From positions 1,046 through 65,045 of the forward strand of contig JABMNX010000040.1 in assembly GCA_013204405.1 (NCBI GenBank): a stretch of DNA of 64,000 nt, in the 5' to 3' direction. The position numbers and the translations under genes are program-made. This document shows, piece after piece, positions 1-64,000 of this stretch; position 1 is the stretch's first letter, and each line of letters opens with the position of its first letter. Source of the DNA: Candidatus Kaiserbacteria bacterium (lineage in GTDB: Bacteria; Patescibacteriota; Minisyncoccia; Phycocordibacterales; JABMNX01). Under the pieces are notes generated by a model. It saw only the letters and a list, made by a program, of their open reading frames with translations. It did not search any database and had not been told where the DNA came from.

Positions 1-927
<927 letters not shown>

Positions 928-929
928 CC

Positions 930-1169
930 ATGTTTCCACTTACTATCACAACTGTCGATAAGAAACTTTTCAAAGGAGAAGTTGTTTCAGTGACCGCACC
1001 AGCTCAAGAAGGTGAGGTTACTATTCTTGCTCATCACGCACCCTTTGTAAGTACTCTTACTAACGGTGTTATTACTGTACGGGAAGGGAAGGACGTAGAA
1101 CCGTTACTATTTGATATTGAAAAAGGAATTATTGAAGTAGGTGGCAACTTTGCAACTATTTTGGTGTAA
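930..1169 (+). CDS. atpC: ATP synthase F1 epsilon subunit, short form (N-terminal beta-sandwich only)
   Basis: 79 aa directly after atpD. The motif GEVTILAHHAPFVSTL matches the epsilon N-domain. No C-terminal helical hairpin. Confidence 0.8.
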   Translation: MFPLTITTVDKKLFKGEVVSVTAPAQEGEVTILAHHAPFVSTLTNGVITVREGKDVEPLLFDIEKGIIEVGGNFATILV

Positions 1170-1235
1170 CTTTGTTTTTAAGTCCGCTTAGTACAGGTAG
1201 AAAATATATAATCAAAATGATAGTATTATTTTAAT

Positions 1236-2411
1236 ATGAAAGTTGAACGAATATTTGTAGGTGGATGGTTTCAGAGAACGACTCTGCACCTCTCAGAAAT
1301 ATATGACTTCCTTAAAGATGGAGAGTCTCCACTGCCTTTAGATAAGAAAAAGCTACTTACACTTCGAGATTCTCTGTCACTGAGTGATATAGAACTAAGT
1401 GTTGAAGATTTAGAATATATACACGTTACTACCTCAGGTGGTATAGAAGTTAAGATTTTTGAAGACGGACTCATTGTGCTTGGTAAAGATAATGAAAAAG
1501 ATGTTAGGGCTGATATAACCGACCTTACCTCTTACTATGAAGAAAAACTGTCTCCAGCCATTAGTTATATTTTTTCACTTGGAGCGCCAGTTCCTAAGGA
1601 GCTCGCTAATATCAAGACTATTTACCCGTATTTTCTCGTATTAAAGAATGCTACCGATAGTGAAGTGCAGAATTTACTTGATGAATTTAAACAGGAAAAA
1701 TATTTTGAAATAAAAGAAAAGACATTTCAAGTCTATCGTGGAGATAAGCTTTATATTGTAAATAACATCTCAGAAAAAATTACTGATATTGAGAAATTTA
1801 TTCAAGAGCAGATATTTATGCGCGAGTTTAAAGGTCAATTGCACCGATATCTCAACCTCCATCGTATTATTTGGGAAAGAATAGCAGAAGTTAAAGAGAA
1901 GGGGAAAATACGCGGTAAAGACGTAGGAGCATTTAATACTCGAATAGAGGAATATGCCAAGACAATTAACCTTATTGATACCCGAATTAATCAGATGGGT
2001 GCATATATTTCTACTCGCGAGTCCGTTTTAAAGAATGACCCGCATATGCAGAAATTTTTAGGAGTACTTCAATTTAAATATGAAACGTTATCTGACACGT
2101 TGTCATATGTTAAAGATATATGGCAGATGACAAGTAATTATGTTGACTCTGCACTGAACCTCTTCTCTTCAATTCAAGCAAAGAGTACAGAATCGTCTGT
2201 TACAAACCTTACTATCATCACATCAATGGGAGTTGGTGCGACGCTTATGGGACTCTTCTCCAAAAGCGCTCCTGAGTTCACTCTCTTTGGAGTTGGTTAT
2301 TTTATTGCACTTGCTGTAATTGGATACTCTGCAAACAAAGTCATGAAGACTATCGCAGAACGACGTATGTACAAGATTCAGGACGTTGATGTTGCTAAAG
2401 ATATTACATAG
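1236..2411 (+). CDS. hypothetical protein with a large soluble N-domain and two C-terminal TM helices (CorA-like topology, no GMN motif)
   Basis: 391 aa. C-terminus reads LTIITSMGVGATLMGLF...GYFIALAVIGY, the spacing of CorA TM1-loop-TM2, but GMN is replaced by LMGLF. Confidence 0.45.
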   Translation: MKVERIFVGGWFQRTTLHLSEIYDFLKDGESPLPLDKKKLLTLRDSLSLSDIELSVEDLEYIHVTTSGGIEVKIFEDGLIVLGKDNEKDVRADITDLTSYYEEKLSPAISYIFSLGAPVPKELANIKTIYPYFLVLKNATDSEVQNLLDEFKQEKYFEIKEKTFQVYRGDKLYIVNNISEKITDIEKFIQEQIFMREFKGQLHRYLNLHRIIWERIAEVKEKGKIRGKDVGAFNTRIEEYAKTINLIDTRINQMGAYISTRESVLKNDPHMQKFLGVLQFKYETLSDTLSYVKDIWQMTSNYVDSALNLFSSIQAKSTESSVTNLTIITSMGVGATLMGLFSKSAPEFTLFGVGYFIALAVIGYSANKVMKTIAERRMYKIQDVDVAKDIT

Positions 2412-2523
2412 GGACATACGAAATAAAGAGGTTTGGGTGTTTGTGGTGCATAGAAGTCTTTTGATATATGCTTAGGTTAAATTTATGTTGCGGTGATAAT
2501 ATTAATAAAATAAATAAAAAATC

Positions 2524-3231
2524 ATGCTCAAGAAACTCATATATATACCAGCACTCGCAATCTTTCTGTTTGCAGGGGTTGTACAGGCGCAAACTGAAGA
2601 TATATTACCTAATGCTGGAATGTTGCCAGATAGTCCTTTTTACTTTCTTGAAAGGTTAACTGAAGGGGTTACCATATTTTTTACATTTGGAGATAAGGCT
2701 AAGGCAGAACGTCTTTTCAAACAGTCAGAGGAACGGTTAGCTGAAGTACAAGCGCTGGTTAATAAAGATAAATCAGAAAAGGCTGAAAAAATAATTGAAC
2801 GATATCAGGAGAAGATAGCTAAGGCTATAGAAAGAGCGAAGCGGGCTCGAGAAAAAAATGAAGATGTTGACGATATCCTCGAACATATCGCAGAGGCAAC
2901 ATCACGCCACCAGGAAGTACTTGGTGATGTGTACAAAAAGGCTCCTGAGGACGCAAAAGAAGCTATCAAACATGCTCTTGAAATGAGTTCAAAAGGGTAT
3001 GACTCAGTTCTTCAAGCTATCTCTGAAGATAGAATAGAGGAAGTACTCAAACGGGTAAAAGTTAGTGTTGAAGAGGCTAAAGAACGCTTGGAAAGCTTAC
3101 GGGAGAGAGGAATCCCAGTTCCAGGACTTAACGTGTACAACAAAGAGGACTTACGTGAGCGTATGGAAGACAGAATAGAGGATGTCGATGAAGAGCAAGA
3201 CATGACAGAAACTGAAGAGATGCAGCGGTAG
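2524..3231 (+). CDS. secreted coiled-coil protein, DUF5667-like
   Basis: Signal peptide MLKKLIYIPALAIFLFAGVVQAQ, then a PDSPFYFLERL motif and a long charged, helical, KE-rich region. Confidence 0.5.
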   Translation: MLKKLIYIPALAIFLFAGVVQAQTEDILPNAGMLPDSPFYFLERLTEGVTIFFTFGDKAKAERLFKQSEERLAEVQALVNKDKSEKAEKIIERYQEKIAKAIERAKRAREKNEDVDDILEHIAEATSRHQEVLGDVYKKAPEDAKEAIKHALEMSSKGYDSVLQAISEDRIEEVLKRVKVSVEEAKERLESLRERGIPVPGLNVYNKEDLRERMEDRIEDVDEEQDMTETEEMQR

Positions 3232-3264
3232 TAGTTAAAAAAATATAGAAAACACGCCACGTAT

Positions 3265-3591
3265 GTGGAGTGTTTTCATTGTAAAAAACAATGCTACTAT
3301 AGTGACATGTTTAAGCGTACTAAAGAGGATTTTAAGTGTGAACACTGCGGAGAGCAGGTAGTTGGTAATGGATATACTAACCATTGCCCAGGGTGTTTGT
3401 GGAGCAAACACGTTGATATTGAGCCTGGGGACCGTGCCTCAGAGTGTGGGGGTATGATGCGTCCTGTTTTATTAGAAGAAAAAAACGGAGGGTATGTAGT
3501 ACTTCATCGCTGTACTGAATGTAGTTTTGAAAAGCATAATAAGCTTCAAAATGAGGACAATTTTGACCCAGAGCAGGTACTCAACAGTTAG
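3265..3591 (+). CDS. RNHCP domain zinc-ribbon protein
   Basis: GYTNHCPGCLWSKHVD, plus CxxC pairs (CFHC, CEHC, CTEC) typical of the RNHCP family. Confidence 0.65.
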   Translation: MECFHCKKQCYYSDMFKRTKEDFKCEHCGEQVVGNGYTNHCPGCLWSKHVDIEPGDRASECGGMMRPVLLEEKNGGYVVLHRCTECSFEKHNKLQNEDNFDPEQVLNS

Positions 3592-3631
3592 TACTAGCGC
3601 AGTGTAGTATTTTTGTGACATAGTAAAGGTA

Positions 3632-4087
3632 ATGATTGATCCAATGGAATATATGAAGCAACCGTGGCCACCTCCTGTGCCACACTACCATGGTGATACT
3701 GTCCAGATGCTCTTTCTTACTGGTGGAATAATTATCTTAGCGTCACTCCCTTTCTTTAAAAACTTACTCCAAGCAGGGACTAGTTTTTTACCAATCTTCG
3801 TTGTCCTCTTAGTACTGGGAGGGGCTATAGTAAATCCATTTCAACGTTTAACTGTTGCTGTTAACTTAATCATAGCAGCGATTGCGGTAATTTTATTTGA
3901 ATACGCAGCAGTTATCGGTTTTGGAGAAGATGAATTTATTTTATCTGTAATTAGACAATCTCTCGCAATAATATTTCTCTTTGCACTTTACTACAGTGGC
4001 AGAACCCTACGTGCAATGTTTCTACATCAGATAGGCAAAAAGAATGGTCAGATTTATGATGATGATAACAAGTCTGACGAATTATAA
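3632..4087 (+). CDS. hypothetical integral membrane protein
   Basis: 151 aa with three or four hydrophobic helices. No recognisable motif. Confidence 0.5.
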   Translation: MIDPMEYMKQPWPPPVPHYHGDTVQMLFLTGGIIILASLPFFKNLLQAGTSFLPIFVVLLVLGGAIVNPFQRLTVAVNLIIAAIAVILFEYAAVIGFGEDEFILSVIRQSLAIIFLFALYYSGRTLRAMFLHQIGKKNGQIYDDDNKSDEL

Positions 4088-4124
4088 ACATGTTCTTCGA
4101 TCGTTTTTTTGATACACTATAGGT

Positions 4125-4352
4125 ATGTTTAAAAATATGTTAATGAAGAGACTACTTAAGTCTAAGATGAAGGACGTGCCTGAAGAGCAACAAGACATGA
4201 TTCTTTCTGCGATTGAGAAAAACCCTGATTTCTTTCAAAAGGTTGGATTAGAAATTCAGACCAAGATGAAAGAAGGAAAAGACCAAATGACAGCAACTAT
4301 GGAGGTGATGCAGTCTCATCAGGAAGAGTTGCAGGGATTTATGAAAAAATAA
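4125..4352 (+). CDS. hypothetical small soluble protein
   Basis: 75 aa, K/E/M-rich, between membrane-protein genes. Confidence 0.35.
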   Translation: MFKNMLMKRLLKSKMKDVPEEQQDMILSAIEKNPDFFQKVGLEIQTKMKEGKDQMTATMEVMQSHQEELQGFMKK

Positions 4353-4355
4353 ATT

Positions 4356-4850
4356 ATGGATATCTATACTATTCTCATTCTTACACACCTGGTTGGTACA
4401 GTTTTAGGTGTAGGTTCGGCAACATTTGCAGAGATTTTTTACCTTAAAGCACTTAAGGACGGTGAGGTTAGTCCAGATGAAGGTGCTCTTCTCAAGTCAA
4501 CGTATACTGTATTACGAGTTGGGCTTATTTTGGGGGTATTGTCAGGATTTGGGTTTTTATTGTTATATCGATTTACTGGGCAGGAAGAGCGTTTACTTGA
4601 CCCTAAGCTTTGGGCAAAAATGACCGTTATTGTAATTCTTGTTATTAATGCGCTCATGCTCCAACTCCACCGTATTCCTATGTGGCTTGGAGCATCACTT
4701 TCGGTTACGTCCTGGTATGCAGCAATGATTCTTGGGGCATGGCATGGTGTTCCGTATTCATACATAGAAATCATGGCGGGGTATATAGTTGCAGTTATTG
4801 TTATGATTTTTGTGCTCGAATTTATAAAGAAAACATATTTAAAAAAGTAA
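4356..4850 (+). CDS. hypothetical integral membrane protein
   Basis: 164 aa with four predicted TM helices. Confidence 0.5.
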   Translation: MDIYTILILTHLVGTVLGVGSATFAEIFYLKALKDGEVSPDEGALLKSTYTVLRVGLILGVLSGFGFLLLYRFTGQEERLLDPKLWAKMTVIVILVINALMLQLHRIPMWLGASLSVTSWYAAMILGAWHGVPYSYIEIMAGYIVAVIVMIFVLEFIKKTYLKK

Positions 4851-4860
4851 CACGATATCT

Positions 4861-5316
4861 ATGAGTCAAATATTTATAATTACACTTATTGTCCATGTTA
4901 TCTCCGGACTTGTTGGCTTTATTGCTACCTACGCGATATTAATGGCACTTTTTAGAAAAGAATCATCTATTAGAGTTTTGCGTTTTTCATCAGCTCTTGC
5001 ATTCCTTTCGTACATGACCTCTTGGTTAATGGGAGGATACTACTATGTCCTTAGGTACGGACCTGAGGTTAAGCCGGTAATTAAGAGTGGAGATAATCCA
5101 TGGGCCCACTCTTTTTTTATGGAGACAAAGGAACACATTTTCCTACTGTTACCAGTACTCACTTTTATGTTAGCTCTTATTTTTTTTGTTCGTGGAGAAG
5201 AGGTTGTCTCAAAAGGACGAATGAAACGAGCGGTTATATACATAACGGTGCTCACTGCGCTACTCGCACTCTTCATCACAGCTTCTGGAATTATTATAAG
5301 TGGAAGTGCGCGATAA
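4861..5316 (+). CDS. hypothetical integral membrane protein
   Basis: 151 aa with four TM helices. Immediately follows the previous membrane ORF. Confidence 0.5.
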   Translation: MSQIFIITLIVHVISGLVGFIATYAILMALFRKESSIRVLRFSSALAFLSYMTSWLMGGYYYVLRYGPEVKPVIKSGDNPWAHSFFMETKEHIFLLLPVLTFMLALIFFVRGEEVVSKGRMKRAVIYITVLTALLALFITASGIIISGSAR

Positions 5317-5330
5317 TATAGATAAAAATT

Positions 5331-5678
5331 ATGAAGACCAAGAATATGACCAAGGATAAAAAATCACAATACATTCTGGCATTTGCCATGAGCGCAAGTT
5401 TGGCTATAGTTACGATAGCTGTCCTGACAATAGTGGGGGAATTACATAAGCCACTTAAGGATTGGTTGGCTACAACATTTACTCATCATTGGATAGGCAA
5501 AGGTGTGATTTCGTTTGTTGGGTTTTATATAGTAGGATATGTTCTTAGCTTCTTAGTTTCAGCTGCTCGAGACAAAGAAGCGACAATCTTATTTTGGTTG
5601 TTTTGGGTCAGCGTACTGAGTACTCTCGCAATTTTTGGATTTTATTATTACGAGGCATTCATGGTGGTCCATGTGTAA
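5331..5678 (+). CDS. hypothetical integral membrane protein
   Basis: 115 aa with three TM helices. Confidence 0.45.
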   Translation: MKTKNMTKDKKSQYILAFAMSASLAIVTIAVLTIVGELHKPLKDWLATTFTHHWIGKGVISFVGFYIVGYVLSFLVSAARDKEATILFWLFWVSVLSTLAIFGFYYYEAFMVVHV

Positions 5679-5712
5679 ATATATTAGATAAATTTAAACC
5701 GTTACTATTTTT

Positions 5713-6309
5713 ATGAAAACAAAGAAAGTTTTAGTGTTTGTAGGACATCCTGATACTGATTCAACTGTCGGCTCACTTGCAACCGCATACGTTGAAGGTG
5801 CTCAAGCAGGAGGTCACGAAGTTCGTCGCATGAATATTGGAGAAATGCAGTTTGACCCCATCCTACACAAGGGGTACAAGGAAATTCAAGCACTTGAACC
5901 AGACTTATTGTCAGCACAAGAAAACTTTACATGGGCAGACCATATTGTGATTTTGTATCCAAACTGGTGGTGTTCAATGCCCGCTCTACTAAAGGGGATG
6001 TTTGACCGAATGTGGCTTCCGGGATTTGCTTTTAATTTTAAAAAAGATAAAGATGGAAACCGTACGAGTAAACTCATAAAGATGTTTGAAGGGAAAAGTG
6101 GGCGTGTAGTAGTAACAACCGGCACACACCCAATAATGATTCGATTTCACTTTGGAGACTTTACCAATGAGATAATTAGGGTTATCTTAGGATTCTCTGG
6201 TATTTCACCTGTGCGCCTCAGTACGTTTGGCCCTAGTGAAAAAGCATCAGAAAAGAAAAAAGAAGCATGGCGCACCGAAATGTACACGCTCGGACAAAAA
6301 GCAAAATAG
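5713..6309 (+). CDS. NAD(P)H dehydrogenase (quinone), flavodoxin-like fold (MdaB/YrkL/KefF-like)
   Basis: KVLVFVGHPDTDS...ADHIVILYPNWWCSMPALLKGMFDRMW matches the Flavodoxin_2 family signature. Confidence 0.75.
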   Translation: MKTKKVLVFVGHPDTDSTVGSLATAYVEGAQAGGHEVRRMNIGEMQFDPILHKGYKEIQALEPDLLSAQENFTWADHIVILYPNWWCSMPALLKGMFDRMWLPGFAFNFKKDKDGNRTSKLIKMFEGKSGRVVVTTGTHPIMIRFHFGDFTNEIIRVILGFSGISPVRLSTFGPSEKASEKKKEAWRTEMYTLGQKAK

Positions 6310-6416
6310 GAATTAACACAATCATGTCACTATCAATCGGTATGGTCAGAACACAATAAGACATTACAGCACCAAGAATGAGAGACTGATACCATTCTCC
6401 TTTACTATAAAATTAC

Positions 6417-6437
6417 CACCTCCTATGAAAAGAGGTG
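6417..6437. repeat. perfect hairpin CACCTC-ctatgaaaa-GAGGTG
   Basis: Read directly. The loop shares CCTATGAAA with the terminator hairpin at 18553-18577. Confidence 0.5.
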
Positions 6438-6528
6438 TAGATTACGGGTTCAGACCAAAAGAACCTATTTCTTATTAACAGTTGTGGATTTCTCCACTCA
6501 ACTTTACTGGTATCATTTAAGTGTATTA

Positions 6529-6802
6529 GTGGCTACCCCTATTGGGGTAGCGCTGTTGGTTAACAAGGTATCTTTCGAACCTCGCGGACGGTGTATTGAG
6601 GATACCTGCGAGCGTAACTCTCGGTAACAATATGCCCAGTCCTAACATCACGGTAAATAATAACCGTGCGGTATTTTTTTGTTTTCACAATAAAATCTCG
6701 TTAGTTTTCTGATAAACGACCTTATGACGTGTTGAACTCACGTCGAGTTGTCAAACGCTGTTGCTCAACTCGTCAGTCGTTATCTCCCAGAGGGGTAGCC
6801 AC
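6529..6802. repeat. 12-bp inverted repeat pair GTGGCTACCCCT (6529-6540) and AGGGGTAGCCAC (6791-6802) bracketing about 270 bp, possibly a MITE-like element. An internal hairpin GCTACCCC-tatt-GGGGTAGC lies at 6532-6551.
   Basis: Read directly in the sequence. No ORF lies inside. Confidence 0.4.
6651..6685 (+). terminator. putative rho-independent terminator
   Basis: CGGTaaataataACCG hairpin followed by tgcggta and TTTTTTTgTTTT. Confidence 0.4.
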
Positions 6803-6894
6803 CAATAAACTCAAAGAACAGAATAAAGTATTTTTGTTACCTTATATTATACCACACCTACTTCTATTTTTGAATAAAAATAGAAAATCTACAT

Positions 6895-7038
6895 TCATTT
6901 TTTTGTAATTTGACCATTTTTTATTTCATAACCCTCCGAAATAAGGCGGTTATGAATACGACGGAGTACTTCACCAAGAGTTACTAAACTTTCTATGGTT
7001 TCCTTTGAAAAAAGAGGTTCTGGCTTTTCGGTTTTCAT
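6895..7038 (-). CDS. small hypothetical ORF (47 aa), MKTEKPEPLFSKETIESLVTLGEVLRRIHNRLISEGYEIKNGQITKK
   Basis: ATG to TGA on the minus strand, inside the long non-coding stretch. Too short for the ORF track. Possibly a small DNA-binding protein or a gene remnant. Confidence 0.2.
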   Translation of the reverse strand: MKTEKPEPLFSKETIESLVTLGEVLRRIHNRLISEGYEIKNGQITKK

Positions 7039-7124
7039 ATTGTTAAACTAAGGATACAACTGAATATATTACCCGCAAGGGTAGAAGTCTAACCCTTATT
7101 ATATTTATAAGGTATGGCTTAAAA

Positions 7125-7230
7125 CCTATACAGTGCAAAAAACTCCGTCTCGGAGTCGCTGTATAGGTCGTGTGGGGAAACTCATACGGGCAGGAGCAAT
7201 CTTGTCGCAACGGGACGGAGCTTTTTGTAT
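7125..7230 (+). promoter_or_regulatory. structured leader upstream of a small membrane-protein gene, with mutually exclusive pairings
   Basis: Hairpin CCTATACAG...CTGTATAGG (7125-7167) encloses CTCCG-tct-CGGAG (7143-7155). CTCCGTC (7143-7149) can alternatively pair with GACGGAG (7214-7220), which is followed by CTTTTT. Confidence 0.25.
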
Positions 7231-7309
7231 GGAAATAAAAAATAGAACTCAATATCAAAAAAAGGTTACGTGGAAAAAGCACGGGTTTGAGAAAAACTTT
7301 GGTTCAAAA

Positions 7310-7519
7310 ATGTTAAATGGGATTACTTATGGAGTCTTTGGTTTGCCAATACTTCTTGGTATTTTTGCAGTGCCAGTTGCATTAGCGTTGTTGCCAGTAA
7401 CACTTCTTGTTGATTGGTTGTTTCCTAATCTTGTCTTTCCATACAATTTATTTTTCCAACTTCCTATTGCTATATACGTGGTCTGGCAAGTTTGGAAGTT
7501 TTTGGAGGAAAAAGATTAA
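7310..7519 (+). CDS. small hypothetical membrane protein (69 aa)
   Basis: MLNGITYGVFGLPILLGIFAVPVALALLPV... has two TM helices. The listed ORF 7133..7519 starts at GTG inside the structured leader, so the internal ATG at 7310 is preferred. Confidence 0.4.
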   Translation: MLNGITYGVFGLPILLGIFAVPVALALLPVTLLVDWLFPNLVFPYNLFFQLPIAIYVVWQVWKFLEEKD

Positions 7520-7523
7520 CTTT

Positions 7524-8123
7524 ATGAACGAGCAAGAATTATTCAGGAAGGTGTATGGTGAGATACTTGATTATGTGGAGGACGATTTACTTTTGAAATG
7601 TGCTAATTGGGGATATGGCGTTCACCAAACACTTCTGGAAAATAAACAGTATCTTATGCAGGTAGAAAAACAAGGGGAACAAAGTGCTCCGTTTATGTAT
7701 GCTGTGGCAACAGCGGTTATCGTCGGCGAGTTTGCTAAACTTGCATATAGAGACCATTTTTCTGACGAAACAAACCTTCTTTTGGACGAACTAGATTTGG
7801 AGTTTGAACAGGTGAGTGGCTTTCTCAATAAGTATATTGGTAAAGACCGTTTTGAAATGCTGGAGGAAATAAATGGTGTTAGTTTGAAGGACATTTGGGC
7901 TACGATAGGTGAGTGGAAAGAGGAGATATATAAATCACTAGTTCATATTTATAAAGAGCAAGGTGAAAAAGAGTCAGACCATAAAATATATACTTCACTA
8001 CTAACTCTGTTTGAGGAAATGGACGAGGAGACAGGAGATATTCTTCCAAGACTAATGGATAAGACTTTTGGTTATCCAGAAATGGAAGTATATGAGTATA
8101 TAAGTAATGGCTTCAAAAACTAA
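7524..8123 (+). CDS. hypothetical acidic protein (199 aa), island gene 1
   Basis: Internal ATG of ORF 7407..8123, starting 5 nt after the previous stop. No recognisable motif. Confidence 0.5.
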   Translation: MNEQELFRKVYGEILDYVEDDLLLKCANWGYGVHQTLLENKQYLMQVEKQGEQSAPFMYAVATAVIVGEFAKLAYRDHFSDETNLLLDELDLEFEQVSGFLNKYIGKDRFEMLEEINGVSLKDIWATIGEWKEEIYKSLVHIYKEQGEKESDHKIYTSLLTLFEEMDEETGDILPRLMDKTFGYPEMEVYEYISNGFKN

Positions 8124-8125
8124 TT

Positions 8126-8437
8126 ATGAAAGTTTCTATTCCAAAAGAATATCTGGGACATTTTCAAGAAGATATAGCATTCCTTACTTGGTGGAAGAAA
8201 CCAACACTACTTTTAATGAATAAAGACGAAAAAGAGTCCTTTCAAGAAACACTGGAGAAGGGTGTGTGGATACGCTTCGCGGAAGGTTGCGAATGGAGTC
8301 CTCTTTGTATGCCTATCGTTGAATTAGTCATAGAAGACGGAATAATTAGCATTCCTACCCCAGAAGACCCTAGAAGGCGTTTACGAGGTAAAAATAGGGT
8401 ATTTACAAGTGATAGAGCTGGTATTGTTCTATCTTAA
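8126..8437 (+). CDS. hypothetical protein (103 aa), island gene 2
   Basis: Starts 3 nt after gene 1. No recognisable motif. Confidence 0.45.
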   Translation: MKVSIPKEYLGHFQEDIAFLTWWKKPTLLLMNKDEKESFQETLEKGVWIRFAEGCEWSPLCMPIVELVIEDGIISIPTPEDPRRRLRGKNRVFTSDRAGIVLS

Positions 8438-8501
8438 TAAGGTGATTTGTCCCTATTGGAGTGTTATAAATTAGTATTAAGTTCGTGATAAAATAGAAGT
8501 A

Positions 8502-9092
8502 ATGACTAAACTAATGACAGTAACAAAGGAAAACGGGGTGACACAACGTAGTGACATCACTCTTACGAAAGAGACTGCTGTTACGCTGTCACAAAACATA
8601 CTTTTGGGCAGGAGTTTATTGACTAGAGAGGCAGAAAAAAAGGGAGTAGTAGAGCTTATTGGAAACGACGGAGGGCTTGTCACTGTGCCGTATCATACAC
8701 TACGTATGTGGATAGTTAGAAAGAATGTTATACCAGAGACAGGCAATGTTTTGAGGGACATTTTGGACGAAGCAAGAGAGGAATATCGTAACATCAAAAA
8801 GAGGGAAATGGACGAAAAACGGGAGGAAGTAATCGACAAGAAGTTTAATAGGGTTATATCTATGAGGACGAAAGAGCCAGCGGTAGGAATGTTCGGAGTG
8901 GTCAAAGACCCTATAACGAAAAAGCCAGTCTACATTGAGAATGTGAAACTGCTCGCAGAGCAAATGAAGAACGTACGCTTTTTGGCAGAGCGTTTATATT
9001 CAAACCGCTATGGAAAAGTTATGAAGAGTGAAAACAAGAACCTAACACTCTCTCTTTCAGACTTACGGAAGTATGAGGAGAGACAAAAATAA
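8502..9092 (+). CDS. hypothetical protein (196 aa), island gene 3
   Basis: Basic, K/E-rich C-terminus. No recognisable motif. Confidence 0.45.
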   Translation: MTKLMTVTKENGVTQRSDITLTKETAVTLSQNILLGRSLLTREAEKKGVVELIGNDGGLVTVPYHTLRMWIVRKNVIPETGNVLRDILDEAREEYRNIKKREMDEKREEVIDKKFNRVISMRTKEPAVGMFGVVKDPITKKPVYIENVKLLAEQMKNVRFLAERLYSNRYGKVMKSENKNLTLSLSDLRKYEERQK

Positions 9093-9139
9093 TACCTTCT
9101 ATTGCAATGTAAAGAATTGTAAAGTATACTGGTTTAATT

Positions 9140-10090
9140 ATGTCAAACAAAAAACTTGGTAAATTAGACAATGTTAAGTTGAGAGACATTTGGGAAAATG
9201 AGGAAAGAGATTTTTCTTCTTGGCTTATTGAACCAGAAAATCTAGCACTTCTTGGTGGCGAGTTAGGTATAGACATTTCTTTTATTGAAAAAGAAGCTGG
9301 TGTTGGAAAGTTTAGTTTGGATATTCTTGCGAAGGAGGCGAACACGAACAGAAATATAATAATTGAAAACCAGCTTGAAATTACAGACCACGACCACTTA
9401 GGTAAAATTATTACCTATGCGGCGGGGCATAATGCTTCCATTGTGATATGGATTTTTAAGGATATTCGGGAAGAACACAGACAAGCTGTTGATTGGCTGA
9501 ATGAAAATACGAATGAGGAGTTATCGTTTTTTGCTGTGAGAGTTGAGGCGTGGAAAATTGACAATTCTGCCCCTGCACCAAAGTTCCATATTATAAGTAG
9601 ACCAAATGAATGGGCTAAAACTGTCAGGAAAAGTTCTGAAGGTGGCAGTTTGGGTAAGACCAAACTTAAACAATTAGATTTTTGGACTAACTTGAAATCG
9701 TATGCAACAGGTAAAGAAGTCACATTATTTAGTAGGACACCTCGTTCACAACATTGGTATGACGTTTCTATTGGGTCGTCTGAAGCCCATATATCACTGA
9801 CTGTGAACACGAGAGACAAGATATTTTCTTGTGAGTTGTGGATAAATAACAATAAGGATATTTTTAATTTTTTGAAGGAACAAAAAGAAAAAATTGAAAA
9901 GGAATTAGACACCTCTCTTGTGTGGAAAGACGAGAATATGATTGCATCAAGAATAATACAACGACGACCTAATTCTGATTTGGATAGTGAGGAAGAAATG
10001 GAGACCTACTATGATTGGTTTATAGAAAGAACAATAGTTTTCCACAAGGTTTTTGGTAAGTTTCTTAATGATTTTAAGAATGAAAGCTAA
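9140..10090 (+). CDS. DUF4268-type protein with an N-terminal PD-(D/E)xK-like (restriction-endonuclease fold) domain
   Basis: The N-domain motif FSLDILAKE...IIIENQLEITDHDHLGKIITYAAG resembles the nuclease-like family commonly co-encoded with type I R-M systems. Confidence 0.5.
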   Translation: MSNKKLGKLDNVKLRDIWENEERDFSSWLIEPENLALLGGELGIDISFIEKEAGVGKFSLDILAKEANTNRNIIIENQLEITDHDHLGKIITYAAGHNASIVIWIFKDIREEHRQAVDWLNENTNEELSFFAVRVEAWKIDNSAPAPKFHIISRPNEWAKTVRKSSEGGSLGKTKLKQLDFWTNLKSYATGKEVTLFSRTPRSQHWYDVSIGSSEAHISLTVNTRDKIFSCELWINNNKDIFNFLKEQKEKIEKELDTSLVWKDENMIASRIIQRRPNSDLDSEEEMETYYDWFIERTIVFHKVFGKFLNDFKNES

Positions 10091-10262
10091 AGATTTTTAT
10101 ACTGCTCGAAACTTGGCAGACAAGTTAGGAGTAAATATAATGACGATTTATCGTTATATAAAAGCGGGTAAACTTAATGCTCACAAAATTGGAAAGGAGT
10201 TTCGCATTGACAAAACCGAGTTTGAGGCATTTTTAATAAAAACAAGAACAAATAAGAGGTAA
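10080..10262 (+). CDS. excisionase-family (TIGR01764-like) helix-turn-helix DNA-binding protein
   Basis: [46 protein letters not shown] matches the Xis-family HTH pattern. An alternative start lies at 10053. Confidence 0.6.
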
Positions 10263-10281
10263 AAATAATCAAACCTTTATT

Positions 10282-11844
10282 ATGGCAAAAGAAAAAAAAC
10301 AGAGAAAAACAGAGAAAAATGGGGACGAGAACTTTGAAGCACAACTATTCAAGGCGGCTGATAAACTCCGAAAAAATATAGACGCTGGCGAATACAAGCA
10401 CATAGTGCTTGGTCTTATTTTCCTTAAATATATCTCCGACGCTTTCGAAGACCATTATAAGAAACTAAAAGAAGGCAAGGGAAAATATAAAGGAGCAGAC
10501 CCAGAAGATAAGGACGAATATAAAGCTGAAAATGTCTTTTGGACACCACCAGAAGCACGTTGGACATATTTGCACTCACGAGCAAAACTTCCAAGCATAG
10601 GAAAGGATTTGGACGCGGCAATGGAAGTAATAGAAAAAGAAAACCCAACCCTTAAAGGTATCTTAACGAAAGATTATGCTAAACCTAACTTGGATAAAAT
10701 TGCGCTTGGTGAATTAGTTGATTTAATTTCTAATATAGCTCTTGGAAAGGAAACAGATAAGTCGAAAGATATTATCGGACGCGTTTATGAATACTTTCTT
10801 GGCGAGTTTGCTTCACTCGAAGGTAAAAAAGGAGGGCAGTTCTATACACCACGAAGCATTGTTGAGTTAATGGTAGGAATGACAGAGCCATTAAAGGGGC
10901 GTGTTTTTGACCCCGCTTGTGGCTCTGGTGGTATGTTTGTAAGCTCTGAAAGGTTTGTGGAAGCACACCAAGGGCGTGTAGCTGATATTTCAATCTATGG
11001 GCAAGAAAGCAACCACACCACCTACCGTCTTTGCCGTATGAACCTTGCTTTGCGTGGCATAGACGGCTCACAGGTATCTTGGAATAGCGAAGGGTCGTTT
11101 TTGAAGGACGCACACCCAGACCTTAAAGCGGACTATATCCTCGCCAACCCACCATTTAATCAAAGTGATTGGGGTCACGACATTTTGAGAAATGATGTCC
11201 GTTGGAAATATGGAGTACCGCCAGAAGGAAATGCGAACTACGCTTGGTTACAACATATGGTTCACCACCTTGCACCAAAGGGAGTTATGGCAACGGTTCT
11301 CTCTAACGGCTCACTTTCTGTTGGCGGAGTTGAGGGTGAAATGAGGAAGAAATTGGTAGACGACGATTTAGTAGATTGTATTGTGGCTTTACCAAAACAA
11401 CTTTTCTACAACACGGGTATTCCTGCTTGTTTATGGTTCATATCACGAAAACGTCTTGGAAATGGCGATAGAAAACGAACAGGAGAAATCCTTTTTATTG
11501 ACGCTTCAGAAAAGGGATTTATGGCAGACAGAACTCACAGAGAGTTTACACAAGAAGACATACAAGAGATTGCTAATACATATCACGAATGGAGGAAGGA
11601 AGGAGGTAAGTATGAAGACATTAAGGGCTTCTGTAAGTCTGCCTCCTTGGAAGAGGTAGAGAAGAATAATTATGCTCTAACTGCTGGGCGATATGTGGGT
11701 ATTGCAGACGAAGAAGACGACGGAGAACCGTTTGAGGATAAAATGAAACGACTAACAGAAACTTTGAAAGAACAAATGTCAGAAGAGGAAGAATTGAATA
11801 AAGAAATTAAAAAACAACTTAAAAGAGTTGGGTTTGATATATGA
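10282..11844 (+). CDS. hsdM: type I restriction-modification N6-adenine DNA methyltransferase subunit M
   Basis: Motif [13 protein letters not shown] and motif [14 protein letters not shown]. 520 aa. HsdM N-terminal region [25 protein letters not shown]. Confidence 0.92.
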
Positions 11845-12476
11845 GTAAAAATCTACCCTACACAGCACCATACAAAGGAGGAGACGCTTTCAACTGCCCA
11901 AACTGCGGAGCATTTGCTAATCAGTCGTGGGCAGAGCACTGGCATAATAACGAGGCAAGTTTGGACGGTCTTACTACGTCAAGGTGCGCGCGGTGCAATG
12001 ATTATGCGGTATGGAAATACGGAAATCTTATATGTCCTCAAACCTCACCCATAGAGCCACCAAGCAATGATTTACCAACAGAAGTAAAGACTGATTACGA
12101 GGAAGCAGCTAAAATTGTTCAGCAATCACCACGAGCTGCGGCAGCTCTTTTACGCTTAGCTATTCAAAAGCTTTGTGTTCACTTAGGAGGAAGCGGAAAG
12201 AAACTTAACAATGATATAGCTAATCTTGTTAAAGAGGGACTGCCAACTAAAATCCAACAAATGCTTGATACGGTTCGTGTTATAGGTAATCACTCTGTCC
12301 ACGCGGGGGTTATAGACTTAAATGATAATCCTCAAACAGCAGAAACTCTTTTCAAACTTGTAAATATAGTTACGGAGAAAATGATTACAGAGCCAAATGA
12401 AATAGACGCTATATACGATAGTTTACCAGAGGACGATAAGGAACAGATTGGTAAAAGAGATAACACAGAAAAGTAA
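11841..12476 (+). CDS. DUF4145 (HEPN-superfamily) protein with an N-terminal zinc ribbon, embedded between hsdM and hsdS
   Basis: CPNCG...CARC zinc ribbon. LRLAIQKL...[13 protein letters not shown] carries an R-x4-H motif typical of DUF4145/HEPN. Overlaps the hsdM stop by 4 nt. Confidence 0.6.
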
Positions 12477-13637
12477 ATGACAAAGACATTATCAAAATGG
12501 AATAGAGATAAATTAGGAAATACTATTGCTCTTGTAAAAAATAGTTGGCGTCCAAGTGACGAGAACATAAAATATGTTGGGTTAGAACATATAAACCAAG
12601 ACGAGCTTTCCTTAAATGGAGTTGGTGCTTCAGAGGGTTTGGCAAGCAATAAGTTTCGTTTTTCAAAGGGTGACATTCTTTTTGGTAAATTAAGACCATA
12701 CTTTCGCAAGGTGGTTAGACCAAGTTTTAATGGGGTGTGTTCGACAGATATTTGGGTTATGCGAGCTAAAGAGGGATATGACCAATCCTATTTGTTTTAT
12801 TTTATGGCTAATCCTGTTCTCATAAGTAAATCTATGGGAGCAAGCACAGGAACTCATATGCCGAGAGCTGATTGGAATTATCTGTCAGGGACAGAGTGGT
12901 ATTTTCCAGAATTATCAGAACAAAAAGAAATTGCGGAAGTACTTTCAAGCTTGGACGATAAAATAGAGCTTTTACAAAAGCAAAGCGAAACATTAGAACA
13001 AATAGCACAAGCACTTTTTAAGGAGTGGTTTTTGGAGTTTAATTTTCCAGATAAAAATGGAAAGCCGTATAAAAAGTCGGGTGGAAAAATGAGTGACAGT
13101 GAATTAGGTGAGATACCAGAGGGGTGGGAGGTTGGTTTTCTTAATGATATTTCGGAGATTACTTCTGGAAAGAGACCAGACAATAGTGTTGATAAAAAAA
13201 CTAAAACACACCAGATTCCTCTTGTTGGAGCTACGAGAATTATGGGGTATGTAGAAGAACCTTTGTATGACGAAGACATATTAGTTATTGGTAGGGTTGG
13301 AACACACGGCGTTATTCAAAGATTTTACGATAGAGTTTGGGTGTCGGACAATGCTTTTGTTATAAAATCAAAAGATTTTGTTTTTTTATACCACGTTCTT
13401 AAAAATATAAATTATGAAAAGTTAAATAAAGGAGCTGTACAGCCACTAATAACCCAGACTGATTTGAAAAATTATAAACTAGCAATGCCAAACGACAATG
13501 TTATGGATTTATTTGGAATGGCTGGTTCAGAAGTTTTCTTAAAATTAAAAGAGAACAGTTTTCAGGTTAACGTTCTTAGTAAAATCAGAGATTTTCTGTT
13601 ACCAAAACTAATGAACGGAGAAGTTCGGGTAAAATAA
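12477..13637 (+). CDS. hsdS: type I restriction-modification specificity subunit S
   Basis: 386 aa in two-TRD arrangement with conserved central and distal repeats (LPSLEEQKEIAEVLSSLDDKIELL-like segment: SEQKEIAEVLSSLDDKIELLQKQ). Confidence 0.88.
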   Translation: MTKTLSKWNRDKLGNTIALVKNSWRPSDENIKYVGLEHINQDELSLNGVGASEGLASNKFRFSKGDILFGKLRPYFRKVVRPSFNGVCSTDIWVMRAKEGYDQSYLFYFMANPVLISKSMGASTGTHMPRADWNYLSGTEWYFPELSEQKEIAEVLSSLDDKIELLQKQSETLEQIAQALFKEWFLEFNFPDKNGKPYKKSGGKMSDSELGEIPEGWEVGFLNDISEITSGKRPDNSVDKKTKTHQIPLVGATRIMGYVEEPLYDEDILVIGRVGTHGVIQRFYDRVWVSDNAFVIKSKDFVFLYHVLKNINYEKLNKGAVQPLITQTDLKNYKLAMPNDNVMDLFGMAGSEVFLKLKENSFQVNVLSKIRDFLLPKLMNGEVRVK

Positions 13638-13646
13638 GACATATGA

Positions 13647-14558
13647 GTGACTATGAAAAATATAAAACTGGCAATAGAGGAAAATGAAAAGTGGACTAAC
13701 TTGCACTCATACATTGAGTTAATAGAACAAAATTGTGATAGTAATCAGGGAGTTGCGCTTGACGGGGCAAAGAGTTTACTTGAAAGTATTTCAAAAACTA
13801 TTTTAGCTGACCGTGGAATTGTTTATGCTCCAGACGCGTCTCTTGGACGCCTTGTAAAAGACGCCGTTAGGTCACTTCCTTCTTTTGATATATTAGATAA
13901 ACAAGACGCTGATGTTGTGGTTCGTATAGTGAGTGGCTTGGAAAGCGTCTCGTCCAGTATTGGTTCTCTCCGAAACAGGCACGGAACGGTAGGACACGGA
14001 AAAGATTTACACGAAGAGCGAGAATTAGATAGACGTCTCGCGAACCTTGCAATTTCTTGTGTGGACAATCTAGCTGGTTTTCTAATGGAAGCACATTCCT
14101 CTGAACCAGACGGAATAAAAAGACTTCGCTATGAAGATTTCTCTGGTTTCAATGAAAGATTTGACGAACAACAGGAGCAAATAGAGATTGAAGGTATCGT
14201 AATAAGTCCAAGTCGCGCTCTTTTCGACCAAGATATTGAAGCGTTCAAGGAGACAGCAATTGCTTTTGGACAAAAAGAGAAGTTGGTTGACGATTTGGAG
14301 ACAAGTTTTAATTTTGTTACCACACACAACATCATTGAAGGTCTATCAAAACACAAAGATTTTTCAGAGGCACAAGTAAGACGTTTAGTATCTATATGCT
14401 CTACTAATAATCAGGTCGAGTGGATTATAGGAGACCCTGATGTTCATAAGTTTTATTCAGGAATCCTCTCAAATTACAGACATTATATGCCAACAGAACA
14501 AGCAGAGTACCTTTTTCTTTTATTAAATGAAAATAAATCTGAAGACCTTGATTTTTAG
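13647..14558 (+). CDS. hypothetical 303-aa protein in the PrrC-equivalent slot (between hsdS and hsdR), with a candidate HEPN-like R-x5-H motif
   Basis: SLRNRHGTVGHGKD at residues 108-121 (nt ~13971). No P-loop. Acidic C-terminal half. Confidence 0.4.
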   Translation: MTMKNIKLAIEENEKWTNLHSYIELIEQNCDSNQGVALDGAKSLLESISKTILADRGIVYAPDASLGRLVKDAVRSLPSFDILDKQDADVVVRIVSGLESVSSSIGSLRNRHGTVGHGKDLHEERELDRRLANLAISCVDNLAGFLMEAHSSEPDGIKRLRYEDFSGFNERFDEQQEQIEIEGIVISPSRALFDQDIEAFKETAIAFGQKEKLVDDLETSFNFVTTHNIIEGLSKHKDFSEAQVRRLVSICSTNNQVEWIIGDPDVHKFYSGILSNYRHYMPTEQAEYLFLLLNENKSEDLDF

Positions 14559-14602
14559 TACTAAGTGGACTATTTAGTGAATAGTTGTTCTAATAGATAA
14601 AA

Positions 14603-17600
14603 ATGACAAAAATATACGAAGACGACATAGAAAAATGGGTTATAGAACTTCTTGAAAAAGAGGGATATGTTTATTTATCCCCACAGGAGCAGGAAGTAGA
14701 AAGACCTGACCTAAAGGAAGTTATCCTAAAAGGACGCTTGGAACAGGCGGTGGCTCGGCTTAACTCCAATATCTCTCCAGAAGCCCGCGAGGAGGCAATA
14801 AAGCGGGTTTTTAACCTCGTTCCACAGCATTTGGTAGAAAGTAATGAGACATTTCAAACAATGCTCACAGACGGCGTGAGTGTGGAAGTCCCAGCCGAGC
14901 AAGGTGGCACTCGTGGAGAAATAGTTCACCTTGTTGATTTTGAAAATCCTACAAACAACGACCTTATAGTAACTAACCAATTTACTATTCCTTATGACCA
15001 TACTAGCAAGAGACCTGACGTAGTACTTTTGATAAATGGGCTTCCTCTTGCCGTAATTGAACTCAAAAATCCTGCTGACGAAAATGCTACGGTTCATAAG
15101 GCATTTACACAACTTCAAAACTACAAAGACGCAGTGCCACAACTTTTTGTATACAACGGTATTTTAATCGCTTCTGACGGATTAGACGGACGGGTAGGTT
15201 CTCTAACTGCTCCGTGGGAGAGATTTTATTTATGGAGAGAGCCAGATAAAAAAGAGAAAGAAAAAGTAAAACCACAAATGGAAACGATTATAAAAGAAAT
15301 GCTTCAGCCAGAAGTTCTTCTTGATTTAATAAGAAACTTTACTGTCTTTGAAAAAGTGAAGAAAGAAGATAAGAAAACAGGAAGAGTTGTTGTAGAGACA
15401 ATTAAAAAAGTGGCGGCGTATCACCAGTATTATGTAGTGAATAAAGCCATTACTTCTACTATAGAGGCGACAAGTGAGAAGGGAGAGCGAAAAATAGGAG
15501 TGGTTTGGCATACACAAGGTTCAGGAAAATCTCTTTCAATGGTTTTTTATACAGGAAAAGCTGTTCTCTCTCTTGGTAATCCAACAGTTGTCGTCATTAC
15601 AGACAGAAATGATTTGGACGACCAACTTTTTGGAACATTTTCAGCAAGCAAAGGACTTTTAAGACAAGAGCCAATTCAGGCAAAAAGTAGAGAGCACTTA
15701 AAAGAACTTTTACAAACAGCAGGTGGTGGAATTATCTTTACGACTATTCAAAAGTTTTTTCCAGAGAACGGAGGCGAAACTTATGATGAGTTAACAGATA
15801 GGAGAAATGTTGTAGTCATTGCAGACGAAGCTCACCGTTCACAATATGGTTTTGCGGCGAGAACTGTATTTAAGGACGAGCAAGCTATTACAAGATATGG
15901 TAATGCAAAGTATTTACGGGACGCTTTACCAAATGCTTCGTTTATTGGCTTTACTGGAACACCTATTGAAAGTGCAGATAAATCTACACCAGCAGTGTTT
16001 GGTAAATATATTGACGTATATGATGTTCAAGACGCGGTAGAGGACGGGGCAACCGTGCCTATTTACTACGAAAGTCGATTAGTAAAAGTTCATTTGCCAG
16101 TAGAAGAGAGTATGAAAATTGACGCGGAAGTTGAGGCGGTTGCCGAAGGGGTAGAGTTTACTGCTAAAGAGAAAGCAAAAGCAAAATGGGCGCAACTAGA
16201 GGCGGTAATTGGTAATCGTGCAAGACTTAAAGAGATTGCCAAAGATTTGGTGGAGCACTACGAAGCACGACAAGAAGTGAATATAGGAAAAGCAATGATA
16301 GTTGCTATGAGTAGGAGGATTGCTGTTGAACTGTATGAAGAAATCATTGAACTTCGTCCTGAATGGCACAACAAGGATTTTGACAAAGGAGCAATAAAGG
16401 TTGTGATGACTGCGAACTCTTCTGACCCAAAAGAGTTCCAGCCACATCATACAAATAAACAAGACAGACAAAGATTAGCTACTCGTTTCAAAGACGCAGA
16501 TAATGAACTAAAAATTGTTGTTGTTTGTGATATGTGGCTTACAGGATTTGATGTGCCAAGTTTACATACTATGTATGTAGATAAGCTAATGCGAGGACAC
16601 AACTTAATGCAAGCGATAGCTCGTGTAAACCGAGTGTTCAGAGATAAAGAAGGGGGACTTATTGTTGATTATATTGGTTTTGCGGCAGATTTACAGAAGG
16701 CACTTGCTATTTATACACAAAGCGGAGGAAAGGGAGACCCTACACTAACCCAACAAAAAGCTATTGAAGTGATGTTGGAGAAATATGAAGTGGTAAAACA
16801 AATGTTCCATAACTTTGATTATCGCCGATACTTTACTGTTGATACACAAGGAAAGCTAGAGGTTATTTTGGAAGCACAGGAACATATTCTTGCACAAGAT
16901 AATAAAGAAGGTAAAAGTGGAAAAGAAAAGAAGGAGGGTATACAAGAAAGATATACACGAGAAGTAACTGCACTCTCAAAAGTATTTGCTATCGCCATTC
17001 CAAGCGAAGAAGCTTTTTCTATACGAGACGAAGTAGCATTTTTTCAAGCCATTAAATCACGTTTAATAAAGTTTGACCCAGACCCAGAAGGCAGACGGGA
17101 AGATATAGATACTGCTATCAGGCAGATTATAGACCAAGCCATTGTTACTGAAGGTGTGGTGGATATTTTTGCAGCTGCAGGTATACAAAAGCCAGACCTT
17201 TCTGTTCTCTCTGACGAGTTCTTATCAGAGGTACAGAATATGAAGCACAGAAACTTGGCAATGGAATTATTGAAACGTGTAATTGACGACGAAATAAAGG
17301 CACGGTTAAGAAAGAACTTTATTCAAGGAAAGAAGTTATCTGAAATGCTTGAAAAGACGCTTAAAAAATACCAAAACAATCTTCTTACTGCTTCTGAAGT
17401 AATTCAAGAGTTGATTAAGTTGGCGAAGGAAATAAAAGACGCAGACGCCCGTGGCGAGGACTTAGGGCTATCAGAGGACGAGATAGCTTTCTATGACGCT
17501 TTGAGTGACAACGGTAGTGCAAAAGAGGTATTGGGAGATAACACACTTCGTGACTTAGCGAGAGTTCTTGTAGAGAAGGTCAGGGGTAGTGCAACGATTG

Positions 17601-17752
17601 ACTGGACTATCAGAGAGAATGTAAGAGCGAAGCTCCGTGTGCTTGTGAAAAGAACACTTAATCAGTTTGGGTATCCGCCAGACAAACAAGCTATTGCCAC
17701 AGAGTTTGTATTGAAGCAAGCAGAACTCTTTGCTGACGAGTGGACTAAATAG
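14603..17752 (+). CDS. hsdR: type I restriction enzyme endonuclease/helicase subunit R
   Basis: 1049 aa. Walker [16 protein letters not shown] box [11 protein letters not shown], motif [10 protein letters not shown], plus a C-terminal HsdR tail. Confidence 0.92.
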
Positions 17753-17872
17753 TTATGGAGACAAAAAAGAAAGTGGAATGGACAAAGGAAGAAAGAGACA
17801 GAATAGTCGGTTTCTTCGACCTTTTGATAAAAGTGGACAAGAGGCAAAATCCACATTTGTATAAAAAACAAA

Positions 17873-18520
17873 ATGAGCGGCAATCCAATAAATGAATTAG
17901 AAGAAAAGTTCAATGCTTTTATAAACGAAAAAGACGACCATAGATTTTTCCTGCGTCTTTCAAAGTATTTTCAATTTATTGAAGATACATTTCCTTTGGA
18001 CAACATAGTAAAAAAACTTTTCTCTTCTCCTTCTGAACTTTCTATGTTTAAGAATATAGAAGGTTTGTATAATTCTATCGTCCTACATAAATCACCTACT
18101 CGTTTTTCAATTAGTCCAAGTTCTGTGGACGGGTCTGGTATCCGTACTTTACACAAGCGTCTTATTGAAGAAGCGAGAAAATCAGGTCTTGCGAGGGTGT
18201 CTGTAATAGAAAGAAGTGTTGACGGTAGTTATACATTCAACGGGGCGACAATACCTTTTGGCAGAAAAACAATTAAATATCACATATTCGATTATCTATA
18301 TAACTCACCTAGCCACAGAGTTTCTTATGCGGAAATAGATAAATATCTTGTAAGGAATGGGTTTGGTGTAATGAAGAATAACGAAAAAAGAAGTGAAAGA
18401 ATAAGGAGGGCTGTGACAGGTTATCGTGACAAACAAAAAAAGCATTCACAGGTAGGCAATATATCCATATTAGAAATAGAGCACAATTTTGGAGTTAAGC
18501 TGAACAATCCTTTGGTTTGA
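17873..18520 (+). CDS. hypothetical protein (215 aa)
   Basis: No motif recognised. Last gene before the terminator. Confidence 0.45.
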   Translation: MSGNPINELEEKFNAFINEKDDHRFFLRLSKYFQFIEDTFPLDNIVKKLFSSPSELSMFKNIEGLYNSIVLHKSPTRFSISPSSVDGSGIRTLHKRLIEEARKSGLARVSVIERSVDGSYTFNGATIPFGRKTIKYHIFDYLYNSPSHRVSYAEIDKYLVRNGFGVMKNNEKRSERIRRAVTGYRDKQKKHSQVGNISILEIEHNFGVKLNNPLV

Positions 18521-18552
18521 GTTTGTGTTGTAGATAAAAAATAACGAACCTA

Positions 18553-18585
18553 GAAAAGCCCTATGAAAGGGGCTTTTTTGTTTTG
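18553..18585 (+). terminator. rho-independent terminator
   Basis: GAAAAGCCC-tatgaaa-GGGGCTTTT followed by TTTTGTTTTG. Confidence 0.6.
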
Positions 18586-18961
18586 TATACCAAAAAAGGA
18601 CTATTAGGGACTACTAAACCTGACTGGGAAAATATACATAGCACAACCACTTCGTGTGCAGTGCTTACAAGAGAAAAAGAAGACACGGTGTTTCGGGGAA
18701 GTCCGTGGATAAATAAAAACTTCTCCGTAAACGGAAGCTCTCTTCAGGCACAAATGCGAACGCTGGGGAAAATGTTGACCACTCGTCCCAGCCGTCTAAT
18801 TTGTGTCGGAATGGAGTAGGTGTGGGGAATGCGAGAGGTCGTTCATTCCTATCACATCAACTTTCTTCTCTCACATAAAACAACTCACAAATCCTATTTA
18901 GTAGGAAAGTGGGGCATATGAACAAAACTAGAAAAATAAAGTCAAAGATTATATAATTACT

Positions 18962-19147
18962 ATGCTACGCGAGAACAGTCAACTTCATAATAAAAAAATT
19001 GAACCCAGAAAGGGGCAACGAACTTCCTCGCGTAGCAATGTGAGGTCTCGTTGTCCCTCTTTGCGTTATGATTTTGTTAAAGAAAATCAAGAGAATGTTA
19101 ATAGAGCTTTTGATGTCCTTTTTGAAGCTATTACAAACGTGAGATAA
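18962..19147 (+). CDS. small basic ORF (61 aa) directly upstream of the recombinase gene, a possible recombination directionality factor
   Basis: MLRENSQLHNKKIEPRKGQRTSSRSNVRSR... A TATAAT-like box lies at about 18952. No homology recognised. Confidence 0.2.
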   Translation: MLRENSQLHNKKIEPRKGQRTSSRSNVRSRCPSLRYDFVKENQENVNRAFDVLFEAITNVR

Positions 19148-19155
19148 TTTTATTT

Positions 19156-20769
19156 ATGAATACACCACAGAAAACAACTAAACTTATTGCTATGTATGCT
19201 CGTGTTTCAACCTCCCACCAAGAGGAAGAACAGACTATAGAAAACCAAATGAACGCAATGAAAGAGTATATTGAAGGTAAGGGGTATACCGTGGTGCGTG
19301 TGTATAAAGACGAAGGGTGGAGTGGTGATAGTCTTATACGCCCAGCTCTTGATAGATTAAGGCAAGACGCTAAAGACAAAATCTGGGAGGGTGTACTTAT
19401 ATATGACCCTGACAGACTGGCTCGTCGATACTCATATCAAGAACTTGTTTCTGACGAACTTAGAGAAGCGGGTATTGAAGTTATGTATGTTACGGTTTCA
19501 GCTCCTAAAAACAATGAAGACAAAATACTTCACGGAGTAAGAGGATTGTTTGCAGAATACGAGAGAGCAAAAATTACTGAAAGATTTAGGTTGGGTAAAC
19601 TACGTAAAATAAAGAATGGTCACATTTTAGTAAGTGAACCGCTGTATGGATATTCTTATGTACCCAAAAATGATAAACAGCACGGTTATTATGAAATTAA
19701 CGAACAAGAAGCTAGTGTTGTGAGGCAGATTTTTTCTTGGGTTGCAGACGAAAAAATGACATTACGAGGAATTGTTAGGAGGTTACAGAAAGAGAATATA
19801 AAACCACGAAAAAGTAAGCGTGGGGTTTGGAGTACAAGCACATTAAGCACAATGCTACGAAATGAGGCATACATTGGCGAGGCACACTGGGGCAGTTCTT
19901 ATGCTGTTATTCCAGAAAAGCCACTGAAGGAGGAAAAATATAAGAAGATAAAGAAAAGTAGTCGGAGAATAAAACCGAAAGAGGAATGGCTAATTATTCC
20001 TGTTCCAGTAATAGTTGGTAAAGATATCTTTGAGAGAACACGAGCACAACTGAAAAGGAACTTTGCGCAGTGTAAAAGAAACAAAAAGAACGATTATCTA
20101 CTGTCCAGTCTTATTTATTGTGAGTGTGGTCGTAGGAGGGCTGGGGAGGGGGCTATGAATGGTAAACATTTATATTATCGTTGTACTGATAGGGTACATA
20201 GTTTCCCGCTAGCACCGACTTGCAAGGAAGGAGGTATAAACGCGAGAGTGTCAGATAAATTAGTGTGGGAGAAAATCTCAAAGCTAATGACTTCACCTGA
20301 ATTATTGAATAAGCAAATTGAAAGGTGGAACAGAAGCCAGAAAACAAAAACTAGTGGGACTATATTTAATGTTGAGTCTTTGGAGACTGAATTAAATAAG
20401 CTAAAGAAACAGGAAGATAGATACAACAAAGCGTATGGTGCTGGAGCATTTAGTGTTGAGCAACTAAAGGAGTACACATCTCCTCTGAAACAGCATATTA
20501 GTGAGGTAGAGATACAAATTGCGGAAACAAGAGAACAAGAAAAAGAGCAAAAGATTAGTAAATTACCAAGTGAAGCAGATGCCAAAGTATTTGCAGAGAG
20601 GGTTAAAGAAAATATAAATAACTTGAACTTTTCCTCAAAACGAGAGATAGTATTGTCTGCGGTGGAGAAAATCGTAGGCACACAAGAAAAGTTATGTGTA
20701 TCTGGGTATATCCCCGTAGATAATTATGTCTCATTCAAAACTAACCATCGGAATCGTTGGACTCCCTAA
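19156..20769 (+). CDS. large serine recombinase (resolvase/invertase N-domain, recombinase domain and zinc-ribbon)
   Basis: IAMYARVSTSHQEE (catalytic Ser), LDRLARR-like DPDRLARRY, and C-x2-C...C cysteines (CECGRR...YYRCTDR). 537 aa. Confidence 0.85.
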   Translation: MNTPQKTTKLIAMYARVSTSHQEEEQTIENQMNAMKEYIEGKGYTVVRVYKDEGWSGDSLIRPALDRLRQDAKDKIWEGVLIYDPDRLARRYSYQELVSDELREAGIEVMYVTVSAPKNNEDKILHGVRGLFAEYERAKITERFRLGKLRKIKNGHILVSEPLYGYSYVPKNDKQHGYYEINEQEASVVRQIFSWVADEKMTLRGIVRRLQKENIKPRKSKRGVWSTSTLSTMLRNEAYIGEAHWGSSYAVIPEKPLKEEKYKKIKKSSRRIKPKEEWLIIPVPVIVGKDIFERTRAQLKRNFAQCKRNKKNDYLLSSLIYCECGRRRAGEGAMNGKHLYYRCTDRVHSFPLAPTCKEGGINARVSDKLVWEKISKLMTSPELLNKQIERWNRSQKTKTSGTIFNVESLETELNKLKKQEDRYNKAYGAGAFSVEQLKEYTSPLKQHISEVEIQIAETREQEKEQKISKLPSEADAKVFAERVKENINNLNFSSKREIVLSAVEKIVGTQEKLCVSGYIPVDNYVSFKTNHRNRWTP

Positions 20770-21832
20770 TGTGGGGAAGTCCACATTATTTAATGCATTA
20801 ACAAAGCGCTCTGTACCAGCGGAGAATTTTCCATTTTGTACAATTGACCCTTCTGTAGGTGTTGTTGCAGTCCCAGACAGTAGACTTGAAAAACTTACCA
20901 CGCTTTCAAATTCACAAAAGACTATACCAACTGCAATTGAGTTTGTTGATATTGCAGGGCTTGTAAAAGGAGCATCCGATGGAGAAGGTCTTGGAAATAA
21001 ATTCCTTTCACATATTAGAGAAGTAGACGCAATAGCACACGTGGTGCGACTTTTTGAGGATACCGACATAACACATGTTCACGGCACTATTAATCCAGTT
21101 GATGATATTACAGTGATTAATCTAGAACTTATTATTGCTGATATGCAAACAGCCGCTAAACGGATGCAGTCAATAGAGCGAGAAGTGAGACGTGGAGATA
21201 AAGAAGCAGTTCTTGAGCACCATACTGTTACTAAAATTTTAAAGACTCTTGAGGCAGGGAATCTTGCTCGATCAACTGAACTTAATGAAAAAGAAGAAGA
21301 GGTTATTAAAGGACTCCACCTTTTGACTATGAAGCCAATGTTGTATGTCCTCAATAAGAAGGCAAATGCACTTAACTTGGACGAAGAGAACGGAGAACGG
21401 TATGAAAAACTCCTGCAATTTATTGAGGATTCACATGCACAGTATGTAATTATTGATGCGGGAGTAGAACATGAGCTTAAAGATGTTTCTCCTGAAGATA
21501 AAGATGAGTTTCTTCGTGAGTTTGGAGTAGTCGAAGATGGAGTAAGTGCATTTATTCAAATGGGATACAGATTACTTGATTTGATTACATTCTTTACGAC
21601 AGGTGAAGATGAAACACGGGCATGGACAGTACTACGGGATAGTTCTGCTCCTGATGCAGGAGCTGCTATCCATTCTGACTTTCGAGATAAATTTATTAGA
21701 GCTGACGTTGTTGCGTACGAGAAGCTTATGGAGGCAGGTTCATACGCCATTGCACGGGAAAAGGGTTCGGTGCGCACCGAAGGGAAGGCATATGTTGTGC
21801 AAGATGGCGACATTATAGAATTCAGAATATAA
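20726..21832 (+). CDS. ychF: ribosome-binding ATPase YchF
   Basis: IGIVGLPNVGKSTLFNALT G1 motif, DIAGLVKGAS G3 region and a C-terminal TGS domain. 368 aa. Confidence 0.93.
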   Translation: MSHSKLTIGIVGLPNVGKSTLFNALTKRSVPAENFPFCTIDPSVGVVAVPDSRLEKLTTLSNSQKTIPTAIEFVDIAGLVKGASDGEGLGNKFLSHIREVDAIAHVVRLFEDTDITHVHGTINPVDDITVINLELIIADMQTAAKRMQSIEREVRRGDKEAVLEHHTVTKILKTLEAGNLARSTELNEKEEEVIKGLHLLTMKPMLYVLNKKANALNLDEENGERYEKLLQFIEDSHAQYVIIDAGVEHELKDVSPEDKDEFLREFGVVEDGVSAFIQMGYRLLDLITFFTTGEDETRAWTVLRDSSAPDAGAAIHSDFRDKFIRADVVAYEKLMEAGSYAIAREKGSVRTEGKAYVVQDGDIIEFRI

Positions 21833-21877
21833 TTGACTTTTACATATTTAGTTGTATAATTTTTACTTAGGAACAGT

Positions 21878-22408
21878 TTGCAGCAAATTGCTGCTTCATC
21901 AGAAAAAGGATTTTCAAAAATGAAGGGTAACAAAGGTTTCCTTCTCATAATTACTTTGTTTGTTTTAGTTCTTTTGATTGGGCTTACCTTCTTCATCAAC
22001 AAGAAGGTTCATGCAGAGGAAACAGAAATATGGGAGTGCGTTCACGTACTTCCATCTAATAACCCAAACCTTGATGGCGAACTGAAGAAAAACCTAAAGG
22101 TTTTGAGTGTCAGTTGTGTTGAAGAGAAGCCTGATCATGCAGTTATCTTTCTTCAGGTTGGCCGCCCACACCGTAAGCATGAGCTAGGAAGTCCTCAGTT
22201 CTCAATTCTTGTTGGTGTCTGGGTCACATATAATGACGGACATTCTGTGAAGGAAGGTGAGTGGGTTGGAGAATCAAATCCCCAAGAAATCAAAGGAAAA
22301 TCTGGGTTTTCTAATAACGACCTGGTCGCGTGGGGAATGGTCGCTGAAGCAATCCAGAATGGGAAAAGCAATTTCCACACAACCGTCCGGCTATTGAGAG
22401 GACCGTGA
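21878..22408 (+). CDS. hypothetical membrane-anchored/secreted protein
   Basis: Signal anchor FLLIITLFVLVLLIGLTFFI. An alternative start lies at 21920 (MKGNKG). Confidence 0.45.
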   Translation: MQQIAASSEKGFSKMKGNKGFLLIITLFVLVLLIGLTFFINKKVHAEETEIWECVHVLPSNNPNLDGELKKNLKVLSVSCVEEKPDHAVIFLQVGRPHRKHELGSPQFSILVGVWVTYNDGHSVKEGEWVGESNPQEIKGKSGFSNNDLVAWGMVAEAIQNGKSNFHTTVRLLRGP

Positions 22409-22418
22409 CAAGAATAAA

Positions 22419-22460
22419 GACCCGTCAGTTCGTGAGAACTCGGCGGGTCGACTTTTTTTA
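22419..22460 (+). terminator. rho-independent terminator
   Basis: GACCCGtcAGTTCgtgaGAACTcggCGGGTC hairpin followed by gacTTTTTTT. Confidence 0.6.
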
Positions 22461-22514
22461 TACGTGTTGTATACTTTTTCTACCTATACTAGTAAATGAA
22501 TACTTAATATAACT

Positions 22515-23453
22515 ATGAAAACAACCCCCAAAGATTTCTTTTTCTCAGTAGGAGCATTCGCTGCACTCTACATAAGTGCTGTGAGTTTACTAACACTACT
22601 CTTTCAGTACATAGACATTCTTTTCAAGGATGCACTCGATACATTTTATGACCCATACTCTGGAGCAATTCGTTTCTCAATAGCATCATTAATTATTATT
22701 TTCCCGCTGTACGTTTACTTAACTCGTCTTATTAATCAGGACATACGGATGAATCCTGAGAAGAAAGAAGTTGGTGTACGAAAGTGGCTTATTTACCTTA
22801 CGTTATTTGTTGCAGGGGCTACTATTATTATTGACCTTATTGTACTTATTAATACATTTCTTGGTGGAGAAGAACTAACTTCTGGATTTATCTTGAAAGT
22901 CATTTCTGTCCTAGTAGTCATTGGAGGTGTCTTCCTGTATTACTTATATGATTTACGTGGTAAATGGGAAACCTCAAAAAGTCTTTCTCAAACAATTGGT
23001 GGAATAGTTTCTATTCTGATTCTTTCAGCTATTGTTGGCGGGTTCTTCATTATCGGTTCCCCTCAAACGCAACGATTAATTCGATTTGACCAAGATAAGA
23101 TTAATGACCTTTCAAGTATTCAATGGCAGATTGTAAATTTCTACCAACAGAAAGAAAGATTCCCAAAATCTCTTGATGAGCTAGAGGATCCTCTTGTTGG
23201 ATTTATTGTGCCAAAAGATTCTCAGACAGGTAATGATTACATATATAACTTAGGTGAAGGTACATTGTTTGAACTTTGTGCTAACTTCAACAAGGAAAGT
23301 AGGGGATACGCTATGGGTGAGTCTCGTATTGTTAAACCTATAAACTCAGAATATGGGTATGGACTTGAGAATGAAAATTGGACTCATGGGGAAGGTGAGG
23401 CGTGTTTTGAGAGAACAATTGACCCCGATAAGTTTCCTCCATTGAAACGATAA
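22515..23453 (+). CDS. hypothetical integral membrane protein (312 aa)
   Basis: Five or six N-terminal TM helices and a soluble C-terminal domain. Confidence 0.5.
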   Translation: MKTTPKDFFFSVGAFAALYISAVSLLTLLFQYIDILFKDALDTFYDPYSGAIRFSIASLIIIFPLYVYLTRLINQDIRMNPEKKEVGVRKWLIYLTLFVAGATIIIDLIVLINTFLGGEELTSGFILKVISVLVVIGGVFLYYLYDLRGKWETSKSLSQTIGGIVSILILSAIVGGFFIIGSPQTQRLIRFDQDKINDLSSIQWQIVNFYQQKERFPKSLDELEDPLVGFIVPKDSQTGNDYIYNLGEGTLFELCANFNKESRGYAMGESRIVKPINSEYGYGLENENWTHGEGEACFERTIDPDKFPPLKR

Positions 23454-23495
23454 TAAAAACTCTGTAGTGCAAGAAGGTAGTAACACTGAACGTAT

Positions 23496-26400
23496 ATGGC
23501 ATCGTATAATCACGAAGAGATAGAAAAAAAATGGCAGAAAAAATGGAAAGAGTCTGGAATTTATGACACGGAGAATCGAGACACTACTAAGGGCAAAGAG
23601 TATGTTTTAGTAGAGTGGCCGTATCCATCAGGCAACCTCCATATTGGTCACTGGTTTGCTTTTGCTGTTGTTGATATATATGTACGAGCAAGACGGATGC
23701 ATGGAAAGCAGGTATTTTTCCCTATGGGGTTTGATGCGTTCGGTCTTCCTGCTGAGAATGCTGCAATAAAAAATAATTTAAATCCAAAAGAGTGGACCGA
23801 TAAAAATATCGCATACATGAAAGGGCAGTTAGAAAGTATGGGGAATGCGTTTTCTTGGGACAAGACAACTAGCTCAACTGATCCTGAATACTATAAGTGG
23901 ACCCAGTGGATGTTCACTAAGTTTTTTGAAAATGATATCGCATACCGAGGTGAAGGAATTGTAAACTGGTGCTCGAGCTGTAACACAGTACTTGCAAATG
24001 AACAGGTACTTCCCGAGGGAGACTGTGAGCGGTGTGGTAATCAGGTTGAAAAGAAAAAGATGGATGAGTGGAAGATGCGTATTACAAAATATGCAGATAG
24101 ACTCATTGATGATTTAGATTCACTCGATTGGCCTGAGTCAATAAAAGAGTCGCAGCGTAATTGGATAGGGCGAAGTGAAGGGGCAGAGATTGATTTTCCG
24201 CTTTCGCTATCTTTATATGGAGGTGAAGTTGTGTTTGCAACAAACAATCATGGGAAGCTCGAGCGAATGCAGAAACTTTTTGATGCTGCAGGGTTTTCAA
24301 TAAAATTAAAGACACCACTTGAAATTGGTGTTAAAGATTTTAATGTAGAAGAAGATAGACCGACACTTGAAGAAAATGCTGAAAAGAAGGCTCGTGCTCT
24401 TGCTGAAAAAACAGACCTTCCTGTACTGGCCGATGACAGCGGGTTCTTTATTGATGGAGAAGAGATTGACCCAGTAACAGTAAAAAGAAACGCACTTGCT
24501 GGACAGTCTGAAGAAGGTATGACTATCGAAGAGGTAGGAAATTTAATGATTACATACTATCAAAATGTCGCTAAAGCTCGAGGAGGGTCTGTTGATGCTG
24601 AATGGCATAATGCTTTTTGTCTAATTACATCAAAAAAAATAGTGTCACACACACAAACCACTCGTCCTGTTACACTTACAGACGAACCAAAAGGTGTAAT
24701 GAATCCATACCTACCACTTAGGTCTCTGTACATATCAAAAGTGACTGGGAAACACGTGCTTTTACAAAGTGATGAAGAGGAACTCGAAGAATTAAATCCA
24801 ATTATTAAAGGAATACAAAATTTATTTACACCATCGATCAAAGTGTTCACCACGCGTCCAGACACACTTTATGGAGCTACATACATGGTACTTGCTCCAG
24901 AACATCCGCTTGTAGAGAAATTTAAGGGTGTGGTATCTAATTGGGACGAAATAGAAGCGTATCAAAAAGAAACTGCAACAAAAGACGACATAGTTCGGAC
25001 GACAGAAAATAAAGAAAAGACCGGAGTCAAACTTGAGGGAGTCCTTGCTATTAACCCAGCAAACCAAGAAGAAATTCCAGTTTTTATAGCAGACTACGTA
25101 TTATCTGGATATGGTACAGGTGCAATCATGGCAGTTCCAGCGCATGATGAGCGAGATTTTGCTTTCGCGAAGAAATTTAAACTTGCTACTAAAGAGGTTG
25201 TTTCAAACAAGCTCACAGACGAAAATATTTTTACTGGAGAGGGTACTCTTATAAACTCTGGAGAATTTGATGGACTTACAAGCGAGGAAGCAAAAGGAAA
25301 AATAACAAAAAAAGTTGGGGGAGAAATGAAATCAACGTATAGGCTTCGCGACTGGTCTGTTGGCCGTCAGCGATATTGGGGAGTTCCTATTCCTATTGTG
25401 TATGACAAGGAAGGAAAGGCTCACCCTGTTCCAGAAAAACATCTTCCATGGCTTTTACCAGAAGATGTTGACTTTAGGCCTACAGGAGAGCCACCATTAG
25501 CTAAAAGTAAAGAGCTTCTTGAACGAACAGAAAAGATATTTGGAGATGGCTGGACCCCAGAGGTTGAGACCATGGACACATTTGTTGATTCTTCATGGTA
25601 TTTTCTTCGCTATATAGATAATGAAAACGGCACAGAGTTTTCTTCAATGGAGAAGCAAAAAGAGTGGATGCCGATAGATATTTACTTCGGCGGTGCTGAG
25701 CATACAACAATGCATCTTCTTTATTCTCGTTTCTGGCAAAAGGTTCTTTTTGATTTAGGGCTTGTAACAGAGAGTGAGCCGTATAAGAGGCGAATTAATC
25801 GTGGACTCGTTCTCGGACCTGACGGCAACAAGATGAGTAAGTCAAAAGGAAACGTTATTGATCCTGATGAACAAGTGAAACGTCTCGGGTCTGATGCTGT
25901 AAAGATGTATTTAGCATTTATGGGACCGTACGGAGAAACAACTAACTACCCGTGGGACCTCGGTGGCATTGTTGGAATTCGTCGTTTCCTAGAACGAGTA
26001 GATAAGATGATTGATAAAGAAAATATAATGGATTCCGAAGACGTACATCTTGAGAGGCATTTACATCAGACAATTAAGAAAGTGGGAGGAGACATTGAGT
26101 TATATAAATTTAATACAGCAATATCTCAACTCATGATTTTTCTTAATCAAATGCAGACTCTTAAGGTAAGTAAAAATACACTCGAAATATTCCTTAGACT
26201 TCTTGCTCCATTTGCTCCACATCTCACAGAAGAACTCTGGGAGAGGCTGGGAAATATGACCTCAATCCACCTAGAAGAATGGCCCGAATTTGATGAATCA
26301 AAGCTTGTCTCTGACACAGTATCCATTGCTGTGCAGATACATGGGAAGGTGAGGGGGTTAGTAGAAAGTCCTTCTGGGTCAAGCGAAGACGAGGTTCTTG

Positions 26401-26498
26401 CTTTGGTTCGAAAGGATGAGGGTCTTTCTAAGTGGATAGAGGGGGAGCCAAAGAGGGTGATATATGTTGAGAATAAGCTTATTAATCTAGTGTTTTAA
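23496..26498 (+). CDS. leuS: leucyl-tRNA synthetase carrying a ~210-aa insertion with a Ham1/RdgB (ITPase)-like domain
   Basis: HIGH motif PSGNLHIGH. ZN-1 knuckle CSSC...CERC. NWIGRSEGAEIDF. T-rich VFTTRPDTLYGATYMVLAPEH. Editing motif GTGAIMAVPAHDERD. KMSKS motif NKMSKSKGN. Between GAEIDFPL and VFTTRPDTL lie residues ~237-447 (nt ~24204-24837). In that insert, EVVFATNNHGK, EEDRPTLEENAEKKAR, LPVLADDSG and EWHNAFCLI align to RdgB/Ham1 motifs. Confidence 0.9.
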   Translation: MASYNHEEIEKKWQKKWKESGIYDTENRDTTKGKEYVLVEWPYPSGNLHIGHWFAFAVVDIYVRARRMHGKQVFFPMGFDAFGLPAENAAIKNNLNPKEWTDKNIAYMKGQLESMGNAFSWDKTTSSTDPEYYKWTQWMFTKFFENDIAYRGEGIVNWCSSCNTVLANEQVLPEGDCERCGNQVEKKKMDEWKMRITKYADRLIDDLDSLDWPESIKESQRNWIGRSEGAEIDFPLSLSLYGGEVVFATNNHGKLERMQKLFDAAGFSIKLKTPLEIGVKDFNVEEDRPTLEENAEKKARALAEKTDLPVLADDSGFFIDGEEIDPVTVKRNALAGQSEEGMTIEEVGNLMITYYQNVAKARGGSVDAEWHNAFCLITSKKIVSHTQTTRPVTLTDEPKGVMNPYLPLRSLYISKVTGKHVLLQSDEEELEELNPIIKGIQNLFTPSIKVFTTRPDTLYGATYMVLAPEHPLVEKFKGVVSNWDEIEAYQKETATKDDIVRTTENKEKTGVKLEGVLAINPANQEEIPVFIADYVLSGYGTGAIMAVPAHDERDFAFAKKFKLATKEVVSNKLTDENIFTGEGTLINSGEFDGLTSEEAKGKITKKVGGEMKSTYRLRDWSVGRQRYWGVPIPIVYDKEGKAHPVPEKHLPWLLPEDVDFRPTGEPPLAKSKELLERTEKIFGDGWTPEVETMDTFVDSSWYFLRYIDNENGTEFSSMEKQKEWMPIDIYFGGAEHTTMHLLYSRFWQKVLFDLGLVTESEPYKRRINRGLVLGPDGNKMSKSKGNVIDPDEQVKRLGSDAVKMYLAFMGPYGETTNYPWDLGGIVGIRRFLERVDKMIDKENIMDSEDVHLERHLHQTIKKVGGDIELYKFNTAISQLMIFLNQMQTLKVSKNTLEIFLRLLAPFAPHLTEELWERLGNMTSIHLEEWPEFDESKLVSDTVSIAVQIHGKVRGLVESPSGSSEDEVLALVRKDEGLSKWIEGEPKRVIYVENKLINLVF

Positions 26499-26576
26499 AG
26501 AGGTATTATGGGGGGCTTGACGAAACACTAGACAAATGATAAAAATTAGAGTACACTATCTGTTAATAATCAATAT

Positions 26577-27605
26577 ATGGCTAAAATAACCTTTAAACCA
26601 AAACAGGTCTCGAAGACTCTACTTTCAGTATTACCTCCACGAGCTCAGGAGGTTCTTACTAGTCGGTATGGTCTCGGGAAGACAACCACTAAAATGACCC
26701 TAGAATCTATTGGTGAAAGGTATGGTATTACTCGGGAACGAGTACGTCAGATTGAAAACCATGCTGTTTTGAGTATTCGAAAGTCGGATACATTTGAGAA
26801 GACTACTCCTGTTTTTGATGAGTTGGAGCAATATATTAATTCTCTTGGAGGTGTAGTGTCAGAAGAGGAACTTCTTTCAAGTATCTCAAAAGACAAGGGA
26901 ACTCAGAACCATATTCATTTCCTTTTAGTTCTTGGTAACTCATTTACACACAAAAAAGAAGACAGTGAATTTACACACCGGTGGTATGTTGACGAAGAAT
27001 TTGCAGACCAAATTCATGTTGCACTCCGTAAACTTTACTCAAACTTGTCTGATGACGAGTTAATTACTGAGTCAACATTACTCGATTCGTTTTTAAATGA
27101 GGTGAAGCATCTTAACGAAGAATACTTACAAGAAGAAATCCTTCGAAGATGGTTATCTCTTTCAAAAACAATAGCAAAAAATCCTCTTGGAGAATGGGGA
27201 CAAGCATCATCTTCAAACGTTAAAGCTAAGGGAATGCGAGACTTTGCATATTTAGCAATTAAACGACATGGTTCCCCTATGCACTTTACTGAAGTGGCCA
27301 ACGCAATTACTGACCTATTTAATAAAAAGGCACACGTTGCCACATGTCACAATGAACTCATCAAAGATAAACGCTTTGTGTTGGTTGGACGAGGTCTCTA
27401 TGCTCTTGCAGAGTGGGGGTACTCGAGTGGTGTGGTAAAGGAAGTACTTCGAGCAATTCTTAGCAAAGAAGGACCGTTAACTCGAGAGGAGTTAATAGAC
27501 AGAATTCGAAAAGAACGGTATGTCAAAGACAATACTATCTCAGTAAACCTTCAAGACACGTCTGTATTTAAAAAAGATAAAAACGGTAAATACATATTAG
27601 CGTAA
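26577..27605 (+). CDS. sigma-70 region-4 (HTH) domain protein with a winged-helix-like C-terminal domain
   Basis: LPPRAQEVLTSRYGL...TLESIGERYGITRERVRQIENHAV matches the sigma-70 r4 signature. No region 2 or region 3. Confidence 0.55.
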   Translation: MAKITFKPKQVSKTLLSVLPPRAQEVLTSRYGLGKTTTKMTLESIGERYGITRERVRQIENHAVLSIRKSDTFEKTTPVFDELEQYINSLGGVVSEEELLSSISKDKGTQNHIHFLLVLGNSFTHKKEDSEFTHRWYVDEEFADQIHVALRKLYSNLSDDELITESTLLDSFLNEVKHLNEEYLQEEILRRWLSLSKTIAKNPLGEWGQASSSNVKAKGMRDFAYLAIKRHGSPMHFTEVANAITDLFNKKAHVATCHNELIKDKRFVLVGRGLYALAEWGYSSGVVKEVLRAILSKEGPLTREELIDRIRKERYVKDNTISVNLQDTSVFKKDKNGKYILA

Positions 27606-27679
27606 CCAGACTAGAGAGTTCACAATATGTTTGTAAAAGGGCTGTTACATACAGCTCTTTTGCGTTATGATTTACTGTA

Positions 27680-29065
27680 ATGGCATTTAAACCGTTGGAA
27701 ATTTTTGATGATCTAGAATTACAGACTCATTCCGTAGTATTACTGCTTGTAATTTTTGGGAGTCTTTTGTGGTATGCATATTCGTTATTTTCTCCATTGT
27801 TTAGTCCAGCATTACGAATAATTTTTTTTCTTGCACCAATATGGGTTCCACTCGTACTGGGAATTATGTCTTGGAGGCTGTGGCTTGAATTTATTCGTGC
27901 AAAATTTATAAGCAAACAAGAATACGTTCTCCTTGATATACGACTACCACGCGAAATCTCACGTTCCCCGTTGGCTATGGAGACACTGCTTACAAACTTT
28001 CATATTGGAATAGGAGAGACAACATTCATTGACCGATATATTCTAGGGAAAGTACGTCCATGGCACTCACTTGAAATGGTTTCATTGGGAGGTGAGATAC
28101 ATTTTTATATTTGGACACGAAAATTTCTTCAAAAAGTAATTGAGACACAGATTTATGGGCAATACCCAGCCGTTGAAATCTATGAAGCTGAAGATTACGC
28201 TAAAAAACTTCATTACACACCAGAGCAGTATGGGGTATGGGCATGTGATTTTAAATTAACTGGAAAAGACGCATATCCAATTAAGACGTATGTTGATTAC
28301 GGTCTTGATAAAGATCCTAAAGAAGAATTTAAAATTGATCCAATGGCGGGATTCTTTGAATTTCTCGGTCAGATTGGTCCTGATGAACAGATTTGGTTTC
28401 AGATTTTGATTCGGGTCAATAAGGGCGACCTTGAGGAGGATAGAAAATACATAAGTGCAAAAGATTTAAGAAAAGAGAGAGAAGAAGAGAAAAAGGATGG
28501 TTGGATTTTTTTTGGAGAAACAAGAAGTTGGAAAGAGGAAGCTAAAAAGGAGATCAAGAAAATTATAGATGACGCAACTCCCAAATACACTGATGATACA
28601 GGAAAGGAACGCCCAGGATTCCCTAATATGACACCAGGAGACACAGATAAGATTAAAGCACTTGAACGGAGTGTGTCAAAACTTGGGTTTGACGTTGGGA
28701 TACGTGGAATTTATATAGCAAAGTCAGACAAGTTTAACCCAACAAATATTGTTGCACTTACTGCGTCTCTTAAACAGCTTAACTCCTCAAACCTCAATGG
28801 ATTTTCTCCAACAAGGTGGTTTATTGATTTTAGTTATCCATGGCAAGATTTTCGAGGGAAAAAGAAAGAAGCTTATCGAAGAGAGGTTATTGATGCGTAC
28901 CGACGTCGTTCATGGTTCCATGCACCATACAAGACTCCTTCGTTTGTACTTAATACAGAAGAACTTGCAACAATATTTCATTTCCCTGGTTCAGTGGTAC
29001 AAGCTCCAACGCTTGGACGTGTTCAGTCTACCAAGGGAGATGCTCCATCTAATTTACCAATGTAA
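27680..29065 (+). CDS. hypothetical membrane protein (461 aa)
   Basis: Two N-terminal TM helices and a large soluble domain rich in K and E. Confidence 0.45.
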   Translation: MAFKPLEIFDDLELQTHSVVLLLVIFGSLLWYAYSLFSPLFSPALRIIFFLAPIWVPLVLGIMSWRLWLEFIRAKFISKQEYVLLDIRLPREISRSPLAMETLLTNFHIGIGETTFIDRYILGKVRPWHSLEMVSLGGEIHFYIWTRKFLQKVIETQIYGQYPAVEIYEAEDYAKKLHYTPEQYGVWACDFKLTGKDAYPIKTYVDYGLDKDPKEEFKIDPMAGFFEFLGQIGPDEQIWFQILIRVNKGDLEEDRKYISAKDLRKEREEEKKDGWIFFGETRSWKEEAKKEIKKIIDDATPKYTDDTGKERPGFPNMTPGDTDKIKALERSVSKLGFDVGIRGIYIAKSDKFNPTNIVALTASLKQLNSSNLNGFSPTRWFIDFSYPWQDFRGKKKEAYRREVIDAYRRRSWFHAPYKTPSFVLNTEELATIFHFPGSVVQAPTLGRVQSTKGDAPSNLPM

Positions 29066-30132
29066 TGAATAATGAAGTTGCTGAAGAAATATATAAGGGT
29101 GAACAAGTATCTACTACTATCCATCGGAGAAGGTTTTTGGCTTTGGTGAAAGATTTTTTGCTTCATACTTTTTGGGAGTCTCCCGTAAAAAAGGCGATAT
29201 CTTTTTCAATTGCTCTTTTATTAATCGCTTCATATATATCTTTAATTAGCCCACCTTCCGGTTTTCCAGTTGGTCACATTATTACTGTTGAAAAAGGAAC
29301 CACACTTAAGGATATTGCTGATAATTTAAACTCTAGTGATGTAGTTCGTTCCCCGCTTCTTTTTTACAGTGCAGTAATAATTCTTGGTGGAGAAAAGAGT
29401 GCTCATGCTGGGGATTATTATCTTTATGAAAAAGAAGGGGTCTTCACTCTGGCATATCGTATTGTGCATGGAAAATTTGGACTGACACCCATTGTTGTAC
29501 AAATTCCTGAAGGGCTTAATATTAAAGAGTTGGCTCAACATCTTACGAATTCAATCGACACATTTGATATGTCAGAATTTCTTAGGTTAGCAGAACATGA
29601 AGAAGGGTACCTATTTCCTGATACATACCACTTCCTACCAAATGTAAGTGAAGAAGAGGTGTATCACACAATGAGGGACACGTTTGATATTCGTATAGAA
29701 GAAATTTCTACTGAGGTAAAAGATTTTACCCAAAAAATGAACCGGTCATTAGAGGAGGTTATCACTATGGCTTCAATAATTGAATTAGAGGCATCTGAAT
29801 TTGAAACAAAGCGTAATGTCTCAGGGGTGCTCTGGAACCGTATGGAGATAGGAATGGCACTTCAAGTTGATGCTTCGTTTGCACATCTTCTTAATAAAGG
29901 GACGTCACAACTCTCACTTGAAGATTTAGAAATTGATTCTCCATATAATACATATAAACATAAAGGACTTCCTCCAGGGCCAATTTCCAACCCAGGACTT
30001 GATTCAATTTTAGCGGCTGTAACCCCAATAGAGCACAACTATTTTTACTATTTAGCTGACAAAAGTGGTGTTACTCACTTTAGTAAAACCTTCAATGAAC
30101 ATACTCAAAAAAAGGCAACGTATATAGATTAG
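29065..30132 (+). CDS. mltG: endolytic murein transglycosylase MltG (YceG-like)
   Basis: N-terminal TM. YceG signature ASIIELEASEFETKRNVSGVLWNRMEIGMALQVDASF. Confidence 0.8.
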   Translation: MNNEVAEEIYKGEQVSTTIHRRRFLALVKDFLLHTFWESPVKKAISFSIALLLIASYISLISPPSGFPVGHIITVEKGTTLKDIADNLNSSDVVRSPLLFYSAVIILGGEKSAHAGDYYLYEKEGVFTLAYRIVHGKFGLTPIVVQIPEGLNIKELAQHLTNSIDTFDMSEFLRLAEHEEGYLFPDTYHFLPNVSEEEVYHTMRDTFDIRIEEISTEVKDFTQKMNRSLEEVITMASIIELEASEFETKRNVSGVLWNRMEIGMALQVDASFAHLLNKGTSQLSLEDLEIDSPYNTYKHKGLPPGPISNPGLDSILAAVTPIEHNYFYYLADKSGVTHFSKTFNEHTQKKATYID

Positions 30133-30160
30133 CATCTATCTTCGTGCTATAAACAGTTCT

Positions 30161-31219
30161 GTGAATAAAATAAGTGGCAAAACAGTATTTGTTGGTGTGA
30201 GTGGCGGGGTGGACTCGTCTGTTTCTGCTGCACTTCTTAAAGATCAGGGATATACAGTAATTGGTGTTTTTATTAAGGTGTGGCAGCCTGTGTTTTTGAA
30301 ATGTGATTGGGAAAAAGAACGAACCGATGCAATGCGGGTGTGTGCTCGACTTGATATACCGTTTATAACTCTCGACTTAGAGCACGAGTATAAAGAAGAG
30401 GTTGCAGATTATATGATTTCTGAATATAAAAACGGACGGACTCCTAACCCTGACGTTATGTGTAATAAATATATTAAGTTTGGAAGTTTTCTTTCATTTG
30501 CAAAAGAAAAAGGTGCAGACTACATAGCCACTGGTCACTATGCTCAAGTAAAAGAGGTTGGTGGTGAGTACGTAATGTTTCAGGGTGTAGATAGTAATAA
30601 AGACCAATCATATTTTCTATGGACACTTGGGCAATATGAACTTGGCTCAGTACTATTTCCTGTTGGTGGATACAAAAAGGACAGTGTACGTAAGCTCGCT
30701 AAAGAATACAATTTATTAACCGCAGATAAAAAAGACAGTCAAGGAATTTGTTTTTTGGGTCATGTGGACCTTGAGGAATTTCTTGGTCATTACATAGACC
30801 TTAAAGAAGGTGAGGTGTTTAATACAAAAGGGGAAGTGGTAGGGGTACACAATGGGTCTGAGCTCTACACAATGGGACAGCGTCACGGTTTTACAATCAA
30901 CGAAAAAGATACAGATAGAGAACCGTACTATGTTGTGTCTAAAGACATTGAGAAGAACACAGTAACTGTCTCTCATGAACCCAACGACAAAGATTTTAAT
31001 AAAAAAGAAGTTTCTCTTGAGGGAGTTAATTGGATAACAAATCCTCCAAAAGATGGAAAAGAGTACCAAGCACGCATCAGACACCGCGGAGAGCTACATT
31101 CGTGCACAGTCAGTGGCAGTTCTGTGGTCTTTAAAGAACCACAGCACGGACTCGCTCCTGGACAGTCTTTGGTTTTGTTTGATAAAAAAAGGTGTATAGG
31201 AGGTGGGATTGTTTCTTGA
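30161..31219 (+). CDS. mnmA: tRNA-specific 2-thiouridylase MnmA
   Basis: PP-loop VFVGVSGGVDSSVSAALL. Family-typical CNKYIKF and ATGHYA motifs. Confidence 0.9.
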   Translation: MNKISGKTVFVGVSGGVDSSVSAALLKDQGYTVIGVFIKVWQPVFLKCDWEKERTDAMRVCARLDIPFITLDLEHEYKEEVADYMISEYKNGRTPNPDVMCNKYIKFGSFLSFAKEKGADYIATGHYAQVKEVGGEYVMFQGVDSNKDQSYFLWTLGQYELGSVLFPVGGYKKDSVRKLAKEYNLLTADKKDSQGICFLGHVDLEEFLGHYIDLKEGEVFNTKGEVVGVHNGSELYTMGQRHGFTINEKDTDREPYYVVSKDIEKNTVTVSHEPNDKDFNKKEVSLEGVNWITNPPKDGKEYQARIRHRGELHSCTVSGSSVVFKEPQHGLAPGQSLVLFDKKRCIGGGIVS

Positions 31220-31231
31220 TAGACTATTCTT

Positions 31232-32065
31232 ATGACCGAAGAGATTCTTATTAAAAAGACCGATGGGAGCACGGAGGCCTTTGATGCGTCAAAGTTGGAA
31301 GGTTCTCTAAAGCGTGCTGGGGCGTCAGAATCTATCATAAAAGAGATTGTAGACAAGGTGAACTCCAAACTTGTTCCAGGCATGACTACTAAAGAGATTT
31401 ATCAAGACGCTTTTGAGCTGCTTCGTGATAAAGAAGAAAAACCTATTGCTGCGAAATATTCTCTTAAAAAAGCTGTTTTTGAACTTGGTCCAAGTGGTTT
31501 TCCTTTTGAGGATTTTATAACAGAAATTTTTCGAGCAACTGGTCACGAAGCATCTAATGGAGTCATTATGGCAGGGAAGTGCGCAGAGCATGAGGTGGAT
31601 ATGTTCGCTGTGCACAAGGGAGGTAAACGGCATGGTGCAGAAATAAAATTTCACAACCACCCAGGAATTAAGACTGACCTTAAAGTAGCTTTGTATGTCC
31701 ATGCACGATTTGATGACCTTATTAAAGGCGGGAAGGTGGATGAAGGGGTCCTTATTACAAATACACGATTTACCAGTAATGCCCTTGAATATGGTAAGTG
31801 TGCAGGACTTAAGATGATTAGTTGGAATTACCCAGAAAAAGATAACCTGTATTCACTCATTGAAGAAACGGGACTGCATCCAATTACATGCCTCACTACT
31901 ATTCCTGATAGAAATAAGAAAATACTCATTGATAATGAAATAGTATTGTGTCGATCTATTAGGGAGAATGCAAGTGTGCTCAGTGAATACGGAGTTCCAG
32001 TAGACCGTATTCCAAGCATACTTGAGGAAGTAGGTTCCTTGTGCCAACCGGGTGCTGGAGTGTAG
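31232..32065 (+). CDS. ATP-cone domain fused to a restriction-endonuclease-like (Mrr-cat-type) domain
   Basis: N-terminal ILIKKTDGSTEAFDASKLEGSLKRAG resembles an NrdR-like ATP-cone. The C-terminal half has a restriction-endonuclease-like core (GAEIKFH...VDEGVLITNTRFT). Confidence 0.55.
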   Translation: MTEEILIKKTDGSTEAFDASKLEGSLKRAGASESIIKEIVDKVNSKLVPGMTTKEIYQDAFELLRDKEEKPIAAKYSLKKAVFELGPSGFPFEDFITEIFRATGHEASNGVIMAGKCAEHEVDMFAVHKGGKRHGAEIKFHNHPGIKTDLKVALYVHARFDDLIKGGKVDEGVLITNTRFTSNALEYGKCAGLKMISWNYPEKDNLYSLIEETGLHPITCLTTIPDRNKKILIDNEIVLCRSIRENASVLSEYGVPVDRIPSILEEVGSLCQPGAGV

Positions 32066-32093
32066 AATGGACCATATCAGTAAATATACACGC

Positions 32094-32618
32094 ATGAATA
32101 CCATGACAGGAAATCAGAATATTAAGCTAATTGGAGTATTTCTCATAGGGGTAGTGGTTGGGAGTTTTTCTCTATGGATGTGGACTGCAACACAAGATGC
32201 TCTTTCTAAAGAAACAGAAGAAGGTTTGGTAATAAATAAAGAAGCTTCCAAAGACCAAAATACTGTTGCTCAAAATTTAAATACAGAGGAAACACAACTC
32301 TATAGTGATTCAATAGTAGTTCGAAACCAAGCACATGGGGCGTCAGTCATTGTAGAGAAGGCTCGTTTTGAAGAAGATGGATGGGTAGTGATTCATGAGG
32401 GGACCGTAAGTCAGATTGGAAATGCACTTGGAGCTGTTCGGTTTGACGCAGGGGAGCACAGTGGTGTTGTTGAGTTATTACGGTCAACTGAAGTGGGTAA
32501 TGTATACCGCGCTGTACTGTATCGAGATAACGGAGATAAGGAGTTTAGCCTTGATAGTGATTTCCCGTTTCTTCGTGATGGGAATCAACCCATCCTCACC
32601 ACATTTAGTGTAGAATAA
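32094..32618 (+). CDS. hypothetical membrane-anchored secreted protein
   Basis: Internal ATG (MNTMTGNQNIKLIGVFLIGVVVGSF signal anchor) of ORF 32052..32618. Confidence 0.45.
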   Translation: MNTMTGNQNIKLIGVFLIGVVVGSFSLWMWTATQDALSKETEEGLVINKEASKDQNTVAQNLNTEETQLYSDSIVVRNQAHGASVIVEKARFEEDGWVVIHEGTVSQIGNALGAVRFDAGEHSGVVELLRSTEVGNVYRAVLYRDNGDKEFSLDSDFPFLRDGNQPILTTFSVE

Positions 32619-32638
32619 TATTATTATAGATAATAATT

Positions 32639-33148
32639 ATGGAACCAGTATTTTTTAATTCGACACTTGTAATATTTGGGCAGCTCATCCTAGCAATTCT
32701 TTTAGGAATGACGCTTGGAACAGAGCGTTCTGTTATTGCTAATAAGCGAGCTGGTACACGAACGTATTCACTTGTCGCCCTTGGATCGTGTCTATTTTCT
32801 ATTATTTCAATTCAAGTAACAAGCCAATATCTCGGACTTGTTTCCTTTGACCCAATGCGTGTTACTGCAGGGATTATTACTGGTATTGGTTTCTTAGGTG
32901 CTGGAATTATCATCTTTAAGGACAGTACACTTCAAGGGCTCACTACCGCTGCAGGACTTTGGGTGTCTGCTGGGATAGGTGTAGCGGTTGCCTTTAGTCT
33001 TTATGCTATAGCTATTTTTACAACAATTCTTACGCTTCTCGTGTTTACGGTATTATGGTTTGTGGAAAATAAACTCGATATGTTCTTTGATGAACAGAGT
33101 CGCATACGACTCGTAAAAAATAAGGAAGCTACGGAGCCACGAGATTAG
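32639..33148 (+). CDS. mgtC: MgtC/SapB family membrane protein
   Basis: LGMTLGTERSVIANKRAGTRTYSLVALGSC matches the MgtC signature. Confidence 0.8.
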   Translation: MEPVFFNSTLVIFGQLILAILLGMTLGTERSVIANKRAGTRTYSLVALGSCLFSIISIQVTSQYLGLVSFDPMRVTAGIITGIGFLGAGIIIFKDSTLQGLTTAAGLWVSAGIGVAVAFSLYAIAIFTTILTLLVFTVLWFVENKLDMFFDEQSRIRLVKNKEATEPRD

Positions 33149-33227
33149 CTTTTAAAATTCAAAGGTTGAGTTACGGATAGTTGATTTATTATATAGTTAC
33201 TTGATTATATGATAATATTATATTGTT

Positions 33228-33515
33228 ATGGAAACACTTATACATGCTGACATATTTTTCTTTATTACCAGTATCGCGGTAGTGGTTGTCACCATTGCTC
33301 TGTGCATAGTTACATATTTTGCGTTCAAAGCGTTTCGTGTATTAAAGGAAATAGGCGAAATAGTGCGCGACGAAGCAAAACTGATAAAGGAGGACATAGA
33401 TGGTGCGCGTAATACAATACGCACAAATACGAAAGTTATTAATACAATTATTAAGTCAGTCGCAGGGATGGGTTCTAAAAAAAAGAAAACATCAAGTACT
33501 GAAAGAAATAAATAA
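33228..33515 (+). CDS. small membrane protein (DUF948/YtxH-like)
   Basis: N-terminal TM followed by a charged coiled-coil region. Confidence 0.4.
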   Translation: METLIHADIFFFITSIAVVVVTIALCIVTYFAFKAFRVLKEIGEIVRDEAKLIKEDIDGARNTIRTNTKVINTIIKSVAGMGSKKKKTSSTERNK

Positions 33516-33522
33516 TATACAT

Positions 33523-33912
33523 ATGGCAACAAAAAAGAAAACAACAGGTGGAGCAAAGAAAGGACTTATATTAGCAGGAGTTGCTGCAGCAGCCGCCGCA
33601 GGAGCATACTATCTTTACGGACCAAAGGGAAAACAACACCGAAAAAAAATAAAGGGTTGGACACTTAAAGCGCAAGGCGAAGTAATGGAGCGTGTAGAAA
33701 AACTTAAGGAAGTAGACCGTGAGTCACTAAATAAAATAGTTGACACAGTGGCAAAGAAATACAAAACCGCACAAGGAATTTCAACTGCGGAAGTCGTAGC
33801 ATTTGCAAAAGATGTTAAGGGGCAGTGGAGTCATATAGAGAAAGAGTTTAAGAAAGGTGTTGCTGCTACTAAAAAAGTAGTAAAGAAGTCTAAGAAGACC
33901 GCAAAAAAATAA
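33523..33912 (+). CDS. hypothetical basic protein with an N-terminal hydrophobic segment
   Basis: Internal ATG (MATKKKTTGGAKKGLILAGVAAAAAAGAYY) of ORF 33400..33912. Confidence 0.4.
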   Translation: MATKKKTTGGAKKGLILAGVAAAAAAGAYYLYGPKGKQHRKKIKGWTLKAQGEVMERVEKLKEVDRESLNKIVDTVAKKYKTAQGISTAEVVAFAKDVKGQWSHIEKEFKKGVAATKKVVKKSKKTAKK

Positions 33913-33931
33913 TCTTTTAAAGTTACACACT

Positions 33932-35062
33932 ATGAAAAAAACCTTAATTATCTTAGTTGCTCTATTTATGGTGACAGCATTCTCTGCGTCTGCTGCAACA
34001 TTTAAAGTTGGTGATGTATATGAATACAAAGGAAGCACACAAGCTGATGATATATATATTGCTGGAGGCTCAATAGACGTATCAGGAGATATTAATGGAG
34101 ATGGTGTAATAGCTGGTGGAGATGTCTCTATTATAGGAGATATCTCTCAGGATGCGACAGTTGTCGGTGGTTCAATACGGCTTCTAGGTTCAGTGGGAGA
34201 TGATGCTCGAATTACTGGCGGAAACATTACCATCTCAAGCGATATTGCTGGTGACCTAGTTGCCGCAGGTGGTTTTATTAAGACTCTTTCTGGCTCAACT
34301 ATTTCTGGAGACGTTGTAATTGCTGGTGGAACTATATTTATTGATGGAAACGTTGGTGGCGACCTAACTATTTATGGGGAAGAGGTAAGGATAAACGGTG
34401 AAATCAAAGGAAATGTTAATCTTAAGTTTACAAAAAAAGTAATCTTAGGTGAAAATGCAATAATTGTAGGAAACCTTACGTACTCTGCAGATAAAGACAT
34501 AGAGATGTCAGATGGTACTGTAGTTGGCGGCATTGTTACTCGGCTTGAGTCACCAGTACATAGATTTGATTTTGATAAAAATGATATTGGAAAAGTTATA
34601 GGGTTTCTTTTCCTTGTTAAGTTACTGCTTATGCTTGTAGCAGGAGTTCTTGCAGTAGTCGTATTTAAGAAATTTTCAAAAACTGTTGGAGAACATACAT
34701 ACGAAGACTTCTGGAAGAATGCTCTTATTGGATTCATTACCCTTATTGTTGTTCCTGTTGCTGTAATCTTACTATTCGCAACCATACTTGGTATATGTGT
34801 TGGATTCATTCTTCTTGGCGCATACGTGTTAATGCTTATAATTTCTAAAGTACTCGCAGGTATTGTCGTGGGAGGACTCTTGTCGAAATGGATTAAAAAA
34901 GAAACTATAATCGATTGGAAATGGGCTGTGCTTGGTATTGTGGCACTCCAAGTAATTTCTTTTGTACCTCTGTTTGGTGGCATTGCAGCATTAATAATAG
35001 TACTCGCTACATTTGGAACACTTGGAACTCTTGCATATAAAAGGTTCTGGATTACTCGATAG
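33932..35062 (+). CDS. secreted bactofilin-like beta-helix repeat protein with C-terminal TM helices
   Basis: Signal peptide, then repeated GxxVxIxGDIxGDxxxxGG units (GGSIDVSGDINGDGVIAGGDVSIIGDIS...). Three C-terminal TM helices. Confidence 0.5.
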   Translation: MKKTLIILVALFMVTAFSASAATFKVGDVYEYKGSTQADDIYIAGGSIDVSGDINGDGVIAGGDVSIIGDISQDATVVGGSIRLLGSVGDDARITGGNITISSDIAGDLVAAGGFIKTLSGSTISGDVVIAGGTIFIDGNVGGDLTIYGEEVRINGEIKGNVNLKFTKKVILGENAIIVGNLTYSADKDIEMSDGTVVGGIVTRLESPVHRFDFDKNDIGKVIGFLFLVKLLLMLVAGVLAVVVFKKFSKTVGEHTYEDFWKNALIGFITLIVVPVAVILLFATILGICVGFILLGAYVLMLIISKVLAGIVVGGLLSKWIKKETIIDWKWAVLGIVALQVISFVPLFGGIAALIIVLATFGTLGTLAYKRFWITR

Positions 35063-35074
35063 ACTGTTGTATAA

Positions 35075-35623
35075 ATGAAAAAGACCAACAAGGAATTGAA
35101 TAAAAAAATAGAGGCTAAATCTATGGAAAACTACAGAAAAATTACCATCGGAGTAATGGGCTCATGGAGTGCAACCGATAAGGAAAACAAGAATGCAGAG
35201 ACACTGGGGAAGCTTATAGCTAATAAAGGCTGGGTAACTCTATCTGGTGGAGAGCCTGGTGGAGTGATGCAAGCAGTCTCTAAGGGTGCAAAAGAAGCTG
35301 ATGGATGGGTGGTTGGGATTTTACCCCAAACATCAGATAAACCCTATTCAGAATATCTAGACGTTGCAATATTTACCAACGCTTCAGCTGGACGAAACTA
35401 CTTCAATATACTTTCGTCAGATGTTGTGATTATCGCTTCAAAATTATCTGCTGGTACCTTAATGGAGGCTACTACAGCACTGAGGTTGAAGAAGCCAATA
35501 GTTGTGCTCAACAACAACAAAAAAGACCAAGAACTTTTGAAAGACAGGGGGAAAAAGCTTGTTTCAATTGCAAAATCCCCAGAAGACGTAATACGTCTGT
35601 GTGAAAAATTCCTAGAGAAATAA
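35075..35623 (+). CDS. LOG/SLOG-family (TIGR00725-like) Rossmann-fold protein
   Basis: ITIGVMGSW...VTLSGGEPGGVMQAVSKGAKEADGWVVGILP matches the LOG/SLOG family. Confidence 0.6.
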   Translation: MKKTNKELNKKIEAKSMENYRKITIGVMGSWSATDKENKNAETLGKLIANKGWVTLSGGEPGGVMQAVSKGAKEADGWVVGILPQTSDKPYSEYLDVAIFTNASAGRNYFNILSSDVVIIASKLSAGTLMEATTALRLKKPIVVLNNNKKDQELLKDRGKKLVSIAKSPEDVIRLCEKFLEK

Positions 35624-35685
35624 GCTTCAAAGAAAGTGAGTGAGTTAACTAAACTGCCAGAGTATCTAGGCCGTTTTTTGTTTTC

Positions 35686-36564
35686 TTGTATGATATACTG
35701 TCTCTAATTATGGGAGCATTTTACAATCCAAATAGAGGAGCTGGTTGGAACTATGGTGGCAATAAATGGCGCCTTTCTCGTTCTAAAATAGACCTTTTTA
35801 TTTCATGTCCCCGGTGTTTTTGGCTTGATAACAAACTTGGAACCAAACGTCCTCCAGGGTACCCATTTAACTTAAATATTGCAGTTGATACGCTCTTAAA
35901 GAAAGAGTTTGATATTCACCGTCAGAATAAAACTCCACATCCGTTTATGGAAGAGTATGGAATTGATGCGGTTCCATTTCAGCACACTGATATGGACTTA
36001 TGGCGAGACAACTTCAAAGGGATTCAATGCTTACACGAACCTACAGGACTTACTGTTTCTGGAGCAGTGGATGATGTGTGGGTATCCCCAAGCGGTGAGT
36101 TAATTATTGTTGACTATAAAGCGACCAGTAAGAACGATGAAGTAAATCTCGATGCAGAGTGGCAAGACGGATACAAACGTCAGATGGAAGTATACCAATG
36201 GCTCTTCCGAAAAAACGGATTCAAGGTTTCAGACACTGGATATTTTGTATATGTGAATGGTAAAACTGATGTTGAGAAATTCGACGCAAAACTAGAATTT
36301 GATATTAAACTTCTCCCATATACTGGAAGTGACAATTGGATTGATGTGGTACTTGGTAAGGTTAAAAATTGTCTTGAGTCAGATTCAATTCCTGAAGTTG
36401 GAGAAGGGTGTGACTATTGCCCATACAGAGAAGTAGCAGGAAAGAAATTACAAGCTATACATTTAGCCAAAACTAAGACTTCAGAGAAACTTGAAGTGAA
36501 AGAGAAAAAAGAGGCTAAAAAAGAGGTAAAAGAAGAACAAGTTGATACTGGCACATTATTTTAA
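35686..36564 (+). CDS. PD-(D/E)xK nuclease, Cas4/RecB-like, with a C-terminal Fe-S cysteine cluster
   Basis: IIVDYKATS (D..K), QMEVYQWL (QxxxY) and C-terminal EGCDYCPY, plus an N-terminal CPRC. Not adjacent to any CRISPR array. Confidence 0.65.
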   Translation: MYDILSLIMGAFYNPNRGAGWNYGGNKWRLSRSKIDLFISCPRCFWLDNKLGTKRPPGYPFNLNIAVDTLLKKEFDIHRQNKTPHPFMEEYGIDAVPFQHTDMDLWRDNFKGIQCLHEPTGLTVSGAVDDVWVSPSGELIIVDYKATSKNDEVNLDAEWQDGYKRQMEVYQWLFRKNGFKVSDTGYFVYVNGKTDVEKFDAKLEFDIKLLPYTGSDNWIDVVLGKVKNCLESDSIPEVGEGCDYCPYREVAGKKLQAIHLAKTKTSEKLEVKEKKEAKKEVKEEQVDTGTLF

Positions 36565-36566
36565 TT

Positions 36567-37025
36567 ATGCACGGACTTGATACTGAGCAACAAATATTTT
36601 TTTATGAACAAGAGTTCTATGTATTTTCAAACTTTTCTTCATTTAAACTCGAATGGAAAGGAGAGATGTGGATGACCTCTGAACACGCATATCATTCAGA
36701 AAAATTTGAAGATGAAGACATATTAGAGCAACTCAGAAATAGTAGTTCTGCTCATGATTCTATGAAGATTGCATACGCGTATAAAGATAAGTACAGGAAG
36801 AATTGGGATGAAGTAAAGCTTCAGGTAATGAAAGATATTTTACATGCGAAAGTTGAACAGCATCCATACGTAAAAAAGAAGTTACTTGAGTCGGGAGACA
36901 AGGAACTTATAGAAAATTCATGGAGGGACGATTTTTGGGGATGGGGGCCCAATAAAGACGGAAATAATCAACTAGGGAAACTCTGGATGGAAGTTCGTGA
37001 TGAAGTACGTTCTCACATTAATTAA
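36567..37025 (+). CDS. NADAR-family (YbiA-like) protein
   Basis: FYVFSNFS...MTSEHAYHSEKF...KLQVMKDILHAKVEQHPYVKKKLLESG...WGWGPNKDGNNQLGKLWM matches the NADAR pattern. Confidence 0.75.
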   Translation: MHGLDTEQQIFFYEQEFYVFSNFSSFKLEWKGEMWMTSEHAYHSEKFEDEDILEQLRNSSSAHDSMKIAYAYKDKYRKNWDEVKLQVMKDILHAKVEQHPYVKKKLLESGDKELIENSWRDDFWGWGPNKDGNNQLGKLWMEVRDEVRSHIN

Positions 37026-37059
37026 ATACGTATTTAAATACACACTTAATCAGTTTCAT

Positions 37060-37305
37060 ATGTTCACAGAAAAAGTATTAGAAGTTGTAAAAAGTATTCC
37101 AAAAGGGAAGACACTTTCGTATAAAGAGGTTGCGGAGAAAGCTGGGTCTCCAAAAGCATATCGAAAAGTTGGAAGTCTTATGAAGGCAAACTACGACGCT
37201 ACTGTGCCGTGTCACCGAGTCATCAAGTCTGATGGTTCTCTTGGAGCGTATAACCGCGGTGCTGATTTAAAATATAAAAAATTAAAAGAAGAGGGAGCTC
37301 TTTAG
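37060..37305 (+). CDS. MGMT-family DNA-binding protein (O6-alkylguanine-DNA alkyltransferase C-domain with PCHR cysteine)
   Basis: Internal ATG of ORF 36997..37305. IPKGKTLSYKEVAEKAGSPKAYRKVGSLMKAN...VPCHRVIKSDGSLGAY. Confidence 0.75.
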   Translation: MFTEKVLEVVKSIPKGKTLSYKEVAEKAGSPKAYRKVGSLMKANYDATVPCHRVIKSDGSLGAYNRGADLKYKKLKEEGAL

Positions 37306-37982
37306 GAACACCAGTCGATTTCTTTGCTGTTATATTCCTTTAGGTACACATTCGCAAGTTTAAAGTGATTACATCCAAGAAACCCCCTATGTGCTGAAAG
37401 TGGAGAGGGGTGAGGAGCCATGAGGACAAGATGTTTATCTGTATCTATAAGTTGTGATTTCTCTTGAGCGTATGCTCCCCAAAGCATAAACACAACGTGG
37501 CTATTATTGTCTGAAACTGCAGATATAACAGCGTCTGTGAATTTGTGCCACCCATAATCGGCGTGAGAATTTGCAACTCCTTCACGAACTGAAAGTGACG
37601 TATTGAGAAGAAAGACACCTTGTTTCGCAAAACGCGTAAGGTCAGGGTTATGGTTACAGAGGTTGTCATACTCTAAATCTATTTCTTTAAACACATTTTG
37701 TAGCGAGGGAGGAACTTTGTTTTTTGAGTCAGTTGAAAATGCGAGTCCGTCAGCAACTCCGGGTGTATGGTAGGGGTCTTGTCCAAGTATAACGACACGA
37801 ACATCTGTTGGTAAACATAACTCAAACGCTCGAAAAACTTGCTTTGGTGGGGGATACACTATTTTGTTAAGATATTCTTCTCTAACCTTCAAAGTAAGAC
37901 CTTTAAAATACAATTTATCGAATTCTTCAGTGAGAAGATTCTTCCACTCAACAGGTATGTGGATTTTGTGTGATTCCACCAT
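37302..37982 (-). CDS. ung: uracil-DNA glycosylase (family 1)
   Basis: VVILGQDPYH and APHPSPLSAH motifs. Start set at MVESHKIHIP by alignment to Ung. The ORF remains open up to 38087. Confidence 0.85.
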   Translation of the reverse strand: MVESHKIHIPVEWKNLLTEEFDKLYFKGLTLKVREEYLNKIVYPPPKQVFRAFELCLPTDVRVVILGQDPYHTPGVADGLAFSTDSKNKVPPSLQNVFKEIDLEYDNLCNHNPDLTRFAKQGVFLLNTSLSVREGVANSHADYGWHKFTDAVISAVSDNNSHVVFMLWGAYAQEKSQLIDTDKHLVLMAPHPSPLSAHRGFLGCNHFKLANVYLKEYNSKEIDWCS

Positions 37983-38033
37983 ATACATATAGTGTAGCAG
38001 TAGAGTCTCCCCTCTGCTATGATGCTCTAACAT

Positions 38034-38615
38034 ATGATCCATACTCCACAAATAGAAAAAGCAATTCATAAAGCTTCTCTCTTGCACAGGAAACAGGTGC
38101 GGAAAGGTGAGGACGAACTACCGTACATTACTCACTTGTTTTCAGTATTTGTTATTTTGACGAAATATACCAAAGATGAAGACGTCCTAATTTCAGGGCT
38201 TTTGCATGACACACTTGAAGATACCCCGTACACAGCTGAAGAGCTTGAGCGAGACTTTGGACCTCGAGTTCGGAGTATTGTTGAGGGTGTATCTGAACAA
38301 AAGACCAAAGACGGAATAGTAATTGAGTGGGAAGATAGAAAAAGGGGATATGTACAAGGTCTTGAAACAGGTCCAGAGGAATCTTTATACGTTTCAGCGG
38401 CGGATAAAATCCATAACTTTCAGTCGACACTTGACTCATATAAGGATAATAAAGAAGGGTATAAAAAAGATTTTGTATCAAAAGACAGAGTCTTATTTTA
38501 TGGCTCGGTCGTCGAGGTAATAGCGAGGCGCCTGGGGGATAATCATCCACTTTCTGTGCGGTTACAAGAAATGTTTAATAGCTATAAAGATTTTTTGAAA
38601 AGTGTGTATAATTAA
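38034..38615 (+). CDS. HD-domain hydrolase, RelA/SpoT-type (p)ppGpp hydrolase-like
   Basis: AIHKASLLHRKQVRKGEDELPYITHLFSVFVIL...ISGLLHDTLEDT matches the HD(4) signature. Confidence 0.7.
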   Translation: MIHTPQIEKAIHKASLLHRKQVRKGEDELPYITHLFSVFVILTKYTKDEDVLISGLLHDTLEDTPYTAEELERDFGPRVRSIVEGVSEQKTKDGIVIEWEDRKRGYVQGLETGPEESLYVSAADKIHNFQSTLDSYKDNKEGYKKDFVSKDRVLFYGSVVEVIARRLGDNHPLSVRLQEMFNSYKDFLKSVYN

Positions 38616-38621
38616 AAAATC

Positions 38622-39044
38622 ATGTGGTTATTTTATGCATTTCTTTCAGCAATAATGGCGGCGTTAGTCGCAATTTTTGCTAAGCTTGGATTGAAGGAAC
38701 TAGACTCAACACTTGCAACTACTATTCGTGCAATTATCATGGCTTTGTTTTTGGTTCTTGTAAGTTTTTTCTTGAACAAATTTGATGGATTTTCTGTTAC
38801 TAATTTAAGTTCAAAGGAATGGCTTTTGATATCACTTGCTGGTATTGCAGGTGCGCTATCATGGCTTTTTTATTTCTTTGCCCTTAAAACAGGTTTTGCT
38901 ACTGAAGTTGTAGCAATTGATAGGCTCTCAATTGTCTTTGTTGTTATACTTGCCGCACTTTTTCTTGGCGAAGGGTTTGGATGGAAAGTAATCCTTGGGG
39001 CGCTTTTCATGACAGCAGGTGCAATTTTAATAACACTTAAATAG
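38622..39044 (+). CDS. EamA-domain (DMT superfamily) small membrane transporter
   Basis: 140 aa with four TM helices and an EamA-like profile (FAKLGLKE...). Confidence 0.55.
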   Translation: MWLFYAFLSAIMAALVAIFAKLGLKELDSTLATTIRAIIMALFLVLVSFFLNKFDGFSVTNLSSKEWLLISLAGIAGALSWLFYFFALKTGFATEVVAIDRLSIVFVVILAALFLGEGFGWKVILGALFMTAGAILITLK

Positions 39045-39046
39045 AG

Positions 39047-40996
39047 TTACCAAATTTTCACTCGGTCTTTAGGTTTCCTATATAATTTATCTCCTTTAGT
39101 TAGTTTAAATGCTTCATAAAACTCAGGTAAATTTGACATTGGACCATTCACTCGAAATATTGGTCGTGAATGAGAATCTACAAGAGCCAATGTTCGAATA
39201 ACCTCTGGACGTTCGTGCCCACATTCGAAAATTGTTACACCTAAAAAGAATCGCTGTTCCGGTGTAAAATCCTGTATTATTTTCCCTGTAGTGTGTTTAA
39301 GATGTTCTTTGTATGCATCATAAGCAATACTAATACCACCAAGATCCGCAATGTTTTCTCCAAGAGTCATCTTTCCATCCATTTTTACGTTACCTATTTT
39401 AAATTGGTTAAACTGGGCAACGAGAGGTTTTGTTTTTTCTTCAAAACGCTTCTTGTCTCCCTTTGTCCACCAGTTATGAAAGTTTCCATTGTGGTCAAAT
39501 TTTGCTCCTGAATCATCAAATCCATGCGTGATTTCATGTCCAATAATAGCTCCGATAGAACCATAGTTAATTGCATCATCAGCATTCGGATCAAAGAATG
39601 GTGGTTGTAGGATTCCAGCAGGGAAGACTATTTCATTCATATTTGGATCATAAAATGCATTAACAGTTTGAGGTGTTGTGAACCACTCTTTTTTATCTAC
39701 TTTTTTGTCCAGTTTTTTGAACGCTTTATTTTTTTCAAATCCTATAGACCGAATAACATTCTCAACATACGTACCAGGTTTAATTGTGAGTCCACTGTAA
39801 GATTTCCACTTGTCAGGGTAACCAAGTTTTCGTGTCATATGTTTGAGTTTTAAAAGAGCTTTTTTCTTTGTAGATGCTGTCATCCACTCATTACTTTGTA
39901 TCCTCTTTTTGTACGCAACAAACAAGTGGTCAACTAGCTCATTTACTTTTTCTTTCGCTTCTGGTGGAAAATAGGTTTTCACGTACTCTTTACCAATAGC
40001 TTCTCCAATATTATTTTCTAGAACACCAATAACCCTCTTCCACTCAGGTTCAGACTGTTTTTGTCCAGTAAGTGTTTTTCCATAGAATTCAAATCGAATA
40101 TTTATAAAATCTTTCGAAAGTAATGAGCCAAAACCGTCAATTATCTGCCACCGTAGATACATTTTCCATATTGAAATAGGTACCGACTCAATCATCTGTG
40201 AAGCTTCTTTTAGATATTCTGGTTGCGTTACAACCACCTCTGTTGCTTTCTTAAGTCCAACCTCATCTAAAAATGCCCTCCAATCAACAGAAGGAGCAAT
40301 TTTTTGTAATTGAGGGAGTGTCTTTTTATTGTAGAGTTTTTCAATGTCCCGAGAATCAACTTTATCCATAGAGGCTTTAGCTAGTCTTTTTTCAAACGCA
40401 AAAATTGAATCTGCATTCCTAGAGGCTTCTTTTTTAGGAATATTTACAAGGACTAAAGTTTCCAAAATATATTTCTTAAAAGCTTTCTGTATACGTATGG
40501 ATTCGTTATCTTTTTTAAGGTAAAAGTCTCTATCAGGCAACGTTAGTCCATTCTGGTATAGAAATGTGTTATGAACCTCCCCATTTTTGTCATCTTGAGC
40601 AACTGTTGTTCCCCATAGAAGTGAAAACCCTTTTGCATGTTCTTGTGTGATAAATTTAACTATTTCTTCTGGGGAGGTAATCCTCTCTATGCAATCAAGT
40701 AGATGTTGTATAGGAAGAATTCCAAGTTTGTTTCTAACATTCATGTTTAAACCAGAGCGGTAGAAATCCCTTGTTAACTGTTCTTCAGATCCATTTTTTA
40801 TATTTTTTTTCTTTGAGTTTTTCTCAATAACCTTTTTTATCTTTTTTAATCCATCTTCACGAAGTATGAAGAAGGTACCCCATTTTGATTTTGTTGGGGG
40901 AATTGGATTGTTTTTAATCCACACCCCGCAAGAGAACTTAAAAAAATCATCCTGTGGGCGAACTGTAGTATCAATGTTTTTAAAGTATGACTTCAT
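39047..40996 (-). CDS. pepO: M13 family zinc metalloendopeptidase (neprilysin/PepO-like)
   Basis: HEITHGFDD (HExxH) and GENIADLGG (ExxxD). 649 aa. Confidence 0.9.
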   Translation of the reverse strand: MKSYFKNIDTTVRPQDDFFKFSCGVWIKNNPIPPTKSKWGTFFILREDGLKKIKKVIEKNSKKKNIKNGSEEQLTRDFYRSGLNMNVRNKLGILPIQHLLDCIERITSPEEIVKFITQEHAKGFSLLWGTTVAQDDKNGEVHNTFLYQNGLTLPDRDFYLKKDNESIRIQKAFKKYILETLVLVNIPKKEASRNADSIFAFEKRLAKASMDKVDSRDIEKLYNKKTLPQLQKIAPSVDWRAFLDEVGLKKATEVVVTQPEYLKEASQMIESVPISIWKMYLRWQIIDGFGSLLSKDFINIRFEFYGKTLTGQKQSEPEWKRVIGVLENNIGEAIGKEYVKTYFPPEAKEKVNELVDHLFVAYKKRIQSNEWMTASTKKKALLKLKHMTRKLGYPDKWKSYSGLTIKPGTYVENVIRSIGFEKNKAFKKLDKKVDKKEWFTTPQTVNAFYDPNMNEIVFPAGILQPPFFDPNADDAINYGSIGAIIGHEITHGFDDSGAKFDHNGNFHNWWTKGDKKRFEEKTKPLVAQFNQFKIGNVKMDGKMTLGENIADLGGISIAYDAYKEHLKHTTGKIIQDFTPEQRFFLGVTIFECGHERPEVIRTLALVDSHSRPIFRVNGPMSNLPEFYEAFKLTKGDKLYRKPKDRVKIW

Positions 40997-41061
40997 AGTA
41001 ATTTATTACCAGAGATAATAGCATGTTTTCATAAAAAAGAAGTGATATACTAATACGTATT

Positions 41062-41277
41062 ATGGATTTACTTTTTTGGGGAATGACAATTAGTGTAGTT
41101 GGTAAAGTACTTCTTGGAGTCACTGTGATTAGAGTGCATTCTAAGATAGTACACGAACACAAGGTTGATGGGGCAGTGCTTAAAGAGATGCGGAAAGAGA
41201 AGATTCTTGCAATTCTTGGGGTATTCTTTATGGTAGTAGGATATATTCTCGAAGCGATGTTCTATGGATACTTCTGA
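41062..41277 (+). CDS. small hypothetical membrane protein
   Basis: 71 aa with two TM helices. Confidence 0.35.
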   Translation: MDLLFWGMTISVVGKVLLGVTVIRVHSKIVHEHKVDGAVLKEMRKEKILAILGVFFMVVGYILEAMFYGYF

Positions 41278-43126
41278 AATTAGAAAGAAATACTTTACAT
41301 TTTTTGAAAAAAAAGGGCATACGGTAATTCCTTCAGCTTCTCTGCGCCCAGAGAATGACCCCACTACTCTATTTGTTGGATCAGGTATGCAACCACTACT
41401 GCCATATCTACTCGGTGAAAAACATCCCAGGGGTGTTCGGTTGGTAAACTCACAAAAAAGTTTTCGAGCTGAAGATATAGAAGAAGTAGGAGACAATCGT
41501 CACACAACATTTTTTGAAATGCTCGGAAACTGGTCTTTAGGCGATTACTTTAAAAAGGAACAGCTTCCATGGGCTTTTGAGTTTTTAACTGAAGAAATAG
41601 GACTTAACCCAGAAAAACTTTACGTTACTGTCTTTATAGGTGATGAGACTCTTGGTATTCCAAAAGACACGGAGTCAGTTCAAATCTGGAAAGGACTTTT
41701 TAAAGAAAAAGGGATAGAGGCTATTGATATAGAGATAGGTTCTGAAGAGGATGGATATGCAAAAGGAATGCAACAAGGAGACAAAGAGGGAAGAATTTTT
41801 TATTATGACGCAAAGAAAAATTGGTGGAGCCGTTCTGGCACTCCAGACAAGATGCCTGTGGGTGAGCCAGGAGGTCCTGACTCAGAAATGTTTTATGACT
41901 TTGGAACAGAGCACAATACAAGTTTTGGTGAACACTGCCATCCTAATTGCGACTGCGGTCGTTTTATGGAAATCGGAAACTCTGTGTTTATGGAGTACAT
42001 CAAAAAAGAAGATGGAAGTTTTGTACAATTGCCACAGAAGAATGTTGACTTTGGTGGAGGACTAGAGAGAATTGCCGCAGCAACAAATGGTAATTCGGAC
42101 ATATTTTTAATAGACACGCTACAAGTAATTATAGAATATATCGAGAAGACCTCTGGGAAAAAATATGATGATACTCGATATACACACGCTTTCCGTGTTA
42201 TCGCTGACCACATCCGAGCCGCTATTTTTATTATTGCTGACGGAGTGGTGCCTTCAAATTCTGAACAAGGGTATTTTGTACGACGGTTGATTCGTCGAGC
42301 AGTTCGGTATGCTGATTTACTTGGGGTACCAGATGGTGTTCTCGCTGCTTCGGTAACTGCAGTGAGTGGCACATACAAAGACCAATATGAAATTCTTCTA
42401 GAGAAGGGCGGTGAGATTGCTGGAATAATTGCAGCTGAAGAAGAGAAGTTTCGAAAAACACTAACGAGAGGACTCAAAGAGTTTGAAAAACTAAGCAATA
42501 ATAATATATCAGGAAACGATGCTTTTATACTTTTTACTACGTACGGATTCCCATATGAACTAACTGAAGAGCTTGCAGAGGAAAAAGGAATATCAGTAGA
42601 TAGGAAAGGTTTTGATGTAGAGATGAAAAAACACCAAGAACTTTCCCGTAGTGGTTCAGAACAAAAGTTTAAAGGTGGATTAGTTGACCATGGGGAAATG
42701 AGTATTAAATACCATACCGCGACACATCTTCTTAACCAAGCACTTCGCAATGTTCTTGGAAATTCTGTACAGCAGAAAGGAAGTAATATCACACCGGAGC
42801 GTATGCGTTTTGATTTTTCATTTGACCGTAAGATGACTGACGAGGAAAAAAAGAAAGTTGAGGATATTGTAAATGAACACATAAAAGCGGCTATTGTAGT
42901 GACAAATCAGGAACTACCACTTGAAGAAGCAAAAAAACTTGGCGCCATAGGCTTGTTTGAAGAAAAGTACGGAGATGTTGTAAAAGTATATACAATAGGG
43001 GATTTTAGCCTTGAGTTTTGTGGAGGTCCTCACGTGACAAACACAAGCCAACTTGGACACTTTAAAATAGTAAAAGAAGAATCAATCTCAGCAGGAGTGC
43101 GTCGTATTCGTGCGGTTCTAGAATAA
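41264..43126 (+). CDS. alaS: alanyl-tRNA synthetase, short form ending after the editing domain (no C-Ala domain)
   Basis: FTFFEKKGHTVIPSASL...FFEMLGNWSLGDYFK matches class II AlaRS. Editing-domain HxxxH and CGGPHV motifs present. 620 aa. Confidence 0.9.
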   Translation: MDTSEIRKKYFTFFEKKGHTVIPSASLRPENDPTTLFVGSGMQPLLPYLLGEKHPRGVRLVNSQKSFRAEDIEEVGDNRHTTFFEMLGNWSLGDYFKKEQLPWAFEFLTEEIGLNPEKLYVTVFIGDETLGIPKDTESVQIWKGLFKEKGIEAIDIEIGSEEDGYAKGMQQGDKEGRIFYYDAKKNWWSRSGTPDKMPVGEPGGPDSEMFYDFGTEHNTSFGEHCHPNCDCGRFMEIGNSVFMEYIKKEDGSFVQLPQKNVDFGGGLERIAAATNGNSDIFLIDTLQVIIEYIEKTSGKKYDDTRYTHAFRVIADHIRAAIFIIADGVVPSNSEQGYFVRRLIRRAVRYADLLGVPDGVLAASVTAVSGTYKDQYEILLEKGGEIAGIIAAEEEKFRKTLTRGLKEFEKLSNNNISGNDAFILFTTYGFPYELTEELAEEKGISVDRKGFDVEMKKHQELSRSGSEQKFKGGLVDHGEMSIKYHTATHLLNQALRNVLGNSVQQKGSNITPERMRFDFSFDRKMTDEEKKKVEDIVNEHIKAAIVVTNQELPLEEAKKLGAIGLFEEKYGDVVKVYTIGDFSLEFCGGPHVTNTSQLGHFKIVKEESISAGVRRIRAVLE

Positions 43127-43183
43127 GCGTCTTAGTTGTTATTCCGTTGCTCTTCCTTGCTAGGCGACTTATACTATTTAGTA

Positions 43184-44383
43184 ATGAAGCTTTCTCAGAT
43201 ATCAGAAACAGTAAAAAATCTTTTAAAGCGAATACGTGGAGTTCAACCTGTTGTTATTTTTGATATTGGAAGTTCTAGTATTGGTGGCGCGGTGGTATTT
43301 TTTGGTAAAGAAGTTCCTGAGATTACATACAGCACAAGAGTTCAATTACCATTTCAAGAAATAGCCGACAAAAAACATTTATTACCTCAAATCGAAGAGG
43401 TTCTTTCTCAGGTTGCTGAAGATGTACAAAAGAACGGATTACAAGCGGTTAAAGGGAAGTCGGTTGTTCCTCAAGAGATAGTCTGCATTCTCTCTTCTTT
43501 GTGGAGTAATACTCGTACAACTAATGCCACATTTGAAAATAAAGAAAAATTTATAGTGACTGATGAGATTATGGATAATCTTTTAATTCAAATTCATGAA
43601 AATAATAAAGGAGAGAAAGAAGAAGGGGTTGTCACCATAGAAGAAATTATCGTTAATTCTTTCTTAAACGGATACCCGACTCAATTACCTTTAGGGAAAG
43701 AAGCACAGCACATTAGTGTTTCATTTCTTGAGAGTACGGTGACGAAAGAATTGAATACTAAAATACATGATGTGGTATATAAAATTTTTAGCCCAGATAT
43801 TCCTCTTCTATTACGTTCATTTACGTTAGTAGCATTCTCTGTTACGCGAGATATGTTTGAACATATACGGGATTTTGTCCTTGTGGACGTTACTGGTGAG
43901 ATTACAGAGATTGCAGTAGTACGTAATTCTACATTAGATGAGACGTTCTCATTTCCATACGGGAAAAATACCATTGTCAGAGATATTGCTAAAAAAACAG
44001 GCAGCGTCCCTGAGGATGTCCTCACTCGCCTTAAGATTGAGATTTCTAAAACCAAGTCTGATATAAAAGGAGAAGTATCTGAAGAAGAAAAGAAGTGGAC
44101 AGAATTGTTCGGTAAAGCATGTGAAGAACTTTCTTCGGAGACGAGTCCATTACCACCGCATGTTTTTCTTATTGTAGATACTCCCTATGAAAAGTGGTTT
44201 CACTCAATGATAGAAAGGGTTGATTTTAGTCAGTTTACCGCAACACGCGATGCTTTCAATGTTAATCCTCTTCTTGAAAAGCAGGTTGAGGGTATGTGCA
44301 TATTACACAAAGGAATTACATACGATAATTTTCTTGTTATAGAATCTATTTTTTATAATAGGGAATATCTTCCTCGCACGTAA
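43184..44383 (+). CDS. actin-like ATPase fold protein (PilM/FtsA-like)
   Basis: VVIFDIGSSSIGGAVV (phosphate-1) and LVDVTGEITEIAVVRN (phosphate-2-like). Internal start of ORF 43136..44383. Confidence 0.5.
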   Translation: MKLSQISETVKNLLKRIRGVQPVVIFDIGSSSIGGAVVFFGKEVPEITYSTRVQLPFQEIADKKHLLPQIEEVLSQVAEDVQKNGLQAVKGKSVVPQEIVCILSSLWSNTRTTNATFENKEKFIVTDEIMDNLLIQIHENNKGEKEEGVVTIEEIIVNSFLNGYPTQLPLGKEAQHISVSFLESTVTKELNTKIHDVVYKIFSPDIPLLLRSFTLVAFSVTRDMFEHIRDFVLVDVTGEITEIAVVRNSTLDETFSFPYGKNTIVRDIAKKTGSVPEDVLTRLKIEISKTKSDIKGEVSEEEKKWTELFGKACEELSSETSPLPPHVFLIVDTPYEKWFHSMIERVDFSQFTATRDAFNVNPLLEKQVEGMCILHKGITYDNFLVIESIFYNREYLPRT

Positions 44384-44412
44384 TACCATTTATGGTATAG
44401 TATTAAGTAATT

Positions 44413-45705
44413 ATGAAGAGAAGCATTGATGACATAATTCTTCCTGAAGATCGGGACCGTAGGTCAATCCGCAAGGTTAGTGTTGATCGTTCTCCTCGCC
44501 GAAAAAGACCAGAGTTAGTCCAAGAAGTTGAACAAGACTTACCACCACGACCACCGCGTTCTCGTAGAGCGTCATCACGTCTTGGGCTTTGGATAATATC
44601 CATAGTCTCTTTATTGGTTCTTGTGTTTGGTTTCTCATTTCTTTTTTCGGGGGCAAAACTTGTTGTAACCCCTAAACAACGAACAGTGTTAGTCGATGCA
44701 GAATTTAAAGCATTTAAAAATCCAAAAGTTAATGAGCTCGGATATGAAATAATAACAATTGAGAGAGAAGGTACTCAAGATGTGACAGCTAGTGGTGAGG
44801 AGTTTGTTAAGGAAAAATCCTCAGGGACAATAGTTGTGTATAACAACTACAGTACCGCTAATCAACGTTTGATTAAGAATACTCGATTTGAAACTCCTGA
44901 AGGGCTTATTTATCGAATTAATGAATCAATTACAGTTCCTGGTAAACAAAAAGAGAATGGGGTTACTGTTCCAGGGAGTATAGAAGTGACTGTGTATGCA
45001 GACGAAGTAGGGGAAGCATACAATATTGGGCTTACTGACTTCACTATTCCTGGGTTTGAAGGGGACCCGCGATATGATGATTTTTACGCACGTTCTAAAA
45101 CTAACATGTTTGGAGGTTTTGAAGGACAAAAGAAGGTAGTAAGCGAAGCCGATGAAACCAAGGCTCGTGACGAGATTAAAGAGAAACTAAAAACCCAACT
45201 ACTTAAAGATGTTTTTTCTCAAAAACCGGAAGGATTTGAGATATATGAAGATGGGGTATTTATCACATTTGCATCACTACCTGACGGCGAGAATGGTGAC
45301 CGTGTAGCAGTGAAGGAAAAAGCTGTGTTGTATGGGGTACTTTTTGAACGAACTAAGTTTGCCCAGTTTGTAGCCCAAAATACTATTGCAGGTTTTGAGG
45401 GTGGTGAAGTAGAGATTCTTGACCCGAACACTCTTACTTTTAGTGTACTTGGAAAAGACCAAACAGAACCGTGGATTAATGAAGAGTTCTTATTTAAACT
45501 TGGGGGAAATGCTCATATTGTATGGGATTTTGAGTCAGATCAGCTTAAAAATGACCTCTCAGGTAAGTCAAAAGATGCTCTTCAGACGGTTCTTACTGGA
45601 TATCCAAGCATAGATGAGGCACAGATAGTCCTCAGGCCTTTTTGGAGACAAACATTCCCTGATAATATTAAGGATATAAAGATTACTACGATAATAGAGA
45701 AATAG
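44413..45705 (+). CDS. hypothetical membrane-anchored protein (430 aa)
   Basis: R/P-rich N-terminus, one TM helix and a large extracytoplasmic domain. Confidence 0.45.
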   Translation: MKRSIDDIILPEDRDRRSIRKVSVDRSPRRKRPELVQEVEQDLPPRPPRSRRASSRLGLWIISIVSLLVLVFGFSFLFSGAKLVVTPKQRTVLVDAEFKAFKNPKVNELGYEIITIEREGTQDVTASGEEFVKEKSSGTIVVYNNYSTANQRLIKNTRFETPEGLIYRINESITVPGKQKENGVTVPGSIEVTVYADEVGEAYNIGLTDFTIPGFEGDPRYDDFYARSKTNMFGGFEGQKKVVSEADETKARDEIKEKLKTQLLKDVFSQKPEGFEIYEDGVFITFASLPDGENGDRVAVKEKAVLYGVLFERTKFAQFVAQNTIAGFEGGEVEILDPNTLTFSVLGKDQTEPWINEEFLFKLGGNAHIVWDFESDQLKNDLSGKSKDALQTVLTGYPSIDEAQIVLRPFWRQTFPDNIKDIKITTIIEK

Positions 45706-45771
45706 CAGATTATATACACCAAAAACCTTGACGTGTAAGGCTAGTTTCTGGTAGTATATGTCCACTCTGTA

Positions 45772-45993
45772 ATGTCACAAGTGAACGGAAAACCAGAAGC
45801 AGTTATGGGGATAGTGGATGAGGCTTTGCCTAATACATTATTCCGAGTAACCCTTGAAGAAGGGGGTGAGCAGATTCTCACGTACCTTTCAGGGAAAATG
45901 CGGATGTACCGGATTAAAGTTCTAGTTGGCGACAAGGTGGCTGTTGAGTTAGAGCCTTATGGAGGAAAAGGAAGGATTATAAAGCGCTTATAA
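45772..45993 (+). CDS. infA: translation initiation factor IF-1
   Basis: [45 protein letters not shown] matches IF-1. Confidence 0.88.
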
Positions 45994-46050
45994 TTTCAAA
46001 CGAGGAGTATTGGAGAATTTTATTTTCATACAATGTCCGAGTGTAGGAAT

Positions 46051-46082
46051 TATATAGCGAACCACACAATACGCGCTATATA
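46051..46082 (+). promoter_or_regulatory. perfect 9-bp-stem hairpin TATATAGCG...CGCTATATA in the leader of the rpmJ-rpsM-rpsK-rpsD-rpoA operon
   Basis: Read directly in the sequence. Could be an autoregulatory leader element or an operator. Confidence 0.3.
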
Positions 46083-46147
46083 GTTGGATACGATTGAGTT
46101 CCGTCTATACCACCCACACAAGGAAAGCGCAATTTTTTGTTGTCACA

Positions 46148-46270
46148 ATGAAAATAAAATCTTCAGTAAAAAAAATATGTGCAAAATGCCAGACAGTCCG
46201 CCGAAAGGGGAATCTGTATGTTATTTGTTCAGGTCCTCAAGGAGGGCGTCATAAACAACGACAAGGATAA
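46148..46270 (+). CDS. rpmJ: 50S ribosomal protein L36
   Basis: Translates [40 protein letters not shown]. Not in the ORF track (under 60 aa). Confidence 0.85.
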
Positions 46271-46286
46271 TTTTTTAATATACGTT

Positions 46287-46667
46287 ATGCGAATTTCAGG
46301 TATCACAATTCCAGATAATAAACGACTCGAAATAGGACTCACCTCTGTGTATGGGGTTGGGCGCCCTCGAGCAGAAGAGATATTGAAAGAGCTTAAAATC
46401 GACGCAGGTAAAAGACCTGGAGATTTAAATACAGAAGAGGAAAATGCTATTCGGGAAAAAATTGAATCATTTCCTATAGAGGGAGAACTTCGTCGTACAG
46501 TTTCAGGAAACATTAAGCGGCTTAAGGACATTCTTGCATACCGAGGTGTTAGGCACAGTAGGAATCTTCCTTCACGAGGACAACGAACTAAGACAAATTC
46601 TCGAACAGTTCGTGGTAATAAGCGAAAGACCATGAGTTCTGGTCGACGTACTGTAGATAAGAAATAA
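46287..46667 (+). CDS. rpsM: 30S ribosomal protein S13
   Basis: MRISGITIPDNKRLEIGLTSVYGVGRPRAEEIL. Internal start of ORF 46179..46667. Confidence 0.9.
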   Translation: MRISGITIPDNKRLEIGLTSVYGVGRPRAEEILKELKIDAGKRPGDLNTEEENAIREKIESFPIEGELRRTVSGNIKRLKDILAYRGVRHSRNLPSRGQRTKTNSRTVRGNKRKTMSSGRRTVDKK

Positions 46668-46669
46668 AT

Positions 46670-47104
46670 ATGGGAAAGAAACGAATTATAAAAAAAGCAG
46701 GTGGGGGAATGGATTCAGGGTTAAAATCTCGTTCTCTTTCTCGTGTCCCTAAAAAGAAAATAGACTCAGGGGTACTACATATCCAAGCCACATTTAATAA
46801 TACAAAGCTTATGCTTTCAGATAAATCAGGAAATGCGTTCATGTGGTCTTCAAGTGGAGCACTTGGATTTAAGGGGGCTAAGAAGGGTACTCCTTTCGCA
46901 GCTGCTAAAGTAGGGGAAGTGCTTGGAGAAAAGGCTCAAATAATGGGCATGAAGGATGTTGACGTTATCATGCGTGGTGTGGGTTCTGGACGAGAATCTT
47001 CACTTCGTGCATTTTCATCAAAAGGGATAGGGGTGTCTAGTATCAAAGATATGACCCCAGTTCCCTTTAACGGGCCACGGGCTAAGAAGCCACGACGAGT
47101 TTAA
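46670..47104 (+). CDS. rpsK: 30S ribosomal protein S11
   Basis: GVLHIQATFNNTKLMLSDKSGNAFMWSSSGALGFKGAKKGTPFAA. Confidence 0.92.
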   Translation: MGKKRIIKKAGGGMDSGLKSRSLSRVPKKKIDSGVLHIQATFNNTKLMLSDKSGNAFMWSSSGALGFKGAKKGTPFAAAKVGEVLGEKAQIMGMKDVDVIMRGVGSGRESSLRAFSSKGIGVSSIKDMTPVPFNGPRAKKPRRV

Positions 47105-47125
47105 CAAAAAGATTACACTTTAATT

Positions 47126-47737
47126 ATGATAATAGGACCACGATACAAAATAGGTAAACGACTTGGAGCAAGCGTTTTTGAAAAGTGCCAAACACAGAAG
47201 TTTGTGCTTTCTGAAGCTCGTTCTAAAAAACGACGTACCTCAAGGCGACCTAAACAACTTTCTGATTTTGGAAAACAACTTCTTGAAAAGCAAAAAGTTA
47301 GGTTTATGTACGGTATTACAGAAAAGCAGTTTTCTAAATACGTTAAAATAGGGACATCTGCTCCAGGAGAGTCAAAGAATAAGATTTTTCAAGATCTTGA
47401 GACCCGGTTAGATAATGTCGTGTATCGTCTCGGACTTGTTCCTACCCGAAGATTTGCACGACAAGCAGTATCACACGGACACATTATGGTTAATGGAAAG
47501 CGGGTAACAATTCCATCTTTTAAAGTTGGAATGAAGGACGTGGTAGCTGTTCGACCAAACAGTAAGGAAAAAGGAATATTCATTGGTTTCGAGGAACGTT
47601 TTAAGGATTATTCAGTACCGAAATGGCTTACTTTTGATGCAAAGAAGATGGAAGGGAGCATGTCAGTATATCCAGAACTTTCTGACGCGGATGCATCCAT
47701 TGACCTTGATATGGTCCTTGAATTTTACAGTAGATAA
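47126..47737 (+). CDS. rpsD: 30S ribosomal protein S4
   Basis: S4 N-domain and S4 RNA-binding domain (VDNVVYRLGLVPTRRFARQAVSHGHIMVNGKRV). Confidence 0.92.
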   Translation: MIIGPRYKIGKRLGASVFEKCQTQKFVLSEARSKKRRTSRRPKQLSDFGKQLLEKQKVRFMYGITEKQFSKYVKIGTSAPGESKNKIFQDLETRLDNVVYRLGLVPTRRFARQAVSHGHIMVNGKRVTIPSFKVGMKDVVAVRPNSKEKGIFIGFEERFKDYSVPKWLTFDAKKMEGSMSVYPELSDADASIDLDMVLEFYSR

Positions 47738-47772
47738 ATATAAGAATTTATTAATTTATAATAATACGTATT

Positions 47773-48732
47773 ATGTCAGACTATAATGTAGCACTTCCAT
47801 CTAAACCACGAATTGTTTCCGAAAAAGAGTTCGGTGGTGTATATGAAATTGATGGTCTTTACCCTGGGTATGGACACACTCTTGGTAACTCACTTCGACG
47901 AATTATCCTTTCTTCATTACCAGGAGCTGCAATTACTTCAGTAAAGATTGATGGGGTACAGCACGAATTTTCAACAATCGAGGGGGTTAAAGAAGATGTT
48001 ATTACAATTCTTCTTAATCTTAAGCGGGTACGAATTCAGATGCTTTCTGATGAACCGCAGCAGATGAAAATAAATATAAAAGGAGCTAAAGTGGTTACCG
48101 CTGCTGATATTGAAATCCCTGGACAGGTACAGATTCTTAACCCAGAACAGCCAATTGCTGAGGTCACGGGGAAGAATTCAAACCTATCTATAGAAATGAC
48201 AGTAGAGCGAGGACTCGGGTATGTTGCTAAAGAAGTGCTTCAAAAAGACCGTGTAGAAGTTGGTGTTATTTCTCTTGATGCAGTTTTCACACCAATTCGT
48301 CGAGTTAACTACGAAGTAGAAAACATGCGTATTGGAGACCAAACAGATTTCAACCGACTTCGAATATTTATTGAGACTGATGGAACTGTTACTGCAAAGG
48401 AGGCACTAGAGAAATCAATAGAGATAATGATTAACCAACTCAAAGCAATTGTTGGTTTCAAAGAAGAGATTGAGCTTCCTGAGGAGACTCTAGTAGAAGA
48501 AGAGCCAGAAGAAGAAAAGAAAGAAGTTGATTCAGAGTTTCTTAAGACACGTATTGACGATCTTGACCTCTCAGCACGAACAACTAACTCATTAGAGAGT
48601 GCAAATATCCGTACTGTTGGAGGTCTTGTTCGCAAACGGGAGGAAGATATTCTTTCAATTGAAGGGATAGGACAAAAAGGGTTACAAGAAATTAAACGAG
48701 CATTAAGCAACTTTGGAGTTACTCTTAAGTAA
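47773..48732 (+). CDS. rpoA: DNA-directed RNA polymerase alpha subunit
   Basis: GHTLGNSLRRILLSSLPG N-domain. C-terminal HhH (TNSLESANIRTVGGLV). Confidence 0.93.
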   Translation: MSDYNVALPSKPRIVSEKEFGGVYEIDGLYPGYGHTLGNSLRRIILSSLPGAAITSVKIDGVQHEFSTIEGVKEDVITILLNLKRVRIQMLSDEPQQMKINIKGAKVVTAADIEIPGQVQILNPEQPIAEVTGKNSNLSIEMTVERGLGYVAKEVLQKDRVEVGVISLDAVFTPIRRVNYEVENMRIGDQTDFNRLRIFIETDGTVTAKEALEKSIEIMINQLKAIVGFKEEIELPEETLVEEEPEEEKKEVDSEFLKTRIDDLDLSARTTNSLESANIRTVGGLVRKREEDILSIEGIGQKGLQEIKRALSNFGVTLK

Positions 48733-48750
48733 CCAATTAAATAAAGTATT

Positions 48751-49104
48751 ATGAAACACAAAGCGCACGGAAGAAAATTTGGAAGAGTACGAAAAGTTAG
48801 GGTTGCCTTAATCCGTTCTCTTCTGCGTGCACTAATTCTTCACGGGAAAATCGAAACTACTGAGGCAAAAGCAAAAGAGATACAACGTTCTGTTGAAAAA
48901 CTTATTACAAAGAGTAATAAAGGGACTCTTGCATCATACAGGGGAGTTATCTCTGTACTTGGAGGGGAAGAACGAGTAGCTAAAATGCTTAAAGAGGAAG
49001 TTGCTCCCAAATACACTGAACGGGAAGGTGGGTATACCCGAATTACAAAAATTCATGTACCATCTCATGATGCACGTAAACGTGCAGTAATCGAATTCGT
49101 ATAA
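48751..49104 (+). CDS. rplQ: 50S ribosomal protein L17
   Basis: MKHKAHGRKFGRVRKVRVALIRSLLRALILHGKIETTEAKAKE. Confidence 0.92.
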   Translation: MKHKAHGRKFGRVRKVRVALIRSLLRALILHGKIETTEAKAKEIQRSVEKLITKSNKGTLASYRGVISVLGGEERVAKMLKEEVAPKYTEREGGYTRITKIHVPSHDARKRAVIEFV

Positions 49105-49108
49105 GCTT

Positions 49109-49450
49109 ATGGAATACACAATAGACGCAAAAGGAAAAAAATTAGGACGAGTTGCAAGTGAAGCAGCGCATGTTCTTATGGGTAAGGACACTCCTTCTTT
49201 TGAAAAACACACTGTTGCTGATGTGACAGTTACTGTTATGAACAGTGATGCTTTACTTATAACCCCTAAAAAGGCCTTAACTAAAATTTATACACACTAC
49301 ACAGGGCATCCAGGAGGACTCCGAAAACAGACTCTTGAAAAAATAAAAGAATCTAAAGGTATGGAAGAGGTGATACGCAAGGCTGTTTATGGTATGCTTC
49401 CGGGGAACAAATTACGAGCACAGATGATGAAACATCTAATTATCAAATAA
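49109..49450 (+). CDS. rplM: 50S ribosomal protein L13 (short)
   Basis: [22 protein letters not shown]...[11 protein letters not shown]. Confidence 0.88.
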
Positions 49451-49457
49451 TACATAC

Positions 49458-49871
49458 ATGGCTGACTTTACACACAAAGAAGAATATATTGAGACTGTCG
49501 GACGTCGAAAGACTGCGTCTGCTCGTGTTCGAATTTCTAAGAGCGAATCAAAGAATGAAGTTGTTATCAATGAGAAGAGTCTTGAAGAACACTTTCCTAC
49601 AAAAGAATTACAGGGTGTTGCTGGAGATGCACTCAAGCACTCATCTGAAGGGGATACATTTAAAGTAACAGCAATCATTAGAGGTGGTGGTATTCATGCC
49701 CAAGCCGAAGCATTGCGCCACGGTATTGCACGTGCGCTTGTTGAATACAATGCAGAATTGCGTAAAGCACTCAAAAAAGCAGGTTTTCTTAAGCGAGATC
49801 CTCGTAAGAAGGAACGAAAGAAATTTGGTCTCAAAAAAGCTCGAAAGTCACCCCAGTGGTCGAAGCGATAG
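49458..49871 (+). CDS. rpsI: 30S ribosomal protein S9
   Basis: [12 protein letters not shown]...[20 protein letters not shown]...[17 protein letters not shown]. Confidence 0.92.
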
Positions 49872-49940
49872 TACACGTTCTCTTAAATTAAGAGAAGTAA
49901 AAACTTACGTTACATTAAGTAACGTAAATGGAATTACCAT

Positions 49941-50516
49941 ATGCCAAAAAAGAAGTTCACAAAAATTGACAATGATAATGACCTGGAACATAATATCACC
50001 GATGATATTGTTCTAGAAGATGATTCTGAGGGTGTTTCTGATAAGATTAAGAAGATTCAGAAAAAGCTCAAGGAGTGTGAGAAAGAACGACAAGAATATC
50101 TCGATGGATGGCAGCGAGCACGGGCTGATGCAGTGAACAAGGAGAAAGAAACTGTGCTAGAACGAGAGCGAGCAGTATCGAGGGCCGAGATAAGGGCCTA
50201 TTCGGAACTTTTCCCAGTACTTGATAGTTTTGATATGGCTTTTTCTAATAAGGAGCTTTGGGAGAAGGTAGACAAGGATTGGCGGGTAGGTATAGAACAC
50301 ATTTACACTCAGGCTATCAGAATCTTTGAGAGTGCTGGAATTTCAACAATAGATGCAGAAGGAGTACTTGATCCACATCTCCACGAACCAATACAAGTTA
50401 AGGAGGTGGATGCCGAGAAGGATGATGGACATATTCTTTCTGTAGTTCAAAAGGGGTATATCAAAGGAGAACTTGTGTTACGTCCAGCAAAGGTAATTAT
50501 TGGAAAATTTAAATAA
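49941..50516 (+). CDS. grpE: nucleotide exchange factor GrpE
   Basis: Coiled-coil N-region followed by [12 protein letters not shown]...[12 protein letters not shown]-domain. Confidence 0.88.
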
Positions 50517-50539
50517 TTATTAATTTAAGAAAAAATATC

Positions 50540-52459
50540 ATGGGAAAAATTCTAGGAATTGATTTAGGAACAACTAACTCTGCAATGGCATATATCGCAG
50601 GCGGGGAGCCTGTTGTTATTGAGAACGCAGAAGGTAATCGCACAACTCCTTCTGTAGCAGCTATTTCGAAGACTGGTGAGCGTCTTGTTGGAGTCCTCGC
50701 TCGACGTCAAGCTGTAACAAACCCTAAAAATACTATTTATGGAATTAAGCGATTTGTCGGACACCGATATGCAGATGAAGTGGTGAAAAAAGACAAAGAT
50801 ACCCTTCCCTACGAAGTAAAAGAATCAAAAGATGGAGGAGTCCTAATTTCTCTTAATGAAAAAGACTACCGACCCGAGGAAATCTCAGCAATGATTCTAC
50901 AAAAACTCAAGCAAGATGCTGAGGCAAAAATAGGAGAAAAAATCACCGAGGCTATCATCACGGTACCTGCATACTTTGATGATGCACAGAGGAAAGCCAC
51001 TAAAGACGCAGGGAAGATTGCTGGTCTTGATGTGAAGCGTATCATCAACGAACCAACAGCTGCAGCTCTTGCGTATGGATTTAATAAGAAAAAAGATGAA
51101 CAAATCGTGGTCTATGACTTTGGAGGAGGTACGTTTGATGTATCAGTTCTTGAAGTAGGCGATGAAGTAATAGAAGTTAAATCAACTGATGGAGACTCAC
51201 ATATGGGCGGACGAGATATCGACCAGAAAATCATTATGTGGATTGGAGAGGAATTTAAAAAGCAGAGCGGTATAGATATAACAAAGGACCCACTTGCTCT
51301 TCAGCGTCTCGATGAAGCAGCTGAGAAGGCTAAGATGGAACTATCTTCATCTTCTGAAACAGAAATTAACATACCGTTCATCACATCAGATGAGTCTGGT
51401 CCAAAACATCTCTTGCTTAAACTTACTCGATCAACACTCGAACAACTTGCTAAAGAGTACATTGACCGATCTATTGAAATTACCAAACGTGCTATAGAAG
51501 CATCTCCGTTTGAAATTAAAGATATTGACGAAGTGATTCTTGTTGGAGGTCAGACTCGAATGCCTGCAATTGAGGCACGAGTTAAAGAACTTTTTGGAAA
51601 AGAACCCAATAAATCAATCAACCCGGATGAGGTTGTAGCACTTGGTGCTGCACTTCAGGCAGGAATTATGCAAGGGGATGTTAAAGACATTCTTCTTCTT
51701 GACGTGATTCCTCTTTCTCTTGGTATCGAAACTCTAGGAGGAGTGGGTACGAAACTTATAGAACGAAATACAACTATTCCAACTTCAAAATCTCAAACAT
51801 TTTCAACCGCAGCTGACAATCAGACTTCAGTTGAAGTACATATTGTTCAAGGTGAGCGTGCGATGGCAGCAGACAACAAGGACCTTGGGAGATTTATTCT
51901 TGAAGGAGTGCCACCAGCACCCCGTGGAGTACCGCAAGTAGAAGTAACGTTCGATATTGACGCAAACGGAATACTTAACGTTACTGCAAAAGATAAAGCA
52001 TCTGGAAAGGAGCAGTCAATTCGAATTGAGGCAAGTTCAGGGCTTTCTGATGAGGAGGTTAAAAAGATGCAAGAGGATGCAGAAGGTCATGCAGAAGAAG
52101 ACGCAAAGAAAAAAGAGCTTGTTGAAGTAAGAAATGTTGCTGAACAACTTGCGTACACTGCAGAGAGCTCTATCAAGGAGTATGGTGATAAAGTTACTGA
52201 TACTATAAAAGCAGATGTAGAAGAAAAAATTAAAGCAGTACGAGAAGTAAAAGATAAAGACGATGTTGAGGCAATTAAAAAAGCATCAGAAGAACTTTCT
52301 ACTGCTGTCCAAGAGATAGGGAAGGCTATGTCAGAAAACAAAGAAGAAAACAAAGCAGAAGAAGGACAACCAGAAGCCCATGAAGGCGATACATCTACTG
52401 AAACTCCAAACGATTCTCAAGAGGAAGCCACTAAAGAGTCAACTGAAGAAAACAAGTAG
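50540..52459 (+). CDS. dnaK: molecular chaperone DnaK (Hsp70)
   Basis: [20 protein letters not shown] and [10 protein letters not shown] motifs. 639 aa. Confidence 0.97.
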
Positions 52460-52506
52460 TTAATCTCGGTGCTTGTTTTTAGTGTTAAGACGAGTACAAT
52501 AGTTTC

Positions 52507-53595
52507 ATGCAGAAGGACTACTACAAGACATTACAAGTTGCAAAGAATGCAACAAAAGATGAAATTAAAAAAGCATTCCGCACTCTAGCTCACAAGTATC
52601 ACCCAGATAAACAAACTGGAGATGAGGCAAAATTTAAAGAAATAAGTGAGGCGTATAGTGTGCTTTCAGATGATAAGAAACGTGCTGAGTATGACTCATA
52701 TGGACGGGTCTTTTCTGGCGGCGGATCAGCAGGAGGAGGGCAACAAGGACAGGGATTTGGAGGATTTGATTTTTCTGGATTTCAAGGAGGATTTGGGCAA
52801 GGTGGTTTTGAAGGTGTTGATTTGGGAGATATTTTTGGAGATATTTTCGGAGGAGGTAGGGGTGGTATACAGCGAGGAAGGGATATTTCTATTGATTTAG
52901 AGATTTCTTTTAAAGAGGCGGTATTTGGTGTTGAACGGCGGGTTCTACTCACCAAGACTTCTGTCTGTGACAGTTGTAGTGGTACTGGTGCAGAGAAAGG
53001 TTCTGAACTTGAAACATGTAAGGGATGTAATGGGAACGGAAAAGTTCATGAAAGTAAATCTTCTGTGTTCGGCACATTTACCAGTGTTCGTGCATGTGGA
53101 GAATGTCACGGTACTGGGAAAGTTCCTAAAGAAAAATGTAAAACATGTAAGGGAGCACGAGTTGCTCGAAAAGAAGAAGAGGTGGTTATCCGAGTCCCAT
53201 CAGGTATTAATAATGGAGAAATGATTCGTTTAACTGGTGGCGGAGAGGCTGTTGCTGGCGGAGATACTGGAGACCTTTATATAAAAATTCATGTACATCA
53301 AGATAAAAACTTCCACAAAGAAGGGAGTAATCTCATAACATCTCTTTCAGTAAAACTTACTGACGCGCTCTTAGGTGGGGAATACACACTACAAACTCTT
53401 GACGGAGATGCTATTGTTGTAAAAGTACCTCAAGGCGTTTCGTTTGGAGAAATTATCCGAGTTAAAGGACGAGGTGTTCCCTCATCTTTAAGTTCTCGCG
53501 GCGACCTTCTGATAAAAATCTTGATTGATATGCCAAAGAAGTTAAGTAAGAAATCAAAAGACGCAATTGGGGAACTCAAACAGGAGGGTATTTAG
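52507..53595 (+). CDS. dnaJ: molecular chaperone DnaJ
   Basis: J-domain HPD (KYHPDK), G/F-rich region and four CxxCxGxG zinc-finger repeats. Confidence 0.95.
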
Positions 53596-53614
53596 TTAGA
53601 AGTAATATACATTA

Positions 53615-54118
53615 GTGTTTATGGATTTCTTTAACACACTATCTGGAGCGATTACAACGGATATTATTATTATATTTGTAGTCTTTACCTTTTTATTTCT
53701 ATTTAGTGTTCGGTATGGAAAAAGTAGCAGTACATCACTTCTTCTTTCTCTTTACGTTGGGATTCTGACATTTCTCAGTTTTCCATACTTAGAAGAGGCA
53801 ACATTTTTAAAAAGTTCTGAAGTGCAGGTAACTATTTCTCATATTGTATTATTTCTTGTTCTAGTATTTATGATTCATTCTGTCGTTCGTAGGTTTATCT
53901 TTACCGAGTACTCAGGTAGTGGGTTTCTAAAGTACGGCGAGATGACGATTCTATCAGGAGTGACAACAGCACTTTTATTTGCATTCGCGTATCATACAAT
54001 CCCGCTCGCAACACTTTATGATTTTGGAGACTCTATAGATAGTCTTTTTTCATCCCAGTATTTCTTCTGGTGGCTTGTAGCTCCCATGGCCGCACTTCTG
54101 TTAGTCTCTCGTGAATAA
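53615..54118 (+). CDS. hypothetical integral membrane protein
   Basis: 167 aa with four or five TM helices. Confidence 0.45.
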   Translation: MFMDFFNTLSGAITTDIIIIFVVFTFLFLFSVRYGKSSSTSLLLSLYVGILTFLSFPYLEEATFLKSSEVQVTISHIVLFLVLVFMIHSVVRRFIFTEYSGSGFLKYGEMTILSGVTTALLFAFAYHTIPLATLYDFGDSIDSLFSSQYFFWWLVAPMAALLLVSRE

Positions 54119-54178
54119 GTAAAACTTAGCTACATAACCCATAATTAGCTTCCAAAATCCCCATTTTCTGGTACTATT

Positions 54179-55135
54179 TTGAGAATGAAAGGAAAGAAAA
54201 GACTTCTCACTGGTTTACAGGCATCAGGAACTCTTCATATAGGAAACTATTTCGGTGCACTTAAGCCATTTGTTGATACGTATGAAGATTATGAGAGCAT
54301 GCTCATGGTTGCTGATTATCATGCGCTTACATCAATAAAGGACGCTTCTTTGTTACGCAGTAATATATTTGATGTCGTTAAGGACTATCTTGCAGTAGGC
54401 ATTGACCCGAAGAAGGCAATTATATTCAAACAATCTGATGTGCTTGAACACACAGAACTTAGTTGGATTTTTAACTGTCTTGTGACAGTACCTTTCTTAA
54501 TGCAGGCCCATGCCTATAAAGATAAAATTGCTAAAGGTCTAGAAGCTAACGCAGGTCTTTTTACATACCCAATGCTTATGGCAGCTGATATTCTACTGTA
54601 TGACACAGATGTCGTACCAGTCGGAGAAGACCAACGACAACATGTCGAATACGCAAGAGAAGCTGCTATGAAATTCAACAATGCTTTTGGTGACACATTC
54701 AGCGCTCCAAAAGAACTAATTCTTGAAGGAGTTGGTACTGTTCCGGGAACAGACGGTTTAAAGATGGCAAAAAGTAGGCCTCAGTACGTTATTCCATTAT
54801 TTGGTAGTAAAGACGAAATTACAAAGGCAGTCATGTCCATTGTCACAGACTCTTCAGCAGATCGTCCTGAGCACGTATATGCAATTCACAAACTCTTTAA
54901 AACTGAAGAAGAGTTAGAGGTTTTATATAAAGAAAAAATGGGAAACTATAAAGATCTTAAAGAAGCACTGATTGAGGATATTGATTCGTATATGTCTCCT
55001 ATTCGCGAAAGACGAATTCACATCACCGATGACGAGGTAAAAAAAGTCTTGGAAGATGGAGGAAAGCGTGCACGAGAAATTGCGCAAAAGAAAATGGAAG
55101 ACGTTCGCAAGAAAATAGGAGTGACAATTAACTAA
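54179..55135 (+). CDS. trpS: tryptophanyl-tRNA synthetase
   Basis: LTGLQASGTLHIGNYFGAL (HIGH), VPVGEDQRQHVE, KMAKS. Confidence 0.9.
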   Translation: MRMKGKKRLLTGLQASGTLHIGNYFGALKPFVDTYEDYESMLMVADYHALTSIKDASLLRSNIFDVVKDYLAVGIDPKKAIIFKQSDVLEHTELSWIFNCLVTVPFLMQAHAYKDKIAKGLEANAGLFTYPMLMAADILLYDTDVVPVGEDQRQHVEYAREAAMKFNNAFGDTFSAPKELILEGVGTVPGTDGLKMAKSRPQYVIPLFGSKDEITKAVMSIVTDSSADRPEHVYAIHKLFKTEEELEVLYKEKMGNYKDLKEALIEDIDSYMSPIRERRIHITDDEVKKVLEDGGKRAREIAQKKMEDVRKKIGVTIN

Positions 55136-55142
55136 TTCAATT

Positions 55143-56435
55143 ATGGAAAGAACATACATACAAAATTTAAAAGATAATGTAGATAAAGAAGTAACCATCT
55201 CTGCTTGGGTTGATGTTGCACGAGACCAAGGAAAGATGGCTTTTTTTGATTTTCGTGATGGAACTGGTTTTGTTCAAGGTGTTGTTTTTGGAAAGCCAGA
55301 CGTACTTGAAGTAGCAAAGAAACTTCGTCCTGAGTGGGTTGTTTCTATAACCGGGAAAGTAAATAAGCGACCAGAGAAAATGGTTAATGAAGGAGTAGAC
55401 AACGGTGACATCGAGCTTGAAATTACGGGGATAGAAGTATTGAGTGAAGCACACGAGCTTCCATTTGATAAAGATACTGAACTCAATATTGATACATATC
55501 TCGATAACATGCCACTTACACTGCGGTCAGAAAAAGCGAGAAAGACATTTAAGACACAAGCAAATATTATAAAAGCGTATAGAGAAATACTTAATGAAAA
55601 AGGGTTCACTGAGTTCCAAGCACCAAAACTAGTTGGAGATGATGCTGAAGGAGGCGGTAACGTGTTTAAGGTAGAGTACTTTAAAGACAAAGACGCATAC
55701 CTCGCAACAAGTCCACAGCTTTACAAACAGATTATGGTTGGAGTATTCGAAAAAGTTTTTTCTACAGGAAATGTTTTTCGGGCAGAGAAACACAGCACAA
55801 CACGACACCTAAACGAGTACACGAGTCTTGATGCAGAGTTTGGATTTATTAAAGACCACACAGATGTTATGGCTGTATTAACAGATGTAATGAAACACAT
55901 CAATAAATCTATAGACGGTGATTTGAAAATTCCAGAAGAGATACCTGTTATGAAATTGCGTGAAGCTCAAGCGCTTATCTCAAAAGAAACAGGAGAAGAC
56001 TGTACTGAGGAACCGGACCTAGAACCAGCACATGAGCGGTGGTTATCTGAATACGCACTCAAAGAATTTAATTCAGATTTTATATTCATCACACACTATC
56101 CAGTATCAAAACGGCCATTCTACACATATGAAGACGAGGATGATAAAGGATTTACCAAGAGTTTTGACCTTCTGTTGCGAGGAGTTGAAATAACAACAGG
56201 AGGGCAGCGAGTTCACAATTACGATGAATATTTAAGAAAGTTAAAAGAGAAAGGTCTCAACCCAGAAGGATTTTCATTTTATCTACAGGCCTTTAAAAAT
56301 GGTATGCCACCTCACGGTGGATGGGGGATGGGACTAGAACGTCTTACACAAAAAATACTTAACCTAGATAACGTGAAAGAAGCAACGCTTTTCCCGAGAG
56401 AAATGAACCGAATTGATACACTGTTAACCGACTAA
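55143..56435 (+). CDS. aspS: aspartyl-tRNA synthetase, archaeal/eukaryotic short type
   Basis: OB-fold N-domain. Class II motif 2 GNVFRAEKHSTTRHLNEYTSLDAE. Motif 3 GGWGMGLERL. 430 aa. Confidence 0.85.
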   Translation: MERTYIQNLKDNVDKEVTISAWVDVARDQGKMAFFDFRDGTGFVQGVVFGKPDVLEVAKKLRPEWVVSITGKVNKRPEKMVNEGVDNGDIELEITGIEVLSEAHELPFDKDTELNIDTYLDNMPLTLRSEKARKTFKTQANIIKAYREILNEKGFTEFQAPKLVGDDAEGGGNVFKVEYFKDKDAYLATSPQLYKQIMVGVFEKVFSTGNVFRAEKHSTTRHLNEYTSLDAEFGFIKDHTDVMAVLTDVMKHINKSIDGDLKIPEEIPVMKLREAQALISKETGEDCTEEPDLEPAHERWLSEYALKEFNSDFIFITHYPVSKRPFYTYEDEDDKGFTKSFDLLLRGVEITTGGQRVHNYDEYLRKLKEKGLNPEGFSFYLQAFKNGMPPHGGWGMGLERLTQKILNLDNVKEATLFPREMNRIDTLLTD

Positions 56436-56445
56436 ATATACCAAA

Positions 56446-57849
56446 ATGAAAATAACTACAGAGACCAAAAAAGCAGGAACACTGCCAAAGAAAATTGTTA
56501 AAGTAACTCTTACAGAAAAGAATCAAACACGATTTATTGAAGACGCCGAGGGCTCAACAAGTATAGAAATAAAAATAAATAAAAACGATAAGAATAACTT
56601 AAGAAAATTTATTAAGGTTGTTCGTAAAGTGGTACGAACCGCTAAACAGTATAAGGTAGAACAAATTGCTATTAATATTGATGAGTTTAGTCAGATAACA
56701 GAGCTAACCGGAAAAGAGCTTGGCTCAATAGTTGTACAAAACTTAGAGATGGCTAGTTATGAGTTTCGTGATTTTAAAACAAAACCAAAAGACGGTTGGA
56801 AAGATTTAGAAAAAGTAATTATTTCAAATGTTTCTCAAAAGACAGTTAAAGATGGAATTTCTGAGGGAAAGAAAATCGGAGAAATGGTGAACGAATGTCG
56901 TATGATTTCAAATACTCCAGGAGGAGACATGACTCCACAAATTCTTGCAGGACATGCAAAACGACTTTCTAAAAACACGACTATAAAAACAACAGTTCTT
57001 GGGGAGAAAGAAATGGAGAAATTAAAAATGGGAGCGATTCTAGGAGTTTCTAAAGGTTCTCCAGAAGAATCCAAGTTTATAATCATGGACTATAAGGGAG
57101 GCAAGAAAGGGGAGCGTCCTATAGTACTTGTTGGAAAAGGAGTAACGTTTGATACAGGGGGGCTTAATATAAAGGGAGGGGATGGTATGTTAGGAATGCA
57201 CTTCGACATGTCTGGTGGAGCATCTGTTATAGCGACACTTTCTCTAGTCGCACAGCTTAAATTAAAGAAAAATGTTATTGGACTTATTCCTTCTGTTGAA
57301 AACATGGTTTCAGGAAGTGCGTTTCGTCCAGGAGATGTTCTTAAGTCTATGTCAGGAAAAACCATTGAGGTTCTTAACACAGATGCAGAAGGGCGGCTCA
57401 TATTAGCTGATGCACTTACGTATGCTAAAAAGTTTAACCCGAGAGCTGTTATTGATGTTGCGACACTAACAGGAGCTTCTTTAGTTGCGTTAGGGCAAAA
57501 TGCTTCAGCAATAATGACAAGGAGTAAAAAACTACAAGATACTCTTGAGGAATTAGGAGAAAAATCTGGTGACTATGTATGGCCACTACCTCTATGGGAA
57601 GAGTATGAAGCTGATGTAAAAGGGCAGATTGCAGACGTTGCAAACCTTGGAACTAAAAACCCACGTAATGGTGGCTCTATTAACGGAGGGATTTTTCTTT
57701 TACAGTTTGTAAAAGATTATCCAAAAGACTGTGTATGGGCACATATTGATATGGCACCGCGTATGACAACAATCCCAAGCGACAATCTTTCAACCGGAGC
57801 AGCAGGGGAACCAGTTCGATTATTGACTCAATTCGTTAAGGAATACTAA
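56446..57849 (+). CDS. pepA: leucyl aminopeptidase (peptidase M17)
   Basis: VLNTDAEGRLILADALTYA and VGKGVTFDTGGLNIK motifs. Confidence 0.9.
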   Translation: MKITTETKKAGTLPKKIVKVTLTEKNQTRFIEDAEGSTSIEIKINKNDKNNLRKFIKVVRKVVRTAKQYKVEQIAINIDEFSQITELTGKELGSIVVQNLEMASYEFRDFKTKPKDGWKDLEKVIISNVSQKTVKDGISEGKKIGEMVNECRMISNTPGGDMTPQILAGHAKRLSKNTTIKTTVLGEKEMEKLKMGAILGVSKGSPEESKFIIMDYKGGKKGERPIVLVGKGVTFDTGGLNIKGGDGMLGMHFDMSGGASVIATLSLVAQLKLKKNVIGLIPSVENMVSGSAFRPGDVLKSMSGKTIEVLNTDAEGRLILADALTYAKKFNPRAVIDVATLTGASLVALGQNASAIMTRSKKLQDTLEELGEKSGDYVWPLPLWEEYEADVKGQIADVANLGTKNPRNGGSINGGIFLLQFVKDYPKDCVWAHIDMAPRMTTIPSDNLSTGAAGEPVRLLTQFVKEY

Positions 57850-57861
57850 TTTTAATTACTA

Positions 57862-58608
57862 ATGAGAGCAACTGAAGAAACAGCAAAAGATTTTAAAGTA
57901 ACATTTGAAGGGTTTGAGGGACCGCTCGAACTCCTTCTTTCGTTAATAGAGAAACGGAAACTTCCAATCAATGATGTTTCTCTGGCTTCTGTGACAGACG
58001 ACTACATTAAACACATTGAACAACAGGGACAGTTTCCACTTTCTCAAACATCCCACTTCATACTTATAGCATCAACACTTTTGTTGATTAAATCTAAGTC
58101 TCTGCTTCCAACACTCGACCTGACTTCCGAAGAAGAAGAGAGTATGGAATCTCTTGAGAGACAACTTAAGCTTTATAAACAAAATAAAGAGTTGTCGATT
58201 CACATTGCACGTATGTTTGGGGAACATATTCTTTTTAGTGCAGAAGAAGTAAAAATACTTGACCCTGTTTTTTCTCCTCCTCAAGATGCATCTCTTGGGT
58301 CACTACAAGAGGGGATAGTCCGTGTGCTTCAGAGGTTACCCAAAGTTAATCTTGTTCCAGAAGCAGTAGTTAAAAAAGTAGTGAGTATTGAGGAGATGAT
58401 TGAAAACTTAACAGCTCGAATTACTAAAAATCTTCGCGTGAGCTTTTCAGAATTCTCAAATATAGGGAAAGCAGAAAAAATTGAGGTAATCGTTGGGTTT
58501 TTAGCAATGTTAGAACTTGCAAAGCAAGGTATAATTAGTCTCACGCAAGATAAAACATTTTCAGATATCACCATGGAAACCGACTCTGTTGGTACACCTA
58601 AATACTAG
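57862..58608 (+). CDS. scpA: segregation and condensation protein A
   Basis: FEGPLELLLSLIEKRKLPINDVSLASVTDDYI. Confidence 0.85.
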   Translation: MRATEETAKDFKVTFEGFEGPLELLLSLIEKRKLPINDVSLASVTDDYIKHIEQQGQFPLSQTSHFILIASTLLLIKSKSLLPTLDLTSEEEESMESLERQLKLYKQNKELSIHIARMFGEHILFSAEEVKILDPVFSPPQDASLGSLQEGIVRVLQRLPKVNLVPEAVVKKVVSIEEMIENLTARITKNLRVSFSEFSNIGKAEKIEVIVGFLAMLELAKQGIISLTQDKTFSDITMETDSVGTPKY

Positions 58609-58610
58609 TA

Positions 58611-59177
58611 ATGATGAATATGGATAACCAACCAAACAATCTTTCACAGAAAATAGAAGCAGTGCTCTTTTTTAAGAATGAGCCAGTAAAAAGGAAATGG
58701 CTTGAGACAACACTCAACAAGAGCGCAGATGAGGTCTCCGAGGCCCTTTTAGAGCTTAAAAATGCCCTTTCTTCAAGAGGGGTGACCCTTGTGGAACTTA
58801 ATGACAGTGTGGCACTTCGCACAGCCCCAGAGCACTCCGACACCCTTTTAGAGCTCAGAAAAGATGAACTTTCAAGAGATCTTGGGAAAGCAGGACTTGA
58901 GACTCTTTCAATAATTTTATATCGGTCTCCAATCACTCGTGCTGAAGTTGACTACATTCGTGGAGTAAATTCTACATTCATTATTAGGAACCTTCTTGTG
59001 CGTGGACTGGTCGAAAAAATGTCAAACCCACAAGACGCTCGTAGCTTCTTGTATCAGCCAACCTTTTCATTGCTTTCATTTCTTGGTATACCTAACGTTA
59101 ATGAACTTCCAGAATATGAGGAAGTGCGGAAAGAAATAGACCAGTTTGAAAAAGAACAAAAAGAATATGTCGAATAA
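58611..59177 (+). CDS. scpB: segregation and condensation protein B
   Basis: IEAVLFFKNEPV...TLVELNDSVALRTAPE and a second wHTH (LSIILYRSPITRAEVDYIRGVNS). Confidence 0.85.
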   Translation: MMNMDNQPNNLSQKIEAVLFFKNEPVKRKWLETTLNKSADEVSEALLELKNALSSRGVTLVELNDSVALRTAPEHSDTLLELRKDELSRDLGKAGLETLSIILYRSPITRAEVDYIRGVNSTFIIRNLLVRGLVEKMSNPQDARSFLYQPTFSLLSFLGIPNVNELPEYEEVRKEIDQFEKEQKEYVE

Positions 59178-60156
59178 CGAATCAGAGAACACAACAATAG
59201 TAGTAGAGGAAAAGATGAATTCAATGCTTGTCCGTCTTGGAGTTCTCGGTGGTCTTTTGATGTTGAGTCTCTTTGTGTTTAACAGCAGTATTTTCACAAT
59301 AGAAAGCACTACTGCTGTTGCCACTCCAGTTAAAGCACTGCCTACACTAATTAGTCCGTTTGAACACGTGACTGTCGAGGCGAAAGCCGCATATGTGTAT
59401 GACGTTGTAAACGAAGAGATACTTTTTGCAAAAAATGAACGGTCGCAACTTCCACTGGCTTCTGTTACTAAACTTATGACTGCGCTTGTTGCGTCAGAAC
59501 TTATCTCTGAAGGAACTATTATCACAATAGGAGAAGACTCAGTAGCGGTAGATGGAGACAACGGGTTCCATGTTGATGAACACTGGAAATTTAAAGACCT
59601 TCTTGATTACACACTCCTTGTTTCTTCAAACGATGGCGCACACGCAATCGCGTCTGTTGCAGGCTCATTTTCTACCGACACAGCTCAGAGCTTAGAGGGG
59701 AAAAGTTCTAACCAGATATTTATAGACAAGATGAATCAAACAGCAGTGTCTCTCGGACTTACCCAATCGTACTTTATTAATGAAAGCGGTCTTGATAGAA
59801 GCACACTTGTTGGAGGGGGTTATGGTTCAGCTCGCGATATTGCATCACTTCTTGCATACATTATTTTTAATCGACCGGGGCTTTTGGAAGCAACGGCGTA
59901 TGAAAACCTTAATTTTATTTCAGAAGACCAATTTGTATACAACGCAACAAACACTAACTCAGCAGTAGGGAATATCCCCGGACTCCTCGCATCAAAAACT
60001 GGTTACACAGATTTGGCAGGAGGAAACCTCGCAATAGCATTCGACGCAGGAATCAACCATCCAATCGTAGCAGTAGTCCTTGGCTCCTCATTTGAAGGCC
60101 GATTTAGGGATATTGAAAAACTTGTTGACGCCAGTCTCGAAGAGATGGCTCAGTAA
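59146..60156 (+). CDS. dacA: D-alanyl-D-alanine carboxypeptidase (peptidase S11, PBP5/6-like)
   Basis: SxxK (ASVTKLMT), SxN (VSSNDGA) and KTG (ASKTGYT) motifs, plus an N-terminal signal anchor. Confidence 0.85.
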   Translation: MKKNKKNMSNNESENTTIVVEEKMNSMLVRLGVLGGLLMLSLFVFNSSIFTIESTTAVATPVKALPTLISPFEHVTVEAKAAYVYDVVNEEILFAKNERSQLPLASVTKLMTALVASELISEGTIITIGEDSVAVDGDNGFHVDEHWKFKDLLDYTLLVSSNDGAHAIASVAGSFSTDTAQSLEGKSSNQIFIDKMNQTAVSLGLTQSYFINESGLDRSTLVGGGYGSARDIASLLAYIIFNRPGLLEATAYENLNFISEDQFVYNATNTNSAVGNIPGLLASKTGYTDLAGGNLAIAFDAGINHPIVAVVLGSSFEGRFRDIEKLVDASLEEMAQ

Positions 60157-60169
60157 AAAGACAGAAATA

Positions 60170-60196
60170 AACGCCAAGGGTACCCTTGGCGTTTAA
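60170..60196 (+). terminator. terminator-like perfect hairpin AACGCCAAGGG-ta-CCCTTGGCGTT
   Basis: 11-bp stem with a weak T tract (TTaaTaTc). A second perfect hairpin AACAACAAGG-tcac-CCTTGTTGTT at 60226-60249 is followed by TGGTTTCGTTGATTTT. Confidence 0.45.
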
Positions 60197-60296
60197 TATC
60201 AATGGGAATAAGGGTTATTTACATAAACAACAAGGTCACCTTGTTGTTTGGTTTCGTTGATTTTAACAATATTTTGTGCGATTATAATATGCAATT

Positions 60297-61004
60297 ATGG
60301 CATATCTAAAATTTATACCAGACAAAAACCTCATTGCTATTGTGGGTAAAGTAGTTGAGGTGATCATAGCAGCTGAGAATAATGCAGATGAAAAATTATA
60401 TAAGAATGTGATTGACCCATTTTCTGCATTATTTCACGGAATAACCAAATCAATGTCATACAAAGAATGGCTTACTGAAGAGAAAACCCGGCAAATACAA
60501 AAGACTATGCAAAACGCAATTGGTAATTTTCACCAAGAAATAATTGGCTCTGTGCGTGATTGGGAAGACCTTGGTGCCGGTGGTGGTTTAGATGTTATAA
60601 ACAAAAAAAAGAGAATCATTGCAGAAATGAAGAATAAATTTAATACTACTAAAGGTAACCATAGGGTTGAAATATATGATGCTATAGAAGCGAAAATTAA
60701 GTCAAAAGAATACACTGGGTATACTGGGTATTATGTAGAAGTTATCTCACAAGGTAGGAATGTATATGACAATCTGTTTACTCCACCAGATAATAAGATT
60801 AAGAAAAATCGCCCTGAAAATAAAAAAATTCGAGTAATCGACGGTGTAAGTTTTTATGCGTTAACGACAGGTCGACCACACGCTTTGCAGGAATTATTCC
60901 AAGCGATTCCTGAAGTGTTATCAGACAACTATAAATACAAATTGAATAAAAAAGATCTCAAGCAATATTTTAGTTTGTTTGAAAAAGCTTTTTCCACAGA
61001 GTAA
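60297..61004 (+). CDS. candidate type II restriction endonuclease, possibly Eco47II-family-like
   Basis: Immediately upstream of and co-oriented with an m5C methyltransferase. Candidate PD-(D/E)xK core GLDVINKKKRIIAEMKNK (D...ExK). The family call is from memory only. Confidence 0.45.
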   Translation: MAYLKFIPDKNLIAIVGKVVEVIIAAENNADEKLYKNVIDPFSALFHGITKSMSYKEWLTEEKTRQIQKTMQNAIGNFHQEIIGSVRDWEDLGAGGGLDVINKKKRIIAEMKNKFNTTKGNHRVEIYDAIEAKIKSKEYTGYTGYYVEVISQGRNVYDNLFTPPDNKIKKNRPENKKIRVIDGVSFYALTTGRPHALQELFQAIPEVLSDNYKYKLNKKDLKQYFSLFEKAFSTE

Positions 61005-61063
61005 CCATTGCATAGGCAATGGTTACTTTCGTATAATAACTACAACTTAAAAGTTGTAGTTAT
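61001..61063 (+). promoter_or_regulatory. two perfect palindromes between the R and M genes: GTAACCATTGC-ata-GGCAATGGTTAC (61001-61026) and ATAACTACAACTT-aa-AAGTTGTAGTTAT (61036-61063), with a TATAAT box at 61032-61037
   Basis: Read directly. The first palindrome overlaps the REase stop codon. The second abuts the methyltransferase ATG and RBS. The methyltransferase has an N-terminal HTH that could bind such an operator. Confidence 0.5.
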
Positions 61064-61064
61064 T

Positions 61065-62312
61065 ATGAAAATAAAAAGACAATTCATAACAGCTGGAGAA
61101 GCGGCTATAAAATTGAATATCTCTATTGATACTGTTCGTCGTTGGGATAAGAGAAATTTAATAAAATCTTTTAGAGATAAGAGAAACTTGAGAATGTTTA
61201 GTCTGGAGGAGATAAAAAGAATACAAGAAAAGGCTAATGGAAAGAAAAAGGATAAATTTATTATCTTAAAGAACAAAAAAAAATACAATTACACTGCTAT
61301 CGAGCTGTTTGCTGGTGCTGGTGGGACTGCTTTAGGAATGGAGTATGCTGGCATTAAGCATGTTTTATTAAATGAACACGATAAGCATGCTTGCGAAACA
61401 CTGAGAACTAATAAGCCAGAATGGAACATCATAGAGGGGGACGTTAAAGAAATAAAATTTAAAGAAGGACAAGCTGACATAGTGCAAGGTGGATTTCCAT
61501 GTCAGTCTTTCTCATATGCAGGTAAAAAAATGGGGCTAGATGACATTCGAGGAACTTTGTTTTTTGAGTTTGCTAGATGTGTGAAAGAAGTTAAACCTAA
61601 AATAGCAATAGGAGAGAACGTTAAGGGTTTATTGAATCATGATGGAGGTAGAACTATCAAGACTATGGTTTCTATATTAGAGAAACTTGGATATAAGGTC
61701 AAATATAAAATTTTAAAGTCTCAATATCTTGATGTTCCACAAAAAAGAGAGCGGTTAATAATTATTGGGGTTAGAAATGATTTAAACATACCTATAGTGT
61801 TTCCAGAGGAAAAAGATTACATTGTTTCCTTGCGAGATGCATTACATAAATGTCCTCAGTCAGATGGACAGCAATATCCAGAAAAAAAGAGGAGGATCAT
61901 GGAATTAATCTCGCCTGGAGGATATTGGAAAGATTTACCAGAAAAACTCCAAAAGGAATACATGGGTGCTAGTTTTTATATGGGAGGTGGTAAAACAGGA
62001 ATGGCGCGCCGTTTAGACTGGGACGAACCATCTCTTACTTTAACTTGTAGTCCAGCTCAAAAACAGACTGAGCGATGCCACCCTGAAGAAACACGACCAT
62101 TGTCTGTTAGAGAATACGCTAGAATTCAAACATTCCCTGATAGTTGGAAATTTGCTGGATCCGTGACTCAACAATATAAGCAAATTGGAAATGCAGTACC
62201 AGTAAACCTTGGTTATCATATAGGCAATACTGTTATCAAAATGTTGGAAGGTAAAACTGAGGAACATATCGATGATCTGGTCTATACAGAACAAAAAATG
62301 TTCCAGTTCTGA
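61065..62312 (+). CDS. dcm: DNA (cytosine-5)-methyltransferase with an N-terminal HTH regulatory domain
   Basis: Motif I ELFAGAGG, motif IV GFPCQSFS, motif VI ENVKGL, motif VIII QKRERLIIIG. The N-terminal ~60 aa (ITAGEAAIKLNISIDTVRRWDKRNL) is MerR/Xis-like HTH. The listed ORF starts at 61008. Confidence 0.9.
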   Translation: MKIKRQFITAGEAAIKLNISIDTVRRWDKRNLIKSFRDKRNLRMFSLEEIKRIQEKANGKKKDKFIILKNKKKYNYTAIELFAGAGGTALGMEYAGIKHVLLNEHDKHACETLRTNKPEWNIIEGDVKEIKFKEGQADIVQGGFPCQSFSYAGKKMGLDDIRGTLFFEFARCVKEVKPKIAIGENVKGLLNHDGGRTIKTMVSILEKLGYKVKYKILKSQYLDVPQKRERLIIIGVRNDLNIPIVFPEEKDYIVSLRDALHKCPQSDGQQYPEKKRRIMELISPGGYWKDLPEKLQKEYMGASFYMGGGKTGMARRLDWDEPSLTLTCSPAQKQTERCHPEETRPLSVREYARIQTFPDSWKFAGSVTQQYKQIGNAVPVNLGYHIGNTVIKMLEGKTEEHIDDLVYTEQKMFQF

Positions 62313-62343
62313 TGAAATATTTAATGCCTATACAAATAAAAAC

Positions 62344-62565
62344 ATGCAACCATATAACGATGTAGATAATGATTCTAATATTGAGGCATTTGAAACTGGT
62401 GATGATTACATATCAGTAAAGTTTTTCCATGGGTCTACATACACTTATACTTATTCAAGTGCAGGATCTAACAATGTTGAAGAAATGAAAAGATTAGCGC
62501 ATGCCCATGATGGGCTTAATTCATATATTAATAGACACAAGCCTGATTATGCTAGTAAACGATAA
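62344..62565 (+). CDS. KTSC domain protein
   Basis: ISVKFFHGSTYTYTYSS...GSNNVEEMKRLAHAHDGLNSYINRH fits the KTSC pattern (I.V.F..G..Y.Y..V). Internal ATG of ORF 62272..62565. Confidence 0.5.
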   Translation: MQPYNDVDNDSNIEAFETGDDYISVKFFHGSTYTYTYSSAGSNNVEEMKRLAHAHDGLNSYINRHKPDYASKR

Positions 62566-62582
62566 TAGAGAATGCGAATAGT

Positions 62583-63008
62583 GTGAAAGTTCTAATTTAT
62601 ATAGGAATAGCTATTATATCGATATTTACTCTGTTGTTTGTTATTGGTTTCATAATGTCTTTTATAAATTCAAGGAAAAGATTTAAACCACATGCCCACT
62701 TTCTTTATGATCAGTTCTCTGGTGTCGAAAAAGAATCTATCATGGAAATATGGAATGCGTTTAAATCTAAGAAACCAGATTTGGCAAACAATACAGCTCT
62801 AAACATTAACAGTGCTGATGAGGTACACATAAGAGAAGTTTTAAATCTTTTAAACAGACCTAGCGATTTATCTGGAGGCAAAACAAATGACACGGTAATT
62901 TGGAAAATCTACGTTTCAGAAGCAGAAAAGATTGGACTAAACCGAAGCGCCGCAGAGATAGTAGCTGGGATTGGATTCCATGGAATTGATGAAATAAAAT
63001 ATTTATAA
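62583..63008 (+). CDS. membrane-anchored protein with ComEA-like helix-hairpin-helix motifs
   Basis: N-terminal TM. LNINSADEVHIREVL and LNRSAAEIVAGIGFHGIDEI are HhH-like. Confidence 0.4.
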   Translation: MKVLIYIGIAIISIFTLLFVIGFIMSFINSRKRFKPHAHFLYDQFSGVEKESIMEIWNAFKSKKPDLANNTALNINSADEVHIREVLNLLNRPSDLSGGKTNDTVIWKIYVSEAEKIGLNRSAAEIVAGIGFHGIDEIKYL

Positions 63009-63017
63009 TTAATAAAA

Positions 63018-63416
63018 ATGTTTCGAATAATAAGAAGAGTTAGGAGAAGGAAGCCGACTAAGCACTACAGTGCACATAAGGAAACGGCTCGGGCATTTGT
63101 ACATGCTCACGTGGCTCTGTACGCGAAAGAGCATGGGTTTAAGTACAACAGGATTGCGATTCGTAATTCCAGGCGGTCTTGGGGAAGCTGTTCTGAACTA
63201 GGCAACCTAAACTTTCACTATAGAATTATATTTCTCCCACAAGAACTAGCGGAGTATCTAATCGTACACGAACTATGTCATCTGAGAGAGTTAAATCACT
63301 CTCCTCAATTTTGGGCACATGTAGAAGAAATTATTCCAAATTACAAAGAACACAAGAAAAACCTCATGACGCATAGCGGTTTAGCTACTAAAACGCCTAG
63401 TGTTTTAGTGGTTTAA
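63018..63416 (+). CDS. DUF45/YgjP-like zinc metallohydrolase (WLM/M48-like fold)
   Basis: LIVHELCHLRELNHSPQFWAHVEEIIPNYKEHKKNL carries the HExxH plus NHS...FW signature. Confidence 0.7.
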   Translation: MFRIIRRVRRRKPTKHYSAHKETARAFVHAHVALYAKEHGFKYNRIAIRNSRRSWGSCSELGNLNFHYRIIFLPQELAEYLIVHELCHLRELNHSPQFWAHVEEIIPNYKEHKKNLMTHSGLATKTPSVLVV

Positions 63417-63436
63417 TGATGTGCTAAAATGTCTAG

Positions 63437-64000
63437 ATGACATTAACTAAGACGGAGTTTAAGGAGTGGCTATTGTGTGGCAAATGCTTGTGGCTAAAGA
63501 AGAAAAGGCCAGAAGAGTATGTTGCTGGGGAGTTTTCTCTTTTTCTTAAAAAACTTATAAAAGACGGTTACGAAGTTGAGGCACAAGTTCAAAAACTATA
63601 TCCAAACGGTATTTTCGTATCTGGAGATAAAGAAACTCTTTTGTCGAAGACAAAAGAGTTGCTGGGGGGAGACAAGCCAATCTTTCAGGCAACATTTGAA
63701 ACAGTGCAGGGGCTTTTCGCTAAAGTCGATATGCTTAATTTTAATAAAGAAACGAGCAAGTGGGATTTGTATGAAATAAAGGCATCTTCTGAGATAAAGA
63801 CAGATTTAAAACATAATCACATTAAGGACGTCGTCTTTCAAACTATTGTTGTGGAAGATGCAGGAGTTGAAGTTGGTGATAGCTATATCATATATATAAA
63901 TAAAAAATACAGGCGTGACGGAGAAGTCGACCTTAAAGAACTTTTTGTTATTGAAAATGTTACTGAAATAGTTTCCGAGCAGAAAAGTGGAGTTCGTGAC
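63437..64000 (+). CDS. DUF2779-like PD-(D/E)xK nuclease family protein (3' truncated by window edge)
   Basis: Open frame from the ATG at 63437 to the window end. Not in the ORF track because it has no stop. N-terminus LTKTEFKEWLLCGKCLWLKKKRPEE matches the DUF2779 start pattern. Putative D...EIK motif (DLYEIKASS). Confidence 0.5.
   Translation, partial: MTLTKTEFKEWLLCGKCLWLKKKRPEEYVAGEFSLFLKKLIKDGYEVEAQVQKLYPNGIFVSGDKETLLSKTKELLGGDKPIFQATFETVQGLFAKVDMLNFNKETSKWDLYEIKASSEIKTDLKHNHIKDVVFQTIVVEDAGVEVGDSYIIYINKKYRRDGEVDLKELFVIENVTEIVSEQKSGVRD

Follow-up and report, generated by a model that had tools for sequence, protein, structure and literature searches.

The leuS gene and its nested domain

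The window analysed here, a 64-kb stretch of DNA from a Candidatus Kaiserbacteria bacterium, a member of the CPR, contains an intact leuS open reading frame coding for a leucyl-tRNA synthetase (LeuRS) of 1000 residues. An identical protein is deposited at NCBI as NQV93364.1 under the label 'leucine--tRNA ligase [Candidatus Kaiserbacteria bacterium]', an annotation that conceals both a second enzyme domain nested inside the synthetase and the subfamily to which that domain belongs. The neighbours of the gene (DUF5671, a sigma-70-like gene, YceG and MnmA) are of the housekeeping type, and neither a SIR2 partner nor a defence island was found at this locus. No second Ham1-like or NUDIX-insert-like ORF was found within the 64-kb window. 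The features of the gene are the following:

23496..26498, + strand: leuS, bacterial-type leucyl-tRNA synthetase with nested domain, 1000 aa (TIGR00396 and Pfam)
23496..24203, + strand: N-terminal half of the Rossmann catalytic core, ZN-1 knuckle and first CP1 linker strand, aa 1-236
23640-23651, + strand: HIGH motif position, aa 49-52
24204..24836, + strand: nested Ham1/ITPase-fold domain, aa 237-447 (PF01725, AF2, Foldseek, hhalign)
24237..24257, + strand: ATNNHGK with N251 and K254, invariant in canonical Ham1 and in the subfamily
24345..24392, + strand: VEEDRPTLEENAEKKA with E286, N294 and K298; E286 corresponds to human ITPA Glu44
24426..24443, + strand: LADDSG with D314, equivalent of the catalytic Asp (human ITPA Asp72)
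24663..24752, + strand: remodelled C-lobe pocket, RPVTLTD ... YLPLRSLYISKVTGK, with R390, P407, R409, Y412 and K419 instead of FGYDP/SHR
24837..25331, + strand: CP1 editing domain proper, aa 448 to about 612 (PF13603, 204 bits)
24843-24869, + strand: T-rich CP1 motif VFTTRPDTL, aa 450-458
25113-25157, + strand: CP1 editing motif GTGAIMAVPAHDERD, aa 540-554
25830..25844, + strand: KMSKS loop, aa 779-783, aligned to the T. thermophilus KMSKS region

The synthetase scored 908.7 bits with the bacterial leuS model TIGR00396 (cut-off 548.4), in two matched stretches that flank the insert, and 680 bits against T. thermophilus LeuRS (1H3N), and it carries the Pfam domains tRNA-synt_1, tRNA-synt_1_2 and Anticodon_1. 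The landmarks listed in a preliminary description of this DNA were all located: besides HIGH, VFTTRPDTL, GTGAIMAVPAHDERD and KMSKS, these are the Zn knuckle (CSSC/CERC, aa 159-180) and NWIGRSEGAEIDFPL at aa 222-236. Both CP1 signature motifs, TTRPDT and AHDERD (GTG..AHDxRD), were found. With the bacterial enzymes of T. thermophilus and E. coli (4AQ7), the protein shares the core, ZN-1, the CP1 editing motifs, KMSKS, and the anticodon-binding and C-terminal domains, whereas, compared to 1H3N, it lacks the leucine-specific domain (Tt residues ~582-637). As far as can be read from its sequence, the gene product is a working bacterial-type LeuRS, with putative leucylation and editing activities.

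The boundaries of the insert followed from the comparison with 1H3N. Since residues 1-236 align without gaps to Tt 1-236, and residues 448-776 to Tt 243-581, residues 237-447 stand in for six Tt residues; that is, an enzyme domain of 211 residues replaces the six-residue Thermus loop EGKEVR at Tt 237-242. This bore out the earlier claim of some 210 additional residues ahead of CP1, while the end then given for the insert, 24837, proved to be one base beyond its last codon, the correct position being 24836. The envelope of an HMM built for the subfamily covers aa 241-448. The insertion point is the start of CP1, right before the T-rich strand, and the domain would be looped out of the first CP1 beta-hairpin. 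This site was considered as a candidate for what the literature calls the 'CP1 hairpin', which in bacterial LeuRS is a Zn-containing element upstream of CP1 (PMC4138327), and the identification was rejected, the hairpin of the window's protein being a different one. An intein, which would begin with Cys or Ser and end with His-Asn, was likewise discarded, as the junctions (...DFPL/SLSLYGG... and ...NLFTPS/IKVFTT...) have neither.

The nature of the insert was established by several comparisons. PF01725 matched the whole protein with E = 8e-15 and 55.6 bits, and the insert alone with 59 bits, both against a gathering score of 22.5, although the match spans only profile positions 1-78 of 186. 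A profile-profile comparison with canonical Ham1 (hhalign) gave a probability of 99.8% over 174 columns, so that both the Pfam and the profile-profile checks suggested earlier came out in favor of the Ham1 assignment. The AF2 model of the insert (pLDDT 93.5, pTM 0.86) contains the complete two-lobed alpha/beta ITPase fold. When this model was submitted to Foldseek, the best matches were all RdgB, Ham1 or ITPA proteins, with TM values of 0.61-0.76 over about 205-213 columns, which is the length of the whole domain; E-values for 1k7k, 4bnq, 2q16 and 2j4e ranged from 1e-12 to 1e-7 (202-217 columns), with E = 2e-12 and ~210 aligned columns for E. coli RdgB (1k7k). The peptide matches to RdgB noted in the preliminary description were reproduced in a phmmer alignment to 1k7k. 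That description had placed the Ham1 likeness at aa ~241-380, and the similarity there is real, but the fold extends over the whole 211 residues, according to AF2 and Foldseek. The resemblance to Ham1 is well beyond chance. Much weaker was the likeness to the Maf nucleotide pyrophosphatases of the ITPase-like superfamily (TM 0.34-0.50), and the Pfam search of the protein yielded no Maf match. A model comprising the insert and CP1 was also obtained (pLDDT 89.2, pTM 0.78), in which the CP1 part superimposed on isolated LeuRS CP1 structures with TM values of 0.75-0.83 and an rmsd of 1.8-2.6 Å. Both partners, LeuRS and the nested domain, are structurally intact.

Catalytic residues and C lobe of the nested domain

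In Ham1 enzymes, the N..K motif (equivalent to N251 and K254) and a second Lys have roles in triphosphate and Mg2+ binding. The insert preserves these elements: the ATNNHGK motif residues are found in 46/46 LeuRS-embedded copies, and K298 in 47/47. The same holds for E286 and D314, each present in all 47 embedded copies, which correspond to two of the four residues (Glu44, Asp72, Phe149 and Arg178) reported as crucial in ITPA (PMC9016069, PMC5075207), Glu44 being named as such in PMC9016069. By alignment, the nested domain keeps the triphosphate-, Mg2+- and water-activating residues of Ham1, namely N251, K254, E286, K298 and D314.

The other lobe presents a different picture. SHR and Phe149 are the elements that confer ITP specificity on ITPA (PMC9016069, PMC5075207), SHR being the ITPase signature and its Arg178 essential (PMC5075207), while Phe149, in the FGYDP motif, keeps GTP out and packs against the C2 position of the base. 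At the FGYDP position the insert reads YLPLRSLY. Indeed, in the hhalign comparison a (F/L)P(I/L)R(S)LY motif faces FGYDP, with an invariant Arg at the site of the canonical Asp, and the SHR region remains unaligned; when the SHR signature (Arg178) was sought in the insert by alignment and hhalign, it was absent, the region being SDEEELEE. The preliminary description had regarded FGYDP/SHR as degenerate. The motifs are certainly missing, but this is not decay, because a different and strongly conserved set has taken their place: R390, P407, R409, Y412 and K419 are each kept in 40-46 of 46-47 embedded copies (87-100%). Free members of the subfamily have the same N-lobe and C-lobe conservation pattern, and the conserved residues hold across copies of only 30-65% identity. 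The nucleobase-specificity lobe is rebuilt.

This replacement of FGYDP/SHR by another conserved C-lobe motif set defines a separate Ham1-like subfamily. The insert reaches 47-51 bits with TIGR00042 (cut-off 145) and 53-57 bits with NF011397 (cut-off 234), and these low RdgB equivalog scores are explained by its belonging to a different, conserved subfamily. Conversely, the subfamily HMM gives 140-300 bits for members and 40-69 bits for canonical Ham1 proteins. Compared with RdgB/Ham1/ITPA (PF01725; TIGR00042; 1k7k, 2q16, 2j4e), the insert matches in fold, N-lobe residues and size (~200 aa), and differs in its conserved C-lobe set, where those enzymes have SHR and FGYDP, and in being nested inside another enzyme. 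Judged by these features, it is a complete but atypical Ham1/ITPase domain and no canonical ITPase. Members also exist as free proteins of ~200 residues, and the Nanoarchaeota protein MEK6910980.1 is one of the free homologues. In a neighbor-joining tree, whose backbone support is weak, the members form a monophyletic group in which embedded and free forms are intermingled, and the copies from DPANN archaea are nested among the embedded ones.

Distribution and genomic context

A survey of orthologs in related CPR genomes, recommended in the preliminary description, recovered 48 distinct LeuRS sequences carrying the domain at this site, spread across Patescibacteria in many MAGs and metagenomes. 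This observation bears on the trivial explanation that an assembly chimera or a gene-calling artefact fused a Ham1 gene with leuS. The window does derive from a metagenome-assembled genome, and the leuS of one relative (L003) is frameshifted. However, the same junctions recur in all 48 sequences, the reading frame in the window is continuous, and neither flanking direct repeats nor a break in composition (GC is uniform) were found around the insert. Furthermore, contigs of SRR28106031 and of SRR28106037 both encode the identical 1000-residue protein, and since these are separate sequencing runs an assembly artefact was dismissed; its probability is regarded as negligible. The lack of repeats and of a composition break also led to the rejection of a recent mobile-element insertion.

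Genome and metagenome scans were carried out with a narrow alignment (A3), the 29-sequence subfamily alignment (A2) being too diverse for this purpose. The domain lay inside LeuRS in 18/20 loci from GTDB species representatives and in 21 of 24 metagenome loci, counts that are biased to the window's clade because both scans used the peptide patterns of that clade. Among the best 150 matches from 1.84 billion representatives, the host was again overwhelmingly LeuRS, with no other aminoacyl-tRNA synthetase (aaRS) and a single non-aaRS host. Two further insertion sites within LeuRS, each known from a single representative protein (P0178 and P0179), bring the number of sites to three. In one protein, P0192, the domain is nested in DNA topoisomerase I together with a NUDIX domain. 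Some embedded copies have diverged: P0180 and P0200 strongly so, and P0188, which retains the insert, no longer has the catalytic motifs of its N-terminal part. In addition, NUDIX, HAD_2, Ser_hydrolase or NTP_transf_5 domains were found nested in the LeuRSs of relatives. The nested domain is common in Patescibacteria/CPR, and represents one case of a wider nesting of hydrolases in LeuRS.

The free copies are of two kinds. Those found in the window's clade, which are the nearest free relatives of the insert, come from a single archaeal lineage: all five are from DPANN archaea, and in every case the copy precedes an archaeal-type leuS by 25 bp; the enzyme encoded there has no insertion site in common with the bacterial one. 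These loci are syntenic with each other and probably reflect one evolutionary event. In contrast, most free CPR copies do not adjoin leuS, and their contexts vary and include CYTH or HD genes as neighbours and a location between secY and adk, among others. These copies away from leuS, together with the topoisomerase I case, indicate that the coupling to LeuRS is not obligatory.

Possible functions of the nested domain

The best-studied enzymes include the aaRSs, whose accessory domains mostly bind RNA or edit mischarged products. A small-molecule hydrolase lying complete within the editing domain is a different aaRS design, one that recurs in dozens of CPR lineages and at several LeuRS sites, where NUDIX, HAD and alpha/beta-hydrolase modules accompany it. 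In agreement with the preliminary description, whose author knew of no described aaRS with a Ham1 fold, the literature search found no published description of a Ham1-bearing LeuRS or aaRS.

Since the catalytic residues are invariant and the C-lobe set is conserved in the embedded copies, the nested domain is predicted to be, probably, catalytically active. It would be a Mg2+-dependent phosphoanhydride (nucleotide) pyrophosphohydrolase acting on a substrate other than ITP or XTP. A link to LeuRS is suggested by the fact that most loci lie in LeuRS, at three sites, and by the pairing with leuS in DPANN. The domain would then work in cis with LeuRS, as more than a passenger, and its most plausible task would be the clearing of nucleotide species that arise from the synthetase's adenylate chemistry or disturb it. 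The CP1 hairpin would serve as a tolerated attachment point, leaving aminoacylation and editing unaffected. Taken as a whole, this reading, in which an active nucleotide pyrophosphohydrolase with a specificity other than ITP has a functional tie to LeuRS, is given about an even chance. The options previously put forward for the domain were to sanitise nucleotides, to sense them or to be structurally inert; an active enzyme is now favored, and the other two less so.

The activity might instead be unconnected with the host. In this case, the domain would be a house-cleaning nucleotide pyrophosphatase unrelated to leucylation, nested in the CP1 of LeuRS because this is the most tolerant host, as streamlined CPR genomes would place small hydrolase genes in permissive loops of large, essential and constitutive proteins. 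The copy sharing topoisomerase I with a NUDIX domain would be expected, as would the unrelated NUDIX, HAD_2, Ser_hydrolase and NTP_transf_5 domains in these same LeuRSs, the varied leuS-less contexts of the free CPR copies and the interleaving of embedded and free forms in the weakly supported tree. However, permissiveness alone explains poorly that DPANN copies lie directly upstream of an archaeal-type leuS, nor does it sit well with three separate insertion sites within LeuRS or with the dominance of LeuRS, to the exclusion of other aaRSs, among the best 150 matches, and we consider this explanation possible but on the unlikely side. A purely structural role is conceivable, because P0188 has lost its N-terminal catalytic motifs and yet keeps the insert. 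Extended to the whole family, this would make the domain an inert spacer adding bulk to CP1, or a remnant heading for loss, with which the divergence of P0180 and P0200 and the RdgB equivalog scores far under their cut-offs would be compatible. Such a view conflicts with the highly confident fold prediction and with the invariance of catalytic and subfamily residues at 30-65% identity, and the low scores are accounted for by the existence of a separate conserved subfamily, so that it is deemed very improbable.

A precedent for the recruitment of a Ham1 fold to a partner protein is KomB, a HAM1-like protein by which the Kongming anti-phage system senses dITP, and two KomB structures (8zsg_E and 9v0g_A) were indeed retrieved by Foldseek with the insert model. 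It could be proposed, by analogy, that the nested domain is a non-catalytic nucleotide sensor that tunes aminoacylation or editing allosterically through CP1, whose mobility has been described (PMC4138327); HAM1 sensors are documented, the specificity pocket is remodelled here, and the domain rides on a swinging CP1. Nevertheless, the change is the reverse of that in the sensors: in HAM1 proteins of the KomB type the catalytic Asp is always replaced by His and the ITP pocket is kept, whereas in the LeuRS insert D314 is retained, the Asp, Glu and Lys being invariant (46-47 of 46-47), and the pocket has been replaced. Membership in this group was rejected on these grounds, and also because there is no SIR2 partner and PADLOC returned no defence-system match. 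The free members, moreover, stand alone or with other hydrolases and not with effectors. A sensing role is, in consequence, rated as quite improbable.

Returning to the catalytic, LeuRS-tied reading, a bolder version of it would make the domain part of a hitherto unrecognised LeuRS-associated nucleotide-clearing system common to CPR and DPANN, in which the NUDIX, HAD, serine-hydrolase and nucleotidyltransferase modules of sister LeuRSs would also take part, destroying an adenylate-linked compound. Candidate targets would be dinucleoside or nucleoside polyphosphates such as Ap4A or p4A that the synthetase makes, mis-activated adenylates, or natural toxins mimicking leucyl-adenylate. This version is speculative and considered unlikely; if true, the quality control or self-protection of the synthetase would gain a new layer that acts in cis. 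More generally, coupling to LeuRS chemistry would imply that a nucleotide by-product or a toxin needs to be cleared at the synthetase in these ultra-small symbiotic cells, while mere co-residence would make this enzyme-in-enzyme nesting an unusual form of genome economy. On either reading, the domain represents a new Ham1 subfamily, with conserved catalytic machinery and a new specificity pocket.

Canonical Ham1 enzymes act as dimers, a mode of working that may be altered when the domain is built into a monomeric LeuRS. Another class Ia synthetase with a small-molecule-modifying domain is the IleRS with GNAT (NCBIfam NF040702), known here from the name of the model alone, in which the added domain is from a different family than the Ham1 insert. 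It was also observed that the subfamily keeps company with nucleotide metabolism, as seen in the NUDIX, HAD_2, serine-hydrolase and NTP_transf_5 inserts and in the CYTH, HD and adk neighbours of the free forms.

LeuRS with a Ham1-fold domain nested in CP1

The host gene encodes a bacterial-type LeuRS that scores 908.7 bits on TIGR00396 (cut-off 548.4) and in which Pfam matches the class I catalytic, LeuRS editing and anticodon-binding domains. Every LeuRS landmark listed in the preliminary description was found in this reading frame, whose features are as follows (aa, LeuRS numbering):

23496-26498, +: leuS, 1000 aa, single long ORF (TIGR00396 and Pfam)
aa 49-52: HIGH motif
aa 159-180: Zn knuckle
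aa 222-236: NWIGRSEGAEIDFPL
24204-24836 (aa 237-447), +: nested Ham1-like domain, 211 residues, from the alignment to PDB 1H3N
aa 450-458: VFTTRPDTL
aa 540-554: GTGAIMAVPAHDERD
25821-25835 (aa 776-780): leucine-specific domain gap, spanning Thermus residues 581-638
aa 779-783: KMSKS

Alignment with T. thermophilus LeuRS (PDB 1H3N) pairs residues 1-236 with Thermus 1-236 and residues 448-776 with Thermus 243-581, so that 211 residues replace six, in agreement with the extra ~210 residues described before the T-rich strand of CP1. The insertion site is the turn joining the first linker strand of CP1 to that T-rich strand, where insert-less LeuRS fragments from CPR bacteria have 5-12 residues (e.g., 'GAEIDFKLSTDDTVTVFTTRADT' in the protein P0056). 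The Zn-bearing element known in the literature as the 'CP1 hairpin' lies upstream (PMC4138327), and was rejected as the insertion site. The enzyme is also devoid of the leucine-specific domain, being ~57 residues shorter than that of T. thermophilus just before KMSKS.

The similarity of the insert to Ham1 is real. Pfam PF01725 matches residues 245-321 (E = 8e-15, 55.6 bits, gathering score 22.5), and phmmer against PDB sequences aligned RdgB/Ham1 chains with the N-terminal ~80 residues, reproducing the RdgB peptide matches quoted initially. An AlphaFold2 model of the insert alone (mean pLDDT 93.5, pTM 0.86) was superimposed by Foldseek, across the whole domain, on E. coli RdgB, S. aureus Ham1, human ITPA and archaeal NTPases (~202-217 columns, E 2e-12 to 2e-7, TM 0.61-0.76), with KomB and Maf ranking lower, while profile-profile comparison of the subfamily (the Ham1-like domains resembling the insert, either LeuRS-embedded or free) with canonical Ham1 gave 99.8% probability over 174 columns. 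The Ham1/RdgB-like reading made from the sequence was therefore upheld. In a model of residues 196-640, comprising linker, insert and CP1 (pLDDT 89.2, pTM 0.78), the CP1 part superimposes on solved LeuRS CP1 domains (TM 0.75-0.83, rmsd 1.8-2.6 Å), which indicates that both folds coexist. The protein is, hence, an intact LeuRS whose CP1 holds a nested Ham1-fold domain, itself intact and conserved.

Conserved residues and specificity pocket of the subfamily

On the RdgB/ITPase equivalog models the insert reaches 47-57 bits against cut-offs of 145-234, and it is not a canonical ITPase. Its free relatives, of ~200-215 residues, match it end to end with 39-54% identity. A subfamily HMM scores members at 140-300 bits over the full length of the model, and canonical Ham1 proteins at only 40-69 bits, over only the N-terminal ~80 positions. 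The residues common to the subfamily and canonical Ham1 are N251, K254, E286, N294, K298, D314, P326 and R331. From the alignment of DDS with the human EDT, E286 and D314 presumably correspond to Glu44 and Asp72 of ITPA. Both Glu44 and Asp72 are crucial in the human enzyme (PMC9016069), and the nucleophilic attack in HAM1 has been attributed to a conserved Asp (bioRxiv 10.1101/2024.12.20.629578).

Neither the FGYDP motif nor the SHR signature is present in the insert. In ITPase, SHR makes up the specificity pocket, with an essential Arg178, and Phe149 keeps GTP out (PMC5075207). hhalign pairs the FGYDP of canonical Ham1 with (F/L)P(I/L)R(S)LY in the subfamily, an invariant Arg taking the place of the canonical Asp, and finds no alignment for the SHR region. 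The subfamily has invariant or near-invariant residues of its own (R257, R390, P407, R409, Y412 and K419), so that the C-terminal motifs taken as degenerate are indeed absent but are not degenerate, constituting instead a different, conserved pocket. The catalytic residues are thus kept and the elements of ITP specificity replaced.

Conservation among the 48 distinct LeuRS-embedded copies (denominators are the copies with sequence at the position)
N251: 46/46
K254: 46/46
E286: 47/47
K298: 47/47
D314: 47/47
R390: 45/47
P407: 46/46
R409: 40/46
Y412: 42/46
K419: 42/46

Conservation follows the same pattern in the free members. The maintenance of these residues at overall identities as low as 30-40% points to the constraint of a working site.

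Distribution, association with LeuRS and possible function

The identical 1000-residue LeuRS occurs on contigs of two sequencing runs, and neither a composition break nor flanking repeats were found around the insert; both facts speak against an artefact, the probability of which is negligible. The protein corresponds to NCBI NQV93364.1, 'leucine--tRNA ligase [Candidatus Kaiserbacteria bacterium]', a plain annotation. An index-free HMMER search of 1.84 billion representatives retrieved at least 14 LeuRS clusters, 30-60% identical, that carry the domain between the same junctions. A word-indexed protein search listed no match above ~520 residues, the query's own 1000-residue protein being absent, and its negatives for long proteins are consequently unreliable. 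Among GTDB species representatives, 18 of 20 loci fall inside LeuRS reading frames of 1011-1558 residues (labelled Saccharibacteria, Paceibacterota, Kaiserbacteria, Dojkabacteria and Patescibacteria). A metagenome scan gave 24 loci, of which 21 are likewise within LeuRS. These counts represent a biased lower bound, since the peptide patterns behind both scans came from the clade of the window. Together with the protein searches, they yielded 48 distinct LeuRS-embedded sequences at the same site. The survey of related CPR genomes suggested earlier thus found the insert to recur, and the LeuRS-embedded domain is widely distributed.

LeuRS hosts the domain far more often than any other protein, and no other synthetase figures among the best 150 HMMER matches. 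The domain also occupies two further LeuRS positions, in one representative protein each: after CP1 and followed by a nested HAD_2 domain (P0179), and close to the C-terminus, behind the anticodon-binding domain (P0178). The closest free relatives of the insert (53-57% identity) are DPANN archaeal proteins, from two MAGs with the labels Nanoarchaeota and Pacearchaeota, and are annotated as 'non-canonical purine NTP pyrophosphatase [Nanoarchaeota archaeon]'. Both MAGs, and likewise three independent groundwater contigs, carry this gene 25 bp upstream of an archaeal-type leuS (TIGR00395 scores of 965 and 832 bits, cut-off 648.5), in the order aIF-1A, Ham1-like gene, leuS (loci L018, 3569-7316; L022, 3558-7364; L039, L041 and L042). 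A neighbor-joining tree nests these copies inside a clade of embedded ones (the DPANN group has bootstrap 94 and its enclosing clade 81, on an otherwise weak backbone); with bacterial LeuRS inserts as their nearest relatives, they suggest that the gene was exchanged between CPR bacteria and DPANN archaea. The CP1 insertion point differs between archaeal and bacterial LeuRS (PMC4138327), so the adjacency to archaeal leuS cannot stem from a shared insertion hotspot.

The domain is therefore associated with LeuRS by fusion and by neighborhood, and the dominant host, the extra LeuRS sites and the DPANN adjacency argue for a specific link. Against it count the shared synteny of the DPANN loci, which probably represent one event, the location of the more distant free CPR copies away from leuS, and the presence of the same domain in a topoisomerase I (P0192). 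The nested domain has about an even chance of being an active Mg2+-dependent nucleotide pyrophosphohydrolase, with non-ITP specificity and functionally associated with LeuRS. The main rival is that the same enzyme merely hitch-hikes on an essential protein that has a loop tolerant of insertions, which is possible, albeit unlikely. KomB, a dITP sensor and the one documented non-catalytic HAM1, has the catalytic Asp changed to His and keeps the nucleotide pocket (bioRxiv 10.1101/2024.12.20.629578), whereas the embedded copies display the opposite, making a KomB-like sensor improbable. The embedded copy P0188, which has lost its N-terminal motifs, indicates that activity can be lost with the insert retained; for the domain as an inert spacer, set beside the constraint on its residues, the probability is very low.

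Substrates of the predicted pyrophosphohydrolase could, purely as speculation, be polyphosphates derived from the synthetase (Ap4A, p4A), adenylates that were mis-activated, or toxins that mimic an adenylate; the extra basic residues of the new pocket and the CYTH neighbors would be compatible with a polyphosphate-rich ligand. Full-text literature searches, covering Ham1 and Nudix insertions in LeuRS, the LeuRS of Patescibacteria, synthetase insertions in CPR bacteria and synthetase-ITPase fusions, found no paper describing a Ham1-like domain nested in LeuRS. LeuRS and Ham1 are themselves known families. What is new is the nesting of one in the other, together with the separate Ham1 subfamily and its association with LeuRS.

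Further nested domains and genomic surroundings

Additional nested domains are frequent in LeuRSs that share the insert, and such patescibacterial enzymes reach 1160-1344 residues. A NUDIX domain follows the AHDERD motif of CP1 in P0159, P0160, P0163 and P0200, as well as in the frameshifted syntenic locus L003; a serine or alpha/beta-hydrolase is nested in P0160, P0164, P0165, P0168 and P0188, and an NTP_transf_5-like nucleotidyltransferase domain in P0162. Some of the fragments P0056, P0105 and P0127 have NUDIX without the Ham1-like insert. The topoisomerase I P0192 (1621 residues, on a 271 kb ENA contig) contains, besides NUDIX (286-402) and the Ham1-like domain (440-646), an intein that bears a LAGLIDADG endonuclease. 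P0171 is a free protein combining Ham1-like and serine hydrolase domains, and free copies adjoin CYTH or HD phosphohydrolase genes or, in one case, lie between secY and adk:

L056, 4219-5420: free member and CYTH (triphosphate tunnel metalloenzyme) gene, gap 9 bp
L054, 2576-4778: free member, CYTH two genes downstream, HD-domain gene upstream
L004, 6001-6606 (GCA_041643075.1): free member P0038, between secY and adk, inside the spc operon of ribosomal-protein genes

These recurring partners, enzymes of nucleotide or phosphoanhydride metabolism, fit a nucleotide-hydrolysing role. In L004, a 275-residue ORF without Pfam match accompanies P0038 between secY and adk.

Around leuS, the window (22515-29065) and the locus L001 conserve a DUF5671 membrane protein, leuS, a 342-residue sigma-70 region 4/HARE-HTH protein, DUF8128, YceG and MnmA. 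Most of this order reappears in L003 (4851-8319; GCA_037975565.1, contig JBBCBH010006136.1) as DUF5671, leuS, the sigma-70-like gene, a 469-residue ORF with no Pfam match on record, and YceG. There, leuS is split by frameshifts into at least five ORFs, reflecting either assembly indels or a pseudogene, and both Ham1-like and NUDIX inserts are encoded. No tRNA, tmRNA or rRNA genes were found in the 64 kb window, and its only Rfam match is a full-length LOOT RNA motif (RF03000; 7086-7206, +; 79.8 bits, gathering score 46.4). The cumulative GC skew climbs monotonically over 1-64000.

Follow-up and report, generated by a model that had tools for sequence, protein, structure and literature searches.

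Standalone Cas4-like nucleases (solo-Cas4) have been described in CPR bacteria, where they occur without CRISPR-Cas, pass down by vertical descent, are over-represented among small genomes, and have an uncharacterised role given as 'defence or repair' (Hudaiberdiev et al. 2017, PMC5704561). As for NADAR proteins, all subtypes tested, YbiA included, hydrolysed ADPr-guanine in vitro, an activity that was no predictor of protection in vivo (PMC11125620). Linkage to DarT has been reported only for the BC4488/Asp subfamily, in which the last strand carries an Asp where YbiA has Glu, and an N-terminal extension is present (PMC11125620, PMC11543638). E. coli K-12 ybiA lies within a LexA-controlled DNA-damage operon (PMC11125620), and orphan NADARs are carried by phages as counter-defence (PMC11257639). 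The stretch of DNA analysed here (64 kb, hereafter the window) comes from the chromosome of a member of the Patescibacteria (Kaiserbacteria/Paceibacteria-like) with a tiny genome, and carries both kinds of gene in a run of six adjoining genes (35075-38615). A sequence-only reading had proposed for this run a SLOG/NADAR-centred DNA-modification or ADP-ribosylation countermeasure island, with coincidental clustering in a compact genome as the alternative.

Gene content of the locus

Profile searches together with structure matches upheld all six domain calls at their coordinates, each passing a curated threshold or matching a solved structure (Table 1). Core genes make up the surroundings in the window (sigma factor, yceG, mnmA, alaS, ribosomal proteins, rpoA). 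Neither tRNA genes nor a CRISPR array were found in the 64 kb, in which about a dozen ORFs had no Pfam match. True defence genes are present elsewhere in the window.

Table 1. Features of the locus and its syntenic flanks. The starts of the nuclease (35710), MGMT (37060) and UNG (37988) genes are revised ones, likely the true ones, and agree with the gene calls of relatives.
Feature	Coordinates	Strand	Length (aa)	Models matched
SLOG / LDcluster4 (LOG-fold) protein	35075..35623	+	182	PF18306
Solo Cas4-like PD-(D/E)xK nuclease	35710..36564	+	284	PF12705
NADAR, YbiA subfamily	36567..37025	+	152	PF08719, TIGR02464
MGMT/Ogt C-terminal domain protein	37060..37305	+	81	PF01035, TIGR00589
Family-1 uracil-DNA glycosylase (UNG)	37302..37988	-	228	NF003589, TIGR00628
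Small alarmone hydrolase-type HD protein (SpoT hydrolase domain only)	38034..38615	+	193	PF13328
EamA-family half-transporter	38622..39044	+	140	PF00892
Upstream syntenic backbone: mnmA, ATP-cone/Mrr_cat protein, DUF7282, mgtC	30161..33148	+		Pfam matches
Downstream syntenic backbone: M13 peptidase (-), conserved 71-aa ORF, alaS (+)	39047..43126			Pfam matches

The nuclease matched PF12705 with 53.8 bits, and Foldseek searches with its AF2 model (pLDDT 78.8) returned Cas4, AdnAB, RecE, Exo5, AddB and Dna2 with probabilities of 0.99-1.0. It has the RecB-like catalytic motifs (D, D/ExK, QxxxY) together with a putative four-Cys metal site, and residues C33, C36, C234, C237, D121, D135, K137, Q158 and Y162 were invariant in 36 homologues, bearing out the earlier description of a standalone Cas4-like nuclease with a 4-Cys cluster. 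The cysteines follow a CxxC...CxxC (2+2) layout, unlike the 1+3 layout of Cas4 and AddB. A CRISPR-associated Cas4 was rejected, as the window holds no Pfam match to Cas1 or Cas2 and no repeat array, and the Cas4 models stayed below their cut-offs (TIGR00372, 29.7 against 65; PF01930, 18.6 against 22.7). The nuclease has more than 8000 homologues, of which the best 120, those listed, are 62-100% identical to it.

The MGMT protein scored 94 bits against PF01035 and 75.5 bits against TIGR00589 (cut-off 46.4), and aligned to residues 97-174 of Ada-C, the PCHRV motif included; it has the C-terminal domain with the PCHR cysteine noticed earlier and, like its orthologues, lacks the N-terminal domain of the two-domain Ogt/Ada-C architecture. 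The neighbouring gene, previously called a divergent ung, is an ung without being divergent: its product scored 288.7 bits against NF003589 (cut-off 223), 259.8 against TIGR00628 (cut-off 185.75) and 221.6 against E. coli Ung (1EUG), with the GQDPYH and HPSPLS motifs in the alignment, so that by sequence it is a canonical family 1 enzyme. It is convergent with MGMT, their stop codons overlapping by 4 bp, and divergent from the HD gene. The SpoT-type assignment of the HD protein agrees with its matches to PF13328 (50.1 bits) and to the small alarmone hydrolase 7QOC (118 bits), in which the HDxxED and ADKxHN motifs are aligned (LLHDTLED, AADKIHN); its TIGR00691 match is confined to N-terminal positions 3-129 of the model. 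The EamA gene (PF00892, 72.3 bits) pairs with the HD gene and is context, no part of any system.

For the first gene, the SLOG assignment stood (PF18306 LDcluster4, 143.6 bits, cut-off 26.3) and the TIGR00725 assignment fell (94.5 bits, under the cut-off of 106.9). Among solved structures its product came closest, over the full length, to two Moco carrier proteins, 6Y01 (121 bits) and 2IZ5 (90 bits) (PMC7470044). Only 12 homologues were found by word-based search, the top one 75% identical and the next 44%.

The NADAR call was likewise sound (PF08719, 103 bits, cut-off 35.1; TIGR02464, curated as riboflavin-intermediate N-glycosidase, 97.8 bits, cut-off 73.7), and the link to DarT drawn from it was not. 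In the alignment to E. coli YbiA (2B3W, 93.6 bits) 'LIENS' stands opposite 'LVEHT', that is, the Glu type, and the glutamates of SEH and IENS are kept, which places the protein in the YbiA subfamily and not in BC4488/Asp. In its SEH..., IENS, RDD and FWGWG segments it keeps the counterparts of E43, E125, D130 and W133, residues to which catalysis or ligand binding has been ascribed in the P. nicotianae enzyme (PMC11543638). The protein begins at the YbiA core, has no N-terminal extension of the kind found in DarT1-linked NADARs, and reached just 68.5 bits against the anti-phage NADAR model NF053876 (cut-off 240).

Gene order in related genomes

Gene order was surveyed around the nuclease in 80 species-representative genomes across Patescibacteria (nucleases 53-73% identical; flanks of +/-10 kb). 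SLOG and NADAR were found near it in none, HD in 2, UNG in 6, MGMT in 18 and alaS in 20, 3-7 kb downstream; profile and phmmer re-searches of 84 nuclease-anchored relatives gave the same picture. The full six-gene set was present in this genome alone. Four close relatives had SLOG and NADAR in varying combinations, their partial sets being nuclease-NADAR-MGMT-UNG-HD-EamA with SLOG absent (L083), SLOG-nuclease-MGMT with NADAR absent (L166), nuclease-MGMT-UNG-EamA (L085) and nuclease-UNG only (L082), and among the relatives HD occurred at the locus in L083 and L002 only. Lack of co-conservation had been named in the sequence-only reading itself as the result that would count against an island, and is what we found.

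The association that exceeds chance is that of nuclease, MGMT and UDG, not that of the six genes. The three are syntenic in about 27 related genomes sharing the backbone, with MGMT as the next gene after the nuclease in 19 and a UDG following in 17 (9 of family 1 and 8 of family 4, the latter scoring 189-194 bits against TIGR00758, cut-off 125); the slot after MGMT thus holds either of two UDG families, non-homologous at the sequence level. In L002, L003, L011, L027, L033 and L048 all three genes share a strand and are separated by at most 25 bp. About 25 related genomes have the order mnmA/ATP-cone/DUF7282/mgtC upstream of the nuclease, and the peptidase slot is taken by M13, M3 or M16. Outside the lineage, the nuclease stood beside MGMT in 2 and beside a UDG in about 2 of some 56 loci, near chance. 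The grouping of three DNA-lesion enzymes had been somewhat understated, as they often form an operon-like conserved array in this lineage, and coincidental clustering describes the SLOG, NADAR and HD genes but not the trio.

That even the trio is mere inherited order in a compact genome, devoid of co-regulation or functional coupling, seems to us quite unlikely. As MGMT and UDG are not enriched outside the lineage, inherited order alone could explain the trio, which is confined to one lineage sharing the whole mnmA...alaS backbone, the nuclease having unrelated neighbours elsewhere; moreover, ung is on the opposite strand in the window, and promoter and terminator scans of the locus did no better than shuffled sequence. 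Against this stand the tight same-strand trios in several relatives, the fact that all three enzymes act on damaged DNA, and the exchange of family-1 and family-4 UDGs in one slot, a hint that the array is under selection.

Horizontal acquisition of the locus as a mobile or defence island might be suspected from the differing gene content of the slot among close relatives and from the defence genes elsewhere in the window. GC, however, is 0.36-0.40 for all cluster genes, like that of their neighbours, GC3 is uniform too, and the nearest recombinase (19156-20769) lies 14 kb off with core genes between. Cluster orthologues in L083 are 81-84% identical, matching the flanking core genes. Since GC is uniform, no integrase, tRNA or repeat boundary was found at the locus and the core flanks are collinear in relatives, it does not qualify as a genomic or defence island, and this extremely improbable reading is largely refuted.

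We therefore favour, with a probability of about 75%, the reading that the six genes are not one system, and that ordinary core-genome gene order has been combined with independent accessory additions to a conserved repair array. The conserved unit would be a lineage-specific DNA base-damage repair array, running from the nuclease through a single-domain O6-alkylguanine alkyltransferase to a uracil-DNA glycosylase, and set in the core genome of one Paceibacteria-like lineage between mnmA/ATP-cone/mgtC and alaS. Accessory 'damage-control' genes would have been gained or lost in this slot independently: an MCP-like SLOG protein before the nuclease, a YbiA-type NADAR between nuclease and MGMT, and a small alarmone hydrolase with an EamA transporter after ung. 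To judge by their homologues and by the catalytic residues they keep, the enzymes most likely each do the job of their own family. The nuclease would resect or process DNA ends, MGMT would move alkyl groups from O6-alkylguanine onto its own Cys, and UNG would remove uracil; the NADAR would cleave an N-glycosidic bond, be it that of riboflavin-pathway by-products or that of guanine-linked ADP-ribose, the HD protein would hydrolyse (p)ppGpp-type alarmones, and the SLOG protein would bind a phosphorylated nucleotide-like ligand.

The NADAR and SLOG genes

The NADAR gene, separated from the nuclease by 2 bp and from MGMT by 34 bp, is tightly packed in both genomes that have it, the other being L083, the only one of the 84 nuclease-anchored relatives with NADAR at the locus; we infer that nuclease, NADAR and MGMT are co-transcribed. 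When 80 metagenome loci were surveyed around NADAR homologues (54-81% identical), MGMT, UNG, HD and SLOG were found in none and the nuclease in 1, no recurrent partner was seen, and the contexts were unrelated, housekeeping ones included. In the CPR-like loci L087, L088 and L092, recurrent neighbours resembled, by eye and with no HMM check, pseudouridine synthase, ribosomal protein L19 and cobalamin adenosyltransferase.

This NADAR could act as an orphan, antitoxin-like DNA de-ADP-ribosylase, co-transcribed with its two neighbours, that strips guanine of the ADP-ribose left by ART toxins from hosts, competitors or phages; the lesion enzymes would then finish the repair. Its spacing, the retained catalytic and ligand-binding residues, the in-vitro activity of every tested subtype, the LexA-controlled setting of E. 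coli ybiA and the counter-defence role of phage orphan NADARs all speak for such a countermeasure. We nevertheless hold it rather unlikely: no ADP-ribosyltransferase or DarT domain was matched by Pfam in any ORF of at least 100 aa in the 64-kb window, where the sequence-only reading had suggested looking; the protein belongs with YbiA/Glu, lacks the DarT1-linked extension and falls far below the NF053876 cut-off; it is rare at the locus, and its homologues live in unrelated contexts; in-vitro activity did not predict protection in vivo; and its curated family name points to riboflavin intermediates. Three specific assignments were also rejected. A DarTG1 NADAR (BC4488/Asp) does not agree with the retained Glu and the missing extension, a DarTG1 pair does not agree with neighbours that are PF12705 and PF01035 proteins and no adjoining DarT (DUF4433-type ART) gene, and in a YarT-YbiA toxin-antitoxin pair the gene directly downstream would be an ART-fold toxin and not an MGMT protein.

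The tight packing counts against the accessory-addition reading, as it would fit a NADAR recruited to a transcript for DNA-adduct repair better than one inserted neutrally. A bolder, speculative version, to which we attach little credence, is that the CPR-wide solo Cas4-like nuclease serves in one Paceibacteria lineage as the processing nuclease of a base-adduct repair operon (nuclease-MGMT-UDG, the UDG replaceable in situ), and that NADAR was recruited in the window's sub-lineage against ADP-ribose-guanine adducts; if so, an episymbiont would have gained orphan 'antitoxin-like' immunity to DNA-ADP-ribosylating toxins of its hosts or phages.

The SLOG gene, too, is an addition, restricted to its lineage: among the window and the 84 relatives it adjoins the nuclease, on its upstream side, in the window and L166 only; L066 has a distant SLOG-like ORF (41 bits) about 2 kb from the nuclease on the opposite strand. 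Its position in these two genomes, together with weak, partial PADLOC matches (PsyrA, 38.6 bits, positions 133-277 of 398; ShosA, 30 bits), could suggest a conflict module in which SLOG, on sensing a signalling nucleotide, switches on the adjoining PD-(D/E)xK nuclease, as in SLOG-containing CBASS-like systems. Such a module is very improbable, given that the nuclease is vertically inherited across Patescibacteria with a close SLOG homologue alongside in just one relative, that an 86-bp spacer separates the two genes, that the 64-kb window yielded neither a nucleotide cyclase nor a synthetase, and that a search for a SLOG-nuclease pair conserved in many genomes together with a cyclase came back negative. 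The protein is standalone, its nearest characterised relatives are Moco carrier proteins, and its distant homologues occur in unrelated, non-defence contexts; partner genes of SLOG conflict or signalling systems (CBASS-like, PsyrTA, Shosta) were not found, and the neighbourhood is not conserved. Overall, the earlier interpretation is partly supported.

Comparison with known systems

SLOG-containing nucleotide-centred conflict systems, reportedly the class of Burroughs et al. 2015, share with the window protein the SLOG superfamily domain, and differ from it in having a fused or conserved effector, a nucleotide-generating enzyme and a conserved neighbourhood. Its closest characterised relatives are the LOG-fold Moco carrier proteins CrMCP (2IZ5) and RoMCP (6Y01). 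No Moco pathway was seen in the 64-kb window; metabolism is generally reduced in CPR bacteria. The HD protein resembles small alarmone hydrolases (SAH; Mesh1-like single-domain SpoT hydrolases) in its single HD_4 domain, its length of about 190 aa and its motifs; it has no synthetase domain, and no RelA/SpoT synthetase was seen in the 64-kb window.

With the DarT1-NADAR (DarTG1) toxin-antitoxin/anti-phage system the window shares a NADAR-fold hydrolase with a conserved catalytic core, but it has no DarT, and its NADAR is YbiA/Glu, lacks the N-terminal DNA-binding extension and is flanked by nuclease and MGMT. E. coli K-12 YbiA, a riboflavin-intermediate N-glycosidase of the LexA-regulated dinG-ybiB-ybiA region, is the best solved relative: both are 'naked' YbiA domains of similar length with DNA-damage genes as neighbours, although in the window these are a Cas4-like nuclease and MGMT instead of dinG and ybiB, and no LexA box was identified.

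The nuclease is like the solo-Cas4 of CPR bacteria in its standalone Cas4 fold, its freedom from CRISPR-Cas, its vertical inheritance in small genomes and its uncharacterised role (PMC5704561). It differs from them in matching PF12705, with PF01930 below cut-off, in its CxxC...CxxC layout, and in keeping MGMT and UDG as neighbours in one lineage, a conserved context that points to repair, not defence, as its role.

Identity and setting of the six genes

ORF listing, HMM scans and structure comparison bore out, with minor corrections, the six-gene run and the domains that the sequence-only reading had named, and these genes filled the interval 35075-38615 exactly. The first product, a SLOG protein, scored 94.5 with TIGR00725, under the cut-off of 106.9, and its best relatives of solved structure were the molybdenum-cofactor (Moco) carrier proteins 6Y01 (121 bits) and 2IZ5 (90 bits; PMC7470044). 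The NADAR protein matched E. coli YbiA (2B3W, 93.6 bits) and retained the Glu diagnostic of the YbiA subfamily. An Ada-C alignment covered the MGMT-like protein including its PCHR motif, whose retention had been proposed. The ung product had been called divergent, a description that did not hold since it matched E. coli Ung with 221 bits and kept both catalytic motifs. The HD protein gave a 118-bit match to the small alarmone hydrolase 7QOC, with HDxxED and ADKxHN present.

For the nuclease, all Cas4 models remained under their cut-offs. A 292-aa form starting at TTG found no exact-sequence match; gene callers start at the ATG at 35710, and the 284-aa form is the one on record. Because a sequence search of the PDB returned no match, structure prediction and Foldseek were used, and the AlphaFold model (36 homologues, pLDDT 78.8) resembled Cas4, AdnAB, RecE, Exo5, AddB and Dna2. 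Residues D121, D135, K137, Q158 and Y162 and four cysteines (CxxC...CxxC) were invariant in the 36 homologues, the Cys arrangement being unlike the 1+3 pattern of Cas4 and AddB.

Coordinates of the cluster genes and of other features of the window
Feature	Position	Strand	Model match or remark
DUF4268 protein	9140-10090		
Type I R-M operon, hsdM	10282-11844		
Type I R-M operon, DUF4145 gene	11841-12476		
Type I R-M operon, hsdS	12477-13637		
Type I R-M operon, Abi_C-domain gene	13647-14558		
Type I R-M operon, hsdR	14603-17752		
Large serine recombinase	19156-20769		
Leucyl-tRNA synthetase (LeuRS)	23496-26498		1000 aa
ATP-cone/Mrr_cat protein	31232-32065		277 aa
SLOG/LDcluster4 protein	35075-35623	+	PF18306 143.6 bits
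PD-(D/E)xK nuclease	35710-36564	+	PF12705 53.8 bits; start as picked by gene callers
NADAR	36567-37025	+	PF08719 103 bits; TIGR02464 97.8 (cut-off 73.7)
MGMT C-terminal domain protein	37060-37305	+	81 aa; PF01035 94 bits
Family-1 UNG	37302-37988	-	NF003589 288.7 (cut-off 223)
SpoT-type HD protein	38034-38615	+	PF13328 50 bits
Small ORF at the alaS start	41062-41277		71 aa; no Pfam match
Eco47II-family restriction endonuclease	60297-61004		Type II R-M pair
C5 cytosine methyltransferase	61008-62312		Type II R-M pair; MerR-type HTH at N-terminus

The chromosome in the window is compact, nearly all its genes lie on one strand and its GC content is 0.35-0.41; nuclease and SLOG proteins identical to these are recorded from a 'Candidatus Kaiserbacteria' assembly. 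Pfam searches placed the cluster among core genes, from which it did not differ in GC or GC3. Upstream lie genes for a sigma factor, DUF8128, yceG, mnmA, an ATP-cone/Mrr_cat protein, DUF7282, mgtC and DUF8173, and downstream EamA, an M13 peptidase, alaS, ribosomal proteins and rpoA. Gaps of 12 bp (DUF8173 to SLOG), 86 bp (SLOG to nuclease), 2 bp (nuclease to NADAR) and 34 bp (NADAR to MGMT) separate the first genes; MGMT and ung are convergent with a 4-bp overlap, and ung and the HD gene are divergent, with ~45 bp between their starts. A single transcript could span nuclease-NADAR-MGMT at most, ung being excluded. A scan for consensus promoters and terminators found no more sites than in shuffled sequence and was therefore set aside as evidence on operon boundaries.

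The DarT-like or ADP-ribosyltransferase (ART) genes for which a nearby search had been proposed were not found by a Pfam scan of essentially all ORFs of at least 100 aa in the 64-kb window, which detected no Cas1, Cas2 or nucleotide cyclase either, and neither a tRNA nor a CRISPR-like array was present in the 64 kb. The defence and mobility region proper of the window lies at 9140-20769, 14 kb of core genes away from the cluster, and a Type II R-M pair occupies 60297-62312. Just upstream of the nuclease region, the fusion of an ATP-cone to an Mrr_cat restriction-endonuclease-like domain is kept in at least 21 related genomes and carries no NCBIfam name. An insert in the LeuRS (residues ~244-325) resembles the N-terminal part of the RdgB/HAM1 non-canonical NTP pyrophosphatases (PF01725, 55.6 bits; NF011397, 53 bits), and the orthologue in the related locus L085 has a NUDIX match recorded instead; judged from these profile matches, it would be an unusual case of a nucleotide house-cleaning domain within a CPR LeuRS.

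Gene neighbourhoods in relatives

The nuclease has more than 8000 homologues, the best 120 of them at 62-100% identity. For our survey we took loci from 80 species-representative genomes across many Patescibacteria groups, each with 10 kb on either side. Conservation of this solo Cas4-like nuclease is unusually high, at 53-73% identity over these 80 loci and up to 89% in L082, the closest relative. Searched by tblastn with the window proteins, the 80 loci yielded SLOG and NADAR in none, HD in 2, UNG in 6, MGMT in 18 and alaS in 20, and a renewed search of all their ORFs, by phmmer except for NADAR and SLOG, for which HMMs had been built, gave the same outcome. Neighbour clustering revealed a backbone, DUF8128-yceG-mnmA-ATPcone-(mgtC)-nuclease...alaS, common to about one third of the loci; in the others the nuclease neighbours were unrelated. 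One Saccharimonadia locus (L066) carries, ~2 kb upstream of the nuclease but on the opposite strand, a distant SLOG-superfamily ORF (7471-8202, minus strand) that scored 41 bits with the SLOG profile and is probably a DprA/LOG-type housekeeping gene.

In the gene tables of the closest nuclease homologues the six genes behaved independently, and SLOG and NADAR occurred in all four combinations of presence and absence. L083 (82% identity) reads DUF8173-142aa-ApbE-NUC-NADAR-MGMT-UNG(-)-HD-EamA-M13(-)-alaS, with the nuclease as NUC and SLOG absent; L166 (76%) reads SLOG-NUC-MGMT with NADAR absent; L085 (77%) reads mgtC-NUC-MGMT-UNG(-)-EamA-M16(-)-alaS; and L082 reads DUF8173-NUC-UNG(-)-M3-alaS. 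The complete set was seen in the window's own genome only.

A second survey was anchored on NADAR. Across 80 metagenome loci whose NADARs were 54-81% identical to that of the window, MGMT, UNG, HD and SLOG were never found, the nuclease was found once, 3 kb off, and no neighbour family recurred broadly. Three CPR-like NADAR loci (L087, L088, L092) had the recurrent neighbours N5, N6 and N4, which, judged by eye, look like a pseudouridine synthase, ribosomal protein L19 and a cobalamin adenosyltransferase; some other loci were phage-like in appearance. The SLOG protein had only 12 word-sharing homologues, of which the best, at 75% identity, was that of L166, which also lies upstream of the nuclease, and the second-best reached 44%; the distant ones lay in unrelated gene contexts. 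Co-conservation of the six genes in relatives thus failed, which, by the criterion that the sequence-only reading had itself set, refutes the proposal that they form a countermeasure island against DNA modification or ADP-ribosylation; the six-gene adjacency is mostly a lineage-specific gene order.

A nuclease-MGMT-UDG array in a probably variable slot

Of the ~27 relatives that share the backbone, 19 have MGMT as the gene immediately after the nuclease, and 17 have a uracil-DNA glycosylase (UDG) following, either a family-1 UNG (9) or a family-4 UDG (8; PF03167 111 bits, TIGR00758 189-194 bits, cut-off 125). Six of these loci (L002, L003, L011, L027, L033 and L048) have the three genes on the same strand with gaps of at most 25 bp, an arrangement that looks like an operon. 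Outside the lineage, MGMT lay near the nuclease in 2 and a UDG in ~2 of ~56 loci, roughly as often as chance would place them within ±8 kb when a genome has ~800 genes. This makes the trio a lineage-specific array, within which functional coupling is plausible. The neighbour-joining tree of the nuclease is weakly resolved, so that switches of UDG family are not given as a number of events.

Between nuclease and alaS (37302-40996 in the window), analogous genes have been replaced in situ among relatives L002-L085: the UDG is of family 1 or family 4, the peptidase M13, M3 or M16, and combinations and orientations vary, which suggests a recombination-prone variable slot within an otherwise collinear core region. 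The small ORF beyond it overlaps the alaS start by 14 bp and is conserved: L082, L083 and L085 each have a 71-76 aa counterpart in this position.

We consider it likely, with a probability of about 0.75, that a lineage-specific nuclease-MGMT-UDG repair array occupies this variable slot of the core chromosome, and that the YbiA-type NADAR, the alarmone hydrolase together with EamA, and the SLOG protein resembling Moco carriers would each have joined it independently.

Comparison with known systems

Association with DarT has been reported for the BC4488/Asp NADAR subfamily only; YbiA-type NADARs are mostly stand-alone and hydrolyse ADPr-guanine in vitro, protection in vivo not being assured (PMC11125620, PMC11543638). 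The same studies describe one YbiA with an adjoining ART toxin, YarT, and place ybiA of E. coli K-12 within a LexA-controlled damage operon (PMC11125620, PMC11543638). DarTG1 pairs a BC4488/Asp NADAR with DarT and YarT adjoins its YbiA, whereas the NADAR of the window belongs to the YbiA subfamily and has no adjacent ART; membership of either system therefore fails on the tested features. With NF053876, the model for anti-phage NADARs, the score was 68.5 (cut-off 240), and PADLOC matches were weak and partial only. We regard it as improbable that a base-adduct repair operon has taken up NADAR to provide orphan immunity to DNA ADP-ribosylation.

A role in CRISPR adaptation was rejected for the Cas4-like gene, there being no cas1/2 and no array in the window, as was a SLOG-nuclease sensor/effector pair (SLOG beside the nuclease in 0 of 80 loci by tblastn, no cyclase found in the window); a defence island was rejected on composition, flanks and synteny. 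The gene families of the cluster are already known, well-known housekeeping and damage-control genes, and the locus is a worked example of how, in compact CPR genomes, SLOG or NADAR beside repair genes needs the support of synteny before being read as a conflict system. That CPR genomes commonly carry solo Cas4-like nucleases is likewise established, their suggested roles being 'defence or repair' (PMC5704561); to this nearly universal patescibacterial nuclease the present comparison adds, in one lineage, a tight array that joins it to MGMT and to a UDG of family 1 or family 4, a small pointer to a role in DNA repair rather than in defence.

Follow-up and report, generated by a model that had tools for sequence, protein, structure and literature searches.

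A two-gene restriction–modification (R-M) cassette within a 64-kb stretch of DNA, referred to here as the window, raises the question of how its methyltransferase gene is controlled. The methyltransferase carries an N-terminal helix-turn-helix (HTH) domain, and two long inverted repeats lie around the junction between the endonuclease gene (R) and the methyltransferase gene (M) (Table 1). In the original prediction, the enzyme was proposed to regulate its own synthesis through an inverted repeat, with the second repeat serving as the operator. Comparative genomics strongly backs the predicted autoregulation and points to the first repeat instead. The contig matches a Candidatus Kaiserbacteria (Patescibacteria) assembly in which R and M are both present at 100% identity, under the NCBI names "Eco47II family restriction endonuclease" and "DNA (cytosine-5-)-methyltransferase". 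The genes are arranged in tandem, R followed by M, on the + strand, which places the candidate operator ~700 bp beyond the point where R begins.

Table 1 Features of the R-M cassette and its upstream boundary (positions in the window)
Feature	Position	Strand	Details
Perfect palindrome, 28 bp, 14-nt arms	60168..60195	.	Just 3' of the upstream D-Ala-D-Ala carboxypeptidase gene
Hairpin, 12-nt arms, then GTTTCGTT	60224..60250	+	Terminator-like
Candidate R promoter	60263..60290	+	Predicted; TTAACA 60263-68, TATAAT 60284-89
R gene, Type II restriction endonuclease, 235 aa	60297..61004	+	Eco47II family
Inverted repeat 1, proposed operator O_M	61000..61027	.	Core AACCATTGC-ATAG-GCAATGGTT, 61003-61024
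TATAAT, M promoter −10 box	61032..61037	+	Relatives keep TAnnnT, usually with upstream TGn (extended −10)
Inverted repeat 2, 16-bp stem	61033..61066	+	−10 box to AUG, −17.6 kcal/mol
M gene, C5-cytosine methyltransferase, 415 aa	61065..62312	+	Motifs FAGAGG, PCQ, ENV, QKRER, GNAV
MerR-type winged HTH	61086..61235	+	M codons 8-57
Catalytic DNA_methylase domain PF00145	61293..62237	+	M codons 77-391

The upstream gene, first described as a 235-aa candidate endonuclease that was possibly Eco47II-like, matches the Pfam family RE_Eco47II (PF09553) along its full length (E = 4.9e-53; 180.2 bits versus a cut-off of 25.9; profile positions 1–199 of 202), and the concern that this reading frame might lack endonuclease homology is thereby removed. 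Residues Asp99, Glu110, and Lys112 are invariant in 31 homologues and are regarded as PD-(D/E)XK-like residues with an assumed catalytic role. Homologues of R carry the NCBI name Eco47II family; a search of PDB sequences with R returned nothing significant. The translation of M shows the C5-methyltransferase motifs FAGAGG (I), FPCQ (IV), GENV (VI), QKRER (VIII), and GNAVP (X), and the protein matches PF00145 (E = 3e-85, 286.9 bits) and TIGR00675 (269.9 bits), with an AF2 model that folds like M.HaeIII and M.HhaI. The earlier assignment of a Dcm-type enzyme with all canonical motifs is correct in type, and its length of 416 aa is reduced by one residue. With an Eco47II-family R paired with a C5-methyltransferase, the designation as a Type II R-M cassette is upheld. 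On its sequence, the cassette is a two-gene Type IIP system of the Eco47II/Sau96I kind with GGNCC as the predicted target, in keeping with its RE_Eco47II endonuclease and C5-methyltransferase, the NCBI names, and the GGNCC avoidance described below. As such, it is an ordinary R-M pair that is already annotated; what would be new is the proposed regulatory layer, a variation on a known theme that the relatives support well.

The boundaries of the cassette are largely as anticipated. Both upstream hairpins that had been proposed to bound it are real and terminator-like: the palindrome behind the carboxypeptidase gene resembles a minus-strand terminator, and the second hairpin (also given as 60225–60249) would shield R from transcription arriving from upstream. 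The cassette had been called AT-rich; its GC content is indeed lower locally, although only mildly so (0.347 at 60–62 kb versus about 0.385 elsewhere in the window). The predicted R −10 box ends 7 nt 5' of the ATG, and the R mRNA would therefore be leaderless or nearly so. Shine-Dalgarno sequences are nearly absent from this genome (4 of 51 genes). Sequences upstream of R are not conserved among relatives, and no copy of the operator was seen close to where R begins; a direct action of M on the R promoter was for this reason dropped from consideration. A C-protein-controlled system was likewise rejected: no small HTH reading frame that could serve as a separate C gene is found within or adjoining the cassette, and neighboring reading frames are not conserved with it, those downstream (62272–62565 and 62583–63008) not co-traveling with the cassette among relatives.

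The N-terminal domain of M had been described as a Xis/MerR-like HTH, and this description holds. Residues 8–56 match the Pfam models MerR, MerR_1, and HTH_17 and do not match HTH_3; MerR_1 scores 23.5 bits (cut-off 21.6) and MerR scores 27.6 bits, slightly below its cut-off of 28.2. The AF2 model has two helices (α1, residues 10–17; α2, residues 21–29), a β-hairpin wing (residues 35–46), and a third helix (α3, residues 47–57), followed by a Lys-rich linker of low model confidence (residues 58–76) and then the methyltransferase domain. The nearest folds found by Foldseek are all MerR-type (RacA, CarH, pSK1 Par, CadR, NmlR, and GlnR), with E values that are not significant (at least 0.15); as the N-domain was modeled from a single sequence with a pLDDT of 68, these matches are taken as consistency evidence only. 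A phmmer comparison of the N-domain with PDB sequences gave nothing significant (best E = 0.16), and a HMMER search with the 75-aa N-domain, run over 1.84 billion representatives, recovered generic HTH_17/MerR repeats in many architectures, which is uninformative about fusions. The α1-α2-wing-α3 topology and the lack of a sensor domain are shared with minimal MerR-type proteins (RacA, GlnR/TnrA, and Xis-like HTH_17 proteins), all weak matches by both Foldseek and phmmer. In M, the domain is fused to an enzyme. Within the recognition helix, residues Ser20, Thr23, Trp27, and Lys29 are invariant among relatives.

Both inverted repeats differ in detail from the perfect palindromes that were initially reported. 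The first, given as 26 bp at 61001–61026, is larger and not perfect: its two 12-nt arms (61000–61011 and 61016–61027) are interrupted by the non-palindromic center ATAG. It spans the R stop codon (TAA, 61002–61004), overlaps the −35-like hexamer TTGCAT (61008–61013), and contains no GGNCC. The second, given as 28 bp at 61036–61063, has 16-nt arms (61033–61048 and 61051–61066) separated by a 2-nt gap, and no repeat in the window is longer. The two elements said to flank it, the TATAAT box and the ATG at 61065, are correctly placed, but the repeat overlaps both, taking in the first two letters of the ATG. When arms of 11 nt or more and a gap of 6 nt or less are required, the window contains five inverted repeats, four of which flank R, compared with a mean of 0.1 repeats of this strength in 30 dinucleotide shuffles, an excess far beyond chance. 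The M promoter of the window lacks the extended −10 TG and has the weak −35-like hexamer at an 18-nt spacing. A generic sigma-70 scan, which found promoter-like sites just as often in shuffled sequence, did not call this promoter, and no Rfam family came near its gathering score.

To compare the repeats across related cassettes, 104 loci around R homologues, two annotated plasmid loci, and two contigs from the nearest relatives of M were used; a metagenome scan contributed only 24 loci. Of 83 loci with an HTH-bearing M, 81 have the motif AACCnTTGC-N4/5-GCAAnGGTT, which corresponds to repeat 1, upstream of M, and it occurs in none of 14 loci with an HTH-less M (up to 3 mismatches allowed, mostly 0–1; Fisher 4e-15, calculated without phylogenetic correction). 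Of the two exceptions, L002 has the motif followed by a 220-bp insertion and L098 retains a single half-site. The co-occurrence statistic ignores phylogeny, and joint inheritance of the HTH and the motif in a single clade could be involved. Downstream of the motif, TAnnnT starts 5–6 nt away in 58 of 80 distinct loci, with an exact TATAAT in 35 and a preceding TGn in 41. In several distant cassettes, the M −10 box lies 6–7 nt from the ATG, as is usual for the leaderless genes of these genomes, and this spacing supports the assignment of the M promoter.

Repeat 1 could instead be only a terminator or 3' stabilizer of the R transcript, with the HTH binding elsewhere or binding nothing in the cassette. 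As RNA, repeat 1 does fold into a strong hairpin where R ends (−19.4 kcal/mol, z −7.7), covering the R stop codon, and in relatives it is followed by the U-rich tail GGTTATTTG. However, it is the sequence and not the pairing that is conserved, down to ~40% R identity: 89.4% of cells are paired versus 89.9% in column shuffles, and 25 of 35 sequences have a mismatch at one particular position. In addition, in loci where the two genes are divergent or convergent (L048, L055, L058, L071, and L075), the motif stays at the M 5' end, away from the R 3' end, which indicates that it is not simply a feature of the latter. Together with the absence of the motif wherever M lacks the HTH, these observations make a purely terminator role unlikely. 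Based on the co-occurrence with the HTH, the tracking of the M 5' end, the spacing to the −10 box, and the lack of covariation, repeat 1 is likely the operator for M autorepression.

For repression to occur, two M molecules, each with its MerR-type HTH on a flexible linker, would bind the half-sites of the repeat 1 core. Judging from the position of the TATAAT box, transcription of M would start near 61044. The operator would then extend from about −44 to −17, centered near −31, and bound M should exclude RNA polymerase because the operator covers the −35 region. Transcription of M would be shut down once enough protein had accumulated, giving an early burst in a naive cell and then a low steady state. 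MerR-family proteins are classically activators, and the family membership of the HTH counts against a repression model in this respect. An alternative is that M, once bound to repeat 1, activates transcription in MerR style, either from its own promoter or of something else. The MerR-type fold and the weak −35-like hexamer with its 18-nt spacer in the window would suit such a role. In classical MerR proteins, however, the HTH is followed by a coiled-coil dimerization helix and an effector domain, neither of which is present in M, where the linker leads into the methyltransferase domain. The classical MerR operator also sits inside a 19–20-bp spacer between the −35 and −10 elements, whereas here the core ends 5–7 nt short of the −10 box and the predicted operator lies over the −35 region, outside the spacer. 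Most relatives have a near-consensus extended −10 element (TGnTATAAT) that should need no activation, there is no evident rationale for M to activate its own gene, and the known HTH-bearing methyltransferases all repress. Activation is for these reasons considered quite improbable, and autorepression through repeat 1 is retained.

Repeat 2 behaves in the opposite manner to repeat 1 among relatives, with pairing conserved in place of sequence. Its sequence is AACTACAACTT in the window, TTAACAGCAAGA in the closest relative (L107), and ATGATAGAT in most relatives, and these are unrelated to one another. Paired cells nevertheless amount to 94% versus 87.7% in shuffles, a value that 0 of 500 shuffles reached, and double changes are seen in 6 of 8 pairs of the stem. 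Under unbiased scoring, G:U mismatches outnumber A:C mismatches by 14 to 1, as is expected if pairing occurs in the sense-strand RNA. Repeat 2 had been favored as the operator for the M HTH, and as the longest repeat in the window, positioned over the −10 box and start codon, it would be ideally placed for a repressor. This assignment is now very unlikely: its sequence is wholly different in the window, in L107, and in most relatives while the recognition helix is invariant, its mismatches point to RNA, and it is entirely missing from distant cassettes with an HTH-bearing M that retain repeat 1.

Based on this covariation, repeat 2 probably acts as an RNA hairpin in transcripts that run on from R. 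Of 37 sequences, 26 have a T-tract behind the core stem; at the locus in the window and in L107 it is missing, and the stem there is lengthened to 16 bp, running from the −10 box to the AUG. A terminator scan did not call these AT-rich stems, and termination by hairpin 2 is doubtful at the window's own locus, which lacks the T-tract. In folding calculations, RNA reading through from R contains two strong hairpins (−37 kcal/mol, z −9.6), the second of which buries the AUG, whereas RNA begun at 61044 is unstructured (−3.4 kcal/mol, z −0.4). Read-through transcripts would hold the full hairpin 2 and either be terminated, in the many relatives with a T-tract, or have the M start buried, as predicted for the window. 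Transcripts from the M promoter would start inside the left arm of the hairpin, lack most of that arm, and stay open. As the genome nearly lacks Shine-Dalgarno sequences, an open AUG region should be essential for translation. With read-through from R probably terminated or untranslatable for M, the output of M would be set by its autoregulated promoter only. The gene families, the domain architecture, where the operator lies and with what it co-occurs, the covariation of hairpin 2, and the GGNCC avoidance are in silico results; binding, the sign of regulation, the transcription start site, and termination or occlusion are steps that we infer, and the model as a whole, in which M represses itself through repeat 1 while hairpin 2 silences read-through, is assigned a probability of roughly 0.65 from the sequence comparisons.

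Avoidance of the predicted target provides a view of the activity of the cassette. Under-representation of GGNCC had been suggested as a check, and on the scale of the window it proved uninformative: the depletion (observed/expected 0.54) is unspecific, as CCNGG (0.57), GGCC, and CCGG are equally depleted. At the level of the cassette, in contrast, the signal is strong. A set of 65 distinct cassettes (130 kb) contains 12 GGNCC sites (0.09/kb) and 189 CCNGG sites (1.46/kb), a 16-fold difference, and 55 of the 65 have no GGNCC. In host flanks, GGNCC is about 2.3-fold rarer than CCNGG (0.69/kb versus 1.62/kb). The avoidance supports GGNCC as the predicted target and suggests active enzymes. The reading that the cassette is a decayed or orphan system with an inactive R, in which the HTH and repeats are relics, can draw on the in-frame stops in R of two relatives (L025 and L066) and is highly improbable given this avoidance in cassettes and flanks, the full-length R of the window with its invariant Asp99, Glu110, and Lys112, and hundreds of intact homologous pairs.

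The proposed autorepression has a counterpart in the SsoII/Ecl18kI group (also EcoRII, MspI, ScrFIA, and LlaDII), in which HTH-bearing C5-methyltransferases repress themselves via an inverted repeat in their own promoter. The likeness appears to extend to the N-terminal HTH, the ~70-aa flexible linker, and an inverted repeat distinct from the methylation site. The analogy with SsoII drawn at the outset is therefore apt in function but not in structure or layout. The SsoII regulatory domain is Xre/434-repressor-like (PMC3978073), in contrast to the MerR-type winged HTH of the Kaiserbacteria M. The SsoII/Ecl18kI genes are divergent with competing promoters, such that binding of M turns R on, whereas the genes here are in tandem with the proposed operator at the R 3' end, and no direct effect of repeat 1 on the R promoter is apparent. 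The covarying hairpin between the −10 box and AUG is an additional element relative to those systems. Among Eco47II-family members themselves, there are many in which M lacks the HTH and precedes R, and these have no operator, unlike the cassette studied here. Those on gammaproteobacterial plasmids have divergent genes, another N-terminal extension, no such operator, and an intergenic GGACC site. The same-orientation layout of R followed by M, with M having its own promoter near the R end, resembles that of EcoRI-type tandem systems (PMC3141266). EcoRI differs from the present cassette in having promoters inside R and antisense RNAs, with no known HTH on M and no known operator.

The combination of a MerR-type HTH with a tandem R-to-M layout would, on the present comparisons, be new within the regulatory-methyltransferase theme. 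To our knowledge, regulatory methyltransferases comprise a handful of proteobacterial and lactococcal systems, all described examples of which have an Xre-type HTH. A MerR-type HTH on an R-M methyltransferase was not found in the literature searched, which included recent reviews and was of incomplete coverage. The broader proposal, that these enzymes make up a hitherto undescribed family of autoregulators, methyltransferases with a MerR-type HTH that are spread widely among Patescibacteria, each with a conserved 22–23-bp operator and a promoter-embedded hairpin that would terminate or translationally silence read-through from the toxic R gene (the −10 box lying within or adjoining the 5' arm of hairpin 2), is put forward tentatively.

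The predicted operator and its protein form a small pair that would be easy to test in E. coli, and the practical impact is modest as the cassette is ordinary and already annotated. If the model is correct, the independent fusion of a MerR-type domain to a methyltransferase, with an operator that can be read from ~80 genomes, would represent convergent evolution of a control strategy. It would also mean that this strategy is common in the uncultured Patescibacteria, a group whose gene regulation has scarcely been described.

Shine-Dalgarno-like motifs are found for only 4 of the 51 long open reading frames in the window. In many of these long frames a −10-like hexamer stands 6-12 nt upstream of the ATG, and this suggests mRNAs that are mostly leaderless or short-leader. 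For the Eco47II-family restriction endonuclease gene (R), 7 nt separate the end of TATAAT from the ATG, and the R mRNA itself would be leaderless.

Among the compared loci around R homologues, L002 carries, in the region 855-1140, a GC-rich insertion of ~220 bp between the −10 box of the C5-cytosine methyltransferase gene (M) and hairpin 2, the inverted repeat before the M start codon. This insertion contains palindromes of its own, TCCCGAGTACTCGGGA and CCTGCC..GGCAGG, and could represent a miniature mobile element that lies in the leader of M. In two further loci, R (3917-4624 in L025, 4001-4690 in L066) is interrupted in frame by stop codons, TAA in L025 and TGA in L066, with M and the proposed operator intact in both. 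These stops could be decay toward orphan methyltransferases; for the TGA of L066, an alternative genetic code could be another option. In the Psychrobacter and Vibrio plasmid loci of the Eco47II family (L105, 2313-2414, and L106, 2262-2405), M and R are divergent, M bears an N-terminal extension of another kind, and the M-R intergenic region contains a GGACC (GGNCC) site. This intergenic site and the different extension suggest that the plasmid loci would be under different, possibly methylation-sensing, control. In the Vibrio locus, a second restriction endonuclease, of the TdeIII family, also flanks M.

Downstream in the window, a 97-residue open reading frame (62272-62565) shares 41 nt with the 3′ end of M. 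It was ruled out as a cassette member because a Pfam search returned no match and only one of the fetched loci, L053, has a homologue. Besides the four strong inverted repeats that flank R, the window has a fifth (63634-63660, 12-nt arms AACTCTTTTGTC/GACAAAAGAGTT), which lies downstream of a YgjP-like metallopeptidase gene (63018-63416).

Between positions 6230 and 22399, a 16-kb stretch of normal GC content, GGNCC is absent (0 sites versus 17.5 expected from the rate in the remaining window), and the comparison site CCNGG occurs once versus 16 expected. GGCC, CCGG and GATC are also almost missing, and GTAC is scarce. The stretch encodes a type I restriction-modification system and a recombinase, and looks like a mobile defence island in which restriction sites are broadly avoided.

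Genes listed within the site-poor stretch 6230-22399
Feature	Coordinates	Context
hsdM	10282-11844	type I R-M system
DUF4145		type I R-M system
hsdS	12477-13637	type I R-M system
Abi_C	13653-14558	type I R-M system
hsdR	14603-17752	type I R-M system
DUF4268 protein		
large serine recombinase	19156-20769	

Across the whole window, 42 GATC sites stand against 200 expected under a Markov-1 model (ratio 0.21), a low count that hints at a lineage under GATC-specific restriction pressure.
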